Source: Octopus vulgaris (Eukaryota). From it: a stretch of 64,000 bases of DNA. Below the pieces are notes generated by a model. It ran no database searches. It was not told the DNA's origin and worked only from the letters and a program-made list of their open reading frames with translations. Positions 1 through 64,000 of the stretch are shown in pieces (within the stretch, counting starts at the first letter, position 1; each line of letters begins with the position of its first letter). The position numbers were made by a program, and so were the translations under genes. The stretch spans positions 77,252,001-77,316,000 of the forward strand of contig OX597823.1 of the NCBI GenBank assembly GCA_951406725.2, given 5' to 3'.

Positions 1-553
1 CCGTGCTGCATCTCTTCAAAAAGAAAAGTTTTTTAAAAGAATATTTGCATAGTGTTCGAATACAAGGGGCATTTTCCTTGTTCCTGCCTGTTTCTGTCTC
101 TCTTGTTTACTCTTGTGGGTTCAAGGTCATTGTAGGTTGGAGGTCGTCTATATATATATATATATATATAAAGGTGAGTTCAATTAGAAGTTATAAAAAC
201 CATCTAAGGGACATTTGTATCCAATGAATTATTGGTTTATTACTTGTGTGAGTATGGGTATTAGTATTAATGTTCATAAATGATAGGTAAGTAAAGGAAT
301 AAACTGAAGTTTATCTTTATTTAAGGAAATAGAAGAAAATGGAGATAAAATTGATAATTGATAACATCAATTATTATCTATTATTTACCTAAAAAGGTAT
401 AGGAGGCGGTGGGGTTTCTAAAGTGAGTAATAAACCACAAAATGGAAGGGGTGAATACTAAGAATGGTCAAGTTTCTACAAATAGACTTATATATTTATA
501 CAGACAGAATACAGACATACAGATAGATAGATAAATAGACAGATAGATAGATA

Positions 554-940
554 GGCGTAGGAATGGCTGTGTGGTAAGTAGCTTGCTTACCAACCACATA
601 GTTACAGGTTCAGTCCCACTGTGTAGCACCTTGAGCAAGTGTATTCTATAGCCTTGGGCTGACCAAAGCCTTGTGAGTGGATTTGGTAGACAGAAACTGA
701 AAGAAGCCCGTTGTATATATGCATATATATATATGTGTGTATGTGTTTGTGTGTCTGTGTTGCCTCCCCACCAACATTGCTGATGTGTTTATGTCCCCGT
801 AACTTAGTGGTTCAGCAAAATAGACCGATAGAATAAGTACTGGGCTTACAAAGAATAAGTCCTGGGGTTGATTTGCTCGACTAAAGGCGGTGCTCCAACA
901 TGGCTACAGTCAAATGACTGAAACAAGTAAAGAGAGTAGA
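554..940 (+). mobile_element. SINE-A (tRNA-headed SINE with internal TA/TG microsatellite)
   Basis: Head GGCGTAGGAATGGCTGTGTGGTAAG (A-box-like) ... GGTTCAGTCCC (B-box-like), a central (TA)n(TG)n tract and the tail GACTGAAACAAGTAAAAGAG; many copies in the window. Confidence 0.85.
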
Positions 941-1464
941 GATTGGTAGATATTTACACAATGGACTTCTATTATTTTTCATTCACTAAATTTTTTAACA
1001 AGTCTTTGGTTGGCCCAGGGCTATACAAAAAGAGATACTTTTCCTGATACTTAAGAATTTAATTTAACCCAGTACGAAATAGCCAGTTAATTTGATCTAT
1101 TGATTTGTGAAGCATGCAAGACAAAATTGTTTCTAGCAGCATTTGAACTCAGTTTGCAAAATAAGATAACTAGAATCCAGTGATTCCAACATCTTCAACT
1201 CCAATTGTAGTTCTACCATGAAATGCATTTGGCTGTCTCTTTTAGAGAAACTGTTCAGATATGTGTGCTGTCTTCTCTGTGATACCATACATATGTTGCC
1301 TTTATTGTAGCTATTGTCAAGTTGTCAAGTTAAGTTGGATTAATTTGTGTTCATGGTGATTTATTTGCAGAAATATCCCAAAAATACAATAGGTATATGT
1401 CATGTTTGTTTAGTAGGTGTGTGTCTATATATGTGCACGTGCATGTGTGTATACATATAGATAT

Positions 1465-1513
<49 letters not shown>

Positions 1514-1539
1514 TATAGAGGTTTATAAATATGTATATA

Positions 1540-1965
1540 GGTGCAGGAATGGCTGTGTGGTAAGTTGTTTGCTTACCAACCACATGGTTCCACATTCAGT
1601 CCCACTGCATGGCACATTGGGCAAGTGTCTTCTACTATAGCCTCGGGCCGACCAAAGCCTTGTGAGTGGATTTGGTAGACGGAAACTGAAAGAAGCCCAT
1701 CATATATATGTATATGTATGTATATATATATATGTGTGTGTGTGTGTATTTGTGTATCTGTGTTTGTCATCCAGCATCGCTTGACAACTGATGCTGGTGT
1801 TTTTACGTCCCCGTAACTTAGCAGTTTGGCAAAAGAGACTGGTAGAATAAGTACTAGGCTTACAAAGAATAAGACCTGGGATTGATTTCTTCGACTAAGA
1901 GCAGTGCTCCAGCATGGCCACAGGCAAATGACTGAAACAAGTAAAAGAATAAAAGAAAAGAAAGA
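1540..1965 (+). mobile_element. SINE-A copy
   Basis: Full-length match to 554-940. Confidence 0.85.
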
Positions 1966-2039
1966 AAAAATGAATATATACACCCATATATATCAATACA
2001 TACATATGTACATATATCATGCATATATATATATAATTT

Positions 2040-2310
2040 TTTAAAAAAATGGAGAAAACAGACAATAAAATATAATGATGCAAGGACGTGGTACATAAGA
2101 GGCTCAGAGAAGGAAAGAAAGAGTGTTTTATGTTTCAAGCAAAGCTCTTCTTCAGAAACAGGAGACAGAGGAAAGTCCTAGAGAAAAGGAAGACGGAGGA
2201 AAAACAATTGCCAACAGTCCACATGTGGTTACATTTTGGAATGAATGGAAGTAGATGGACAAAAAGAAAGTACTTTCTGTGACAGGAGAGTGTGAAGAAA
2301 GGTCGGCAAC
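2040..2310 (-). mobile_element. Short repeat (HH family 2) with hammerhead-like motif, abutting (TA)n
   Basis: Minus strand at 2125-2160 reads GTTT-CTGAAGA-A-GAGC-TTT-GCTT-GAAAC-ATA-AAAC; similar to 6920-7155 and 43617-43745. Confidence 0.6.
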
Positions 2311-2498
2311 CATGTGTATGTGTGGGTGTGCATGTGTGCATATAGTGGTAACACATATACATATATATATATATACATACATAAATGTATGTGCGTGTGC
2401 ATATGTGACAACTCTACTGCTAGTCATAGTATCTTCGTAGAGTGCAAATGGAAGCAAACACGCCAACACACACACACACACATGTATGTGTATATATG

Positions 2499-2908
2499 CA
2501 GTGAAACCTTGGTTTACAAATTTAATTCATGCCTGAGGGCTCTTCGTCAAATGAAATGTACGTAAACTGAACCATTTTATTTATTTTACAGAGAAAATTC
2601 ATGAGGGCATGGTAAATTCGTGCAGAGGTATGCAATGAGCTAGACAACAACTGACACCATTCGGCTGATATTCTCAGCTTTATGCCAACAGAGTTAACGG
2701 AAAAATACAAACATACACAGAAGTCTATTAATCAATGAATCTAGCTATCTATCTGATATTCTCAGCTTCACGCCAACCATTGCTGCTAGCTTGCATGTAA
2801 ATTACACAAAACACCCTTGCCACCCAAAATAATTTTTCATGTTCGAAAAGTTGTTTGTAAACCAAATTATTCGTGATCACAGACATTTGTAAACTGAGGC
2901 ACTATTGT
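2499..2908. mobile_element. Tigger/pogo-like MITE
   Basis: Imperfect TIRs CAGTGAAACCTTGGTTTACAAA ... TTTGTAAACTGAGGCACTATTG; no ORF. Confidence 0.6.
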
Positions 2909-2949
2909 GTATATGTATGCATGCATGTATGTATAAATATATATACAGT

Positions 2950-3322
2950 GCAGCTATGACTGCGTTTAGGAATTTAAGAAGTTTGCTTCCCATCAATGAG
3001 GTTACAGTTCCAATGCATGGCACCTTGAGTGAGAATCTTTTACTCATGAATGGATTCGATTAAGAGAATCTGAAAGAAGCATATTGCATGCATGTGTGCA
3101 TATAGTCACACATATACATGTATGTGTGCATTTCTTTACATGACTGTTGTAAACGAGTGTCACCATCATTCAGGTGTCCTTCATTTTCTAATCTTCCATA
3201 AAATCTTGTCTGATAGAAGGAAAATATTGAATTTTGGTAATGGAAAGGTCAACCTGTCATAGAAAATCTACTTCAACAAATTCTCTCTCACCCATGCAAG
3301 CATAGAAAAGCAGATATTAAAA
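2950..3322 (+). mobile_element. Old SINE with SINE-A-like head and RTE-like tail
   Basis: Degenerate head; ends CACCCATGCAAGCATAGAAAAGCAGATATTAAAAT like the RTE 3' end; related to 51640-52062. Confidence 0.55.
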
Positions 3323-3441
3323 TCGTATGTATGTATGTATGTATGCATGCATGCATGCATGTATGTATGTATGTATGTATGTATGTATGTATGTATGTAT
3401 GTATGTATGTATGTGAGTGTGCATGTATGTATATGATTGTG

Positions 3442-3489
<48 letters not shown>

Positions 3490-3642
3490 TGTATGTATGT
3501 ATATTCACATATACCTCAAGGGTATGCCCTGGCACTTACTTCTATTTATATATCTCTCTTCCTTTACTCAGCCATCTCATTTATACTCTAATCCCCCATT
3601 CCTTGTAAGTATCCCTGACCTTTTGCCATCTCCATCCTACAG

Positions 3643-3679
<37 letters not shown>

Positions 3680-4390
3680 CTCTTGCACTTCCCTCAGGTT
3701 GGGCAACGGTGTATTTTCTTTGCAGTAGCACTCCTGTTTCTGTCTCCATTTCTGATCTTTTTCTCTCTGGCCAGGTAACCTTGTACTTCCTCTACAGCAA
3801 GACACCTGTATCTGTCTCACTAGAACCTTTTCATTATCACCTCCTCCCCTCTTTGAAGTTTTTGTCTTGCAAGTACTTGGTGACCCTGTCAATGCAGGTG
3901 CCACTTAAACACACACAGTCCACACTGTAAAGTGGTTGGTGTTGGGAAGGGCTTCCATCTGTAAAAATCTTTCAAAACTGACTTACCTGTGCTTGTGCCA
4001 TGTAAAAAGCACTAAGTCATACAGTTGACTGAACATGTCCAAACAATCAATGCTCCAAACATGTCCAAACAATCAATGTTTTCTGTCAAGTGTTTGTAGA
4101 GAATAAACGTATGATTAAGTTGATAACCTTTTGTACCTTTCCTGCTATATTTGTGTGTTAATGTCATGTGACAGTATAGTTTACATCTAAAAAGAAGGCT
4201 GACACAGCTGAGTGAACATATTTAGTAATAATCAAGGCACTCCAAATTTAATCTGTCGGGTGGGACAGTGGGCAAGAGTCATTTGTATATCGTCCAATGG
4301 CTAAAGTTTTGGTTGTTAGCTGTGTAGCTTCCTCATGATAAGTGGCAGAATGAATTTTGTGTGTGAAGAGTTATTTGTGTATGTACTCTG

Positions 4391-6520
4391 TTAAAGTTTG
4401 TCAAGTCTTGATTTGTACTTTTGTATGAAAGTATTTTCTTTATTTATCCATGCTTCATCCGTGGTATTCCCTGAACATTGGTAGAGTGGGAAGACCTGGA
4501 ATTTTGGGGATTTATTTTTTGCACATACGTCTATGTTTCCACTCAATAGAATTGATCTAGTACTGGGGTCTCATATTTGTTGTCGGTGAATGGTCAGTCC
4601 ATTTCTTAGAGTAAGCTTTGTTTGACCTGTGTAATCTTCATTACATCCTTGACATTTGATAGCAGGTCTTGCAATTGGGGTGGCCACACATTTTGACTGT
4701 TGGTGTAGGAATTTTGAGGAATTTTTTCGAGGGACCTTGATGGTTTTTACTTTTAATTTTGTATATTTTTTTTACTTTTGGTTTTGTATATTTCGAATGC
4801 TTGTTTCGTTCTTGGATCTTGTTTTAGTAGTGGGATGTTCTGATGGATAATATTGTAAACTTCTGTTTCTTGGGTTGTGTGTTGTCATAAATGGTAGAGT
4901 ATTGGATGTATCTGGAGCGTTTTTCGTTTTTTGTAGTTCTTCGATATTTATTGCTTTGACATGTTCTATTCTGTTGTCTATTAGCATTAATGGATATTGT
5001 CTTTTAAGTAGTACTTGTTTTAGTTCCTGGAGTCTTTTATTGTGAATTTCAGGGTTTGAGACAACTGTGCAGATTCTTCTTGCTAGATTAAAGGGGATAT
5101 TATTCTTCGTGTGTTTGGGATGGCATGAGGAGAACACTAAGTATTGCTTAGAATCTGTTTGTCTGTAGTGAATATCTGTTTCAATGTTTTTTTATCTCTT
5201 TTGATGGTTAGTATATACAGGAATGGTAGTTGAGTTTTACTGTATTCCATGGAAAAGTTAATATTATTGTTTTAGCTGTTGATAAGATTTTTTAAATCTA
5301 TAAGTTGCTCAAACATGTACGTCCATTGGATCAGGCATTCATCTAAGTAATATTTGTGAAAGTTCAAGCCATATATTAATTTAGATTGATCATATATCTG
5401 GACCTCTATGTATGCCACGACTAGATTCATGTAAGTCGGAGCAACTTTTGTCCTCATCACAGTCCCAGGTATTTGTTTGAAAATATTGCCATCAAAACCA
5501 AAAAAGTTGTTTTCGAGGATAAACTTGAATCCACCAGAGATGAATCTCTTTTGAATCTGTCTGGAATTTCATGAGGGAATTTCTCAAGCCATAAATTTAT
5601 TGCCTCTAATTCTTATTAGTGTGGGATTGTGGTATAGAGGCTTACCACATCAAAAGATACAATAGTGGTATTATTGTTTATGGATCTTGGGAGGTGGTTT
5701 AACAGGTCCAGGTTGTCCCTCAAAAGACCTGGTATGCATTTTAAAACAGATTTCAGTAATATATCTAAAAAGTTTCTGAGTTTGTATGTTTCACAGTTCG
5801 GGCCTGCTACGATTGGTCTAAATTTCAGGTCAGCGGGATATTGTATGTTTATGCAACTTGAAGTTGGTTCTTTATATGCATTCTTAATAGTTTGATTCTT
5901 ATGGATTTTGAGGAGATCACAGAAGTTGCTAGTCTTGCAAAATGGGTTAGGTAGTCACATTCATTGTTTGTTAAACCTTTTTGATATCTGTGAATGAGTG
6001 TGTTCAGTTTAGTCATTGTCTTTGATTTTTGGTAATTATTCACCTTTTCGTAGTGGGGCGGGGTCATACCTTGTAATATACATAGTATATCTCTTTTCTA
6101 GTGTCCATAATAACTACAGTACTTCACTTATCTGCTTCCTCACTTATTACGGGGTGGAAGTTCTTTGTAAGTGAAGGTAGATATAAAATCACAAAATGTA
6201 TCTAAGGCTTTACCTGTCATAGGCTTGTAATTGACTCTTTTTTCTTACAATTGATTCCTCCCTAATTTCTTTATCGTACAATTCCTCTGTTAGGTGTAGT
6301 TTTCTATAGAACTGTGAAATATTGTTTTGTATTTCATTCGAGTTAGGGTGCTATGGTGCTGGGGTAAATTTTAGGCCATTTGCTAAAATATTAATTTCTA
6401 CTGAGAAAGTTTTTTGTATAGGTTAATTGTCTGGTTTCTTATCTTTTTTGTATAGTTTAATTATCTTTGGTTTCTCATCTTCACAGTTGACATGTTCAGC
6501 CAACCATGTCAGCCTTAAAT
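4391..6520 (-). mobile_element. Decayed Penelope-like retroelement (RT + GIY-YIG endonuclease), probably Neptune-type
   Basis: Minus-strand peptide fragments ILANGLKFTPA, EADK*STVVIMD, FRPIVAGPNC, IVSFDVVSLYTTIPH, GTVMRTKVAPTYMNL, SSCHPKHTKNNIPFNLARRI, CGHPNCKTC, CQGCNEDYTGQTK and KENTFIQKYK; stops and frameshifts present. Confidence 0.9.
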
Positions 6521-6919
6521 TATGGTGCCAAACACAAACATTGTCACTTGATACAAACACATGGATGTAGTGGGGAACCTACAAAATTTTCTAAGACCAG
6601 TCATATGACTATCCTCTACCAATTAAATACTATTCAAAAGATATATTAATTTGAGACCTAAAATCCCTATAAAAATAGGGCAAGCTTCAAACATTAGGCA
6701 GAAGCAAGACAGCTGTGACAAAAGCCACGTCTTTATATTTGAATATTTTGAAAATCAGGGCAAATTGTAAAACCAGTTAAAACTTTAAATAATTTAATAA
6801 AAAAATTAGAATAATTCTCAGCATATCTTCAACTTCTACTTTCTTATATTTCTACCTGTGCAGAATCAAATAACTTTGTTTTATACATATACATACATAT
6901 ATATATAAAGAACTTTTTC

Positions 6920-7150
6920 TTCACCCATTCCCTTCTAGTCATTTCAATGTGTGCCTGCATGTGTATCGTTGGCGATTTTCTTTCTCCGTCTTCCCTTCCT
7001 TGGACCTTTCCTTTTTTCTATGTTTCTGACGAAGAGCTACACTTGAAACATTAAATCCTCCTTCTTTCTTTCCTTTCCTGAGCGTCCAATAACACTATAC
7101 TTGTTCCACATCCTCGCATTGTTGTGTTTTCTCTTTGTTCATGTTTGGAT

Positions 7151-7155
<5 letters not shown>
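6920..7155 (+). mobile_element. Short repeat (HH family 2) with hammerhead-like motif, ending in (TA)n
   Basis: 7022-7056 GTTT-CTGACGA-A-GAGCTACACTT-GAAAC-ATT-AAAT; runs directly into a long (TA)n. Confidence 0.65.
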
Positions 7156-7218
<63 letters not shown>

Positions 7219-7268
7219 ACATATTATATATTGTCACATATATATATATATATGACATATTATATATT

Positions 7269-7303
<35 letters not shown>

Positions 7304-7316
7304 CATATTATATATT

Positions 7317-7347
<31 letters not shown>

Positions 7348-7380
7348 GACATATTATATATTATCATATATATATATATG
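7155..7380. repeat. (TA)n with a repeated ATGACATATTATATATTATCA unit
   Basis: Four units separated by variable (TA)n. Confidence 0.85.
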
Positions 7381-8019
7381 TAATTTGGACCCGACATTTG
7401 CAGCACTCTACTAAAAATAACAGGACACAATAAGAGTTTTTTTAAATCTACAAAAGAAACAATTCAAACCCCAGACCATTATCAAACACCTGACATACTG
7501 AACAAACTTGATAAGAATCATGACTTTTAGTCATCAATAACAACAAGTACTCTATATTGATTATAAACCATTGAACACACATAAAATTATTTTTTCAAAC
7601 TTTTTCAGCCATCAAATTTAATGAAGTTTCCGATCGATATATCTTTGTTGTCCTTGCTAATGTTGTTTAATTGTTCCTAAGGTACTATGGCTCTAATTTA
7701 CTGCACTTCCTTACATGTTCATTTAAGTCCTTCAGTTCTTTTTTTACTTTAATCTTATTTTTTTTTTTTTTACTTGAGTGTGTATTTGTTTACTAATTTC
7801 TGGTTTGGAACATTTTTGATTTTTTTTTTTTGTTTTGAATTTTTTTACGGATTTCATGATAAGGAAAATAAAAAATTAGTATTAAAAAGGAGAATTACAG
7901 AATGTATTTTTTGTGGTTTTTACTCCATTTTAATTGAATTTCTTACAGTTTAATGTGTCAATTTGGTTTGTTCCTAACAAACAAATATCAAATCTAAGTG
8001 AGTGGTACTGAGAATCATC

Positions 8020-10085
<2,066 letters not shown>

Positions 10086-10739
10086 TAATGGCATAAAACA
10101 ATTATATTGGAAGTGGAGCGGGGGAATGTATGAATTATTCAGTGTAATGCATAGATTGCCAAGATAGCTAGGCAATACACCCTTTAAAAGGATCCACGCA
10201 GTTCAGATCTTTATGACTTTTAGTAAAAAAACCCATTTCCAAACACATACATATATATATCATATAAAAAAAATAGGCCCACCAAAAATTTCATTAGATA
10301 TGAAGCAAATACCGGAAGATAAAAACAGAAATAGTGCTGGCAAAAACAAAATGAAATGTATAAAATTGAAACAATGAATTAGGTCTAAAAATCCATTTTT
10401 TATATTTTATTTTAGTTGTTTTTATTTAATTTTATTTTAGTGTTTTGTTCTTTTGGGTTTATTTAATTTTTTTTTTTTTAGTTTTGTTTTTGCTTTGGTA
10501 AATTCATTTCAAGATTATACACGCAGTCTTTTCTTTCAATATCAAATGCTTGATAAATTTATATTGCACTTTTTGTTTCATGCTTGTTTGTTCAATTTTA
10601 ATTTTCTATTATAATTTTTTTTTTTGCCTCAGGATTGATAATGTCGGTGGTGGTGGTGTTGGCTGTTGTTGCGTTGGTGATGGTGGTGGTGGTAGTGGTG
10701 GTGGCAGTTGTTGTTGAGTGAGGCTTAAACTATTTTATT

Positions 10740-11078
10740 TCACGGTTGTCAAGCGATGTTGGGAGCCTCGGGCCGACCAAAGACTTGTGAGTGGATTTGG
10801 TAGACAGAAAGAAGCCCATTGTATATATGTGTGTATATACATATATATATATGTGTGTGTGTGTGTGTTTGTGTTTCTGTGTTTGTCCTCCCAACATCAC
10901 TTGACAACCGATGCTGGTGTGTTTAGGTCCCTGTAACTTAGTGGTTTGGCAAAAGAGACCGATGGAATAAGTACTAGGCTTACAAAGAATAAGTCCTGGG
11001 GTCGATTTGCTCAACTAAAGGCAGTGCTCCAGCGTGGCCGCAGTCAAATGACTGAGACAAGTAAAAGAGTAAAAGAAT
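10740..11078 (+). mobile_element. SINE-A copy lacking the head
   Basis: Body and tail match SINE-A. Confidence 0.8.
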
Positions 11079-11959
11079 GTGAATTTCAAGCAAATTGGGT
11101 ACCTTCTACATGGTCATTCCAATTGCTATATATACCAGCCAAAAGCCCTCAACTCAAAGTCATCAAGCAAAGAAAAAAAAACATGGTATGTTTAATGAAA
11201 CATTGAATAAGATGAGATTGATCACAAATATAATGGTCTTGATCAAGGTTTTGCTCCACTAGGGTTAGCAAGGAGTTAAACAACAATAAAAACAGTAACA
11301 GCAACATTGTGTATGCCATGCTAATTAGGAAATCACTATGTACTTGTTCAACCTGCTAGAAATAACAGCTGAGTTTCACTCATGTGTACTGCTAAAAATA
11401 AATGGTATATTTGACTAGAGATTTCCAAACTGTTTTTCAGGACTCTAGTTTGTTGATAACCTCAGATGTGTTCCTAAAATAAGTCAAATCTAATTGCTTT
11501 TCTTTAAGGAGTATTTAACTGTGAAATTCATTTGATACACATACACACACATTCACGCACACACATACATGCACACGTGCAAGCATGCATGCACACACAC
11601 ATACATGCATGCATACACGCATATATAAATACATGCAGACATACAAACATACATATCATTAAAATATATATAAGCATGTCTAGATATGCAACCATATGCA
11701 TGAGAATACATACATAAACACACAAATCTGCACATACATACATACATGCATTCATACATACATACATTCATACATACATGCATTCATACATACATATATA
11801 CATATATACATACATACATTCATACATACAAAAATACCCTGTTGTTGATGTTGAAATTCCAATGAGGGAGCCTTGAATCTAGGTTAGAAACCAGTTCTTT
11901 CTCTATTGGCTAGAAATCTTGAAATAAACTGAATAATGACATACTTACATGCACACATA

Positions 11960-12088
11960 CTGAGGTCGACTTTGCCTTTCATCCTTTCAGGGTCGATAAA
12001 TTAAGTACCAGTTGCATACAGGGTTCGGACTAATCGACTGGCCTCCTCCCCCAAAATTTCGAGCCTTGTGCCTAGAGTAGAAAAGAAT
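11960..12088 (+). mobile_element. SINE-B 3' fragment
   Basis: GTCGACTTTGCCTTTCATCCTTTCAGGGTCGATAAATTAAGTACCAG core. Confidence 0.8.
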
Positions 12089-12772
12089 GTATACGTGCTT
12101 GTATATAATTATTTCACGTACATAGTTATTTATATAGCAAATTTATCTGCTGAAATTGTTAGAAGTAGTGTCATACATTTTTAAGAAGGTAAGTCCTATT
12201 ACTTTTGGGAGTCAGAAAATTCCCCTTAATTTCAGAATATAGAATATGTGAAGTAATTGTATTGGTATGGACTTTGCATTTACAATGAATATGAACAATT
12301 AGCAACAGGTTATGGCATATAATGTGCAGGTTAGTTTTACAAGTGTCAAAAGTTGATTAATGAAGAAGTGATAATGAATGAAGATAATGTTACAATTGAT
12401 GAATTTCACAGAAGTAAAGTGTCTATATTAAGCATTAAAAGAAGTACTGAAGTACTTCAAGTAGAGGAATATGTTAAAATTGGACAATTATCTATCTTGT
12501 TTCGTGTTGATTCTCATTATGTGATAAGAGTTAGTGTGAAGTCAAAAGGACTTTGGCGTTACTTCGTGTCAAATGTATTAGTAAATATTTAGGCAAATAT
12601 GCAAACCTATATATGAGCATACAAACAAACATACATATCTACACACCATCCTTACACACATGCACAAATATAACACTTACATCTAGAGCCATATATATAT
12701 ATATGTATATATGTATGTATGTGTGTATGTGTATAAAGAAATATGTAGATTTTATATACATATATGTACATA

Positions 12773-13642
12773 TGAGGTCTGATCAATAAGTATCTGGGCT
12801 GTTGCTATAGTAATGAAGCTAAAGCACACAGAGTGAAGATACTTGGCAAAAATTGACCCTTGAACTCTGAACTAAGTTTTAATGTTCTAGCTCACTTCCG
12901 TTGTTTACAGTAGTGCTTGGTAGGAAGGTGTGTAACGTGTGATCGTTGCATTGACCATGACAGAGAAAGTAGTCATGGTGATACCTGCTCAGAGGCCTAA
13001 ACAAAGTTGCAGAAAGTGTATGGAGAGGAATGTATGAGCTGCACACAAGTGTACAAGCAGTTCTGATGCTTCCAGGATGGTTGAAAAAATTTCAATATTG
13101 ACTAACGTTCTGAGAGGCCCACAACCAGCAGAACTGAGAAAAACATCACAGATGTGCATGCAACTGTGACGGGAAATCATTGAATCTCCATCTGTGAATT
13201 ATCAGATGTGCAGGTTAGTTATGGTTCAGTTCAGTCCATTATCACTGAAGATTTGAGTATGAGATACGTGCCTGCCAAGTTTGTGCCAAAATTGCTTTCA
13301 ATTGACCAAGAAGACATTCGGGTTTCAGCGGCACAAGATCTCTTTTTTTTTTATTATTGTGTTAAGAATGATGAAAACATTCTGAAAACTTTGCGCAGAC
13401 CTCTGAGAAAGTATCACCAAGCTTTTGGCCAAATTTGATGCAGATTCTCTGTTCAGCTTTCTCGGTCATCTTCAATGCAGTGATCACACGCTACACACAT
13501 TCCTTCCAAGCACTGCTGTAAGCAGTGGAAGTGAGCTAAAATGTTGAAACTTAATTAACCTGCACAACAGAGTTCAAGGTCAATTTGTGTCAACTAGCTT
13601 TCTTACTATGGCAACAGTCCGGATACTTACTGATCAGACTAC
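12773..13642 (+). mobile_element. Internally deleted mariner element with long (~190 bp) terminal inverted repeats
   Basis: Ends TGAGGTCTGATCAATAAGTATC / GATACTTACTGATCAGACT; internal peptide SYGSVQSIITEDLSMRYVPAKFVPKLLS corresponds to the mariner WVPHEL-type motif. Confidence 0.85.
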
Positions 13643-13719
13643 ACACACACATATATGTCTGAGTTAGAGGTTAAGCAACCATCTAAGGGATAATAAATAT
13701 CCAATATACTCCTGGATGT

Positions 13720-13752
<33 letters not shown>

Positions 13753-13940
13753 CGATCGTGGCCGTACCAGCCTCGCCTGGCCTCCGTGCCAGTGGCACAT
13801 AAAACGCACCATCCGAGCGTGGCCGTTCGCCAGCCCTGTCTGGCACCTGTGTCAGTGGCACATAAAAAGCACCCACTACACTCACGGAGTGGTTGGCGTT
13901 AGGAAGGGCATCCAGCTGTAGAAACACTGCCAGATCTGAT
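13753..13940 (+). mobile_element. RTE LINE 3'UTR fragment
   Basis: Matches 43330-43520. Confidence 0.8.
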
Positions 13941-14530
13941 GACTTCTGAGGAATGCAGTGTATTGGCGAGAACCAGTTGCTGCTGGATGAACGGATGATT
14001 CCGAGGTCAAGCATGTACTAGAATTCTCGCTTGATTGTCTTGAGACAATCTGGTTGTAACCTTTGGAGTCGGGCAGCAACAGGTGAACCATGGGTCTTAA
14101 TGTGGTAGGTGACTTCATGTTTGATAGGCGGACTATGGAATACTGGTCAAGCAACGTTCAGGTATTCTTTAAGGATAGCACTGTGACGGGTTGTCATTGT
14201 CTGCAAAATGTTTGGGCTGACTGTGATCATATGAGTAGTTATACCACACACAGTGAGCTAAGTGGTGCTGTCAACAAGTCTTCTGTACTTGATGTCTACC
14301 AGGAGACATGATAGTTAGAAGTCATGATAGTTTGATGGACAGACGTACCACAAGAGTAATTTCTACTCATGTAGGTCGCCTCCTGTCCATTTGAACCTTA
14401 AATGACACGGCTCAGATCGTAGGTCGAAGAGTAATCTATCCATCACTTTTTGACAGAACAAAGAAATTTCTTTTGCGCCTGTTTGACCAGTGGTGGATCA
14501 GACAAGCGAGAATCCATAGATTCGGTTTCG
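13940..14530 (-). mobile_element. Ty3/Gypsy pol fragment (pre-RT region)
   Basis: RLQPDCLKTIKREF*YMLDLGIIRSSSSNWFSPIHCIPQKS resembles the Gypsy 'ML..GIIRPS.S.WASP...V.K' motif. Confidence 0.75.
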
Positions 14531-15031
14531 AATCTCAGTTCGGAAAAAGGAAGTGTCAGTTTTTACATGTGTATTGTACATTGATTTTTCAATACATATT
14601 TCGGATATTTTTGAAACAAGTTGCCTTATTAAGACTTGATATTTCACATTTAGATCCTACGTGATTATTTTTGGTGCAAATCGACTTATTAACACTTTCA
14701 CTTAACTGTTTTGTCAATGTCAACATAGTAACTAAGTAACCAGCTATTTACACACACACACACACACACACTTATATATACGTGATCACAGTTGTGACGA
14801 TTTCAGCTAAGAAAAAGAATTTCTAAAGTTACTTTCATTTTTTATATTCTTCTCCAGCTTTTTATTTGTATAAGATATACACCTATGTGAATGTGTGTGA
14901 CAAAAAAAAATTTTCATACAGAGGTTTCATTTAATTAATCAATTGTAAATAGAACATAGCTACAAATTTCGCCCCCCCGCCCCGCTGACTTTGGATGATC
15001 ATAACTTTCAGAAAAATGGATATTTTTTAAT

Positions 15032-15748
15032 GAAATTATCTATGAATATGTGTTATATCATGTACATTCCAAATATACAAATTTTTTGGCGGAAAGTGTT
15101 TTAGGAGGGGTGGGAGTGGAATTTCGGAAAATTCACCAAAGTCCACATCAATTCGCTTGACTTTCAGGAAAATGGATATTTTTTAATGAAATTGTCTACA
15201 AATATACCTCGAGCTATTTAGATTCTGAGCATATATAAATATTGTGGGGATGCAAAACAATTGAGGGTTAGAAATTATCTATGAATATGTGTTATATCAT
15301 GTACATTCCAAATATACAAATTTGTTGGCGGAAAGTGTTTTAGAAGGGGTGGGAATGGAATTTCGGAAAATTCACCAAAGTCTACATCAATTCGCTTAAC
15401 TTTCAGGAAAATGGATATTTTTTAATGAAATTGTCTACAAATATACCTTGAGCTATTTAGATTCTGAGCATATATAAATATTGTGGGGGTGCAAAACAAT
15501 TGAGGGTTAGAAATTATCTATGAATATGTGTTATATCATGTACATTCCAAATATACAAATTTGTTGGCGGAAAGTGTTTTAGAAGGGGTGGGAATGGAAT
15601 TTCGGAAAATTCACCAAAGTCTACATCAATTCGCTTAACTTTCAGGAAAATGGATATTTTTTAATGAAATTGTCTACAAATATACCTTGAGCTATTTAGA
15701 TTCTGAGCATATATAAATATTGTGGGGGTGCAAAACATTTAAGGGTTA
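15032..15748 (+). repeat. Tandem repeat, 3 x 239 bp
   Basis: Units start GAAATTATCTATGAATATG at 15032, 15271 and 15510 and are nearly identical. Confidence 0.95.
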
Positions 15749-16299
15749 ATCTTGAGAACTGTTCCCCACTGGGTGGTGTTTCGGAACAAGTCATCCAAAT
15801 TTATTACATTTTCTCTGTTTTGTGCATTTGTGCATCTGTAGATTTCTACTGAAGCAACAGGCAATAAAGACAAATAATGCCCTCACCAGAAAACTCATGT
15901 TAAAAATAACAACTAAATGTTTGGTAACGGATATATTTTATTAAGACGACTTATCGGTTGCGTAGGATTTTTTTTTTCACTTTAAGTAAATTCCCTGGTA
16001 AACGGTTCTAATAGAAAGGCAGAAGACACCAGAAGCAAAAATAAGGAATATACACGCACAGTTAAATATAGAAGTGTAAAGTATAATTTGTTACATAATT
16101 TCTATAATAAACATGATACTGAATGGAATAATTCCCTGTTTGAACTTTTATCATTATATACATATATGTATGTGTGTGTGAGGACACTGAGAATAAGCAT
16201 GTCACCCCTTTTTTTTCTACGGAATCCGACCTTGTTTCCAACGGATATTCTGAATATGCAAAAAAAATCTACTTCTAGATTATATAATACACCCCCTCT

Positions 16300-16687
16300 G
16301 TGGAGGCGCAATGGCCCAGTGGTTAGGGCAGCGGACTCGTGGTCATAGGATCGCGGTTTCGATTCCCAGACCGGGCGTTGTGAGTGTTTATTGAGCGAAA
16401 ACACCTAAAAGCTCCACGAGGCTCCATCAGGGGATGGTGGTGATCCCTGCTGTACTCTTTCACCACAACTTTCTCTCATTCTTACTTCCTGTTTCTGTTG
16501 TACCTGTATTTCAAGGGGCCGGCCTTGTCACTCTCTGTGTCACGCTGAATATCCCCGAGAACTACGTTAAGGGTGCACGTGTCTGTGGAGTGCTCAGCCA
16601 CTTACACATTAATTTCACGAGCAGGCTGTTCCATTGATTCGGATCAACCGGAACCCTCATCATCATAACCGATGGAGTGCTTCCACC
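16300..16687 (+). mobile_element. SINE-D (tRNA-headed) with 11-bp TSD
   Basis: A box TGGCCCAGTGG, B box GGTTTCGATTCCC; TSD ACACCCCCTCT at 16289-16299 and 16688-16698. Confidence 0.9.
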
Positions 16688-16759
16688 ACACCCCCTCTAT
16701 AACTTTTCAATTTTTTTTCCCCCGAAATTTTACTAAGGTTAAGGGTTATATACGGATAC

Positions 16760-17122
16760 ACACAAAACGGAGAAACTGAAACAAATATGCACGACTTGTT
16801 CCGAAACACCAACCAGTGGGGAACTGTTCCCAAAAATAACTCCCAGTTGTTTTTCCCCCAAATAATTGCTTGGAATCTACATAGTCCTAGGTATATTTCT
16901 AGACACTTACATTTAAAAATATCCATTTTCCTGAAAGTTAAGATGAATTGAAGTGGACTCTGGTGAATTTTCCAAAAATCCTCCATATCCCTCTTAAAAC
17001 ACTTTTCCCCCAAAACTTTTGTATATTCAGAATCTACATGATATAACATATATTCATAGGTAATTTCATTAAAAAAATATCCATTTCTCTGACAGTTATG
17101 ATTATCCAAAGTCGGTGAGGGG
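16760..17122 (-). repeat. Diverged inverted copy of the 239-bp unit and its flanks
   Basis: Reverse complement of about 14980-15270 plus 15750-15825. Confidence 0.8.
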
Positions 17123-17179
17123 ACAAAAAGCCTGTAGTGAGATGGTACCAACTCTCAATGATCTCATAATGCATGTGTT

Positions 17180-18325
17180 CCCACACATGCTCAAAACATT
17201 AGCAACAGTCAATGGCTCTATGAGCGAGCCGTCTTAGCTCCACGTAATGAAGCTGTCAACAAAATCAACTGGGATCTCTTGCAGCTGTTACCCGGACAAG
17301 AACAGTCTTTCAAATCCCTTGACACTGTCGTTGATCAGAACCAGGCTGTAGTTTTGCCGACTGAGCTCCTGAACTCTCTACAGCCATCTGGGATGCAACC
17401 TCACCATTTAAAACTTTAAAAGGGGCCCCCAATCATGCTGCTCAGGAATCTGGATCCACCTCGTCTGTGCAATGGCACAAGACTGGTGGTGAAAGTGATG
17501 TGACCCCATGTCCTAGAGCAACAATTATGATTGGGAACTATAAGGGGGAGGATGTCTTCATTGCACAGATCCCATGAATCCCATATAACCCCTTGCCCTT
17601 TGACTTTAAACGGTTCCACTTCCCAGTGAACTAAGTTTCACTATGTTAATAAACAAGTGTCAAGGACAGTGTCTCAAGGTTGTTGGACTTCATCTTGCTT
17701 CTCCCATATGAAGGATGTTCACGAAGTGGAATTTCCCAAAATCTTTTCATTTGTACACCAATTAAAAGACACATTGAAAACATTGTATATTTAGAAGCTC
17801 TAGATAATTAAACTGTAATTGATTTCCGGATTTGTTCTAATACATTTGTTTATACTCACGTCATCTGATAGAATTTCTGTTAAATATACTTATTAACAGG
17901 AAGGAACACCCGCAGGTTAGTTCTTCTCAAATTTATGCATTTTCAGATTCAACGTGTTTCAAATAAGTACTGACAATTGAGGGTGATTGCAAAGACAAAG
18001 AACTACCTGGTTTTTTAACAATTTTGATAGTGAGAACATCGGATAAAACGTGTTATTGACATTAATAGTTTGTATCTTAGCTAATTACTATTGAGAAGTG
18101 CATATTCCATGTTTCATTTTACTAAGAGATTTAAAAGGCATACTGAAATTTCATTATTTTCAATAATCTCGGAAACACTGAGTTATCAATATATAAAGTT
18201 GGTATCTCAGCTACTAGGAAGTAAGACCTGCATAGTCTATGTTTCATATTAGAGATCTAAAAGGCATTTTTAAATTTCATTATTTTCTTTAACTCTGGCA
18301 ACGCTGTGTATTTCTGCACGTGTAT
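17180..18325 (+). mobile_element. Helitron 3' remnant (PIF1-like helicase C-terminus and 3' end)
   Basis: WLYERAVLAPRNEAVNKIN...PTELLNSLQPSGMQPHHLKL/KGPPIMLLRNLDPPRLCNGTRL...INKCQGQCLKVVGL with frameshifts; probable degenerate 3' terminus GGCAACGCTGTGTATTTCTGC at about 18297-18317. Confidence 0.88.
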
Positions 18326-18415
18326 ATATAAAAGTGAAAAGAAAATGCAAATTTATGATTGACACATTTTAATCTATTAACATGATATTATATTATTATA
18401 ATAATATAATATATA

Positions 18416-18790
18416 GGCGTAGGAGTGGATGTGTGGTAAGTAGCTTGCTTACGAATCACATGGTTCCGGGTTCAGTCCCACTGCATGGCACCTTCATTAT
18501 AGCCTCGGATCGACCAAGGTCTTGTGAGTGGATTTGGTAGACGGAAACTGGAAGAAGCCCGTCGTATATATGTATATATATATGTATGTGTGTGTGTATG
18601 TTTGTGTGTCTGTGTTTGTCCCCCCAACATCGATGCTGGTGTGTTTATGTCCCCGTAACTTAGCGGTTCAGCAAAAGAGACCGATAGAATAAGTACTAGG
18701 CTTACAAAGAAGAAGTCCTGGGGTCGATTTGTGGTGCTCCAGCATGGCCACAGTCAAAATGACTGAAACAAGTAAAAGTGTAAAAGAGAG
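18416..18790 (+). mobile_element. SINE-A copy
   Basis: Full-length match. Confidence 0.85.
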
Positions 18791-19220
18791 AGAGAGAGAG
18801 CGATATAAATATTATAATCCTGCAATTGTTTCAATTCAGACACAATGATAAATTTATAAAAATCCATGTTTATTTCATAAGGGAAATATTTGACAAAAAT
18901 TACATATGAGCATTTTTAAATCCTAGTCACATAGAGACCCTGTGCAAATCATCAGGATACAGGTAACTTTTTCCAATATTCAGATGGTTTCCAGTTCTCT
19001 TTGTCAGCTAATTTTTCTCAAATTCATCTTTAATTTTTATGCTCTCCAATAGCGAGTATAGAAGAGTTGCCATATTTCATTCTGTTACTACCATCTTTGA
19101 AGAGTAACTGGGTTGTTATCTAACACTCCATTGAACTCCTAATGCAAAACGAATTGGTAAGATCAGCCATAAAGCATATATGATACTGAACACTTCAATT
19201 AATATACATGTGTGTGTATA

Positions 19221-19266
<46 letters not shown>

Positions 19267-19360
19267 GTATTTACCAACATATATATGTGTGTGTATGTGT
19301 GTGTGTTTTATATATGCTATATATGCAGATAAACAGACATGTCCCTCTGTGTATATGTAT

Positions 19361-19412
<52 letters not shown>

Positions 19413-20094
19413 AATTAACCTTACAATTGTATTTTTTCACTTATTTGCTTCTTATTCAATATTCACCTTTAACACCATGTTAAAGATTGTATACAGATTG
19501 TAATTCATGACCTGCCTATGTCCACCATCCATGAATACCACTGGTCTCTCTCTCTCTTTCTCTCTTATTCTTTGATATCTCTATGATTACATTCTTCCAT
19601 CTCATTTCCTTATCTTTGGGGTGTAGTCTCACGCATTTCTTATTATTCTTTGTCGATTTACTTTTCTCTCAATGCTTCCTGTTACTTCACATATCATGTG
19701 ATCCAACTTTCTCTTTTGCTTCCTCTGTGTGTGTATATGTGTTTGTGTGGGTATGTGTGTGTGTGCATGTGTGTATAGATAGATATATATGTGTGTGTGT
19801 GTATATATATACACACATATATATGTGTGTGCATGTATATATATATATATATGTATACCAACATGCACATATAATTTATGCATATACATACATATATATA
19901 TGTATATATATACGAATGCATATATATATGAATGTATAAGTATGTATTTGTATACATATGCATATGTCTTATACACACCCAAACATGTTTGTGTTCTCTC
20001 ACCTACACTTTCTCTCACATACAAAGCACAATGCTCCCTCTCTCTGTTTCTTATACAATCTCTTTGTCACTGGCCTTTACTCTCTTACTCTCTC

Positions 20095-20135
<41 letters not shown>

Positions 20136-20519
20136 CTCTCATTCTGATCTGTTCTTTGGTTACGCTTCTCTTTCATACTTTTACATTCCAGCTTTCACTT
20201 CCTTATTAACTTCTGCTCCAGGAAGGATGTGAATCCCAACATGGTGAATTTAACACAACTAAGAAAAGAATCTGACTGAAATAAAGTTAATATGGAACAA
20301 AGAAACTTCCAAATTGATTTTATTCCAACTTTGGTATCGGAGACAAACAAATATCAATAAAGACAATGTCTATATTTGAAGAGGAACGTGACTCTTAAAA
20401 TAGCCAGATTACTTTGGAAGATGTTTAAGAGGAAAGAGGTGGGTGGGGTTTAAAGAATAAATGTAACCATAAACAGAAGAAAGAAGGTTGTAATACTAAC
20501 AGATAGTATTTTTGTCTTC

Positions 20520-21390
20520 TAGTACATGGCTGGTGTCATGTAATAAGCATCAATGTTGGTGCCATGTAAAAAGCATCCATGTGAGTGCCACATCAAAAAC
20601 ACCCATGCTGGTAACATAAAAACCATCCATGTGAGTGCAACATAAAAACACCCATGCTGGTGACACATAAAAAGTATCCTTGTGTCACATAAAAAAGCAC
20701 CCATGTAGGTACCATATAAAAAGCACCTATCTCAGTGCCAGTGCCACATATTAATCACAAGAGCTGGTGCCATGCAAAAAGCATCCATGTGAGTAACATA
20801 TAAAAAGCATCCATGTGAGTTCCACATAAGAAACACCCATGCTGGTGACACATAAAAACCATCCATGTGAGTTCCACATAAAAACACCCATGCTGGTGAC
20901 ACATAAAAACCATCCATGTGAGTGACACATAAAAACCATCTATGTGAGTGCCACATAAAAAACACCCATGGCGGTAAAACATAAAAAGTATCCATGGTAG
21001 TGCCACAAAAAAAGAACATCCATGCTGGTGACACATAAAAACTATCCATGTGAGTCCCACATAAAAAAACACTCATGCTGGTGACACAAAAAGTACCCAT
21101 ACCAGCATCACATAAAGAGCACCCATGTTGGTACCACACAAAAAGCACCTATCCTGGCATTAGGGATACAGCACCTGTGCCAGTACCATGTATAAATCAC
21201 AAGGGCTGGTGCATTGTAAAAAAGTACCCAGTACACTCAGCAAAGTAGTTGACGGTGTTAGGAAAAACATTCAGTAACTGAAACCATGCCAAAAGAGACA
21301 ATTGAAGTTCTGGTTGGCCAGCACCTTTCAAACCATCCAATCAAATCCACTGTGGAAAAACAGACATTAAAATATGATGATGATGATGAA
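20520..21390 (+). mobile_element. RTE-type 3'UTR with expanded ~25-bp minisatellite and (GAT)n tail
   Basis: Array of CACATAAAAACACCCATGCTGGTGA / CACATAAAAACCATCCATGTGAGTTC units followed by a degenerate RTE terminus and ATGATGATG. Confidence 0.75.
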
Positions 21391-21504
21391 TACCTAAATC
21401 AGTCTTGATCTTTGGCAAATATGGAAGAGTAAGGAATAAGGAAAATATGCTCAAGTAAGTCTGCAAGTCTATCTTGAATGAGCGAATTTCAAAAACACAT
21501 ATTT

Positions 21505-21714
21505 TTGTCCTTTTACATGTTTCAGTCATTTTGACTGTGGCCATGCTGGAGCACTGCCTTTATAGTCAAGCAAATTGACCCCAAGACTTATTCTTTGTAA
21601 GCCTAGTACTTATTCTATCGGTCTCTTTTGCTAAACCGCTAAGTTATGTGGACGTAAACATACCACCATCGGTTGTCAAGCGATGTTGGCAGGGACAAAC
21701 ACACACAAACATAT

Positions 21715-21749
<35 letters not shown>

Positions 21750-21920
21750 CATATACACGACAGGCTTCTTTCAGTTTCTGTCTACCAAATCCACTCACAA
21801 GGCTTTTGTCGACCCAAGGCTATAGTAGACGACACTTACCCAAGGTGGCATGCAGTGGGAATGAACCCAGAACCATGTGGTTGGTAAGCAAGCTACTTAC
21901 GATACAGCCACTCCTGCGCC
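21505..21920 (-). mobile_element. SINE-A copy (extra fragment to about 21985)
   Basis: Reverse complement match. Confidence 0.85.
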
Positions 21921-22911
21921 ACTCACAAGGCTTTGGTTGGGTTGACACTGTAGTAGAAGACACTTGCCCAAGGTGCCACGCATGTTGAAATTCTGGAAAT
22001 GGAGTCAGGAATCGTATTCCATGGGATCGTAAAGTAAAAAATTTGCAATTTGCAAACCAAAGGACTCATTCCCATTAGAAACCAGAAACCAACCATAAAC
22101 AACCAGTAAGTATTAAATGAGTCCCAGCTATCATTGTATCTACTCCTAACAGTCAAAGTATATCTCAGTACTTGATCCTAGCTCTTTCCTGTATGCATAT
22201 CACAACAGCTCTTTGGCATTGTTAGCCAGTGGAACATAATTCACAGCCTAAGTGTCCACACTTCAGCATACATGGTTTTCTTTTATGTCACCTAACATTG
22301 AATATATTTTCTTATCTGTTTTTCTGAACCATTTGTGAAGCCGTATTTTACCTGAAATATCAGGACCTTTAAATATTTTTTGAATTTTTCTTCCTCGCAT
22401 TATTAATGTTTAATTCCAATCTTGTTGGTAGAGTTATAGAAGTGTGAATTTAATCAAGACATGCAGAAGCTTTGCTATTATACACAAACATTCTGTCATG
22501 AGCAATGGTTTTATTATAGAGAGAGAATTGAAGTAGTGAGCTGGTAAAACTACTAGTACAACTTTTTACATTCTGAGTTCAATACCTGCCAAGGTCAACT
22601 TTAGGGGTCGATAAAACAAAATACTGGTTATCAATGCAATCAACTAACATCCTCTCCCTACTATTGTTGGCCTTGTGCCAAAATTTGAAACCATTATTAT
22701 ATACAGTGAATTACTATTGCTTTCTAGACAGCTTATCATCATAGGGACACAATAAATTTTCTTCATTGATTTAACATCTCAAAGCTTGTTACTTTTTCTG
22801 TATCTTTTTCTCCCCAAACCCTCAAAATATCTTAAATTCAAGATAACAAAACACTCACTAATTTCACATAACACCTTATTTACAAAAAATACATTATCTT
22901 GACAGATTAAT

Positions 22912-23380
22912 TTAATCCTTTAGTATTTAAGGCGGTGAGCTAGCAGAAACGTTAGCATGCTGGGCGAAATGCTTAGCGGTATTTAATCTGCTGCTACATT
23001 CTGAGTTCAAATTCCGCCAAGGTCGACTTTGCCTTTCATCCTTTCAGGGTCGATTAAATAAGCACCAGTTACACACTGGGGTCGATATAATCGACTTAAT
23101 CCATTTGTCTGTCCTTGTTTGTCCTCTCTGTGTTTAGCCCCTTGTAGGTAGTAAAGAAATAGGTATTTAAACTAGTCATATCCAGTCAAAATATTTACCC
23201 TTTTTTAATGCTAAAACTGGCCAGATCCAGCCTCTCACACCTACCCTTCAATGTCATTCTAAAAATAAACAATCATATCACTTAAATCTCAGAGATACAA
23301 GGTAATGTATGATTAATTCAAAACAATGTGAGTAAATAAGCATAACATTTGACAGAGTAATCTGAATGCTTTAGGGTTAA
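22912..23380. mobile_element. piggyBac-like MITE interrupted by SINE-B
   Basis: Ends TTAATCCTTTAGTATTT ... GAATGCTTTAGGGTTAA; second copy at 50998-51633. Confidence 0.7.
22931..23168 (+). mobile_element. SINE-B full copy
   Basis: tRNA-like head GGCGGTGAGCTAGCAGAAACGTTAGC...GAGTTCAAATTCC, conserved core and tail GTTTAGCCCCTTGTAGGTAGTAAAGAAATAGG. Confidence 0.85.
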
Positions 23381-23419
23381 ACTATTGAAGAAAATGCTTG
23401 AGGCATTTTGTTACAGCTC

Positions 23420-23970
23420 ATCATCATCATCATTATCATCATTTAACGTCCGTTTTCCATGCTAGCATGGGTTGGACGGTTCAACCGGGGTCTGGGAAGC
23501 CAGGAGGCTGCACCAGGCACCAGTCTGATCTGGCAGTGTTTCTACAGCTGGATGCCCTTCCTAACACCAACCACTCCATGAGTGTAGTGGGTGCTTTTTA
23601 CGTGCCACCGGCACAGGTGCCAGGGGAGGCTGGCAATGGTCACGATCGGTTGGTGCTTTTTACGTGCCACTAGCACAGAAGCCAGTCAAGGTGGTGCTGG
23701 CACCAACCACGTACGGATGGTGCTTTTTAGGTGCCATGGTAGACTGGCAACAGCCACGATCGGTTGGTGCTTTTTACATGCCACCGGCACGGAAGCCAGT
23801 CAAGGCAGCGCTGGCATTGGCCACATACGGATGGTGCATTTTAGGGGCCACTGACACGGAAGCCAGCCAAGGCGGCGCTGGCATCAGCCACATACGGACG
23901 GTGCTTTTTAGGTGCCAGGGTAGGCTGGCAATGGCCACGATCGGTTGGTGCTTTTGACATGCCACCAGCA
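23420..23970 (-). mobile_element. RTE 3'UTR fragment with ~60-bp repeats
   Basis: Starts with (CAT)n TTTAACGTCCGTTTTCCATGCTAGCATGGG, the reverse complement of the RTE terminus. Confidence 0.85.
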
Positions 23971-24889
23971 CTTTACAATATTCTGACTTCACAGCTGTTG
24001 AAGTCAACTATGTCTCTCATCCTTCTTGGGTTGATCAAATAAAACAAAGTTCTTGTAAAGTAATGTAGTCTTATAAATATTTCTATCAACCAGCAAAGAC
24101 ATAAATAGAATTAAAAACGGGGACTAAGAATAACATGCATACATGGTACCTTATTTATAATGATGTGAACAATGTCAGCGAGAATTAAGTGTTTTGACTG
24201 AATAACACTACAGAGTGCAAGTTAATAAGATATGAATCATTAGCAGATGGACATCCTATCAAATGTTTAGATTTGGCAATATGCTGCTGTAGTGGGTTAA
24301 TCATAAAGATTGCAATATATATGCAGTAAATGATGTCATGTAGGATCGTGGTGTAGGAATTTGAACATCTGTCTAAGAGCAATGTAATTACCTGCCAATC
24401 ATATGAGCAAATGCACATGTTTCTTATTCATACATGTATGTGTGAGTGTTTGTGCACAAGTCTGGGTGTGTATCTACGTGTGTGTGCATGTGTACAGGTG
24501 CGCATGTCTGTGTGTATGTATATGTATGATTATATCTATACACGTGTTTGTATAAATACATGGCTGTATGAAGACAGAGGTTGACATGTTACCATATGGT
24601 CACAAGTTACATCACTTCTGTTGCAGAGAGATAGAACTTGTAAGTTAAATTAGTAGACAGAAACTGTATGGAAGCCCATCATGCACATGTATAGAGGACC
24701 CAATACGGTTCAATAATTGATTAAAGCTGTTGCTCATTTTATTTTAAATCTATGAATTTAAAAAAAGGGGCAAATTTAGCAATCGTTAAATTTGCACTAT
24801 TGGTATCCTATATGGTAAATTTTTCCAGAGCAAATTTACCATGTAGGATACAGATATAGGCGCAGGAGTGGCTGTGTGGCAAGTAGTTT

Positions 24890-25162
24890 CCAGAGGTGAA
24901 TCATTCAAACCCCAAAGAATCCCTCTCAGCACATGGCTATGATGCTCCCCCACTACTTCTGCTCATGATCAGAGATGCACATATCGTCTGCCACTAAGGG
25001 ATATGCTCAACTGGTTAAGGTCAAACAAGTGAGAAGCAAATCTGTGGTATTGAGCAGAATATTTGCTGTAGCCCATCTTTTATACCAAGACAAAACAATG
25101 TACATGATAACACTTCCAATCAGTTAAGATCAAAAGACATGAGAGCCTCTGCCTGGTACTGC

Positions 25163-25198
<36 letters not shown>

Positions 25199-25203
25199 CA
25201 TTA
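24890..25203. repeat. Unclassified probable interspersed repeat adjoining (TTA)n
   Basis: Follows a truncated SINE-A head (24858-24888) and ends in (ATT)n; no second copy in the window. Confidence 0.4.
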
Positions 25204-25216
25204 CAACTTTAGTTAA

Positions 25217-25440
25217 GGCGGCAAATTACCAGAATTACTAATAGACTGGGCAAAACACTTAGAGATATTTTCGTCCATCTTTATGTTCTGGGTTCAAATT
25301 CTGCCTAGGTCAACTTTCCCTTTCACCCTACGTGGTGGGGAGGATCCATAAAATAAGTATAAGTTGAGAATTGGGGTCGATGATATGGACTTACCCTTTC
25401 CCCTAAAATTGGTAGCCCTGTTCTAAAATTTGAAACCATC
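25217..25440 (+). mobile_element. SINE-B diverged copy
   Basis: Head and core similarity. Confidence 0.7.
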
Positions 25441-25859
25441 ATTACCTTAGTTATTTACCAGAAGCAAGGTAGAAATACTAGTTTTAAAATTCAAATGTTG
25501 TGGTGGTGATGGTGGTGGGGTCTTAATAAAAGATACCTGAAATGCAAGAGTAATATAATTTAACTGCATGTAAAATGATCAGTTCTGAATGCAATTGGAA
25601 AGACAAATTTTTATGGCAGATTTGAAAGAAATCAATGTTACTTAGAAACCAAAACTACATCCCCAACAGTAAAATTCCCGATAACATATCAAAATATTTC
25701 ACAAAATATTAGTAACATAGTAACATCTTTTAATTCTCCAGTTTTAGCAAATTCTAATTAAATTTAGTACAATGGTCTTATTTTTATTTCCAATATTTAT
25801 TCATTTTATATTTTTCTATGCATTTTATTTTTTATTGTTGTTACTATTATTATTATTAC

Positions 25860-25905
<46 letters not shown>

Positions 25906-26364
25906 TTATTATAATTATTATTTTATTTATTTATTGTTTTGCTGTCTTAAATTCTTAATTCAAATGCTAATTGTCTTTTGAAGTGAAATGAACTTAACCA
26001 AACACGAAATTTTTGTTTGTTTTTCTAGCTTTAATCTTCTGTTTGTGAAATTTCACTCTCCACCTGCTAAAATGCATAATTAATTGCATTTTATGATGAC
26101 TATTTACACAAAGGCGAAGCCATGCCAACAGTTTGTTGTCAGATTAAAATGAATAAGATGCAAAATAAATCTTCTTTTACAAATTCTTCTTTACAGAATT
26201 TTCAGGTTTAAACTCCTGGCCTAGACAGAAATTTTGATGAACAGTTGAACAATGGCTTCAAATTAATTGCTGCTATACAATTTTAAAGCAGCAACAAAGA
26301 GGAATTACACACACACATACACAGATCAACTTATAGATAAATAGATAGATATGCCTATGCAACA

Positions 26365-26928
26365 TGATATATATATATGTACATGCATATATATATGCAC
26401 ATGTTTATATATGTATATATATATACATGTGCATATATATATATACATATATATATGTATATGTATATATATACATATACATATATATATGTATATATAT
26501 ATGTATATATATATGTACATGTATATATATACATATATATATGCATGTATATATATATATATATGTATATGTATATATATACATATACATATATATATGT
26601 ATATATATATATATGTACATGTATATATATACATATATATATGCATGTATATATATATATATATATGTATATGTATATATATACATATACATATATATAT
26701 GTATATATATATGTACATGTATATATATACATATATATATGCATGTATATATATATATATGTACATGTATATATATATATACATATATACATGTACATGT
26801 ATATATATGTATATATGTATATGTATATTTATATATATTTATATATATACATATATATACATATATATATATTTATATATATACATTTATATGTATTCAT
26901 ATATACACATATATATGTATATATATGT

Positions 26929-26964
<36 letters not shown>

Positions 26965-26985
26965 ATATATATATATATATGTATA
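26365..26985. repeat. TA-based higher-order microsatellite (~98-bp period)
   Basis: GTACATGTAT landmarks recur at about 26516, 26615 and 26712. Confidence 0.8.
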
Positions 26986-27299
26986 AATTTAATTAGAGGA
27001 TATGTTATCCTCATAAAGGAAAGCTTGCATCCAAGGAAATACTGGTTCAATACCTAGTATTGTTAAGGAGTGAAATTCCCTTAAAACAATAGATATATAT
27101 TAAGCATGTAGCTGATATCCATTTAAAAGAAGAAAAGAAAATGGAGACAAGGAAGTTAATAATTAATTGATAACTTCCTTATCTCTATTTCCTTTTCTTC
27201 TTTTAACTTCCAGAGGCAAGCTGTGAAATTTGTTGTTGGAGGTAACTGGGGTATTTTTACGTATGTGTGGCTTTGTGTTTTGCTTTCTTGTGGGTATCT

Positions 27300-27690
27300 T
27301 TACTCTTTTACTTGTTTCAGTCATTTGACTGTGGCCATGCTGGAGCACTGCCTTTAGTTGAGCAAATCGACCCCAGGACTTATTTTTTGTAAGCCTAAGT
27401 ACTTATTCTATCGGTTCCTTTTTGCCGAACCACTAAGTTACAGGGATGTAAACACACCAGCATCGATTGTCAAGTGATGTTGGGGGGACAAACACAGACA
27501 CACAAACATATACACACACATACATAAATATATATATACATATATGCATCGGGCTTTTTCAGTTCCTGTCTACCAAATCCACTCACAAGGCTATAGTAGA
27601 AGACACTTGCCCAAGGTACCACACAGTGGGACTGAACCCGGAACCATGTGGTTCGTAAGCAAGCTACTTACCACACAGCCACTCCTACGC
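27300..27690 (-). mobile_element. SINE-A copy
   Basis: Reverse complement match. Confidence 0.85.
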
Positions 27691-28014
27691 TTGTTTAAAC
27701 ATCTCATGTGTAAATATCTCACTTATTTCCTGTATGTGCACTCTGCTGAAGAAGGAAAAGCCATTGGGCAAATCCAGAAATTAGCTAATCCAGGACTATC
27801 TATATTGTTATTAATTTCTGTTAGCTTGCTGCTTTGATTTCATCACATATGTAACTTTGTGACTTTTAAAGTGGTGAGACGATTTAGCATCTACTTTCAG
27901 CATATAGGCTAGAAAATTTCTTTCTTTGCCCTTAATTATAATTATATATAAGTTTGTGTGAGTGCATCTATCTATATATGTGTGAGAATGTGTATGTGTA
28001 ACTTGTACTCTGTC

Positions 28015-28320
28015 AGTTATGACCACAAGGGATCCAATCAATCCAGTCTCTGGAACAGTCTGCTCATGAAATTAACATGCAAGTGATTGAGCACTCCACA
28101 TACATGCCTAACCATAACGTAGTCCTTAGGGAGATTCAGCATGACACAGAGTGTGGCATGGCTGGCTCCCTTTGAATTACAAGTGCAACTCATTTTTGCC
28201 AGCTGAGTGAACTGAAGCAACATGAAATAAAGTGTCTTGCTCAAGGATACAGCACACTTCCAGGAATCAAACACATGACCTTATAGTTGTTAGCCAAACA
28301 CCCTAACCCATAAGCCACAT
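28015..28320 (-). mobile_element. SINE-E head with SINE-D-type tail
   Basis: tRNA-like head, CCTTGAGCAAGACACTTTATTTCA core; the 3' half matches 16500-16687. Confidence 0.7.
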
Positions 28321-30006
28321 ATATATGCATGTGTGTGCATAGGCTCAACTCTCCCCTCCCCTCTCCTCTCTTCCTCTCACGCCTACTTCCTCCCACCCAC
28401 CCCTCCTCTCCTCTAATGGACAGATATATCCAAAGGCACTTCTGTTAATTACCTCAGTAGGTATATTCCTTGGTAAAAAGGTATATGGCAGCAGGTAATG
28501 TAGTGGGTAACCGTAGTTTAACTTATACAGACAAGAAGAAAATGGAGGAAAAATAACAAACAGAAGTGTCTTTTGTGCTATTAAGCCATTATTTAATTAG
28601 TAAATAAAGGTGATATATATGTATATACATGTGTGTGTGTGTAAACTACTTTTCTTAGAAATACTGTACTGCACTATGTAACAATGATTCCTTGTTGTAA
28701 GTGCATACTCAAACAATGACAGAGCATAGTACTTGTATGACCAATGTCACAGTTTGATTCACAAAATTAACAATCTTTATGTTTGCACTGGAATTTTTTA
28801 ATTATATTGGAAGTTTGTGATACATTCTAAATTTTTTTTAGCTTGTGCTGTTTTATAATAAGAAGTTTCTTCATTCTGGTGTTTTTGTAATATATTCTAA
28901 GAGGGAATTTTTGGCTAGATGTGATACTGACTTGGTCATAGCATGATTTTAAAATTCAATGTTGGAAAAACGAAAAAGATCACCTGCACTTCTTATGATC
29001 CTTTGCGACACATCATTCTGCTAACATTTTATTCTGAGAATTCTGTGGTGATAGCTTCAGAATTTTAATGGACTAATGGATGTAGGAATGCTAATAATCT
29101 ATGCTGAATGTACAAGACATATAAGAAAATTAAAATTTTTCTTAATAATGTTTCAAATTTTCACACAAGGCCAACAAGCTTGGGTGAGGAAATAAGTCAA
29201 TTACTTAGACCCCAGTTTTCAACTGGTACATATTTTATCGACCCCAAAAGAGGTGAAAAGCAAAGTAACCCATGGTAGAATTTGAACCCCGGACACAAAG
29301 ACAGATGAACTGTTGCTAAGCATTTCGACTCATTTCTAACAACCCTGCCAATTTTCCACCTTATTCTTCTTAATCCTGACCACACATGAAAATGGCCATA
29401 TCTTTATTACATATTTGAAAGAGAGTTGTTCCCAATCTACATAAATACATACATATATACATATATGAATGTTGTATGTGAGAAAGCGAGAGAAGTGTTG
29501 TGGTCCTTGTTTAAAAAAAGAGTGCTCAACTATATAAATAGCAATAATTTATAATCCTTTGTACTAAAGGCAGAAAGGCAAAGTTGACCTCAGTAAAATT
29601 TGAACTCAGAACACAAGAACAGATGAAATGCTACTAAGTATTTCATCCAGAGTGCTTAAGGTTCTGCCAGCTCACTGTCTTGCAAGCATTTGTAATATAA
29701 TTTAGTGATGATCATACCATCAATTACACATGACTCCCAGTTTTTAACATGTTTGAAAGAATATGCTCATTAAGATTTTCATGAATTAAGGGTCAGTAGA
29801 TTCTATACCAAAAGACACCCTCACACCCTCACACACACACACACACACACATAATGTAAAATAAGATAAAATCTTTATGAGAATTTATCAAGTAGTCAGC
29901 GTGAAAACCTCATAAGGGAAAAATTTATAATTATATAAATATATTTCTTTAATTTATAAAATATTATATTTATATTTATATTTAAATATATATATATATA
30001 TTTATA

Positions 30007-30563
30007 TTAAGGGCATTACTACACGTAAATGACTCATGTTATGAGGGACTCTTGAAGTCAAAACTACCATAATAAATGATAATATTTATTATGGTAGTAC
30101 ATTTAAATATTTGTTGTGCAAGATTTTTTATGTGAAGTCGTGTGTTGAAACAGATATTGTTATATTTGAATGGTCATATTGCCAGTTTAGCCAATAAAAA
30201 CACACGCACTATATATTTGGTGTTATTTTGCTTCAGTGTTATTTATTTTTTACATTAATCTTAATCTTATTTTGGCCAGAGTTCTTTCGTCACACTCCTG
30301 TGACCGCATTAAGTAAGAAGAAAACAAAGGACCACTGATGCGGTCACAGGAGTGTGACGAAAGAACTCTGGCCAAAATAAGATTAAGATTAATGTAAAAA
30401 TAAATAACACTGAAGCAAAATAACACCAAATATATAGTGTGTGTGTTTTTATTGGCTAAACTGGCAATATGACCATTCCGAAATATAACAATATTTATTA
30501 TGGTAGTTTTGACTTTAAGAATCCTTCATAGCATGAGGCATTTATGTGCAGTAATACTCTTAA
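30007..30563. repeat. Nested palindrome; inner arms 30154-30309 / 30338-30494 carry a hammerhead-like motif (HH family 3)
   Basis: Near-perfect inner inverted repeat with a 28-nt spacer, diverged outer arms, and an 18-bp direct repeat at 30081-30098 / 30490-30507. Confidence 0.9.
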
Positions 30564-30829
30564 TATATATATGTGTGTGTGTGTTGGGATTATTCCAGTT
30601 TCCCTTTGCCAAATATACTCACAAGGCTTTTGTTGACCTGAGGCTATAGCAGGAGACACTCAACTAAGGTGCCATGCAGTGGGACTGAACCCAGAACCAT
30701 GTGCTTGGACAGCAAGCATTTTAACACACAATCACACCTGCTCATACTTTCAACTGAAGATTTTGAGCAGGGACACCGATGGACTGAAGCGAATATATAT
30801 TAGTATGAGTAAATGCATAAATGAGATGC

Positions 30830-30868
<39 letters not shown>

Positions 30869-31264
30869 GAAAGGGAAAGAGAGAGAGAGAAAGACCAAAG
30901 GAGAAAGAAAAATAGAATTTGGTGTGACAAAGTGATGCATAAGTGATGCTTTGTCCTACTAACATGCTCACTCAAATGCTACTCTATTGCAGCTTCCAAT
31001 CTCCCTACATTTCCATTCTTGGGCCAAATCTAGTATGTGCCATGCACTCCTTGGACTGGAATTTCATTTATTCTTGCCCCTACACTGAGCTGCATCCATG
31101 TCACTCTGCAAAATGTGTTAACAATTTCTTAAGAAACAGTGATGCTGCTTCAATTCAGGCAAATATGTGTGTGTGCATGCACATGTACACACATGTATAT
31201 GTACTTATGCACACATACACACATGAATACACATATCATATAATTTGTATGTATATATATATGT

Positions 31265-31304
<40 letters not shown>

Positions 31305-31306
<2 letters not shown>

Positions 31307-31692
31307 ACTCTTTTACTCTCTCTCTCTCTCTTTTGACTGTGACCATGCTGGAGCACCACCTTTAGTCAAGCAAATTGACCCCAGGACTTATTCTTTGTAA
31401 GCCTAGTGCTATTCTATCGGTCCCATTTGCTGAACTGCTGAGTTACGGGGATGTAAACATACCAGCATCGGTTGTCAAGTGATGTTGGAGGGCGGACAAA
31501 CACAGACACGCAAACATATACATATATATATATATATACACACACGACAGGCTTCTTTCAGTTTCCATCTACCAAATCCACTCACAAGACTTTGGTCAGC
31601 CCGAGGCTATAGTAGAAGACACTTGCCCAAGGTGCCACACAGTGGGATTGAACCCGGAACCATGTAGTTGGTAAGCAAGCTACTTATCACAT
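31305..31692 (-). mobile_element. SINE-A copy
   Basis: Reverse complement match. Confidence 0.85.
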
Positions 31693-31819
31693 ATATGGAA
31701 AATGCCTTGTAATATATTTAGGAAGACTATAGTTCGAATGATTATTCAATGCAGAATTATATAGTGATATGTGTGTGTGTGTGTGTGTTTGTGTGTGGAT
31801 GATTGTAGGGGTGGGGGGT

Positions 31820-32310
31820 GTACTTCTGCATCCAGCACATTCATTTCTTCAATGATTTATAGAACTTGACATCAAACAGTTTTCGCAAAGATTCAAGGCC
31901 GGCAGCTATCACAATTTATGTTGTGATTTCAGCTTGACATTCTTTTCCCTTTTTACCTGTCTTCTCTACACACAACACGTCATTCTCATGCAAGCAGCGA
32001 TTTCATCTTTAGGAGGGTACCTGGTCTCTTATTCTCCCGTCATTCATCCAACCCCTGGGATGACAATGAACCAAAACTCCAAATGGCATTTTTCTATCTC
32101 TTTGGAAATCCTCTCCTCTTAAATATCACTGCTGGCTTGAGCTTAGTCCCATCTGTTACACACACAATTACGACAGTAAAATGTATCCTTTTATCTCCTG
32201 TGATCCTCACATGAATAGACTTCCTTCCTTTGATACGAAATGCATGGTTTCTTGGGAGATCAAATAACGCAGGAGCTTCACTGATATTACCAACATTCAA
32301 AAAATAAACA
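31820..32310 (-). mobile_element. pogo/Tigger-type transposase remnant (DDE_1 region)
   Basis: NVGNISEAPALFDLP...KGRKSIHVRITGDKRIHFTVVIVCVTDGTKLKPAVIFK resembles the pogo 'NMDETP..FDMP...TGHEK..FTV.L.C.ADG.KL.P..IFK' motif. Confidence 0.8.
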
Positions 32311-32357
32311 GGTGAGATAAAATTATCTTCTATGTCACATGGTAGTTCCTACGATGA

Positions 32358-32406
32358 TATTATTATTGTCAAGTTATTATTATTATTATTATCATCATCA
32401 TCACCA

Positions 32407-32441
<35 letters not shown>

Positions 32442-32478
32442 ATTATTATTATTATTATTATTATCACTTCTGTTTTTA

Positions 32479-32522
<44 letters not shown>

Positions 32523-32565
32523 TTTACTTTTACTTTTATTATTATTATTATCATCATCATCATCA

Positions 32566-32600
<35 letters not shown>

Positions 32601-32620
32601 GTTATTATTATTATTATTAT
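32358..32620. repeat. (ATT)n/(ATC)n microsatellite
   Basis: Directly visible. Confidence 0.95.
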
Positions 32621-32839
32621 TCTTTTGTTATAGACTGAGTTAATTTTTCTCCCCAAAACTACAGGTCTGTCCATTAGAAACTTTATATGATGGTCTCGGA
32701 ACTATCTTGTTTGCCTACAATATCATCTGAAATGGAGTTATGATGTAGATGTAGTTACCACTCCTATGTTCAGTGGTGAATGTATTTAACAGTTCTTTGT
32801 CCATCTCTGGATCTAGAACTTGCTTGTTTGCCTCTAGGT

Positions 32840-33115
32840 CAGAGTTTCATGAAAGAATTAGTAATAAAGGGGATTTAATGGAAAACTGGGCATAAGATTA
32901 ATCGAATGTTGTGTGCAAGAAAGAATACTGCACTAATATGAAAAACTGATGTGTAAGGATGAGAACAATAGTATACAGAAGAACCAATTGCTGGGTGCAG
33001 CTGGAACTTGTGGAAGAGGGAGAACCAAGAAGGAATGGGATTAAACAAACAAGGTTGACCTCTGGACCCTGAACCTGAGAGAGATGACAAAGGACCAGGA
33101 CTTCTGGTGATATGA
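32840..33115 (+). mobile_element. Very old RTE ORF C-terminal remnant
   Basis: AGTCGRGRTKKEWD...DLWTLNL..EMTKDQDFW is similar to the end of ORF 41666-42676. Confidence 0.65.
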
Positions 33116-34121
33116 GGTTTCTAAGAGACCCCCTCTCATCAGTGAAATTGAGTTTAAAAAGTTTTATGTGTTGTGCTCTCCACCCAGGTTACAATGACTT
33201 GTCTCCCACTCTGATGTGTTAGGCTTGCATCTTCTCCCCACCTGACTCCTGTAGAGCACCTGACTGCATCATCCCTCTCTATTATTCACCCCCTGACAAC
33301 CGATCATCTTTACTATTCCTTTTCTATACCTCTACCACCCTCCTCTGCATTCCTCCATCTCCCCTAATTCATGGCTCCTTGTTCATCCACCCCTCAACCC
33401 TACCCATTTAGGCAATCTCCTTCCCATCCCCTCATTCTCTGTCCCTTACAATCTTGCAGACCAATTCTTCAACTCACCTTGTGTCTTGAGGGACCACCTA
33501 AGCACCTAAGCACCAAAATCTATCTCCTGCAGCTCCTATTCATCATCATCTCTTCTTCTCCTTTCTCCAACTAGATGTGAGTAGCCATGCAGATCCTCTG
33601 CAAGAACCTGTTTTGTCACTTCAACTCCTTCTCATAGTTTAATCCCCTCATTCTCAAGAATGAAGCTGACACTCCCCTCCCAGCTTTTGTACTTCTGTGG
33701 GATGTATGTCAACATCAATAGTGCACCCAGTTCAGGTCATAAAAGTGGTTGGTATCCTGCCAGAGAAAAACCATGCCAAAGCAAACATTGGAATACAATG
33801 CAGTCCTTAGACACATCAGATTCTGTCAAAAGTCCAATCCATGCCAGCATGGAACACAAATGTTAAGTGGTGCTGGTGGTGATGGTGATGATGACGATGA
33901 TGGTGATGATGACGATGATGATGATGATGATGATGATGTGATGGTGATGATGGTGGTGGTGGTAGTGATGATGATGATGAGGAGGAGGAGGAGGTGGTGG
34001 TGGAGAAGGAGGTGGTGGAGGAGGAGGAGGAGTATGTGCATCCTTTTTCTCCTCTATTTCAAATCCAAACTTCTAATAACTCCAAATATTATAAAGAAAT
34101 GATTACCCCCACCTTGTGATA

Positions 34122-34155
<34 letters not shown>

Positions 34156-35419
34156 CACACACACATATATACATGTGTGTGGTCTATATGTGTGTGGTCT
34201 ATGTGGTACATGTGTGTATATGTGTGTGTGTGTTTTGTATATACTAACCTTGTCTGTTTGTGGTGGGGTGCATGCATTTTTGTTTTATTTTCCTTCTTTT
34301 GTTTTGTTTTGTTTTTTCCAATCAACTTGGGATACGAGACAGAAATTACTGAGAAACACTGCTCCAGGCAAATTTTTCCTTTAACACTGAGTTAGAATTA
34401 GTTTTGCTTTCTCGAGACTCTCACAACTTTTCTCTGATAAAGAAAACTCCTTCTCAGCATTTCTGTTACCATTAACTTCTGCAGATTGCACAACTTTGTA
34501 TTTGAAGACAGCAACATGTTAAACTTTTTCTCATTATACCAGAAGTTGTAATTAAAACAACGCCTGACATGAAGCAAAATTTTTACTCTTTCATAAGTAA
34601 TTTTTTAACAAGTTTATTGTATGATAAACAAACCTTAACAAAACCTTGTTTCTTTTCTTCTTTTTCTCTTACTTCCATAACCATCATTCTCTTTGTATTT
34701 TCTTAATTTTCACCATTTGCACCTTTGGTATCTTTTTTCTTTTTTTTTTGTATTTTTTTCTTCAGATTTTACTGTAAACTCTGTCACCATTCTGTCAACC
34801 AATCATCTTTGTTTACTGCTTCATCAGCTAGTTCTTTCTAGAACACACCATTGTATGTTTAAAGATCAAGTTTTTCTTTTTAATATTTTCACTATTCTCA
34901 CCACCATTTCTGTCAATTATCTTTATTTAACTCATCAATTAAACTTTATTGTATTCATATAATCACTGAACTCTTTAACAAATTTACAAATGGCAAGTCC
35001 AAAAGATCAGGCGTAGAATAATTTTTTCAACGTAGTTTCCACACTTTCATAACAAAGATAATTTATTCAAAATGACAGCACACATACCAAATATACACTC
35101 ATGAGATTTAGCATACATATATTAACAGATGGTTGTGATGACAATAAAATATCTTGTACAAGATTTGTTAGCTTTGTGCATAAGGTACAAATCTGATTTT
35201 TATGACTGAAATCTGTTCAGAGAAAGGGAAAATGAATTTTTCTGTATGATGAAATATAGCATGTAATGTTCATGCATGCCTGCATATGTGTGTGTGTGAG
35301 TACATATATCGTTAGTACATATATCCAAAAAGTAGCACACTCTAAAGCATTAGAACAGTAATATGTTTTACATATACATACAAACACACACACACTCACA
35401 CACACACACACACATATGA

Positions 35420-35660
35420 TACGTAAAAAGCACCAACCAATTGTGGCCGTTTGCCAGCCTCCTCTGGCCCCTTGTGCCAGTGGCACATAAAAAGCACCCA
35501 CTACACTACACAGTGGTTGGCATTAGGAAGGGCATCCAGCTGTAGAAAAACTGCCAGATCAGACTGGAGCCTGGCACAGCCTCCTGGCTTCCCTGACCCC
35601 AGTCAAACCGTCCAACCCATGCTAGCACAGAAAACGGATGTTAAACGATGATGATGATGA
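35420..35660 (+). mobile_element. RTE 3' end with (GAT)n tail
   Basis: Matches 43400-43616. Confidence 0.85.
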
Positions 35661-35661
35661 A

Positions 35662-36680
35662 GTATCAGTCCTCATCCTCCTCTTGTTCACCATAGTCCTC
35701 CAGGTAACAACAGAGAACTTTAAGTCAAGCTGCCCCTGGGAGTTCCTCTATGCTGATCACTTTGATCTTGTGGCTGAATCACTATCAGAACTAGAGAAGA
35801 AATTTCAGGTGTGGAATCAAGGTTTAGAATCAAAGGGCCTTAAAGTTAATTTAGCAAAAACCAAAGTCTTGGTAAGTAGGAAAGCAGATAAATCACAAAT
35901 TCCTTCAGGTAGATGGCCCTGTTCAGTATGGAGAAAATGTGTTGGTGGAAACTCCTTAAGATGTAACCAGTACAAGCTATGGACATATGAGGTGCAGCAG
36001 TATCAGAGGAAGGTTAACAAGGAAAATAGTCTTTGTGTGTGGCAGCTGTACAGGTACAATAAACACTAGAAATGTGCAGAAAACAGACCCCTTCAAATGC
36101 CAGGGGGATACCTAGAAGTAGTTGATAGCTTCCATTACCTAGATGACCAAGTCAGCAGCAGAGGTTGGTGCTCCAAGAGCATAGCTGCTAGAATAAGAAT
36201 GGGCTGAGCAAAGTTCAGAGAGCTTCTACTTTTGTTGGTAACCAAGGGCCTCTTCCTCAGAGTGAAAGGAAGATTGTATGCTGTCTGTGTGTTAACAGTC
36301 ATGCTACACAGCAGTGAAATACGGGCTGTGACCGCTGAGGACATGCATAGGCTTGAAAGAAATGAGGATGGTATGCTGGACGTGCAATGTCAGTGTGCAT
36401 TCGCGACAGAGTGTAACTGTCCTGAGAGAAAAATTGGGCATAAAAGTCATCATATGTAGTGTGCAAGAGAGACAACTGCACTTACCAAGTGATGCATATG
36501 AACAAGGACAGCTGTGTAAAGAAATGCCAACCCCTAACTTTGGAAGGAACGTGTGGAAGAGGCAGACCTAGAAAGACAAGGTGGTGAAATATGATCTTCG
36601 AACATTAGGCCTCACAGAGGTGATGATAAGTGACTGAGACATTTGGCAATATGCCGTGCTTGAGAAGACTCATCAATCTA
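35662..36680 (+). mobile_element. Decayed RTE LINE RT fragment
   Basis: SVLILLLFTIVLQ...PWEFLYADHFDLVAESLSELEKKFQVW...VNLAKTKVL; paralog of 41733-42676 with frameshifts. Confidence 0.9.
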
Positions 36681-36718
36681 AATGAAATCATAGTCATGAC
36701 TGATGTTGGTCTCATGTA

Positions 36719-37620
36719 TCAGGTCATTAACAATGAAATGTCCGATTTTGAACTGAAAGTTTATTTTACTTTATCTCAACAAATAGCAATGCAGTTAATC
36801 AAAGAATGCATTAAATTATCAACACAATTTTGCCATTTTATTGGTAGCTTATTTATGTTGGCAGCGAAGAATTCTAGAGAGCAAGAGATGATGAAATCGT
36901 GAAAGGTTGTTTTTACATCTTTTTCAGATTTGAAGTTTTTCCTTTGCAAAAAAGTTGTCTAATGGCTGGAAAAGGTGATAGTCAGTGTAATGTCTGGTGA
37001 ATATGGTGGATGACAGAGTACTTCCACGTTCAGTTCCTGTAACTTGAGTAGTATTCTTTTGTGCAACATGTGGTCGAGTATTGTCTTGCAAGAGAATTGG
37101 CCTCTCTCTATTGACTAATCTCGGTTGTTTAATTGCAAGTTCACTCATTATTTCATCCAACTGGTTGATGTATACATCTGCTGTAATTGACCTGCCAAGT
37201 CTTATGAAGTTGTAGTAGATGACATCAGCGCCGGACCACAAAACAGACACCATTACCTTTTTTGGTGTATATTCTTTCTTGGATTGTGTTTTGGCACTTT
37301 GTCTCTATCCAAGCACTGTGTAGAGCACTTACTATTGTTAAAAAGAAACCATTTTTCATCGCCCATAACAATACGATGCAAAAATGGTTTGCTTTTATGC
37401 CATGACAGCAAAGAACAGCAAATTTCAAGATGACGTGTCATTTGATGCTTGATCAGTTCATGTGGTATCCACTTACCCAGCTTCTTTACCTTGCCAATTT
37501 GTTTCAGATGGTCCAATACAGTTGGAGTCGAAACATAAAACCTTGCTGCTAACTCACATGTAGTTTGAGATGTATCTGCTTCCACTACAGATTCCAGCTA
37601 ATCCTTATCCACCTTGGTCT
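36719..37620 (-). mobile_element. mariner transposase remnant with one probable TIR
   Basis: KKLGKWIPHEL, FLHRIVMGDEKW, PILLQDNTRPHVA and TDYHLFQPLDNFF (D,D34D type); frameshifted. Confidence 0.92.
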
Positions 37621-37696
37621 CAGGTGTACCACAGGGCTGATATACAAGAGAAAACTCGCAATATAATCAGACACCATGAATTGTATTTTTTTTGTA

Positions 37697-38099
37697 TACT
37701 CTTTTACTCTTTTACTCTTTTACTTGTTTCAGTCATTTGACTGCGGCCATGCTGGAGCACCGCCTTTAGTCGAGCAAATCGACCCCGGGACTTATTCTTT
37801 GTAAGCCCAGTACTTATCCTATCGGTCTCTTCTGCCGAACCGCTAAGTGACGGGGACGTAAACACACCAGCAATGCTAGGGGGACAAACACAGACACACA
37901 AACACACACATTCATATATATATATATACATATATACGACAGACTTCTTTCAGTTTCCGTCTACCAAATCCACTCACAAGGCTTTAGTCGGCCCGAGGCT
38001 ATAGTAGAAGACACTTGCTCAAGGTGCCGCGCAGTGGGACTGAACCCGGAACCATGTGGTTGGTAAACAAGCTACTTACCACACAGCCACTCCTGCGCC
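37697..38099 (-). mobile_element. SINE-A, near-consensus (young) copy
   Basis: Retains CpGs; (TACTCTTT)n tail. Confidence 0.9.
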
Positions 38100-38376
38100 T
38101 ATGATAACAACTTTTATAACTTGGAAATAAATTTTGGGAATAATCAAAATTAATTGCAAAATCCAGCGATTATTTTTGGCAATTTTTAATGTGATTTTTT
38201 GCAACAAATCTGGTCATCATTAGGAGATGACTCTGGAGGAAGCAATTGCAATAAATTCTCCAAAATAAGTCAGAGATCTGTTTGCAGCTCTTCTCATTCT
38301 TGATCAGTAGCTTAAAGGCTATACACTAGCTCAAGAACTACCCAATAGGGCAGCATTTAAGCTAATATATATATGT

Positions 38377-38687
38377 TGAAGTGCAATGGCCCAGTGGTTA
38401 GGGCAACAGACTCGCGGTTGTAGGATCGCAGTTTCAATTACCAGACCGGGCGTTGTGAGTGTTTATTGAACGAAAACACCTAAAGCTCCACGAGGCTCCA
38501 CCAGGTGGTGGTGACGATCCCTGCTGTACTCTTTTGCTACAACTTCCTCTCACTCTTTCTTCTGTTGGCCTGCTCGCTTAGCCAGCAGGGTGGCATATTT
38601 TGAAGGCTAACACAATGTGAAGCGCATTGTGACCAGCGATGTGCAGCAACATCTGATAGCCTGGTCGGTCATGGAGATCACGGTGCT
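38377..38687 (+). mobile_element. SINE-D head with a different 3' tail
   Basis: About the first 190 bp match 16300-16490; the 3' part is unrelated. Confidence 0.8.
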
Positions 38688-39099
38688 ATATATGTGTGTG
38701 TGTGTGTATGTGTGTGTGTATGTGTGTGTGTGTATGTGTGTATAATATGCATAATGTAGTACAAAAGTAGAATAGCACTATCTGTAATATTTTCCTCAGT
38801 GAAACCTCTCTAAAAAGAGTTTGTGTGTTAAATCTTCAGTACTTGCTCAGGATAATAATTAAATATTCAGCACTTGATCAGCAGATCATCAGATACCAGC
38901 GTTTTGGCCTGATGTACCCCCTTCCACACTCCTGTGACAAATACACACAGGAATTCTCGGCAAGGTCAAAACTTTCATTCTACTATAAAAATAATAGAAC
39001 AAAACCATACAATGATTTGTACCGGAATTATCTTAAATATATATAAAATGTGTGTGTGAGTGTAGATCTTGTAATTTAGGTGACTGATAAAGTGATATA

Positions 39100-39378
39100 A
39101 ATATATATTTATATATATTTATGTATGCATATGTAATTACACACACACACACACATATATATGTGTGTATATGTATATATATTGTGCATATATATATATG
39201 TGTGTGTGTGTGTGTATTGATATGTATGTATATGTACATATGTATATGAATATATATGTGCATACAAATGTGTTTATACATACATATATATATATATACA
39301 CACACACATACACACACACACATACATACATACATACATACATACATACACACACACATACATACATACATACATACA

Positions 39379-39411
<33 letters not shown>

Positions 39412-39761
39412 GTGTGAGTGTGTGTGTGTATGCATGTATATACCTCTGTGTAAATTTATGTGAAGTTTGTGTGTGTGTGTTTGTCATTGGAAACATACCA
39501 AAGAGGTCTATAATGCACAGCTGCACAGATGGATGAAAGGAAGTAACTAAGATGAAGGAGTGAGAGTAAAGAAAGAAAGAAAAGTCTGTGACAATGATAA
39601 ATTGTGCAAGTGATAACAAAAGATAATGCTGGTTTTATGCATACATACATGAAACCTATAATCATGCACACACACACACACATACACGCACACACATACA
39701 CACAAATATATATGTGTGTGCAGGTGTGCATAAATGAGGGATAATAATTACTTTATATATT

Positions 39762-39810
<49 letters not shown>

Positions 39811-39828
39811 ATATATATATATACATAC

Positions 39829-39861
<33 letters not shown>

Positions 39862-39973
39862 CACACATATATATATGTATATATATATATATGTATATAT
39901 ATGTATATATATGTATATATATATATGTATATATGTATATATATATATGTATATATGTATATATATATATATG

Positions 39974-40048
<75 letters not shown>

Positions 40049-40052
40049 GTAT
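39100..40052. repeat. Compound TA/CA/CATA microsatellites
   Basis: Directly visible. Confidence 0.9.
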
Positions 40053-40857
40053 ATTGTTGTTTGGGTGATGTTACATACCTGTCCCTTTCTTTATCTAACT
40101 AATAAATAAGCAGCTGAGATGAGTTGGGTTAGAAGGAAGTAGTGATAAAGCTACAATACTCATGATATGCAAATACCCTTACCTCTCGTAATTCTTAGGA
40201 GAGAGAGGAAGTGCAAACCTTACATATTTGGGGTGGAAATATTAGGGTGTCACAGTGCACATCAATGAGGAGGAGATAAAAAGGATGAAAAACAAAATGA
40301 TTGAAGGAGCAAAAAAAAAAAGGATAAAAAGACAGTGTGGGAGAATAAAGAAGACATAAAACAAGTTTTGTTTTGCTTTCACTTCCTAGCAATATATTCA
40401 ATTTTATCATTACCCTCTACATTATGATATTTCTGTAAATATATTTTGTTCACATTTGTAATTACATTTTCATCTTTAGAAAATTGAAACAATAGTATAT
40501 GATATATTCAGAAAGTACCAATACTTTCATTATTGAATATACATTACTTTCCTTATTTCCTCAGAAACAATAGAGCCTTATGTCCATTAGTATTGTTTAC
40601 ATTCACAAGAACTACTGACTTTTCGTGTCCTCATCCTTTGTCTTCCTTTGATACAGTATCTGAAGTATCTAGGTTATTGTTTCATTATTTACTGACAATT
40701 CTATAAGATTTGATTACAAAACGTATTAAACAGAATCCCACATAATAATGTGGCATGAAACATTGTTAAATATCCCACTTTTTAAATAACTACCACTAAA
40801 CTACATGAGGCTGAAAACTGATTTTTTTATACAACTTTATGAGAAGGATGTCATCTA

Positions 40858-41237
40858 GATGCAGGAGTGGCCGTGTGGTAAGTAGCTTGTTTACCAGCCA
40901 CATAGTTCCAGGTTCAGTCCAACTACATGGCACCTTGGGCAAGTGTCTTCTACTATAGCCTTGGGCCAATCAAAGCCTTGTGAGCGGATTTGATAGAGAG
41001 AAATTGAAAGAAGCCTGTTGTATATATATGTGTGTGTATGTGTCTGTGTTCATCCCCCATCATCGCTTGACAACCGATGTGGGTGTGTTTACATCCCCAT
41101 AACTTAGCAGTTCAGCAAAAGAAACTGATAGAATAAGTACTAGGGCTTACAAAGAATAAGTCCTGGTGTCTATTTCTTCAACTAAACGCAGTGCTCCAGC
41201 ATGGCCGCAATCAAATGACTGAAACAAATAAAAGAAT
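40858..41237 (+). mobile_element. SINE-A copy
   Basis: Full-length match. Confidence 0.85.
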
Positions 41238-41732
41238 ATATGTAATAGAAAAACGTTGCCTGACCAATGAAATTAAGCAGTGATATATGTGTCAGTTATG
41301 AATTTTATTTCATAAATTATTTCCAACTTCAAAATGTCAAATGATGATTCAAAGATTTGTAAGAGTCATTAAATTCATGAGCAATATCATGAATAATAAA
41401 GGTAAGATATTAAATCACCAGCAACATTTCCGATAATGAAAACACAAAACAGATATAAATTCGGGATTGTAAAATGTCAGTATTACCTAGAAACCAATAT
41501 CTCATTATAATGTATCCACTGTTTGTTTTATCATATTTAGTAAAAATTAATTTTCAATAGGTTTTAGAATTTGCTGCACAATTTACAATGGAACTTTCAA
41601 TCAAAATAGACGAAGTCGACAGAATTAATTTAAAACTAAATATATTCAAATCTGAACATTGATTTATGCATTTTACACACACACACACACACATATATGT
41701 ATATACATTCTCACAGGTTTTTTTTTTTTTTA

Positions 41733-42676
41733 CTCTTGCTCTAATTGCTGAGTCACTATCAGAACTGGAGGAGAAGTTTCAGGTGTGGAAACAAGGATTA
41801 GAATCAAAGGGCCTTAGAATCAACCTAGCCAAAACCAAAGTCTTAATAAGTAGGAAGGTGGACCAATCACAAACGACTTCAGGTAGATGGCCCTGCTCGA
41901 TCTGTAAAAAAGGTGTAGGTAGAAACTCTATAAGGTGCACCAAGTGTAAGCTATGGACACATAAGAGGTGCAGCAATGTCAAAGGAAGGCTAACTAAGAA
42001 AATAGTTTTTGTCTGTGGCAGATGCTCAGGAGCAATAAACACTGGAAATGTGCAGAGACCAACTTCTACCACGTTCCAGGGAGACAAACTAGAAGTCGTT
42101 GATAGCTTCCGCTACCTAGGAGACCAAGTCAGTAGCAGTGGTGGGTGTACTGAAAGTGTAACTGCTAGAGTAAGAATAGCCTGGGCAAAGTTTAGAGAGC
42201 TCTTACCCCTGCTGGTGACAAAAGGCCTCTCGCTAAGAGTAAAAGGCAGACTGTATGATGCATGTGTATGTACAGCCATGCTACATGGTAGTGAAACATG
42301 GGCCGTGACTGCTGAGGATATGCGTAAGCTCGCAAGAAATGAAGCCAGTATGCTCCGATGGATGTGTAATGTCAGTGTTCATAATCGTCAGAGTGTAAGT
42401 ACTTTGACAGAAAAGTTGAACCTAAGAAGCGTCAGTTGTGGTGTGCAAGAGAGACGGCTGCGCTGGTATGGTCATGTGACGAGAATGGCTGAAGATAGTT
42501 GTGTGCAAAAGTGCTACACCCTAGCAGTTGAGGGAACCTGTGGAAGAGGTAGACCCAGGAAAACCTGGGACGAGGTAGTGAAGCACGACCTTCGAACTTT
42601 AGGTCTCACCAAGGAAATGACTAGAGACCGAGTCCTATGGAAGTGTGCTGTGCATGAGAGGACCCGGCAGGACTAG
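41733..42676 (+). pseudogene. Truncated RTE reverse transcriptase ORF with PHD-like insert
   Basis: From ORF track 41666..42676; the first ~22 aa are microsatellite/poly-T and are not part of the element. Confidence 0.9.
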
Positions 42677-43616
42677 TCAGGCCATAACCCGTGGCCCCTA
42701 CCTGGGACGTAGTCGGTTCACCTGTGCATACCTGCCTTCTTGTGACACTTGTGAAGACCTGCTGAGGCAAGTGAAAATCAATCAAAACAAATCAAAATAG
42801 ATGAACATCAATGGAATATGTATCTTTGTGGTACCAGTGCCGGTGGCACACAAGAAAACCATCCGAACGTGGCCGTACCCAGTACCGCATCGACTGGCCA
42901 TCGTGCTGTGAGCACATAACAAACACCATCCGATCGTGGCCGTTCGCCAGCCTCATCTAGCACCTGTGTCGGTGGCACATAAAAACACCATCCGAAGACC
43001 CGGCAAGACTAGTCAGGACATAACCCATGGCCCCTACCTGGGACGTAGTCAGTCCACCTGTGCATACCTTCCTCCTTGTGATACTTGTGAAGGCCTGTTG
43101 AGGCAAGTGAAAATCAAAATCAAATCAAAACAAATCAAAATAGATGAACATCAATGGAATTTGTATCTTTGTGGTACCAGTGCCGGTGGCACACAAGAAA
43201 ACCATCCGAACGTGGCCGTACCCAGTACCGCATCGACTGGCCATCGTGCTGTGAGCACATAACAAACACCATCCGATCGTGGCCGTTTGCCAGCCTCATC
43301 TGGCACCTGTATCGGTGGCACATAAAAACACCATCCGAGCGTGGCCGTCTGCCAGCCTCGTCTGGCACCTGTGTCGGTGGCACATAAAAAACACCATCCG
43401 AGCGTGGCCGTTTGCCAGCCTCGTCTGGCACCTGTGTCAGTGGCACATAAAATCACCCACTACACTCTCGGAGTGGTTGGCGTTAGGAAGGGCATCCAGC
43501 TGTAGAAACACTGCCAGATCTGACTGGACTGGTGCAGCCTTCGGGCTCCCCAAACCCCAGTTGAACCGTCCAACCCATGCTAGCATGGATAGCGGACGTC
43601 AAATGATGATGATGAT
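41733..43616 (+). mobile_element. Young 5'-truncated RTE LINE: RT C-terminal half, duplicated 3'UTR, (GAT)n tail
   Basis: Open frame to 42676 begins just after the YADD motif (LALIAESLSEL...INLAKTKVL...LEVVDSFRYLG...MLHGSETW...RRLRWYGHV.RM...RGRPRKTW); tail AAATGATGATGATGAT. Confidence 0.95.
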
Positions 43617-43745
43617 CCTTTCTGTTGAAGAGTGTAGGCTCGAAACATCTAAGACTAATCCATTCTTCCTGAGTATTAAACTAATACACCTGCTTGTTAT
43701 TTCTACACCTCTCTTCATCTTTTGCTTTCTGTAAATTTGAACTAT
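43617..43745 (+). mobile_element. HH family 2-related fragment with hammerhead-like motif
   Basis: 43618-43653 CTTT-CTGTTGA-A-GAGT-GTAG-GCTC-GAAAC-ATC-TAAG; ends AACTATATA like the copy at 7150. Confidence 0.6.
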
Positions 43746-44074
43746 ATACATACATCCACATGAGTGTGTGTGTGTATATATATATACATATATATATATA
43801 TATCCTGTCACAACCTGGGACCTCGAAGACTGCTATAATGCAAGAAAGTATACTAGTCCCTTAATATTTCATATATTATGTTTTATATTCTCTATTTCAT
43901 CTATTTAATAAGACAATCAATATTTCATTTCATTTTACTATATACATATTATTTATACTATATATTCTACATTAATATTATAAAGAATATAAATAAAATG
44001 TAAAAAACAGACAGAGTTGGAATTTCTTTGAATAATATATATCCCTCTATACACAATCATACAATCCCCTTTTC

Positions 44075-44122
<48 letters not shown>

Positions 44123-44279
44123 ACATACTGATGCTGCCAACACCAACAGTGATGACAACATTGGCAGTAATTAGGATGCAGATGTGACAGATGTCTGTGA
44201 ACACAACTCTGGAGCTGAAACCTGTATATTGTAGCATTTATGCCAGAATATAGCATATACAGAAATAAAAAAAATTGGT

Positions 44280-44490
44280 TTCAAATGTTGGCACAAGGCC
44301 AGCAATTTTGGGCGAGGAGATAAGTCAGTTACATCAATCCTAGTGATCAACATGTACTTATTTTATCAGCTCCAAAAGAAAGAATGTCAAAGTCGACACC
44401 AGCAGAATTTGGATTCAGAATATAATGACGGCTGAAATGCCACTAGGCATATTGCTTAGCATGCTTACAACTCAGCCAGCTCTCTGCGTT
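44280..44490 (-). mobile_element. SINE-B diverged copy
   Basis: Reverse complement similarity. Confidence 0.7.
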
Positions 44491-44709
44491 GAATATGAAA
44501 ATAAATATTAACATTCCATATTTCCTGGTACACAAGCCAACATATTACATAGTGTAAACATTCAAATTTCAGCACTACCTTTCCAAATCCTGCTGCTTTT
44601 CACATGTTCCTAAGTCATCCTGGTGTATGAATTAACTTACCTTTATTTGGCTATGAATTTTTATCTGGAAAATTTAACTAGTATGATGGAAAAATACAGC
44701 TTTAGCTTT

Positions 44710-45176
44710 TATCGAAATCAAATTCAATGACTGGCATCCATGCTAGTGGAGCACTAAGAGCACCACCTGAGCATGATCATTGCCAGAGCAGCTGATTGGC
44801 TTCTGTACGAGTGGCATGTAAAAAGCACCAATTGATTGTGATCGCTACCAGTGTCGCCTTACTGGCATATGAAAAACAATTTGAGCGGGGTCATTGCCAG
44901 TGCCACTGGAGTGGCTCCTGTGCAGGTGGCACATAAAAAACACCATTTGAGTGTGGCTGTAGCCAGTACCACCAGACTGGCCCTCATGTCGGTGACACGT
45001 AAAAGCACCCACTACACTCTTGGAGTGGTTGGCGTAAGGAAGGACATCCAGCTGTAGAAACTCTGCTAGATCAGATTGGAGCCTGGAGCATCCATCTGGT
45101 TCACCAGACCTCAGTCAAATCGTCCAACTCATGCTAGCATGGAAAGCCGACGTTAAACGATGATGATGATGATGAT
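44710..45176 (+). mobile_element. RTE 3'UTR fragment (second subfamily)
   Basis: Repeats with the GGCACATAAAAAGCACC core and RTE terminus plus (GAT)n; related to 56780-57422. Confidence 0.85.
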
Positions 45177-45658
45177 ATTGATTCCGAACAATATTTGAAG
45201 AAGAAACAACCAACGTTATTTCTTCTTTAAGTATAAGTTTGAAAACTGAGTCAATGGAGAGAAGTCACAACTAGATGAAATCTCCAATGTTCAATGCACA
45301 ATTCACTGATATCCGAGCAGCTAAAATTTGACAGCAGAAAGACACTTAGAAATAGAGTGTAGGAAGTTAAGACCTGAACCATCTGCCTGAGCGGGTTTCT
45401 TCTTTGAAGCCTTTCCTACTATTCAAACTCTCTTGAGAGTCTCTGACCACTACAACGTCACAGATTTTTGTTGTGGTGGATTATTTTGACCTTGCTCTTT
45501 CAATGTCATTTTATGTTATTGAATTGAGGAGAATGAAAATGATGTTGACTTCAACAAAACTTGAACTCTAACTGTCAAGTGATTTAGCTATGTTAATTTC
45601 TTCCTTCGCTGTTTTTTTTTTCCTTAACCAATTTTGTCCCAAACAAGACTTGAGACAA

Positions 45659-45850
45659 TACAGTTCTATATTTAAGAGATGAGGAATTATGTACATTATC
45701 TACATTATTTACATTTGATGGCTATTTCTCCTCATCTTGTTTGTTGTTAACACAACGTTTCAGCACTGATATACCCTCCAACCTTCATCAGGTGTCTTAG
45801 GGAACCTGGGTTCTCATTCCTGAGGTATTTTTCAGTGTTATTATTATTAA
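45659..45850 (-). mobile_element. HH family 1 element (hammerhead-like motif at 45749-45796)
   Basis: Minus strand GACAC-CTGATGA-A-GGTTG...-GAAAC-GTT-GTGTT; adjacent to (AAT)n. Confidence 0.75.
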
Positions 45851-45904
45851 GAGTGCAGGCTACTAACCTCAAGATTCTGAGTTCAGTTCTAGGCAGTGAT
45901 CTGT

Positions 45905-45935
<31 letters not shown>

Positions 45936-45939
45936 TAAC

Positions 45940-46099
45940 AACAACAACACCGAAAAATACATTAAGAATGAGAACCCAGGTTCGAAATTTCTCCAAGACA
46001 CTTGATGAAGGCTGGAGGGTACATCGGCACAGAAATGTTGTGTTAACAACAAATAAGATGAAGACAAATGCCCGTCAAATGTAAATAATGTAAATAATG
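45940..46099 (+). mobile_element. HH family 1 element (motif at 45997-46044)
   Basis: GACAC-TTGATGA-A-GGCTG...GAAAT-GTT-GTGTT; preceded by (AAT)n(AAC)n. Confidence 0.75.
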
Positions 46100-46363
46100 A
46101 AGGCTTGAGACTATTGTAGCTTAGGGGACTAGAGAGAAAGAAAAAATGGGACCTACAAATTCAAGATCTCTTCAAACAAGCAAGGCAGGATGTTGCCAAA
46201 GTGATGCTCCAGAATGGCAATTCAGCCACCAAAGCTATCGCTTCGCATGCAGACACAATAGGTGGACTGCATGTGCTAAGATAAGGCATGCACCTTGAGA
46301 GCTGTCCTACTTGTTTACCCCTGAGTGGTTTCACGTGCCAGTGAAGGCTGTGCTAGTGAAGGT

Positions 46364-46500
46364 CTAGTGGTTAGGGCATTGCACTCACAATTGCAAGATC
46401 ATGATTTCAAATCCCAGACTAGTTGTGCATTGTGTTCTTGGGCAAAACACTTTATTTCACATCGCTCCGGTCCACTCATCAGGCAAAAATGAGTAACCTT
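46364..46500 (+). mobile_element. SINE-E 5' part
   Basis: tRNA-like head and TTCTTGGGCAAAACACTTTATTTCAC core. Confidence 0.65.
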
Positions 46501-47997
46501 GTGCTGGGTTGACGTACAAGGGTCAGTTGGCAACCCAGGAAAACCACCTACATGGAGGTCTTGTGAGCCTCATTTCACATTCATGAATCAAAAGGAGGAA
46601 TAGTAAAAACTCTCTCTGTGAATATTGACTAATTCGGGATTGGCTGGTCAGCCATGTTGAAGGTTCATTCATTTATCATCATTCAAATGATGACTTTCTC
46701 TGAGTCTACAAATTCACTGAAGGATATATTATTTAAAATATAGATTTTTAGAATTTCACTAAATTGAAAGCTACTAATCTTAATAAATTGTAACAAAAGT
46801 CAGAAAACTAGACTAAATTTGCATATTTTGTTTCATATCGCTTTGCTTCAATTATCTACCTGAATGGTTTTTATTTATGAATCTATGAAAATGATGTTAT
46901 TTGATTTCAGTGAGATATTAAAGGTATATCCAGCTGATACAATATATTATTTCAATATAGTATGTCACTTTATTCTCTTTATCTCAGATGAAATATGAAG
47001 CTTCTTGTTTCAATAAGTTGAATTTATTGTGTAAACAAAGTCAATAGACATATAACCACTGCTCTACTTTTTGGTTTAATAAATGAGAACTTTATTTCAA
47101 AGTCTGAATTTGATTCTAAAATATTTACTTCAAGCTTACTAAAATTGAGTTCGATTACAACAGATCATATATGTGAGTGTGCATTTATATATATATATAT
47201 GTATGTATGTATGTATGTATACATACATATATATATGTATATATATGTATGTATACATACATACAAACATATACACGAATATATATGCCTGTATGTACAT
47301 ATGCATGTACCATATTTTCTGACACACAAGTCCGATTTTTAGACCAAAATTTATAGTCCCAAAGAAGTACCTAAAGCACCATATTGAATAGTAAAAACTC
47401 TTTCTGTGAATCATGACTAATTTGGGATTGGTTGGTCAGCTATGTCGAAGGTTAATTCATCATTATTCAGCTGATGAAATTCCATAGGATTTGGAAGGAT
47501 TTGATTGGTGAAGTGTCAGGATGAAAGAGAGAGAGGACAACAATGGTGAGGATAGACAAGATTCCACCTGCCGTCCAATGGCCAATTACTTTGCTTTTCT
47601 ACTTGTAACTACCGCTGTTGCTCTCTTCTCTTCTTTCCATCAGAGGCACCTCTCAGTGAATGAATACAATGACAATATAAGCAGTACCCTAGTATGGCCA
47701 ACCAATGCTGGTGTGTTTACGTCCCTGTAACTTTGTGGTTCAGCAAAAGTGACTGATAGAATAAGTACTAGGCTTAGGAAGAATAAGTCCTGGGGGTCGA
47801 TTTACTCAACTAAAGGTGGTGCTCCAGCATGGCCATAGAAAAATGACTGAAACAAATAAAAGAATATCCGTCCAGTGTAAATAATGAAGAGAATATATAT
47901 AGGAGATAGATAGATAGATAGATATATGTATATATTGGAGATAGATAGATATTTGTATATATACACATATACGTACATGTATATATATATATATATA

Positions 47998-48565
47998 TCA
48001 TCATCATCATCATCATCATCGTTTAACGTCCGTTTTCCGTGCTAGCACGGATTGGCCGGTTCGACCGGGGTCTGGGAAGCCAGGGGCTGCTCCAGGCTCC
48101 AGTCTGATCTGGCAGAGTTTCTACAGCTGGATGCCCTTCCTAACGCCAACCACTCCGCGAGTATAGTGGGTGCTTTTTATATATATATATATATATATAC
48201 ACACAGACACACATACATATATCTATATGTATGTATGTATATGTATATACATAATAAAAATGAAAAGATACGATCCTCAAAATGGCAATGATCGAGTCCA
48301 TTTGGCATTATGCCATGCTTGAGAAGACCAATCAAGCCAATTAAAACTGTAGTTGTGGTAGATACCAGTGGCACACAAATGGCATGTAAAAGCAACCATT
48401 ACACTCTTGGAGTGGTTGGCATTAAGAAGGGCATCCAGCCGTAGAAACCATGCCAAAATAGACTGGGGTCTGGTGCAGCCTTCCAGTTTGCAAGCCCTGG
48501 TCAAACCATGCAACTCATGCCAGCATGGACAACAGATGTTAAATGATGATTGACGATGATGATGA
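47998..48565. mobile_element. Two RTE 3' ends in opposite orientation (47998-48180 minus; about 48280-48565 plus)
   Basis: Both carry the RTE terminus and a (GAT)n/(CAT)n tail. Confidence 0.8.
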
Positions 48566-49089
48566 TTAGGGATATAATGCACTTCATCATTGAGGCTATG
48601 AGGAAACTGTAAGAAGCTTCTCAGGCACTCAACTATGAGTCTACCACATCTTAATAGTGAAAACAGTTGTAAGCTAATGAAGCTTGTAAGATAATCATTT
48701 ATTCTCTTGTCATCTCTTTTTTATTATATATATATATATATACATAAGAGATATAAATACATGCAATAGGCTTCTTTCAGTTTCCATATTTCAAATCAAA
48801 AGTTAAGTCAGTCCAGTGTCACTTAGTGGAATTGAACCTAAGACCACAATGCTTGAAAACAAACTTCATCACCATGCAGCCATGCCAGCACCTGAGCAAT
48901 TATAACGTCTAAAATTCTCCGGTGGATTAACATGATAATTAAAGCTCATATCTTGTGTTTCAATTTACACAATATTGTAATTAGTACCATCTCTTGTAAT
49001 TATAGTCAGATGTCCTATTTCTGACAATGTACATTTTGATAACATCTTGAAACTTTTATTTCTAAATAATGAATGTGATATTCTTCTTT

Positions 49090-49785
49090 CATTCTTTTAT
49101 TCTCTTACTTGTTTCAGTCATTAGACTGCAGCCATGCTGGGGCACTGCCTTGAAGAATTTTGGTCAAATAGATTCCCCACCAGTCCTTGTTTTCCTGTTT
49201 CTAAGCCTTGTACTTATTCTGTCAGTCTCCTTTGACTAACTGCTTAGATACTGGGATGTAACACATCAATACCAGTTGTCAATTGGGGGTTGGGAGTCAA
49301 ATACAGACACACACACATTACAAGATAAGGATAAAGACAAAGATCCTTCCTGAGTCATATAAACTCATAGGGTCAGTTTCAAGGGTTCTGTGGCATATAT
49401 ACTCCCCACCTAAATGGGACATGGATTTTACTCAGTCACGGGTTTTACTCATATTTTTCCCTGCTGAGTGGACTAGAGCAATGGGAAAATGAAGTGTTTA
49501 GCTCAAGTGCACAATCCATCATCCAGCTCAGGAATCAAAACCACAATCTTATGATCATGGGCCCAACACCCTAACTCAGCCATGCATTTCCATGAACTCA
49601 CACACACACACATACATATTCAACAGGCCTTCTTCCACTTTCCGTCTACAAAATACACTCAAAAGATTTTGGTTGGCCTAAGGCTTTAGTAGAAGACACT
49701 TATCTGAGTTACCATGCAGTGGAACTAAACCCAGAACCTTGGGGTTTAAGAAGCAAGCTTCTTAACACACAGCCATGCCTGCACC
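49090..49785 (-). mobile_element. Old SINE-A interrupted by a SINE-E-headed element (about 49335-49595)
   Basis: SINE-A tail and head flank an insert placed within the (CA)n tract. Confidence 0.7.
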
Positions 49786-49861
49786 TTATGTATTTGGTTG
49801 TATTGCCAATTGTTATGAAGATACTTTTTTACACTATAACCATGTAGTAACAATAAACATA

Positions 49862-50614
49862 CAGGGTGACCCAAAAGTAGGTTTACAGTTATTCAACTAT
49901 CTCTTTCGCATTCATATACCGTAAATCCTCAAGTATAATCCACACATTTTTCCCAAAATTTAAAGGTCAAAATCCCTAGTGCGTACTATATATGAGGTTT
50001 AAAAAGAAAAATATTTTCTAAGCCATGTCCAAGTCTTTATGTGCTGTCCAGCAATGTTTATTCAGACGCGTTTTGTGATGTCAGGTGGGAAAATACCTTA
50101 AGCTAAGCCTGAAAGCAATGAAGTCCTAAAAATATCATCCATAACTTGCAGTAAGCAGCATTCATTAAACGTTATTACTGTTATTTCTTTATTTTCTGCA
50201 AACAAAATGCACAAAAAAGTTACACGTTTGCATTATGTTATATATACAATAAAAATAAAGGACGTTACCATATACATTTTTACAAACCAAGGATGTTATA
50301 TAGACCTCCTTGACTCAAGTTAGAGAAGAGGTGCATATCATACACAAGGTTTAGGTTTTTCGAAGGTACAGCCCCCCTAAAAATCCCCTGCGTAATATAC
50401 TCAAGGGCGGACCATACTCGAGGATATACGGTATTAACAGTTTAGATCTTAATTATAAAAAAGTATGAAATCATTATTCTATGCTAATTTAGTTAATTTT
50501 GTCAAGCTCCCTTTTCAGTTTGTAAGATAGAAATTTAAATGTAATAAAATTTTTTTAAAGAAATTTAAAATGCCTACGTGATAACTATAAACCTACTTTT
50601 GGGGCCACTCTCTG
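49862..50614. mobile_element. Tc1/mariner-type MITE (host of nested MITE)
   Basis: TA|CAGGGTGACCCAAAAGTAGGTTTACAGTT ... AACTATAAACCTACTTTTGGGGCCACTCTCTG|TA. Confidence 0.85.
49919..50431. mobile_element. pogo/Tigger-like MITE nested at a TA site
   Basis: TA|CCGTAAATCCTCAAGTATAATCC ... GGACCATACTCGAGGATATACGG|TA. Confidence 0.88.
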
Positions 50615-50997
50615 TATAACAAAGCAGTGTAACAACAATGTAACAATCCAACAAACTCTCTATGAACTGTACACAAACCAACAAACGATATTCCAACAAA
50701 CTACCAAAATGATGTCTTATGACTTCCTGCGATTAACACCTACTCTGTTTCACTCAGACTGCTTCTGTTTATAGTCATTCAGTCAAGTGGGGTGCTGTGA
50801 CTCTTGCTACAACATATTTATATATTTATCATTGTAAATTTTGAATAGGAGTGACATCAGTTAGAGGTTGATTTCTAACAAGTCAATCACTTAATCACTG
50901 GTTATCTGATTGTGAGAATGACAAGGGAGTGTCAGTAAAGGGGTGCAGAGCAAATATTGAAAAGATTTTGATTAGAGAAAATTGTTTTGCTTCTTTC

Positions 50998-51314
50998 AAT
51001 TTACCCTTTTAGCATTCAGATTATTATGTCAAATGTAATATTTATTTATTCACGTTGTTTTGAATTAATCATATTTTATTTCAAAGCTTTAAGGTTATGA
51101 TAGTGGGACTCTTTTACTCTTTTACTTGTTTCAGTCATTTGACTGCAGCCATGCTGGAACACCACCTTTAGTCGAGCAAATCGAGCCCAGGACTTATTCC
51201 TTGTAAGCCTAGTACTTATTCTACCGGTCTCTTTTGCAGGAACATAAACACACCAGCATCAGTTGTCAAGTGATGTTGGGGGGACAAACATGGACACACA
51301 AACACACACACACA

Positions 51315-51345
<31 letters not shown>

Positions 51346-51633
51346 CATATATATGACAGGATTCTTTCAGACTCCGTCTACCAAATCCACACACAAGGCT
51401 TTGGTCGGCCTGAGGCTATAGTAGAAGACACTTGCCCAAGGTGACACACAGTGGAACTGAACCCAGAACCATGTGGTTGGTAAGCAAGCTATTTACCACA
51501 CAGGCACACCTGTTTATTTTTAGAATAACATTGTAGGGTAGGTGTGAGAGGCCAAATTTGGCCAGTTTGAACATAAAAAGGTTGAATATTTGAGTCAGAT
51601 ATGGAGATATGGTCAGTTTGAATGCTAAAGAGC
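50998..51633. mobile_element. piggyBac-like MITE interrupted by SINE-A (51108-51512, minus)
   Basis: Flanks are the reverse complement of 23170-23380. Confidence 0.75.
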
Positions 51634-51639
51634 TACACA

Positions 51640-52062
51640 GCCATGGCTGTGTGGTGGAAAAGCTTGTTTCTTGACCACATGGTTTAAAGTTCAGTCTCCT
51701 TGTGTGGCACCTTAGGCAAATATCTTCTACTCTAGCCCTGAACTGACCTAAAGTATGTGAGTGAGTTTGGTAGCAGGAAACGGTAAGAAGCCCATATACA
51801 TATGTGCATATAAATGTGTGTGTGTGTGTGAATGTGTTTGTGTGTGTCTTTGTCTTGGTATCGCATAATGTTGTAAATAAATGTCATTCATTTCCAATAT
51901 TCTGCAAAAACATGTCTGGCGATGGGGAAATATTGCCTTGCTTGGAAACAGGTAAGGGTTGACAATGGCAGGAATGGCATCTGGCCATAGAAAATCTGCT
52001 TCAATAAACTCCATCTGACCCATGCTAGCATGGAAAAGCGGACGTTAAAATGATGATGATGT
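51640..52062 (+). mobile_element. SINE with SINE-A head and RTE-derived tail
   Basis: Head ATGGCTGTGTGG...CACCTTAGGCAAATATCTTCTAC; tail GACCCATGCTAGCATGGAAAAGCGGACGTTAAAATGATGATGATG. Confidence 0.8.
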
Positions 52063-52169
52063 TCACGACGATGATGATGAGGAGGAGGAGGTCAATATTT
52101 ACAGTGTTCACAGATACACTCCACCAAAAGATATGGACACACAAACGCAAGCACACACACACACAGCGG

Positions 52170-52355
52170 ATATCATCATCACTGTTTAACGTCTGCTTTC
52201 CATGCTAGCATGGGTTGGACGATCTGACCGAGGTCTGGTGAACCAGATGGCTGCACCAGACTCCAATCTTGATCAGGCAGAGTTTTTACAGCTGGATGCC
52301 CTTCCTAACGCCAACCACTCTGAGAGTGTAGTGGGTGCTTTTACATGTCACCGGC
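52170..52355 (-). mobile_element. RTE 3' end
   Basis: Reverse complement of the RTE terminus. Confidence 0.85.
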
Positions 52356-52859
52356 ATCTGTCTGGATAATATCCAACAGCCAAATTCTTCCCAACAGGTA
52401 TTTGTAAATCAAAGGATATGATTCAAGACATTTATCCAAAGTTCTCTGCAAAAGCATCAAGATCTGATCTTACATGGCTACAGAGTGAACTTCTCAATCA
52501 AATAGACATATATCTTATAAAGTTAATGTCCTTTCTACTTATAGGCACAAGGCCTGAAATTTTAGGGGATGGAGTAAAATTACATCAACGCCAGCGCTCA
52601 ACAGGTGCTTCCTTTATTAACCCTGAAAGGATGAAAAACAAAATCAACTTCAGCAGAATTTTGAACTCAGAATATAAAGACCGCTAAACTACCACTAAGC
52701 ATGGCTCGCTGATGACTTTGCCAGCCAACCATCTTAATGATGATGACAATGGTGATGATGATGGCGATGACGATGGCACATAACAAAAGATGTAATTACA
52801 CAGGTATCAAAACTGCTAAATTGGAGAGCAGCAGAGCCAGATGGAATCCAAGGCTACTG

Positions 52860-54390
52860 GCTCAAGTGGTTTAGGTCAAAGCATTAACAAATTGATTTGT
52901 AATTAGATGATTGCCTACAGAGTGGTGTGATTCCGGAATAGTTTGTAGAGGGGGAGACAACATTGTTGATGAAACATCAGTCAAAGAGCAATGAGATTGG
53001 CAATTACAGACTCATGACTTGCCTTGACCTCTTATGGAAAATGTTAACAAGCAATCTCACAGGAAAAAATATACGTTCTTGCAGAAAACAATCTACGTCC
53101 AAGAGAGCAAAAGGGATGCCAAAAAGGGTCCAAGGGCACTAAGGACCACCTTGTGATAGACAAGGTCTTAATGAAGAACCAAAACAACAGTACCAAAGTG
53201 GTACCAAAAAAATGGTATCAAAAAAACTTGTGCATGGCCTGGATAGATATTGCAAAAGGCTTATGACATGTTGCCACATTCAAGGATCATGGAAACACTC
53301 AACATGTGTGGAGTAGCTGAGAATGTATGTGCACTAATCAAGAACAGCATGTTTAGTTGGAGAACACATCTTTTCTGCAACGACCAGCACTTAGCCAAGG
53401 TAACAATGTAAAGAGGTATCTTCCAGAGAGATTCTTGTTCACATTTGCAATTTGTTATAGATTTGATCCCACTTTCTGTAGTTCTACACAAAATCAACGC
53501 ACACTACGAGCTGAGGAAGAATGGGCTTTGTTTTAACCACCTTCTCTTCATGAATGATTTAAGACTGTTCACAAAAACAGAGCCTGAAATGGAGAGGCTG
53601 GTTGCAGCAAAGTATGGGGATTGAATTCAGGATCTAAAAGTGTGTAGTGCTCACTCTGAGATGGGCAAAAGGAGCAAAATGCAAGGGCATAAAATGGGAC
53701 AACAACAAATGGGAAACCTGGATGATGGTGAGTACTAGTACCTTGGGATTCTGGAGCTTGCACAGAGAAATGAAAATCAAGGTCACTGCTGCATATTTGA
53801 AGTACCTTAATTTTCTCTTGAAATCGAAACTCTGTGCAAGGAACCCTGTGACTGCCATCAACATATGAGTAGCAGTTGCTGTAGTTCACTATAGTGCACC
53901 CATTCTAAAATGGACACGAGTGGAGGTTGACCAATTTGATTGCACTACTTGAAAGATGATGGCAATGCATGGTGCTCTTCACTCTAAGGTAAACATACAC
54001 AGGTTGTAAATGAAGAGTGGTAAAGATAGATGTGGCCTGATTAATGTACAGGAGGGCATCAACAGTAAAAGAAGAAACAGGACATAGTATTTGGTAAACA
54101 ACAAACAAGACCTGCTACAGTACACTGCTAATGCAGAGGGATTTATCGTCTATGGTGTTGAGAGGGCTAAGGAATTCTGATCACAAATAGCCAATGAAAG
54201 AGAGTAAACACTATTTCGCATGGAATTACATGGTCAGTTCCACCATGAGGCTAACAATTTAAATGACCAGGAAACATCATGGATGTGGTTCAGTAACGGT
54301 GACCATAAGAAGTGGACTGAAAACCTAATCCTTCTTACCCAGGACCAGGCATTAAATATCAATGCCGTGAAAAGGAATGTATGTTACAGA
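52860..54390 (+). mobile_element. Decayed R4/Dong-clade LINE RT
   Basis: NYRLMTCLDLLWKMLTS, EQKGCQKGSKGTKDHLVIDK, NLCMAWID..KAYDMLPHS, RGIFQRDSCS, NHLLFMNDLRLF, HGQF and ENLILLTQDQAL. Confidence 0.88.
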
Positions 54391-54397
54391 AATATAT

Positions 54398-55260
54398 ATT
54401 TCTTTACTGCCCACAAGGGGCTAAACATAGAGGGGACAAATGAGGACAGACAAAAGGACTAAGTCGATTACATCGATATCAGTGCAAAACTGGTACTTTA
54501 TTTATCGACCCTGAAAGGATGAAAGGCAAAGTCAACCTCGGCGGAATTTGAACTCAGAACGTAATGACAGACGAAATACCTATTTCTTTACTACCCACAA
54601 GGGGCTAAACACAGAGAGGACAAACAAGGACAGACAAATGGATTAAGTCGATTACATCGACCCCAGCACGTAACTGGTACTTAATTTATCGACCCCGAAA
54701 GGATGAAAGGCAAAGTCGACCTTGGCGGAATTTGAACTCAGAACGTAACGGCAGACGAAATATGGCTATGTATTTTGCCCGGCTTGCTGCCTTTATGTTA
54801 CACAAAAATAATGAATCACTGCAGAATGTGTAGGAAGACTGGCAGATTTGGGGGAGGGTCTAAGTCAATTACCTCAACCCCAGTGTTCAACTTGAAATTA
54901 TTTTATTGACCCCAAAACAATAAAAAGGCAAAGTCAACCATGGTGAATTTGAACCCAGAACATAAATATGGATGAAATGCTGCTAAGAATTTTTGTCCAG
55001 GGTGCTAACAATTTAGCCAGCTTACCTATTTCTTTACTACCCACAAGGGGCTAAACACAGAGAGGACAAATAAGGACAGACAAATGGATTAAGTTGATTA
55101 TATCGACCCCAGTGCGCAACTGGTACTTATTTAATTGACCCCAAAAGGATGAAAAGCAAAATTGACCTTGGCGGAATTTGAACTCAGAACGGAACAGCAG
55201 ACGAAATACCGCTAAGCATTTCACCCAGCGTGCTAACGATTCTGCCAGCTCGCCGCCCTT
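54398..55260 (-). mobile_element. Cluster of four SINE-B units, including a head-to-tail dimer at 54398-54790
   Basis: Repeated ATTTCTTTACTACCCACAAGGGGCTAAAC...GAACTCAGAAC. Confidence 0.85.
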
Positions 55261-55840
55261 TGTTTTTTTTTTTTTTGCAAGCTAATCCTGACGCAATACA
55301 GGCAGCTTACCACCTTCCCAGAGAGCTAATATCAAAATTTACAAACCACCAAAATGTATTCAATTAGTAGTCCTTTATACCCACTTTTTTTGAAATCAGG
55401 TATTGAAGTGCAATTTTATGATAATGTCAGTTTTTCAATAATGAAATTTTATTATACGAAGCAGAAATTATTGTTAAAGCTTTCTAGTGAGACTATTAGC
55501 AAGTATTATATATGTTAGGGATTTTATTTGTCTGATTTCCCACTGTGCTTCATTATGTATACTGAAAATTCCATTCCATATTCGTAAATGATTTCCTTTC
55601 TTACAAAGTATCTAATCAGTCATTTTTAATATTAATATTTTCTGTTCTATTAGAAAATTTTCTATATTCTTATATACTATTATTCATAAGAGCTGTCTTG
55701 TTTCTGGAAATTTCTTTTGCATATGTATGGGGTACTAATGAAGCAGTTCTTTAGTCTATATCACCCTTGGGTAGTTGTGTACTCTGATGAGGTTTCTCTA
55801 GCATATGGTATTATTCCTGCACACTATTCTAATGTTGTTA

Positions 55841-56275
55841 AGGCAGTGAGCTGGCAGAAACATTAGCACGCCAGGCGAATTGCTTAGCGGTATTTCATCT
55901 GCGGTTACGTTCTGAGTTCAAATTCCTCCAAGGTCGACTTTTCTTTTCATCCTTTCAGGGTCGATAAATCAAGTACCAGTTACGCACTGGAGTCGATGTA
56001 ATCGACTTAATCCCATTGTCTGTCCTTGTTTGTCCTTTCTATGTTTAGCCCCTTGTTGGGCAATAAAGAAATAAGAAACATTAGCGCACCAGGTTAAATG
56101 CTCAGCAATATTTTGTCTGTCTTTATGTTCTGAGTTCAAATTCTGCCAAGGTTGACTTTGCCTTTCATTCTTTCAGGGTTGATAAATTAAGTACCAGTTG
56201 CATACTGGGATCAATCTAATTGACTGCCCTCCTCCCCAAAAATTTCAGGCCTTGTGCGTAGAGTAGAAAAGATTA
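55841..56275 (+). mobile_element. SINE-B dimer with two different tails
   Basis: First unit ends AGCCCCTTGTTGGGCAATAAAGAAATAAG; second ends GGCCTTGTGCGTAGAGTAGAAAAGA. Confidence 0.85.
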
Positions 56276-56387
56276 TTCTAATGTTGTTGTTGTTGGTGAT
56301 GGTAGTGGTAGTAGTGTTTAGTCACAGGCATGCTTGATGCAACAAGTTTTTAATCAAATACACTCCACCCATACCAATCTCATTTCT

Positions 56388-56424
<37 letters not shown>

Positions 56425-56427
<3 letters not shown>

Positions 56428-56617
56428 CAACAACATCGAAAAATACCTTAGGAACAAGAACCCAGGTTCGAAATTTCCCCAAGACACCTGATGAAGGCTG
56501 GAGGGTATATCAGCCAAAACGTTGTGTTAACAACAAACAAGACGAGGACAAATATCTGTCAAATGTAAATAAAGTAAATAATGTACATAATTCCTCATCT
56601 CTTAAATATAGAACTGT
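56425..56617 (+). mobile_element. HH family 1 element (motif at 56483-56528)
   Basis: GACAC-CTGATGA-A-GGCTG-GAGGGTATAT-CAGCC-AAAAC-GTT-GTGTT; preceded by (AAT)n(AAC)n. Confidence 0.8.
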
Positions 56618-56779
56618 CATTTATTTTTATTTTGATGTATAGAGTATCTTCTAGATGTATAGAGTATCTTCTAGATGTATATTATGCACCAAGCACCTAC
56701 ATTAGAGGGTTTTTCAGTGCTACTGAGGAGCTCCAACAGACCGAAATTACATGATGTGGAAATTCCCACATCCTTCAAA

Positions 56780-57422
56780 ATCGCTGATATGGCTGATGAC
56801 AGTGCCACCTGATTGGCACTTGTGCCAGTAGAACATTAAAAGAACATCCAAACGTTGGGGTAACCGGCCCACTTATGAGTATCCCTCATTGACTGGACTA
56901 TGAACTTTGCTTGCAAAGACCTATTGAGGCAAGTGTAAACAAATAAAAATCACTGACGTGGCCAATGACAGTACCACCTGATTGGCACTCGTGCCAGTGA
57001 AACATTAAAAGCACATCCGAGTTTGATAGTTGCTAGGGTCACATATTAGCTCCCATGCAGGTGACACGTGAAAAGCACCATTCGAGCGTGATCGTTACCA
57101 GCGTCGCCTCACTGGCACGTGAAAAACAACATTTGAGCGTGGTTGTTGCCAGTGCCACCGGAATGGCTCCCATGCAGGTAGCACGTAAAAATACCTTTGA
57201 GCATGGTCATTGCCAGAACCACCTGACTGGCTCTCATGCTGGTGGCACATAAAAGCACCCACTACACTCTCAGAGTGGTTGGCGTTAGGAAGGGCATCCA
57301 GTTGTAGAAACTTTGCCAGATCAGATTGAGTCTGGTGCAGCCTCTGGCTCACCAGTCCTCAGTCAAACCGTCCAACCTATGCCAGCATGGAAAGCAGATG
57401 TTAAACAATGATGATAATGATA
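56780..57422 (+). mobile_element. RTE 3'UTR fragment
   Basis: Internal repeats plus RTE terminus and (GAT)n. Confidence 0.85.
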
Positions 57423-57585
57423 GACCAAATTTCATCTACTATGATCTACGTGCATGCTTTTGTGCACCAAGCACCCATATGAGAAGATCTTTTAAGGTTA
57501 ATAATGCAGTATTCGGTATTCTAACAAGACATCCATGTTATGGTAGATATAAAGATTACCTTTTGGTTTTAATACAGCTTCTAAA

Positions 57586-58193
57586 GCAGTGAGTTGGCAG
57601 AATCGTTAGCATGTCAGGTGAAATGCTTAGCCGCATTTCGTCTGCCGTTACGTTCTGCGTTCAAATTCCGCCGAGGTGGACTTTGCCCTTCATCCTCCCA
57701 GGGTTGATAATAATAATAATGAAATTATTGTATACAGTGCTCAGGTGCACCACAACTTGTCAGAAAGTGCATATAAAGCATATGCAGTAATGTACAAATG
57801 TCTGGAAAGTGAACAGTGTATGAGTCAGATACATGCTTGCATGTGTATGGAGGGGAGAAAATCAGGTGTCATGTTGGCGAATCTCAGAAAGCATGGAAGT
57901 TTTGAAGGATGCAGTGCTCTGACAACTAACAACTGATGTCGGCAGTTTGTTCCATGCTTTAGCAACTCTTAGCATGAAAAAATGCTTCCAAAAGTCATGG
58001 GCGCTGTGCTGTTTTCTGTCCACGGGTGTTAGACAGGTGGAGTTTGAAAAGGTGCTCAGAGCTATTGTTTGTAAGATGGTTAATAATTTTATGGGTGTCT
58101 GTCAAGTCAACTGTTGAGTACCAGTTGTGTACTGGGGTCGATCTAATTGACTGGTCCCTTCCCCAAAAATTTCAGTTTTGCACCTATTGTAGA
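57586..58193 (+). mobile_element. SINE-B split by a CR1 insertion
   Basis: 5' half ends ...CAGGGTTGATAA at 57710; resumes GAGTACCAGTTG at about 58116. Confidence 0.8.
57708..58113 (-). mobile_element. CR1 LINE 3' end
   Basis: Minus strand DLTDTHKII...LFKLHLSNTRG/..DFWKHFFMLRVAKAWNKLPTSVVSCQSTASFK, then a short UTR and (ATT)n tail. Confidence 0.85.
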
Positions 58194-58399
58194 ACGGGTG
58201 CTGATACAGCTTTTGTCACTAATCATATATTATCCCAAATGACATCGCATTATTTTAAGAGGTTAGACTGTTATCAGAGGATGTATTAGCTGCTGTTTTC
58301 AGCAAGTCTAGCAGTTGTGTAGAGGCTTGATCATTGGCAGTATATTTACTGCTCTACTTTTCAAGTATATACAGAAGGGAGAGGGTTGAGGATGCTAAA

Positions 58400-58842
58400 C
58401 TGTAGTAGTAGTAGTGGTGGTGGTGGTGGTGTAGGAGGAAGAGGAGGAGGGATATGGTGATGATGGTCGAGGAGGAGGAGGGGCATGTGGTGGTGGTAGT
58501 AGTGGTAGTGGGAGAAATGGTGGTGCCAATGGTAGTGTAGTTGGAGGAAGGGCATGTGGTGTGGTGGTGCTGGTAGTAGTAGTAGGAGTGGGGGAAATGG
58601 TGGTGCCAGTGGTGGTGGAGGAAGCGGAAGGAGATGTGGTGTGGTGGTGCTGGTAGTAGTAGTGGGGGAAATGGTGGTGCCAGTGGTGGTGGAGTTGGAG
58701 GAAGGAGATGTGGTGTGGTGGTGCTGGTATTATTATTATTATTATTATTAGTAGTAGTAGTAGTAGTAGTAGGGGAGACAGTGACGGCAGTGGTGGTGGT
58801 GGAGGTGGTGGTGGTGGCAGCAGCAGCAGTAACAGCAGTAGT
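58400..58842. repeat. G-rich GGT/AGT/GGA low-complexity tract with a ~75-bp higher-order unit
   Basis: ATGTGGTGTGGTGGTGCTGGTAGTAGT...GGGAAATGGTGGTGCCAGTGG recurs 3-4 times. Confidence 0.8.
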
Positions 58843-59458
58843 TGATTTATTATTGGATTGCAGCAGAATTGAGAAAATCTTATGGTTTGATGTTGCTAAC
58901 CCCAGGTCTGCCCTTTCTCAAACAGGCCTATGATCAAAGGTGACCCAACCACAATCAATATAAGTCTTTTTATTATCTTGTGCGTCTTTTTCTTTTAAAG
59001 ACAAGAGGTTGTGAATTGAGGGAAATTTGGTTGCTATATCTAACAACTTCAGTAACTGCATAAAAGTTTCCATATTGGTATGGCATACTTTGAAAAAGGG
59101 GTTACGAAGCATCATATATCAGTCCCCTTTATGAAATAATTGATAACTTATCGACCCTATGATGTAAACTTCTAAAATAAAGTTAAAAAGTATCTTTTAT
59201 CAATTGTCTGTTTCAGTCATTAGACTGTGGCCATGCTGGAGTAACATCTTGAACTATTATTTTTAGTCAAATGAATCGACCCCAGTACCTATATTCTTTT
59301 AAGGCCTGTTACTTATTCTATCAGTCTCTTTTTGCTAAGTTACATAAGTTACAGGGACATAGACAAACCAACACTGGTTGTCAAGCAGAGGTGGGGGATA
59401 AAAACAGACATACATACATACATACATACATGTGTGTGTGTATGTACATATATGTATG

Positions 59459-59497
<39 letters not shown>

Positions 59498-59583
59498 ATG
59501 TATATATCATCATCATCATCATCATCGTTTAACGTCCGTTCTCCATGCTAGCATGGGTTGGACGGTATGTATATATATATATG

Positions 59584-59805
59584 TAGGGTAGCCTAAAAGT
59601 AGGTTTACAGTTATTCAACTATCTCTTTCACCTTCATATATTAACGCTTTAGATCTTAATTATAAAAAAATATGAAACTATTATTCTATGCTAATTTAGT
59701 TAATTGTATGATAGAAATTTAAATGTAATAAAATGTTTCAAAAGGAATTTAAAGTACCTACATGATAATTGTAAACCTGCTTTTGGGCCACTCTGGGCCA
59801 CTCTG
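59584..59805. mobile_element. Uninterrupted copy of the 49862-50614 MITE
   Basis: Same TIRs and body, without the nested insert. Confidence 0.85.
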
Positions 59806-59811
59806 TATATA

Positions 59812-59858
<47 letters not shown>

Positions 59859-60294
59859 AGGGTTGGCCAAAAGTCACCCGACAGTAAATCAAAATTCCAG
59901 AAATGAATATGACACATTAACATAATTCTTGATCTGCTATCTAATGAGCTGAACTGTTTCCTGGATACTTTACTTGGCATCAAATCAGTTAAGAACAAAG
60001 AATGGTTCAAAGATAAGACTCCAAACTAAGACCAAAGCCAAAACCAACCAAAAAAACAGAATCGGTAGGTTTGGTGATCTGCCATTCTAAGCTAAACAGG
60101 AAAATGGTAAGTTTGGCAATTCCAGTAATAAGATTAAATTATTTTTGGTTAGAATAAAATATTCTTAGACTTTAAATTACAAGTGTAAATTCTTTCCAAT
60201 ATTTCACTTTCACTTATAACAGTCATTGGACTGTGGCCATGCTGGGGCTCTGCCTTGAATGGTATCAGCCAAACAAATTGTTCCTAGTACATTT

Positions 60295-60471
60295 ATTCTT
60301 TTATTTGTTTCAGTCATTTGACTATGGCCATGCTGGAGCACCACTTTTAGTTGAAGAAATTGACCCCAGGACTTATTCTTTGTAAGTTTAGTCTCTTTTG
60401 CCAAACTGCTAAATTATGGGGACGGAAACACCCAAGTGATGGTTGTCAAATGATAGATAGCTACAGATACA

Positions 60472-60529
<58 letters not shown>

Positions 60530-60730
60530 TACATACATACATACATACATACATACATACATACATACGATGGGCTTCTCTCAGTTTCCGTCTACCAAAT
60601 CCAATAACAAGGCTTTGGTTGGCCCAAGGCTATAGTAGAAGACACTTGCCCAAGGTGCTATGCAGTGAGACTGAACCTGGGACCATGTGGTTGGTAAGTA
60701 AGCTACTTACCACATAGCCACTACTGTACC
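60295..60730 (-). mobile_element. SINE-A copy
   Basis: Reverse complement match. Confidence 0.85.
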
Positions 60731-61059
60731 TATAAAAAGAAAATCTCAGTGGGATTTGAAATCAGAATGTAGAGCATCAAAATGTATATTGACGCTTTAA
60801 CCATTTAACCAACTCACCAGTATTTATGTTTTAAAAGCTTGGTATCAGTTTAGCTGAAAACAGAGAATGGTTAAAACATGGGACCCTAAACCAAAACCAA
60901 AACAACTGTAAAAGGAATCAGTATGTTTGGTGACCTGTCATTCTAAGCTAAACAGGGACCGGTAAGATAAACAGGGACTGGATGATCTGATAAGAATTAA
61001 AGGTTAAATCTTAATCTTTACATTTACAAATTTTATGTAAATTCTTGACAATCTTTCAC

Positions 61060-61512
61060 TTGTTCCTGTGTCAGTAATTGGATTGTGGCCATGCTGGGGC
61101 TCTGCCTTGAATGGTTTTAGCCAAACAAATTGACTCCGGTACTGATATCTTTCTTAAGCCTGGTATGTATTTTTATCAGTCACTAATGCTAAACTGCTAA
61201 GTTATAGGGATGTAAGCAAACCAATGCTTGTTGTCAAGCAGTGGTGGAGCAAAAAACACAATAACACATGCACACACATACGCGCGCACACACACATGCA
61301 TGCACACTCACACACATGCATGCACACACACACACATGCACATACACACACATGCACATACACACACATGCACACATATTGGGCTCCTTTCACTTTCCAT
61401 TTACCAAATTCACTCACAGTGGCATTGACCAGCCCAAGGCTATAGCTGAAAACACTTGGGTCTGAACCTGAAACCATGTGGTTGGAAAACAAACTTCTTA
61501 CCTCACAGCCAC
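61060..61512 (-). mobile_element. Old SINE-A-like copy
   Basis: Diverged match. Confidence 0.7.
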
Positions 61513-62416
61513 TTCTAGATAATGACCCCAATACTTTCAAGAATCTTGCTCTAATGATAAACTCAAAAATATTTGAAGTTAGAATCTACAAATAAAAACC
61601 TCTTCAGTATTTCAGTATAGCCTCCAACACCATAAGGACATCTTCAGCGTGTTAATTATATTTACAAAATCCATGGACAGAAGTAATGCCATGAACTTGA
61701 AAATATGGATTATTAAATATTATAATGATGGAAACCTGGACAAGATTTTATAAAATCAATGTTGTATGTTTAAATTCCATCGTATCTTTAAATGACAGAA
61801 TACTATGTGCATATGACAGTATACACTAAATTTACGAGATCCTACAGCTAGTCAAATTGATAACGTGTCAGATTGCCAGAATAAAATCCTACATTTCATA
61901 CTGTATTACTGACACTCCGCTGTCATCGTGGCTTGTACACTTATCTCTCAAACAGAGCAATTTAACCTTACTGTAAATAGATCTCTGTAGTAGTGAGCTG
62001 GTAGAATCATTAGCATGCTGGACAAAATTTCTTCTGATCTCTGCATTCTGATTTCAAGTCTTACCAGGAGCAAACTCGCCTTTCATTTTTTTTTCTTCGG
62101 TTTAACAAAACAAAGCATCAGTCAAGTACTGTGGCTGTGTGGTAGGAAGTTTGTTTCTCAATCACATGGTTTTAGGCTCAGTCCCACTGCTTGGCACTTT
62201 GGGTGAGTGTTTTCTGCTAAAACCCTTGGGCTGACCAAAGCCTTGTGAGCGGAAATTGAAAAGAAGCCTGCTGTGTATATATACATATTATATATATGTT
62301 CTGAGTTCAAAGTCTTACAAAGAATTTGAACTCAGAAGGCAAAGACAGATAAAATGCCACAAGTTGTAAGTATGCTTGCAGTTCTGCCAGCTTGCAATAA
62401 TATTAAATCTTTGAAG

Positions 62417-62632
62417 GCTTGAGCTGGCAGAATCGTTAGCACACTAGGTGAAATGCTTAATGGTATTTCGTCTGCCTTTATGTTCTGAGTTCAAATTCCA
62501 CTGAGGTTGACTTTGTTTTTCATCCTTTCAAGGTCGATAAACTAAGTACCAGTCACATACTGGGGTCGATCTAATTGACTGGCTTCCTTCCCCAAAATAT
62601 TGGGCCATGTGCCTAGAGTAGAAAAGAATATT
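62417..62632 (+). mobile_element. SINE-B copy
   Basis: Head, core and CCTAGAGTAGAAAAGAAT tail. Confidence 0.85.
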
Positions 62633-64000
62633 AAATCTTTGTGATTTTTGTGTTCATATTGCAACATACTAATTTATAAACAGATGTTAAGGGACTTTGC
62701 TTTCATTTTTATATTTAAATTGTATTTGTACATCACCATTGCACTTATTTAAATGAATCAAATCATGAGAGATATAGTTCTTTGCCAGGATGCAATGCAG
62801 TGTTGCGATGATTACAGGACATGAATTATTAATTTCTAATATTGGCAAGCAACCAGGAATTTAGTAGGGAAGAACATACTCTCAGTAAAAGTTAATTCCA
62901 GTTTATGATTCATACTTATTTTACCAAGGCAGAGTCACCCTCAATAGGGTTAGAAATAACAATGCACAAAGATGCAACTAAAGCCTTCAAGGCATTTCAT
63001 TTGCTGCTCCACTAGTTCTGCCAATCCATGAATTATTCACATTTTTAACTCTTTATTCAACTCTCTCAAGAAAAATTAAGCCAAGAAGGATGCGAACCAG
63101 CAAAGTTGTTTGAGCATTACAGAGTCTGTTCTGGTTTCCTGCATTCTGCTTTCAAACCCTATCAAGATCACTTTTGTCTTTCATCTTTTTATAGGGATCA
63201 ATGAAATATCTGTAAAAATATTACAAAGGGGACAACAAGAGATATTACTTCCAGGTGAAAATGTAAAAGGAATGCTAAATTTCATCTTGCTTATAATAAC
63301 ATATTAATTAATGTACAGAAAAGGGTATGTAAAATATATTTGTCCCTTTTTTATTCTGAGCATTGAGAACCCTTTCTATGCCACTGAGTACCTGTCCAGA
63401 ATATTGAATTGTGGAAATATTAATGCATCAGACATGAAGCCCTGTGATATCTGTTTTGACTGTGTGTTCTTAATTCAAATCCAACATCTTGTCATTGGGA
63501 AAATGGTAACATGATAGAACAATAGCCCTTATCACAAAAATGCCCAAGACACTCATAGGAAATACAGCCTTACTGAAGTCCAGCTAGACCTGCAAAGTGT
63601 AACCCACAACAATATCAGCTGTGATGTAACAAACCTATCATTTGAAAAAGATATAAACATACTGGATAATAAAGTTCTTTAAGAGAGTATAGTCAAACTT
63701 AGAATATCATTGAACATAGGTCTCTTCAGCTAGAATTGAATTTATGCAAAGCAACAATAAAAAACACACAGCAACAAAATACTAATGTCTAAGTCTGTTG
63801 TAGTTCTAATAGAATGTAGATCAGTATCAAATGTTATTGTATTGACTGAATGAAGAAAGCATTGTCAATCTGGAAACCATAGCTGTTAATTTCAACTATT
63901 CTTCATCTGTCAGGAAGCAAATATGACTCGCGGCTGTCTGGTACAACCATATCTCCAATGAATCCACAGCTATAGATTTCCTAGTTAGAGATAGTGCAAC

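What the first reader, a model, noticed from the sequence alone, without database searches (positions are those of the whole stretch)
30007..30563. Palindrome inserted into a palindrome, with an 18-bp direct repeat and a variant hammerhead motif at the apex
Seen: near-perfect ~156-bp inverted arms (30154-30309 / 30338-30494, 28-nt spacer) sit inside an older, more diverged inverted pair (30007-30077 / about 30494-30563). The inner block is bounded by the direct repeat AATATTTATTATGGTAGT (30081-30098, 30490-30507). Removing the inner block and one repeat copy restores a simple hairpin. At 30330-30373 the sequence reads GACCA-CTGATGC-G-GTCAC-AGGAGT-GTGAC-GAAA-GAAC-TC-TGGCC, a hammerhead-like fold with CUGAUGC instead of CUGAUGA. 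The left arm stops inside that core. Inference: a Penelope-type inverted pLTR (third hammerhead family) inserted at a cruciform-forming site.
Basis: partly seen in the sequence, partly recalled or inferred. Interest (0 to 1): 0.72.

Follow-up and report, generated by a model that had tools for sequence, protein, structure and literature searches.

The report
Nested Penelope palindrome with variant hammerhead
Two cut-off ends of a very common repeat sit head to head inside an older hairpin repeat; they are likely the ordinary leftover of a Penelope-type jumping gene, but most related sequence shares an unusual letter in the core of its predicted self-cutting RNA, which would allow a test of whether that RNA motif matters.

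Summary
The structure is real as described: 156-bp inverted arms (154/155 identical), an 18-bp direct repeat, and a 148-bp hairpin once the 409-bp inner block is removed. Contigs of four public runs show that the inner block belongs to a very abundant repeat. The 28-nt spacer and the start of the 55-nt extension are family sequence, so neither arm is a copy of the other. A head-to-head, 5'-truncated pair with a tail at one end, a target duplication, a minimal type I hammerhead and an ORF start is the published layout of Penelope-like insertions. The outer hairpin belongs to a second abundant repeat. Cruciform targeting is not needed: the target offers a 5-nt AT match to the element's usual end. 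The one uncommon point is C at hammerhead core position 9. It is not a private mutation: canonical A holds only 16-34% of the laid depth, while the rest of the core and helix II barely vary. No RT/endonuclease ORF could be linked, cleavage is untested, no long read spans the locus, and the key paper on such variants was unavailable. Verdict: known kind of insertion, possibly new core variant.

The parts
30007..30077 (+). Outer hairpin, left arm: end of a second abundant repeat family, TTAA at the outer end, next to a TA-rich tract
   Evidence: matches the family-majority letter at the positions mirroring 30521 and 30525
30081..30098 (+). First copy of the 18-bp direct repeat (target duplication, 13-18 bp); starts in the loop of the outer hairpin and runs into its 3' arm
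30099..30153 (-). 55-nt 3' extension ('tail') present only on the inverted copy; AC-rich; open reading frame through to its end
   Evidence: its first 30 nt resemble the loose-end consensus behind 30494 in runs X1, X4, X5; the last 25 nt are not checked against other copies; frame
30154..30309 (-). Inverted, 5'-truncated copy of the repeat end (left arm); begins inside the hammerhead core, so it lacks C3-U4-G5 and the 5' strand of helix I
30310..30337 (+). 28-nt spacer: family sequence upstream of the core, present only on the sense copy; head-to-head junction at 30309/30310 without visible microhomology
   Evidence: depth in bins 30308-30329 and loose ends before 30310 in 4 of 4 runs
30329..30373 (+). 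Minimal type I hammerhead motif: helix I 3+2 bp, core, extra nucleotide, 6-bp helix II, GAAA, 2-bp helix III with AA loop, predicted cut after 30368
   Evidence: layout compared with Fig. S3 of PMC4209133
30341..30341 (+). Core position 9: C here and in the left arm (30306); canonical A in a minority of family sequence
   Evidence: A = 33.7, 19.5, 30.3, 16.3% of depth in X1, X3, X4, X5
30338..30494 (+). Sense, 5'-truncated copy of the repeat end (right arm); ends at the family's common end point
   Evidence: loose ends behind 30498 are TA repeats in 4 of 4 runs
30469..30492 (+). Likely ORF start: ATG plus 7 codons in the right arm; the same frame stays open for 23 codons to the end of the left block (4 codons overlap)
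   Evidence: family-majority A at 30468 (57-61%); no protein match found
30490..30507 (+). Second copy of the direct repeat; the first 5 nt also fit the element's end
30493..30563 (+). Outer hairpin, right arm; TTAA at the outer end, followed by TA/TG repeats; other family members continue inward with different sequence
   Evidence: depth and loose ends before 30492-30497 in X3, X4, X5

Best explanation
This is a nested insertion: two 5'-truncated ends of a very abundant repeat are joined head to head between copies of a 13-18-bp duplication inside a 148-bp hairpin of another repeat, and the inner repeat is likely the pLTR of a Penelope-like retrotransposon whose enzyme would have made it in one event. 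Shown: the arms, the duplication, the empty-site hairpin, the abundance of both families, and that each arm carries family sequence the other lacks (28 nt at the 5' side on the right, 55 nt at the 3' side on the left). Inferred: the endonuclease nicked both strands 13-18 nt apart in an AT-rich site. Each nick primed reverse transcription on RNA from the same source locus, one at the family's common start point (helped by the 5-nt AATAT match) and one about 55 nt further downstream, which makes the tail. Both cDNAs stopped near the hammerhead and were joined end to end. The insert holds no RT or endonuclease and is inferred to be a dead end. Both cDNAs run through the predicted cleavage site, so the template was uncut there. 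I infer that the C9 hammerhead is weak or inactive on its own (about 65%), and that the C9 subfamily spread without needing efficient self-cleavage.
For: Geometry and empty site. 3003-7818 contigs laid per run in 4 runs, 3 studies, 3 organism labels. Spacer and first 30 nt of the tail are family sequence; copies ending near 30494 run into TA repeats in 4 of 4 runs. Both arms share A at 30374/30273 where 95-99% of family depth has G, so they come from one source. Other inverted joints of this family occur in the contigs, one of them in all 4 runs (30294>30343 in X1, X3, X4 and its mirror 30304>30353 in X5). Published layout: inverted pLTR, optional tail at one end, ORF start inside the pLTR, 8-10-bp duplications, head-to-head most frequent (PMC3846280; PMC8557442). 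A purified Penelope-like protein nicks and extends both strands, prefers AT-rich DNA, starts at two sites that define the tail, and inserts equally well with a dead hammerhead (PMC11167929). Variation inside the motif falls on position 9, the extra nucleotide, loop II, C11.1>U and C17>U; CUGAUG, GAAA and the other helix II bases show no listed change at 4%.
Against: No RT/GIY-YIG ORF was linked to the family: the 23-residue frame matched no Pfam model and none of 32 Penelope-like proteins convincingly (best shuffle p 0.03 among 32). The tail is 55 nt against 30-40 nt in the papers read, and its last 25 nt are unchecked. The duplication is longer than the 8-10 bp of the rotifer cases. The core fails the CUGANGA consensus and Rfam gives no hammerhead match. 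Helix III is not palindromic (AA loop) and its self-duplex is not stable in prediction (+0.7 to +1.4 kcal/mol). One helix I position varies in up to 4% (30371). No listed contig bridges 30309/30310 or shows the empty site (32 of 21,514 pieces and 24 of 607 loose-end rows were shown). Arkhipova 2013 favours a different route, self-priming on an antisense template.
Confidence: 0.8

Rival explanations
1. Same element, different route: one priming event followed by self-priming or a template switch onto an antisense or second template made the inverted copy.
For: Proposed for head-to-head Penelope junctions in PMC3846280. Both arms share a rare allele, which one continuous synthesis would also give.
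Against: That proposal rests on palindromes at the junction; here the junction shows neither a palindrome nor microhomology. Each arm has family sequence the other lacks, so a longer template was read twice. Two-strand nicking and extension has since been shown in vitro.
Confidence: 0.25
2. The inner repeat is a short non-autonomous hammerhead-bearing element (SINE-like or retrozyme-like) moved by a Penelope enzyme, with no coding parent of its own.
For: Very high abundance and no linked ORF. Animal retrozymes are described as non-autonomous relatives of pLTRs (10.64898/2026.07.22.740005). A dispensable core letter would fit a parasite.
Against: No tandem array here. An ATG followed by an open frame to the end of the tail, and loose-end consensi that differ mainly at third codon positions, point to a coding parent.
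Confidence: 0.12
3. The outer hairpin extruded as a cruciform and directed the insertion to its apex.
For: The inferred empty site is a 148-nt hairpin with a perfect inner stem and one inferred nick lies at or near the loop.
Against: The inferred nicks are asymmetric (loop or 4 nt into the arm, and about 16 nt into the arm). The AT-rich target and 5-nt match explain the site. Both families are abundant, so nesting is expected. One case only.
Confidence: 0.1
4. Assembly fold-back or a DNA-level fold-back (one arm copied from the other).
For: Arms are 99% identical and no long read or bridging contig was seen.
Against: Arms differ at 1 base and 2 indels; each has family sequence the other lacks; a duplication and the continuation of the outer hairpin flank the block. 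A fold-back of one arm cannot give this.
Confidence: 0.04

Closest known systems
Endonuclease-positive Penelope-like element insertions with an inverted 5'-truncated pLTR and tail (Penelope/Poseidon, Neptune; PMC3846280, PMC8557442)
   Same: Head-to-head inverted pair, extension at one end only, target duplication, ORF start inside the repeat, AT/TA-rich targets, hammerhead in the repeat.
   Different: No ORF body between the arms; tail 55 nt rather than 30-40; duplication 13-18 rather than 8-10 bp; clade not determined. Motif searches found no match in the Naiad/Chlamys/Hydra supplement.
Minimal type I hammerheads of metazoan PLEs (PMC4209133)
   Same: Long helix II closed by G10.1-C11.1, extra nucleotide after position 9, short helix I, 2-bp helix III (the Oikopleura row has the same G/C pair around a 2-nt loop), H17 = C or U.
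   Different: C at position 9: all 44 rows I saw of the 56 in Fig. S3 have A, though that search demanded the consensus core. Extra nucleotide is G (consensus H; one row has G). Loop III is AA, not palindromic.
Natural hammerhead core variants (U3-A8, C6, A6a, U13a, U15.1-A16.1; PMC3088659)
   Same: A single change in the conserved core with stems intact.
   Different: No position-9 variant is named in the section read; figures and the inactive-variant figure were not seen. Those variants are rare single cases, while this one dominates an abundant family.
Palindromic MITEs (Kolobok, Harbinger, Tc1/mariner types) - for the outer hairpin
   Same: Short, non-coding, abundant, inverted ends; palindromic MITEs are described in PMC12676858. 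TTAA or TA boundaries fit Kolobok or Tc1/mariner (recalled, from no call).
   Different: Other family members continue inward with different sequence, so this is a shortened or fold-back form; ends and duplication could not be checked on other copies; a head-to-head remnant of another retroelement in a TA tract is not excluded.
Non-LTR retrozymes (PMC7229834; 10.64898/2026.07.22.740005)
   Same: Short non-coding hammerhead-bearing repeat.
   Different: Retrozymes are tandem arrays, mostly with canonical type I motifs; this is a dispersed inverted pair with a minimal motif and an ORF start.

Membership tests
Penelope-like element (EN+) | Single ORF with telomerase-like RT and GIY-YIG endonuclease | tested here: inconclusive
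   Only about 27 codons are present; no Pfam match, no match in 32 related proteins of another family; no genome held
Penelope-like element (EN+) | Inverted 5'-truncated pLTR copy, head to head | tested here: met
   layout in PMC3846280 and PMC8557442
Penelope-like element (EN+) | Optional 30-40-nt tail at one end | tested here: inconclusive
   55-nt extension on one copy only; first 30 nt are family sequence; longer than published and last 25 nt unchecked
Penelope-like element (EN+) | Variable target duplication in AT-rich DNA | tested here: met
   13-18-bp direct repeat, empty-site hairpin restored in silico; TA repeats behind the family end; no real empty allele seen
Penelope-like element (EN+) | ORF begins inside the pLTR and runs through the tail | tested here: met
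   ATG 30469 and open frame to the end of the tail; short, so weak alone
Penelope-like element (EN+) | Hammerhead motif in the repeat | tested here: met
   fold at 30329-30373, with a non-consensus core letter
Minimal type I hammerhead (PLE type) | Core CUGANGA | tested here: not met
   C at position 9 in both arms; A only in 16-34% of family depth
Minimal type I hammerhead (PLE type) | GAAA, A15.1-U16.1, H17, G10.1-C11.1, extra nucleotide after 9 | tested here: met
   position 17 varies C/U in the family
Minimal type I hammerhead (PLE type) | Palindromic helix III allowing dimers | tested here: inconclusive
   AG-AA-CU is self-complementary except the two central bases; predicted duplex not stable
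Minimal type I hammerhead (PLE type) | Compensatory changes in the helices across copies | tested here: inconclusive
   helix II shows only C11.1>U; no two-sided change listed; individual copies were not available to align
Minimal type I hammerhead (PLE type) | Self-cleavage after H17 | not testable with these tools
   needs a cleavage assay
Non-LTR retrozyme | Tandem array with a hammerhead in each unit | tested here: not met
   no tandem array at this locus; other loci not examined
MITE (outer hairpin) | Terminal inverted repeats, short, non-coding, abundant | tested here: met
   71-bp arms; abundant in 4 of 4 runs
MITE (outer hairpin) | Fixed ends with a constant target duplication across copies | tested here: inconclusive
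   TTAA or TA boundary here; no second copy in the window; the tool skipped 30556-30590 as repeat
Naiad (N-terminal EN PLE) | Sequence relation to published cephalopod Naiad consensi; no canonical hammerhead | tested here: inconclusive
   exact motif searches of the supplement found no family match; no alignment could be run; TA preference is shared

The most novel reading that the evidence does not exclude
A very abundant Penelope-like subfamily carries a hammerhead with C at core position 9 that still cleaves (as a dimer or with protein help), a natural core variant that CUGANGA-based searches cannot see, living beside an A9 sister subfamily in the same genomes.
Probability: 0.2. Interest if true: 0.62.

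Novelty: new variant of a known kind. Interest (0 to 1): 0.33.

Why it matters
The palindrome itself is the usual debris of Penelope-like insertion and matters little. The family-wide C9/A9 split matters more. The role of hammerheads in these elements is open: they were proposed to process precursor RNA (PMC4209133), are dispensable for insertion in vitro (PMC11167929), and may merely ride along (PMC8557442). Two natural sister forms differing at one core letter give a direct test. If C9 is dead, the more abundant form spread without cleavage. If it cleaves, the core consensus is wider than the search descriptors assume and many motifs are being missed. The locus also keeps both 3' end points in one insertion, which fits priming from both nicked strands.

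Tried and rejected
Whole genome: none held, so no copy count, consensus or empty-site search. Rfam: no match at gathering score in the window; 21 sub-threshold matches at E up to 10, mostly generic miRNA hairpin models, none a hammerhead. Metagenome scan for the motif: 0 matches. No second copy of either family in the window. Sequencing runs: no RNA holder listed, no evidence either way. Contigs showed no empty-site joint and no listed piece bridging the central junction; output was cut and only 35 bp of the left arm were in the stretch laid, so this decides nothing. Only 4 of 24 listed runs were laid. The ORF remnant is too short for the protein homology search, so that link stays open; an indirect check against 32 Penelope-like proteins found no match. 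Alternative parse using the family's second GAAA (G at 30374) with a longer helix II: rejected by eye because no helix I forms. Papers on a position-9 variant: 'hammerhead'+'A9C' 0 papers; one search listed 15 of 16 papers, none on this by title or abstract start; supplements of PMC4209133 (file 2 only; file 1 not searchable) and PMC3088659 gave 0 hits for the core string. Luense et al. 2017 is not held. Earlier scan findings: nothing by sequence or place.

Full report
Observation. The inner arms (30154-30309, 30338-30494) are identical at 154 of 155 aligned bases with 3 gap bases and a 28-nt spacer; the outer arms match at 70 of 80; the 18-mer is exact at 30081-30098 and 30490-30507. Removing 30099-30507 gives a 148-nt hairpin bounded by TTAA with its loop at 30079-30082. 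The chance of the 18-mer per position is 6e-10. The hammerhead-like motif at 30329-30373 folds helices I and II in the minimum-energy structure; a motif with a non-A ninth letter, helix II of at least 5 bp and helix I of at least 3 bp arose 0.05 times per resampled window (60 windows). Rfam gave no hammerhead match, but at gathering score it also missed the three motifs that my canonical-core pattern found elsewhere in the window.

Setting. The window is AT-rich eukaryotic DNA full of microsatellites and dispersed repeats. It looks like a cephalopod genome to me; that is recalled, not tested. No genome is held. It holds a decayed Penelope-like RT element at about 4394-6350 whose relatives carry RT domains, so such elements exist in this genome. 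Its hammerheads and a second family are unrelated in sequence to the motif studied.

Other copies. I laid contigs of 4 of the 24 listed runs (3 studies, 3 organism labels) on 30275-30590 at 80% likeness. Between 3003 and 7818 contigs were laid per run, so the inner block belongs to a very abundant repeat; summed depth is not a copy number. Four results matter. (1) Family contigs cover the spacer and continue upstream of 30310 with other sequence, without visible microhomology to the left arm. (2) Behind 30494 many continue with sequence resembling the first 30 nt of the 55-nt block found only on the left copy (X1, X4, X5). So each arm holds family sequence that the other lacks, and neither can be a copy of the other. 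(3) Many others end near 30494 and run into TA repeats (4 of 4 runs): this is a preferred end, and its last 5 nt match the start of the duplication, which is therefore 13-18 bp. (4) The outer arm is covered by a second abundant family whose members continue inward with different sequence. Several other inverted joints of the inner family were listed, one in all four runs. Both inner arms share a letter held by at most about 5% of family depth (30374), so they come from one source locus or were homogenised later. Not seen: an empty allele, or a piece bridging the central junction; only 32 of 21,514 pieces and 24 of 607 loose-end rows were shown.

The ninth core letter. At 30341 the canonical A holds 33.7, 19.5, 30.3 and 16.3% of depth in the four runs (71, 77, 92, 83 contigs). 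No other letter reached the 4% listing limit, so C holds roughly two thirds to four fifths. C9 is thus a subfamily trait, not a private decay. Caveats: contigs closer to this reference are laid more easily, and depth favours young uniform subfamilies. Of the 7 listed variable sites in 30335-30374, five are at position 9, the extra nucleotide, loop II, position 17 (C or U, both allowed) and just past the motif; one turns G-C into G-U in helix II; one breaks a helix I pair in up to 4%. CUGAUG and GAAA show no listed change. This fits a maintained fold but a young family would look similar, and no compensatory change was seen.

What it is. PMC3846280 (passages and Discussion read) describes inverted pLTRs, an optional tail at one end, an ORF start inside the pLTR, 8-10-bp duplications and head-to-head as the most frequent arrangement. 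PMC8557442 (passages, supplement searches) gives the same layout and TA preference for some clades. Here an ATG at 30469 opens 8 codons in the right arm and the same frame is open for 23 codons to the end of the left block. PMC4209133 (parts 1-2 of 4 and part 2 of 3 of supplement file 2) defines the minimal hammerhead: long helix II, G10.1-C11.1, an extra nucleotide after 9, short helix I. The motif meets all of these except the core letter and a palindromic loop III. I could not link an RT/endonuclease ORF, so membership is likely, not shown.

How it works. PMC11167929 (parts 1-2 of 4) shows that a Penelope-like protein nicks and extends both strands, prefers AT-rich DNA, starts reverse transcription at two internal sites that define the tail, and inserts as well with a mutated hammerhead. 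I infer two primings, one from each nick, at the family's two end points, with both cDNAs stopping near the hammerhead and joined head to head. Both run through the predicted cut site, so the template was uncut. The rival is self-priming on an antisense template, which rests on junction palindromes that are absent here. Cruciform targeting is not needed: the nicks are asymmetric, the target matches the element's end, and both families are abundant. An assembly fold-back is unlikely for the reasons above, but no long read was seen.

Is C9 active? Unknown. PMC3088659 (passages and section 8) says most core changes cut activity sharply and names natural variants, none at position 9 in that section. 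PMC9901934 (passages and section 7) reports low activity for other single mutants around the CUGA turn, without a value for position 9 in the text I read. PMC7151607 (passages) shows that a core variant can keep activity in manganese. That A9 pairs with G12 in the active site is recalled, from no call. I put weak or inactive at about 65%.

Novelty. The insertion type is known; an earlier scan note on another genome reached the same verdict for a similar palindrome (unchecked, not support). For C9 I found nothing in print, and all 44 rows seen of the 56 in Fig. S3 of PMC4209133 have A, though that search required it. Luense et al. 2017, the paper on Penelope hammerhead variants, is not held (only its citation was seen) and may describe this class. 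Figures of PMC3088659, supplement file 1 of PMC4209133 and the per-mutant data of PMC9901934 were not seen and may bear on this. Also consulted: 10.64898/2026.07.22.740005 (part 1 of 5), PMC7229834 (passages), PMC6765202 (passages), PMC12676858 (passages), PMC11014351 (passages, nothing relevant).

Verdict. Real feature; known kind of nested retroelement remnant; one family-wide core variant worth an assay. Interest 0.33.

Noticed in passing
window 4394-6350 (-), with motifs at 2155 (-) and 7026 (+): Decayed Penelope-like element: frameshifted RT and downstream fragments; 32 relatives at E<=1e-5, best 66% identity. Hammerhead-type motifs of one family lie on both sides in opposite orientation.
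   Followed up: partly
window 45791 (-) and 56488 (+): Two copies of another minimal hammerhead family with canonical CUGAUGA core; the copy at 56488 has lost the G of GAAA.
   Followed up: partly
window 30338-30397 (+): The AUG of the hammerhead core opens a 19-codon frame. The C/A change at position 9 (Arg) and two other listed changes are synonymous in it: 3 of 7 listed sites, counted by hand, not clearly above chance. The left arm begins exactly at this AUG.
   Followed up: partly
joints 30294>30343 (X1, X3, X4), 30304>30353 (X5) and 30309>30446 (X1): Another head-to-head junction inside helix II appears in all four runs, across three organism labels. One X1 contig joins this locus's exact left-arm end to 30446: a separate insertion or a centrally deleted allele.
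   Followed up: no
window 30528 and its mirror 30042: Both outer arms carry A where 50-81% of family depth has C, so the two outer arms also share one source or subfamily.
   Followed up: no
window 36924-37597 (-): Frameshifted transposase remnant, Pfam Transposase_1 at 3.7e-16.
   Followed up: no
window 41663-42676 (+) and 35626-36069 (+): Two related ORF fragments that look like the 3' part of a LINE (recalled resemblance); Pfam gave only a sub-threshold PHD match for the first.
   Followed up: no
window 15032-15748: Three tandem copies of a 239-bp unit at 98% matches, with an inverted relative at 16761-17098.
   Followed up: no

What the first reader, a model, noticed from the sequence alone, without database searches (positions are those of the whole stretch)
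56425..56617. ~190-bp (AAT)n-associated repeat carrying a minimal hammerhead ribozyme motif (HH family 1; three copies)
Seen: three copies (56425-56617 +, 45940-46099 +, 45659-45850 -). Their consensus is GACAC-CTGATGA-A-GGCTG-loop-CAGCC-GAAAC-GTT-GTGTT, and each is preceded by (AAT)n/(AAC)n. This gives stem I (GACAC/GTGTT), the CUGAUGA core, stem II (GGCTG/CAGCC) and GAAA. Stem III is reduced to the palindrome ACGU before the putative cleavage nucleotide. Established: Penelope-like pLTRs and retrozymes carry minimal type-I hammerheads with a palindromic stem III that can work as dimers. Inference: this is a non-coding, microsatellite-targeted ribozyme retroelement mobilised by Penelope-like proteins. 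Each genomic copy has a different lesion (AAAAC for GAAAC; TTGATGA and GAAAT; a disturbed stem II), so only the consensus may be active.
Basis: partly seen in the sequence, partly recalled or inferred. Interest (0 to 1): 0.8.

Follow-up and report, generated by a model that had tools for sequence, protein, structure and literature searches.

The report
Hammerhead-bearing, Penelope-mobilised octopus SINE-like repeat
A very abundant short repeat, likely from an octopus genome, carries a minimal hammerhead ribozyme motif (self-cleavage predicted, not shown) and the insertion marks of Penelope-like jumping genes, and it likely begins with a tRNA-derived promoter head, which would make it a SINE-like element moved by Penelope proteins instead of by a LINE.

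Summary
The three copies and their lesions are real. Contigs of three DNA runs under three organism codes (15,083-33,132 contigs each) show a majority sequence with a complete minimal type-I hammerhead: G12 is intact in 80-91% of depth, and N7 is the only core base with a frequent non-CpG variant. That motif class in Penelope-like pLTRs has been known since 2014. 'Microsatellite-targeted' is not supported: (AAT)n lies inside the target-site duplications. Copies 2 and 3 form one head-to-head insertion inside a 15-bp TSD, with a 34-nt tail on one arm only, which is the Penelope signature. The 55-bp 'spacer' is a tRNA-like head fragment joined to (AAT)n and the body; a second, independent locus (P0002) shows the same head-linker-body and inverted tail. 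Best reading: a non-autonomous, probably Pol III-driven SINE-like element built on a Penelope 3' end. Cleavage, an A box and the partner element were not shown. Earlier scan notes hold no copy of this element, only one loosely similar idea. Repbase, Dfam and the original octopus SINE papers could not be checked.

The parts
56380..56389 (+). Left target-site duplication of copy 1 (about 10 bp)
   Evidence: 9 of 10 identical to 56617-56626; null 17 of 6,000 random junction pairs at slack 1
56390..56434 (+). Internal (AAT)11(AAC)4 linker of copy 1; the 5' truncation point lies here
   Evidence: lies inside the TSD
56435..56617 (+). Body of copy 1, pLTR-like 3' part
   Evidence: sharp 3' end at 56614-56617 in contigs of three DNA runs
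56483..56528 (+). Minimal type-I hammerhead: stem I 56483-87/56524-28, core C3-A9 56488-94, extra A 56495, stem II 56496-500/56511-15, G12 56516 (A in this copy), ACGU palindrome 56519-22, predicted cut after 56523
   Evidence: descriptor hit on the majority sequence; letter shares; same layout as Fig. S3 of PMC4209133
56521..56534 (+). Predicted competing hairpin that hides the cut site and the 3' strand of stem I
   Evidence: pair probability 0.89-0.91 against 0.06-0.07 for stem I in the folded majority unit; also in the MFE folds of c1 and c3
56584..56617 (+). 34-nt optional 3' tail (present in c1 and c3, absent in c2)
   Evidence: a shorter end class also shows among contigs
56617..56626 (+). 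Right target-site duplication of copy 1
45645..45659 (+). Left 15-bp target-site duplication of the inverted pair
   Evidence: 13 of 15 identical to 46100-46114 at zero slack; null 2 of 20,000
45660..45849 (-). Copy 3: inverted, tail-bearing arm with a short (AAT)n; hammerhead at 45749-45796
45850..45904 (+). tRNA-like head fragment (anticodon arm, variable loop, T arm with a worn B-box-like stretch at 45880-45890); cut 3' of where an A box would lie
   Evidence: class I tRNA invariant spacing at 45860, 340 of 200,000 shuffles; blastn E 0.002 to a tRNA-SINE head at 51454-51482; same head before (AAT)n and body in P0002
45905..45948 (+). (AAT)8/(AAC)n linker of copy 2
45949..46099 (+). Copy 2: direct arm without the tail; hammerhead at 45997-46044
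46100..46114 (+). Right 15-bp target-site duplication of the inverted pair

Best explanation
This is a high-copy, non-coding repeat made of a tRNA-like head, an internal (AAT)n(AAC)m linker and a roughly 180-nt body that holds a minimal hammerhead motif and an optional 34-nt tail; it is likely transcribed from the head by RNA polymerase III and likely pasted in by the reverse transcriptase/GIY-YIG endonuclease of an autonomous Penelope-like element. Inferred cycle: the nuclease nicks AT-rich DNA (3' junctions begin ATT) on the two strands 10-15 nt apart. Reverse transcription starts inside uncut RNA, 60 or 94 nt 3' of the hammerhead cut site. The cDNA usually stops and is joined in the (AAT)n linker, probably by microhomology. 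When both nicks are extended, a head-to-head pair results with the tail on one arm. The hammerhead is inherited from the pLTR, is predicted to be off in the monomer and to need dimer formation or protein help, and does not make the ends of the inserted copies. Step odds: Penelope-type insertion about 0.85; real hammerhead lineage about 0.9; head is a fixed part of a non-autonomous family about 0.55.
For: Shown: majority sequence has a full minimal hammerhead, 0 of 200,000 by chance. In three DNA runs the only frequent non-CpG changes in 56483-56528 fall at N7 (U>A up to 15.5%, U>C up to 43.7%) and in loop II. A 15-bp TSD brackets c3+head+c2, and no TSD fits c2 or c3 alone. c2 and c3 share a 2-nt insertion, read CA in one and TG in the other (the two decay products of CG), which is not listed at >=5% genome-wide. 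The tail is on one arm only. The 3' end is sharp, with unrelated AT-rich flanks: 721, 748 and 591 loose ends at 56614-17 in the rows shown; a shorter end class has 98 and 85. tRNA spacing in the head, 340 of 200,000 shuffles; the same pattern hits 12 places in the window, 10 of them heads of a common tRNA-SINE. P0002, 1 of 3 hits among 1.84 billion representatives, reads inverted tail, head, poly-N, body, and carries non-c2 states at four tested codons, so it is a second event. Known: inverted pLTRs, a 31-bp optional tail and 8-10-bp TSDs (PMC3846280; PMC8557442); ATT cutting, extension of both strands, internal RT starts 85-92 nt past the hammerhead cut, and a protein-assisted, dispensable hammerhead in PAc (PMC11167929).
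Against: The head is seen at only two loci, both cut short; one is known only through a predicted protein. No A box was seen (best match 4 mismatches) and the c2 B box has 3-4 mismatches; ARAGORN and Rfam see no tRNA there. Three word-based protein searches found no further head-linked copy. No autonomous partner was found: the broken Penelope-like ORF at about 4390-6560 carries a different terminal repeat with no significant match (best E 0.17). No compensatory stem change was seen at >=5%. Stem I is predicted to lose to a competing hairpin. No cleavage or RNA-end data: no raw-read run was offered. Capture of unrelated DNA between solo pLTRs is a known alternative.
Confidence: 0.55

Rival explanations
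1. The unit is simply the 3' pLTR end of an autonomous Penelope-like element; the copies are heavily 5'-truncated insertions, and the tRNA-like piece is part of its 3' UTR or was captured from a source locus.
For: Most minimal hammerheads in animal genomes are single motifs thought to come from truncated PLEs. All insertion marks are of Penelope type. One frame is open from an ATG through the 3' end, as where pLTRs overlap the ORF start. Penelope-like elements make up 6.83% of O. vulgaris. Capture between solo pLTRs is described.
Against: All four copies seen (c1, c2, c3, P0002) stop within about 55 nt upstream of the linker. The same head precedes bodies of two subtypes. The open-frame search returned only a host gene model, no PLE protein (1 hit among 8 candidates, weak evidence).
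Confidence: 0.3
2. One reading: a microsatellite-targeted, retrozyme-like RNA that is cut by its hammerhead, circularised and inserted into (AAT)n arrays.
For: All three copies abut (AAT)n. 3' junctions begin ATT, so AAT arrays would be good nicking substrates. Non-LTR retrozymes are PLE derivatives and often monomeric.
Against: (AAT)n lies inside the TSDs and on one side only; the pair's target is unique sequence. Copy ends lie 60-94 nt past the cut site, not at it. There is no head-to-tail array in the window, and back-joints in contigs have depth of about 60-240 against millions (rows at the repeat were dropped by the tool). Eleven other (AAT)>=4 runs in the window, in four arrays, carry no copy.
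Confidence: 0.07
3. Read on the other strand, it is an ordinary LINE-mobilised SINE with a 3' (ATT)n tail; the hammerhead is an antisense relic.
For: A fixed end opposite a variable simple repeat inside a TSD is classic SINE anatomy and fits c1 alone.
Against: In the pair both TSD-adjacent ends are the non-repeat ends, which priming from an (ATT)n tail cannot give. The tRNA-like head reads in the hammerhead's sense and joins the (AAT)n side. N7-restricted variation fits selection on the hammerhead strand.
Confidence: 0.06

Closest known systems
Minimal hammerheads in pLTRs of metazoan Penelope-like elements (Cervera and de la Pena 2014, PMC4209133)
   Same: Core, extra base between 9 and 10.1, G10.1-C11.1 pair, long helix II, short helix I, palindromic 15.2-16.2 (the C-G-U-U ending of many Fig. 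S3 rows); dispersed single motifs; pairs 100-700 bp apart on opposite strands.
   Different: No cephalopod row among the 56 motifs of Fig. S3. Here no ORF is linked, and a tRNA-like head with an (AAT)n linker sits upstream.
PAc, Poseidon-clade PLE of Anolis (Frangieh et al. 2024, PMC11167929), and Adineta Penelope copies (PMC3846280)
   Same: ATT-rich nicks, two 3' ends about 30-35 nt apart, ends about 60-94 nt past the hammerhead cut, inverted copy, short TSD.
   Different: Those are autonomous, with an RT-EN ORF overlapping the pLTR; none was found for this family.
SMalpha/Sjalpha SINE-like elements of schistosomes (from review PMC6765202 and PMC8490949)
   Same: Pol III-type promoter followed by a type-I hammerhead in a short non-coding retroposon.
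   Different: Those are described as tandem, cut out of multimers by an active hammerhead; no Penelope tail, inverted pair or PLE partner is mentioned in the passages seen. This element is dispersed, has a minimal motif and is inserted uncut.
Non-LTR retrozymes (PMC7229834; bioRxiv 10.64898/2026.07.22.740005)
   Same: Short, non-coding, type-I hammerhead, proposed to depend on PLE proteins; monomers are dispersed.
   Different: Defined by head-to-tail tandem units, mostly canonical hammerheads, and circular RNA; none shown here. No tRNA head is mentioned in the parts read.
tRNA-derived SINEs (definition in PMC8969392; octopus SINEs of Ohshima and Okada 1994, seen only as a reference title)
   Same: tRNA-like head, short body, TSDs, very high copy number, heavy 5' truncation.
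   Different: SINEs rely on LINEs and are primed at a 3' simple-repeat tail; here the simple repeat is internal and the primed end is a Penelope-type end. Whether this family is one of the named octopus SINEs could not be checked.

Membership tests
Minimal type-I hammerhead (PLE type) | CUGANGA and GAAAN-U-H core | tested here: met
   Majority letters in three DNA runs and one probable RNA run; G12 79.6/86.0/91.4/91.5%. Each window copy is broken.
Minimal type-I hammerhead (PLE type) | Helix I, helix II with G10.1-C11.1, extra base after A9, palindrome at 15.2-16.2 | tested here: met
   Descriptor hit; stem II pair probability 0.96
Minimal type-I hammerhead (PLE type) | Compensatory changes in the stems | tested here: inconclusive
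   No stem variant at >=5% other than CpG decay, so nothing for or against
Minimal type-I hammerhead (PLE type) | Self-cleavage, as a dimer or with protein | not testable with these tools
   Only contigs were available; folding predicts stem I is out-competed
Penelope-like element insertion | Inverted 5'-truncated copy, head to head, inside one TSD | tested here: met
   second case read from P0002
Penelope-like element insertion | Optional 30-40-nt tail at one end | tested here: met
   34 nt in c3 and c1, absent in c2; two end classes in contigs
Autonomous Penelope-like element | RT plus GIY-YIG ORF next to the pLTR | tested here: inconclusive
   None linked in the window or in protein searches; no whole genome was held
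tRNA-derived SINE | tRNA-like head with B box | tested here: met
   Invariant spacing 340 of 200,000; P0002 codons are compatible with a better B box; worn in c2 and missed by ARAGORN and Rfam
tRNA-derived SINE | A box 30-35 nt upstream of the B box | tested here: inconclusive
   The only head copy in the window is cut before it
tRNA-derived SINE | 3' simple-repeat tail and mobilisation by a LINE | tested here: not met
   The simple repeat is internal; the TSD-adjacent ends are Penelope-type ends
tRNA-derived SINE | Pol III transcription | not testable with these tools
   No raw or stranded reads
Non-LTR retrozyme | Head-to-tail tandem units, each with a hammerhead | tested here: not met
   None in the window; only low-depth back-joints in contigs. 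Not tested on a whole assembly.
Non-LTR retrozyme | Circular RNA of unit length | not testable with these tools
   No suitable reads
Microsatellite-targeted PLE (Neptune/Naiad habit) | Insertion into a pre-existing microsatellite | tested here: not met
   (AAT)n inside the TSD in both events; unique 15-bp target

The most novel reading that the evidence does not exclude
A dispersed, tRNA-promoted SINE family that took its 3' end, with hammerhead and reverse-transcription start sites, from a Penelope-like element and spread to tens of thousands of copies across several related species with PLE proteins rather than a LINE. Its inverted pairs record priming from both target nicks, and its internal linker seeds (AAT)n microsatellites.
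Probability: 0.5. Interest if true: 0.7.

Novelty: new variant of a known kind. Interest (0 to 1): 0.5.

Why it matters
The hammerhead itself is an expected member of a class known since 2014. What would matter is the element's design: SINEs are defined as riding on LINEs, and the known PLE-dependent parasites are tandem retrozymes. A tRNA-headed element with a Penelope 3' end would add a third route and bridge schistosome SMalpha and retrozymes. With this many copies, open questions on Penelope biology become countable in one genome: how inverted ends and the optional tail arise (two-nick priming against self-priming on antisense RNA, the proposal in PMC3846280), and whether the hammerhead is under selection although cleavage is dispensable in vitro. 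It also warns that some octopus 'SINE' annotation may be Penelope-driven.

Tried and rejected
No whole genome was held, so the genome-wide consensus came from Logan contigs of 4 of the 24 runs listed. Rfam over the window returned 395 matches, the 150 shown all microRNA models on simple repeats; targeted scans showed no hammerhead or tRNA. Pattern scans found no copy of the family: metagenomes 0 and 117 chance 17-mer loci, none extending (best E 0.17); GTDB 0; viral contigs one unrelated phage motif and two chance 18-mers. Protein searches with the head-linker frames gave 0 of 14 and 0 of 7 candidates; the ESM Atlas gave no usable hit. P0003 and P0004 are poly-N chance hits. In run X22 one contig starts exactly at the predicted 3' cleavage product (56524) and depth rises there, but contigs cannot show RNA ends and table 6 was empty, so it is not counted. 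Summed depth (about 5 million on the unit, 46 on the flank in X1) suggests a very high copy number, but the tool says it is no copy number. The cofold MFE of two hammerheads (-31.2 kcal/mol) is not the active-like dimer (-24.3), and the model has no core energies, so it was not used. The broken Penelope-like ORF in the window was rejected as the partner; Pfam and PDB did not score its pieces. PMC4795812 and PMC5785218 were not held.

Full report
Observation. The three copies are real. blastn and a three-sequence nhmmer profile give three full hits (E 1e-50 to 1e-62) and nothing else under E 0.017 in the 64 kb. They are 80-90% identical pairwise and each has (AAT)n(AAC)m on its 5' side. The stated lesions are there. 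None of the three passes a minimal-hammerhead descriptor, and neither does any other place in the window. Rfam reports no hammerhead on these stretches. The host is probably an octopus: the only protein hit to one reading frame of the repeat is an Octopus sinensis gene model. No whole genome was held.

Family consensus. I laid contigs of 4 of the 24 listed runs on 56410-56650 at 80% likeness: 33,132 contigs from X1 (organism A; possibly the window's own sample), 27,528 from X8 (D), 15,083 from X9 (E) and 143 from X22 (A, RNA by guess). At G12, where copy 1 has A, G holds 79.6, 86.0, 91.4 and 91.5% of depth. With the majority letters put in, the unit has a full minimal type-I hammerhead: stem I 5 bp, CUGAUGA, one extra A, stem II 5-6 bp opening with G-C, GAAA, the ACGU palindrome and U17; 0 of 200,000 Markov resamples do. 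This matches the consensus and many rows of Fig. S3 in Cervera and de la Pena 2014, which has no cephalopod row. The frequent lesions are CpG decay at C11.1/G12 and C15.2/G16.2 (9-20% each in DNA runs). Inside the ribozyme only two non-CpG sites vary at >=5% in DNA runs: N7 (U>A 15.5/11.4/4.5%, U>C 0.5/10.1/43.7%) and one loop II base; nine such sites lie outside it. Both inside sites are free positions. That is modest support for selection on source copies. No compensatory stem change was seen. Folding gives stem II 0.96 but stem I 0.07, because a downstream hairpin (0.91) takes the cut site, so the monomer is predicted to be off.

Insertion anatomy. A 15-bp direct repeat (45645-59 and 46100-14, 13 of 15) brackets copy 3, the spacer and copy 2 with no slack; 2 of 20,000 random junction pairs score as well, and no TSD fits copy 2 or copy 3 alone (the unmasked null gave 27 of 3,000 at slack 3). 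Copies 2 and 3 share a 2-nt insertion in stem II, CA in one and TG in the other, that is not listed at >=5% in the contigs. They are one head-to-head event. Copy 3 has a 34-nt 3' extension that copy 2 lacks. Copy 1 has a weaker 10-bp TSD (9 of 10; 17 of 6,000) that encloses its (AAT)n. So the microsatellite belongs to the insert and is not the target. In the contigs the 3' end is sharp at 56614-17 (721, 748 and 591 loose ends in the rows shown; 776 further rows were not shown) and the flanks are unrelated AT-rich DNA whose consensus begins ATT; a shorter end class shows at 56572 (98 in X1, 85 in X9, no row shown for X8). Inverted 5'-truncated copies, a 30-40-nt tail on one end and 8-10-bp TSDs are the marks of Penelope-like elements. 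In the one PLE studied in vitro the nuclease prefers ATT, both strands are cut and extended, reverse transcription starts internally 85-92 nt past the hammerhead cut, the tail lies between two starts, and the hammerhead is protein-assisted and dispensable. The ends here lie 60 and 94 nt past the predicted cut.

The head. The 55-bp spacer lies inside the TSD, so it was copied with copy 2. It has the spacing of class I tRNA invariants from the anticodon loop to the T loop (340 of 200,000 shuffles; the pattern was chosen after seeing the sequence). The same pattern hits 12 places in the window: this one, 10 heads of a common SINE (three checked have A and B boxes 32 nt apart) and one apparent chance hit. 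blastn links it weakly to that SINE head (E 0.002). ARAGORN and Rfam do not call it, its B box is worn, and it is cut before any A box. A phmmer search of the frame running through head, linker and body against 1.84 billion representatives gave 3 hits, two of them poly-N noise. The third, P0002, matches the head at 7 of 11 residues, each difference one base away, then poly-N and the body. Directly before its head P0002 reads the reverse strand of the element's tail (8 of 13 residues; best matches in the window are the tails of copies 1 and 3). It carries the copy-1 subtype where copies 2 and 3 share another base, and lacks three changes of copy 2, so I read it as a second, independent head-to-head insertion with the same head. 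This rests on one predicted protein without its DNA. Three word-based searches found no more.

Mechanism. Shown: composite structure, TSDs, inverted pair, one-sided tail, intact majority hammerhead. Inferred: Pol III transcription from the head; binding of a Penelope/Poseidon-type RT-EN to the pLTR-derived 3' part; staggered nicks in AT-rich DNA; priming at one of two internal sites on uncut RNA; joining of the cDNA in the (AAT)n linker; extension of both nicks to give inverted pairs. A likely origin is a pLTR end inserted into the (AAT)n tail of a short tRNA-SINE, the chimera then spreading. The partner was not found. The broken Penelope-like ORF at about 4390-6560 (PF26215-like by the ESM Atlas; motifs recognised from recall) has its own, unrelated terminal repeats beside (TA)n. 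O. vulgaris has 30 recently active Penelope families, so candidates exist.

Rivals. Truncated 3' ends of an autonomous PLE (0.3) remain the main alternative, since capture of unrelated DNA between solo pLTRs is known. An opposite-strand LINE-driven SINE (0.06) cannot explain the pair.

What is known. The hammerhead is a new member of a known class. The closest whole element is schistosome SMalpha (Pol III promoter plus hammerhead, tandem); retrozymes are the known PLE-dependent parasites. Ten full-text searches showed no octopus hammerhead family and no tRNA-headed SINE assigned to a PLE. The library lacks most subscription papers; two wanted papers were not held; Repbase, Dfam and the Zenodo library were not seen; bioRxiv supplements were closed. 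The family may therefore already carry a SINE or Penelope name. Papers as seen: PMC4209133 parts 1-3 of 4 and supplement parts 1-2 of 3; bioRxiv 2026.07.22.740005 parts 1-3 of 5; PMC11167929 parts 1-2 of 4; PMC13282606 parts 1-2 of 3 and a supplement search; PMC8557442 passages and section 6; passages only for PMC3846280, PMC6765202, PMC8490949, PMC8969392, PMC7229834, PMC8967140, PMC6962438, PMC10294476 and PMC10886601. Earlier scan notes hold no look-alike of this element; one note describes a tRNA-bearing Penelope-type tandem repeat elsewhere, unchecked here.

Verdict. Observation confirmed, interpretation partly supported. New variant of a known kind; interest 0.5, and 0.7 if the tRNA-headed, Penelope-driven SINE reading holds (probability about 0.5).

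Noticed in passing
window 2099-2223(-), about 4390-6560(-), 6960-7086(+): A separate broken Penelope-like element: RT-like pieces, a PF26215-like domain, a CxxC linker and a GIY-YIG-like end, with two 74%-identical inverted repeats that each hold another CUGANGA...GAAA motif and run into (TA)n. A third worn member may lie near 43620-43660(+). Unrelated to the 190-bp unit.
   Followed up: partly
P0001/P0005/P0007 (O. sinensis LOC115224785): Gene models of a cysteine-rich, receptor-like membrane protein begin with 36 residues read from this repeat (N7=A type, intact GAAAC), ahead of a likely true start; the O. vulgaris counterpart P0006 lacks it. A hammerhead-bearing copy may sit in a 5' exon.
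   Followed up: partly
window 56519 and 56553 in run X22: A>G at A15.1 (8.6%, 3 contigs) and T>C at 56553 (7.6%, 7 contigs) appear in the probable RNA run but under 1% in DNA runs; this would fit A-to-I editing of sense and antisense copies, but needs DNA of the same animal.
   Followed up: no
window 56465-56475: A second B-box-like word (2 mismatches to the consensus) lies in the body, inside a small hairpin; copy 3 has an 8-nt deletion there.
   Followed up: no
window 587, 18449, 21887, 27658, 31674, 38066, 40891, 48858, 51483, 61488: Ten heads of a common tRNA-derived SINE; the three checked have A and B boxes 32 nt apart.
   Followed up: partly
window 15032-15748: Three tandem copies of a 239-bp unit at 98% identity, much younger-looking than other repeats.
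   Followed up: no
window 35626-36069, 41663-42676, 36924-37597: Fragments that look like an RTE-type LINE (with a PHD-like finger) and a mariner-like transposase; labels from recall.
   Followed up: no
L001 3303-3334(-): A phage contig holds a compact hammerhead-like motif with the same GAAACGUU ending; unrelated to this family.
   Followed up: no
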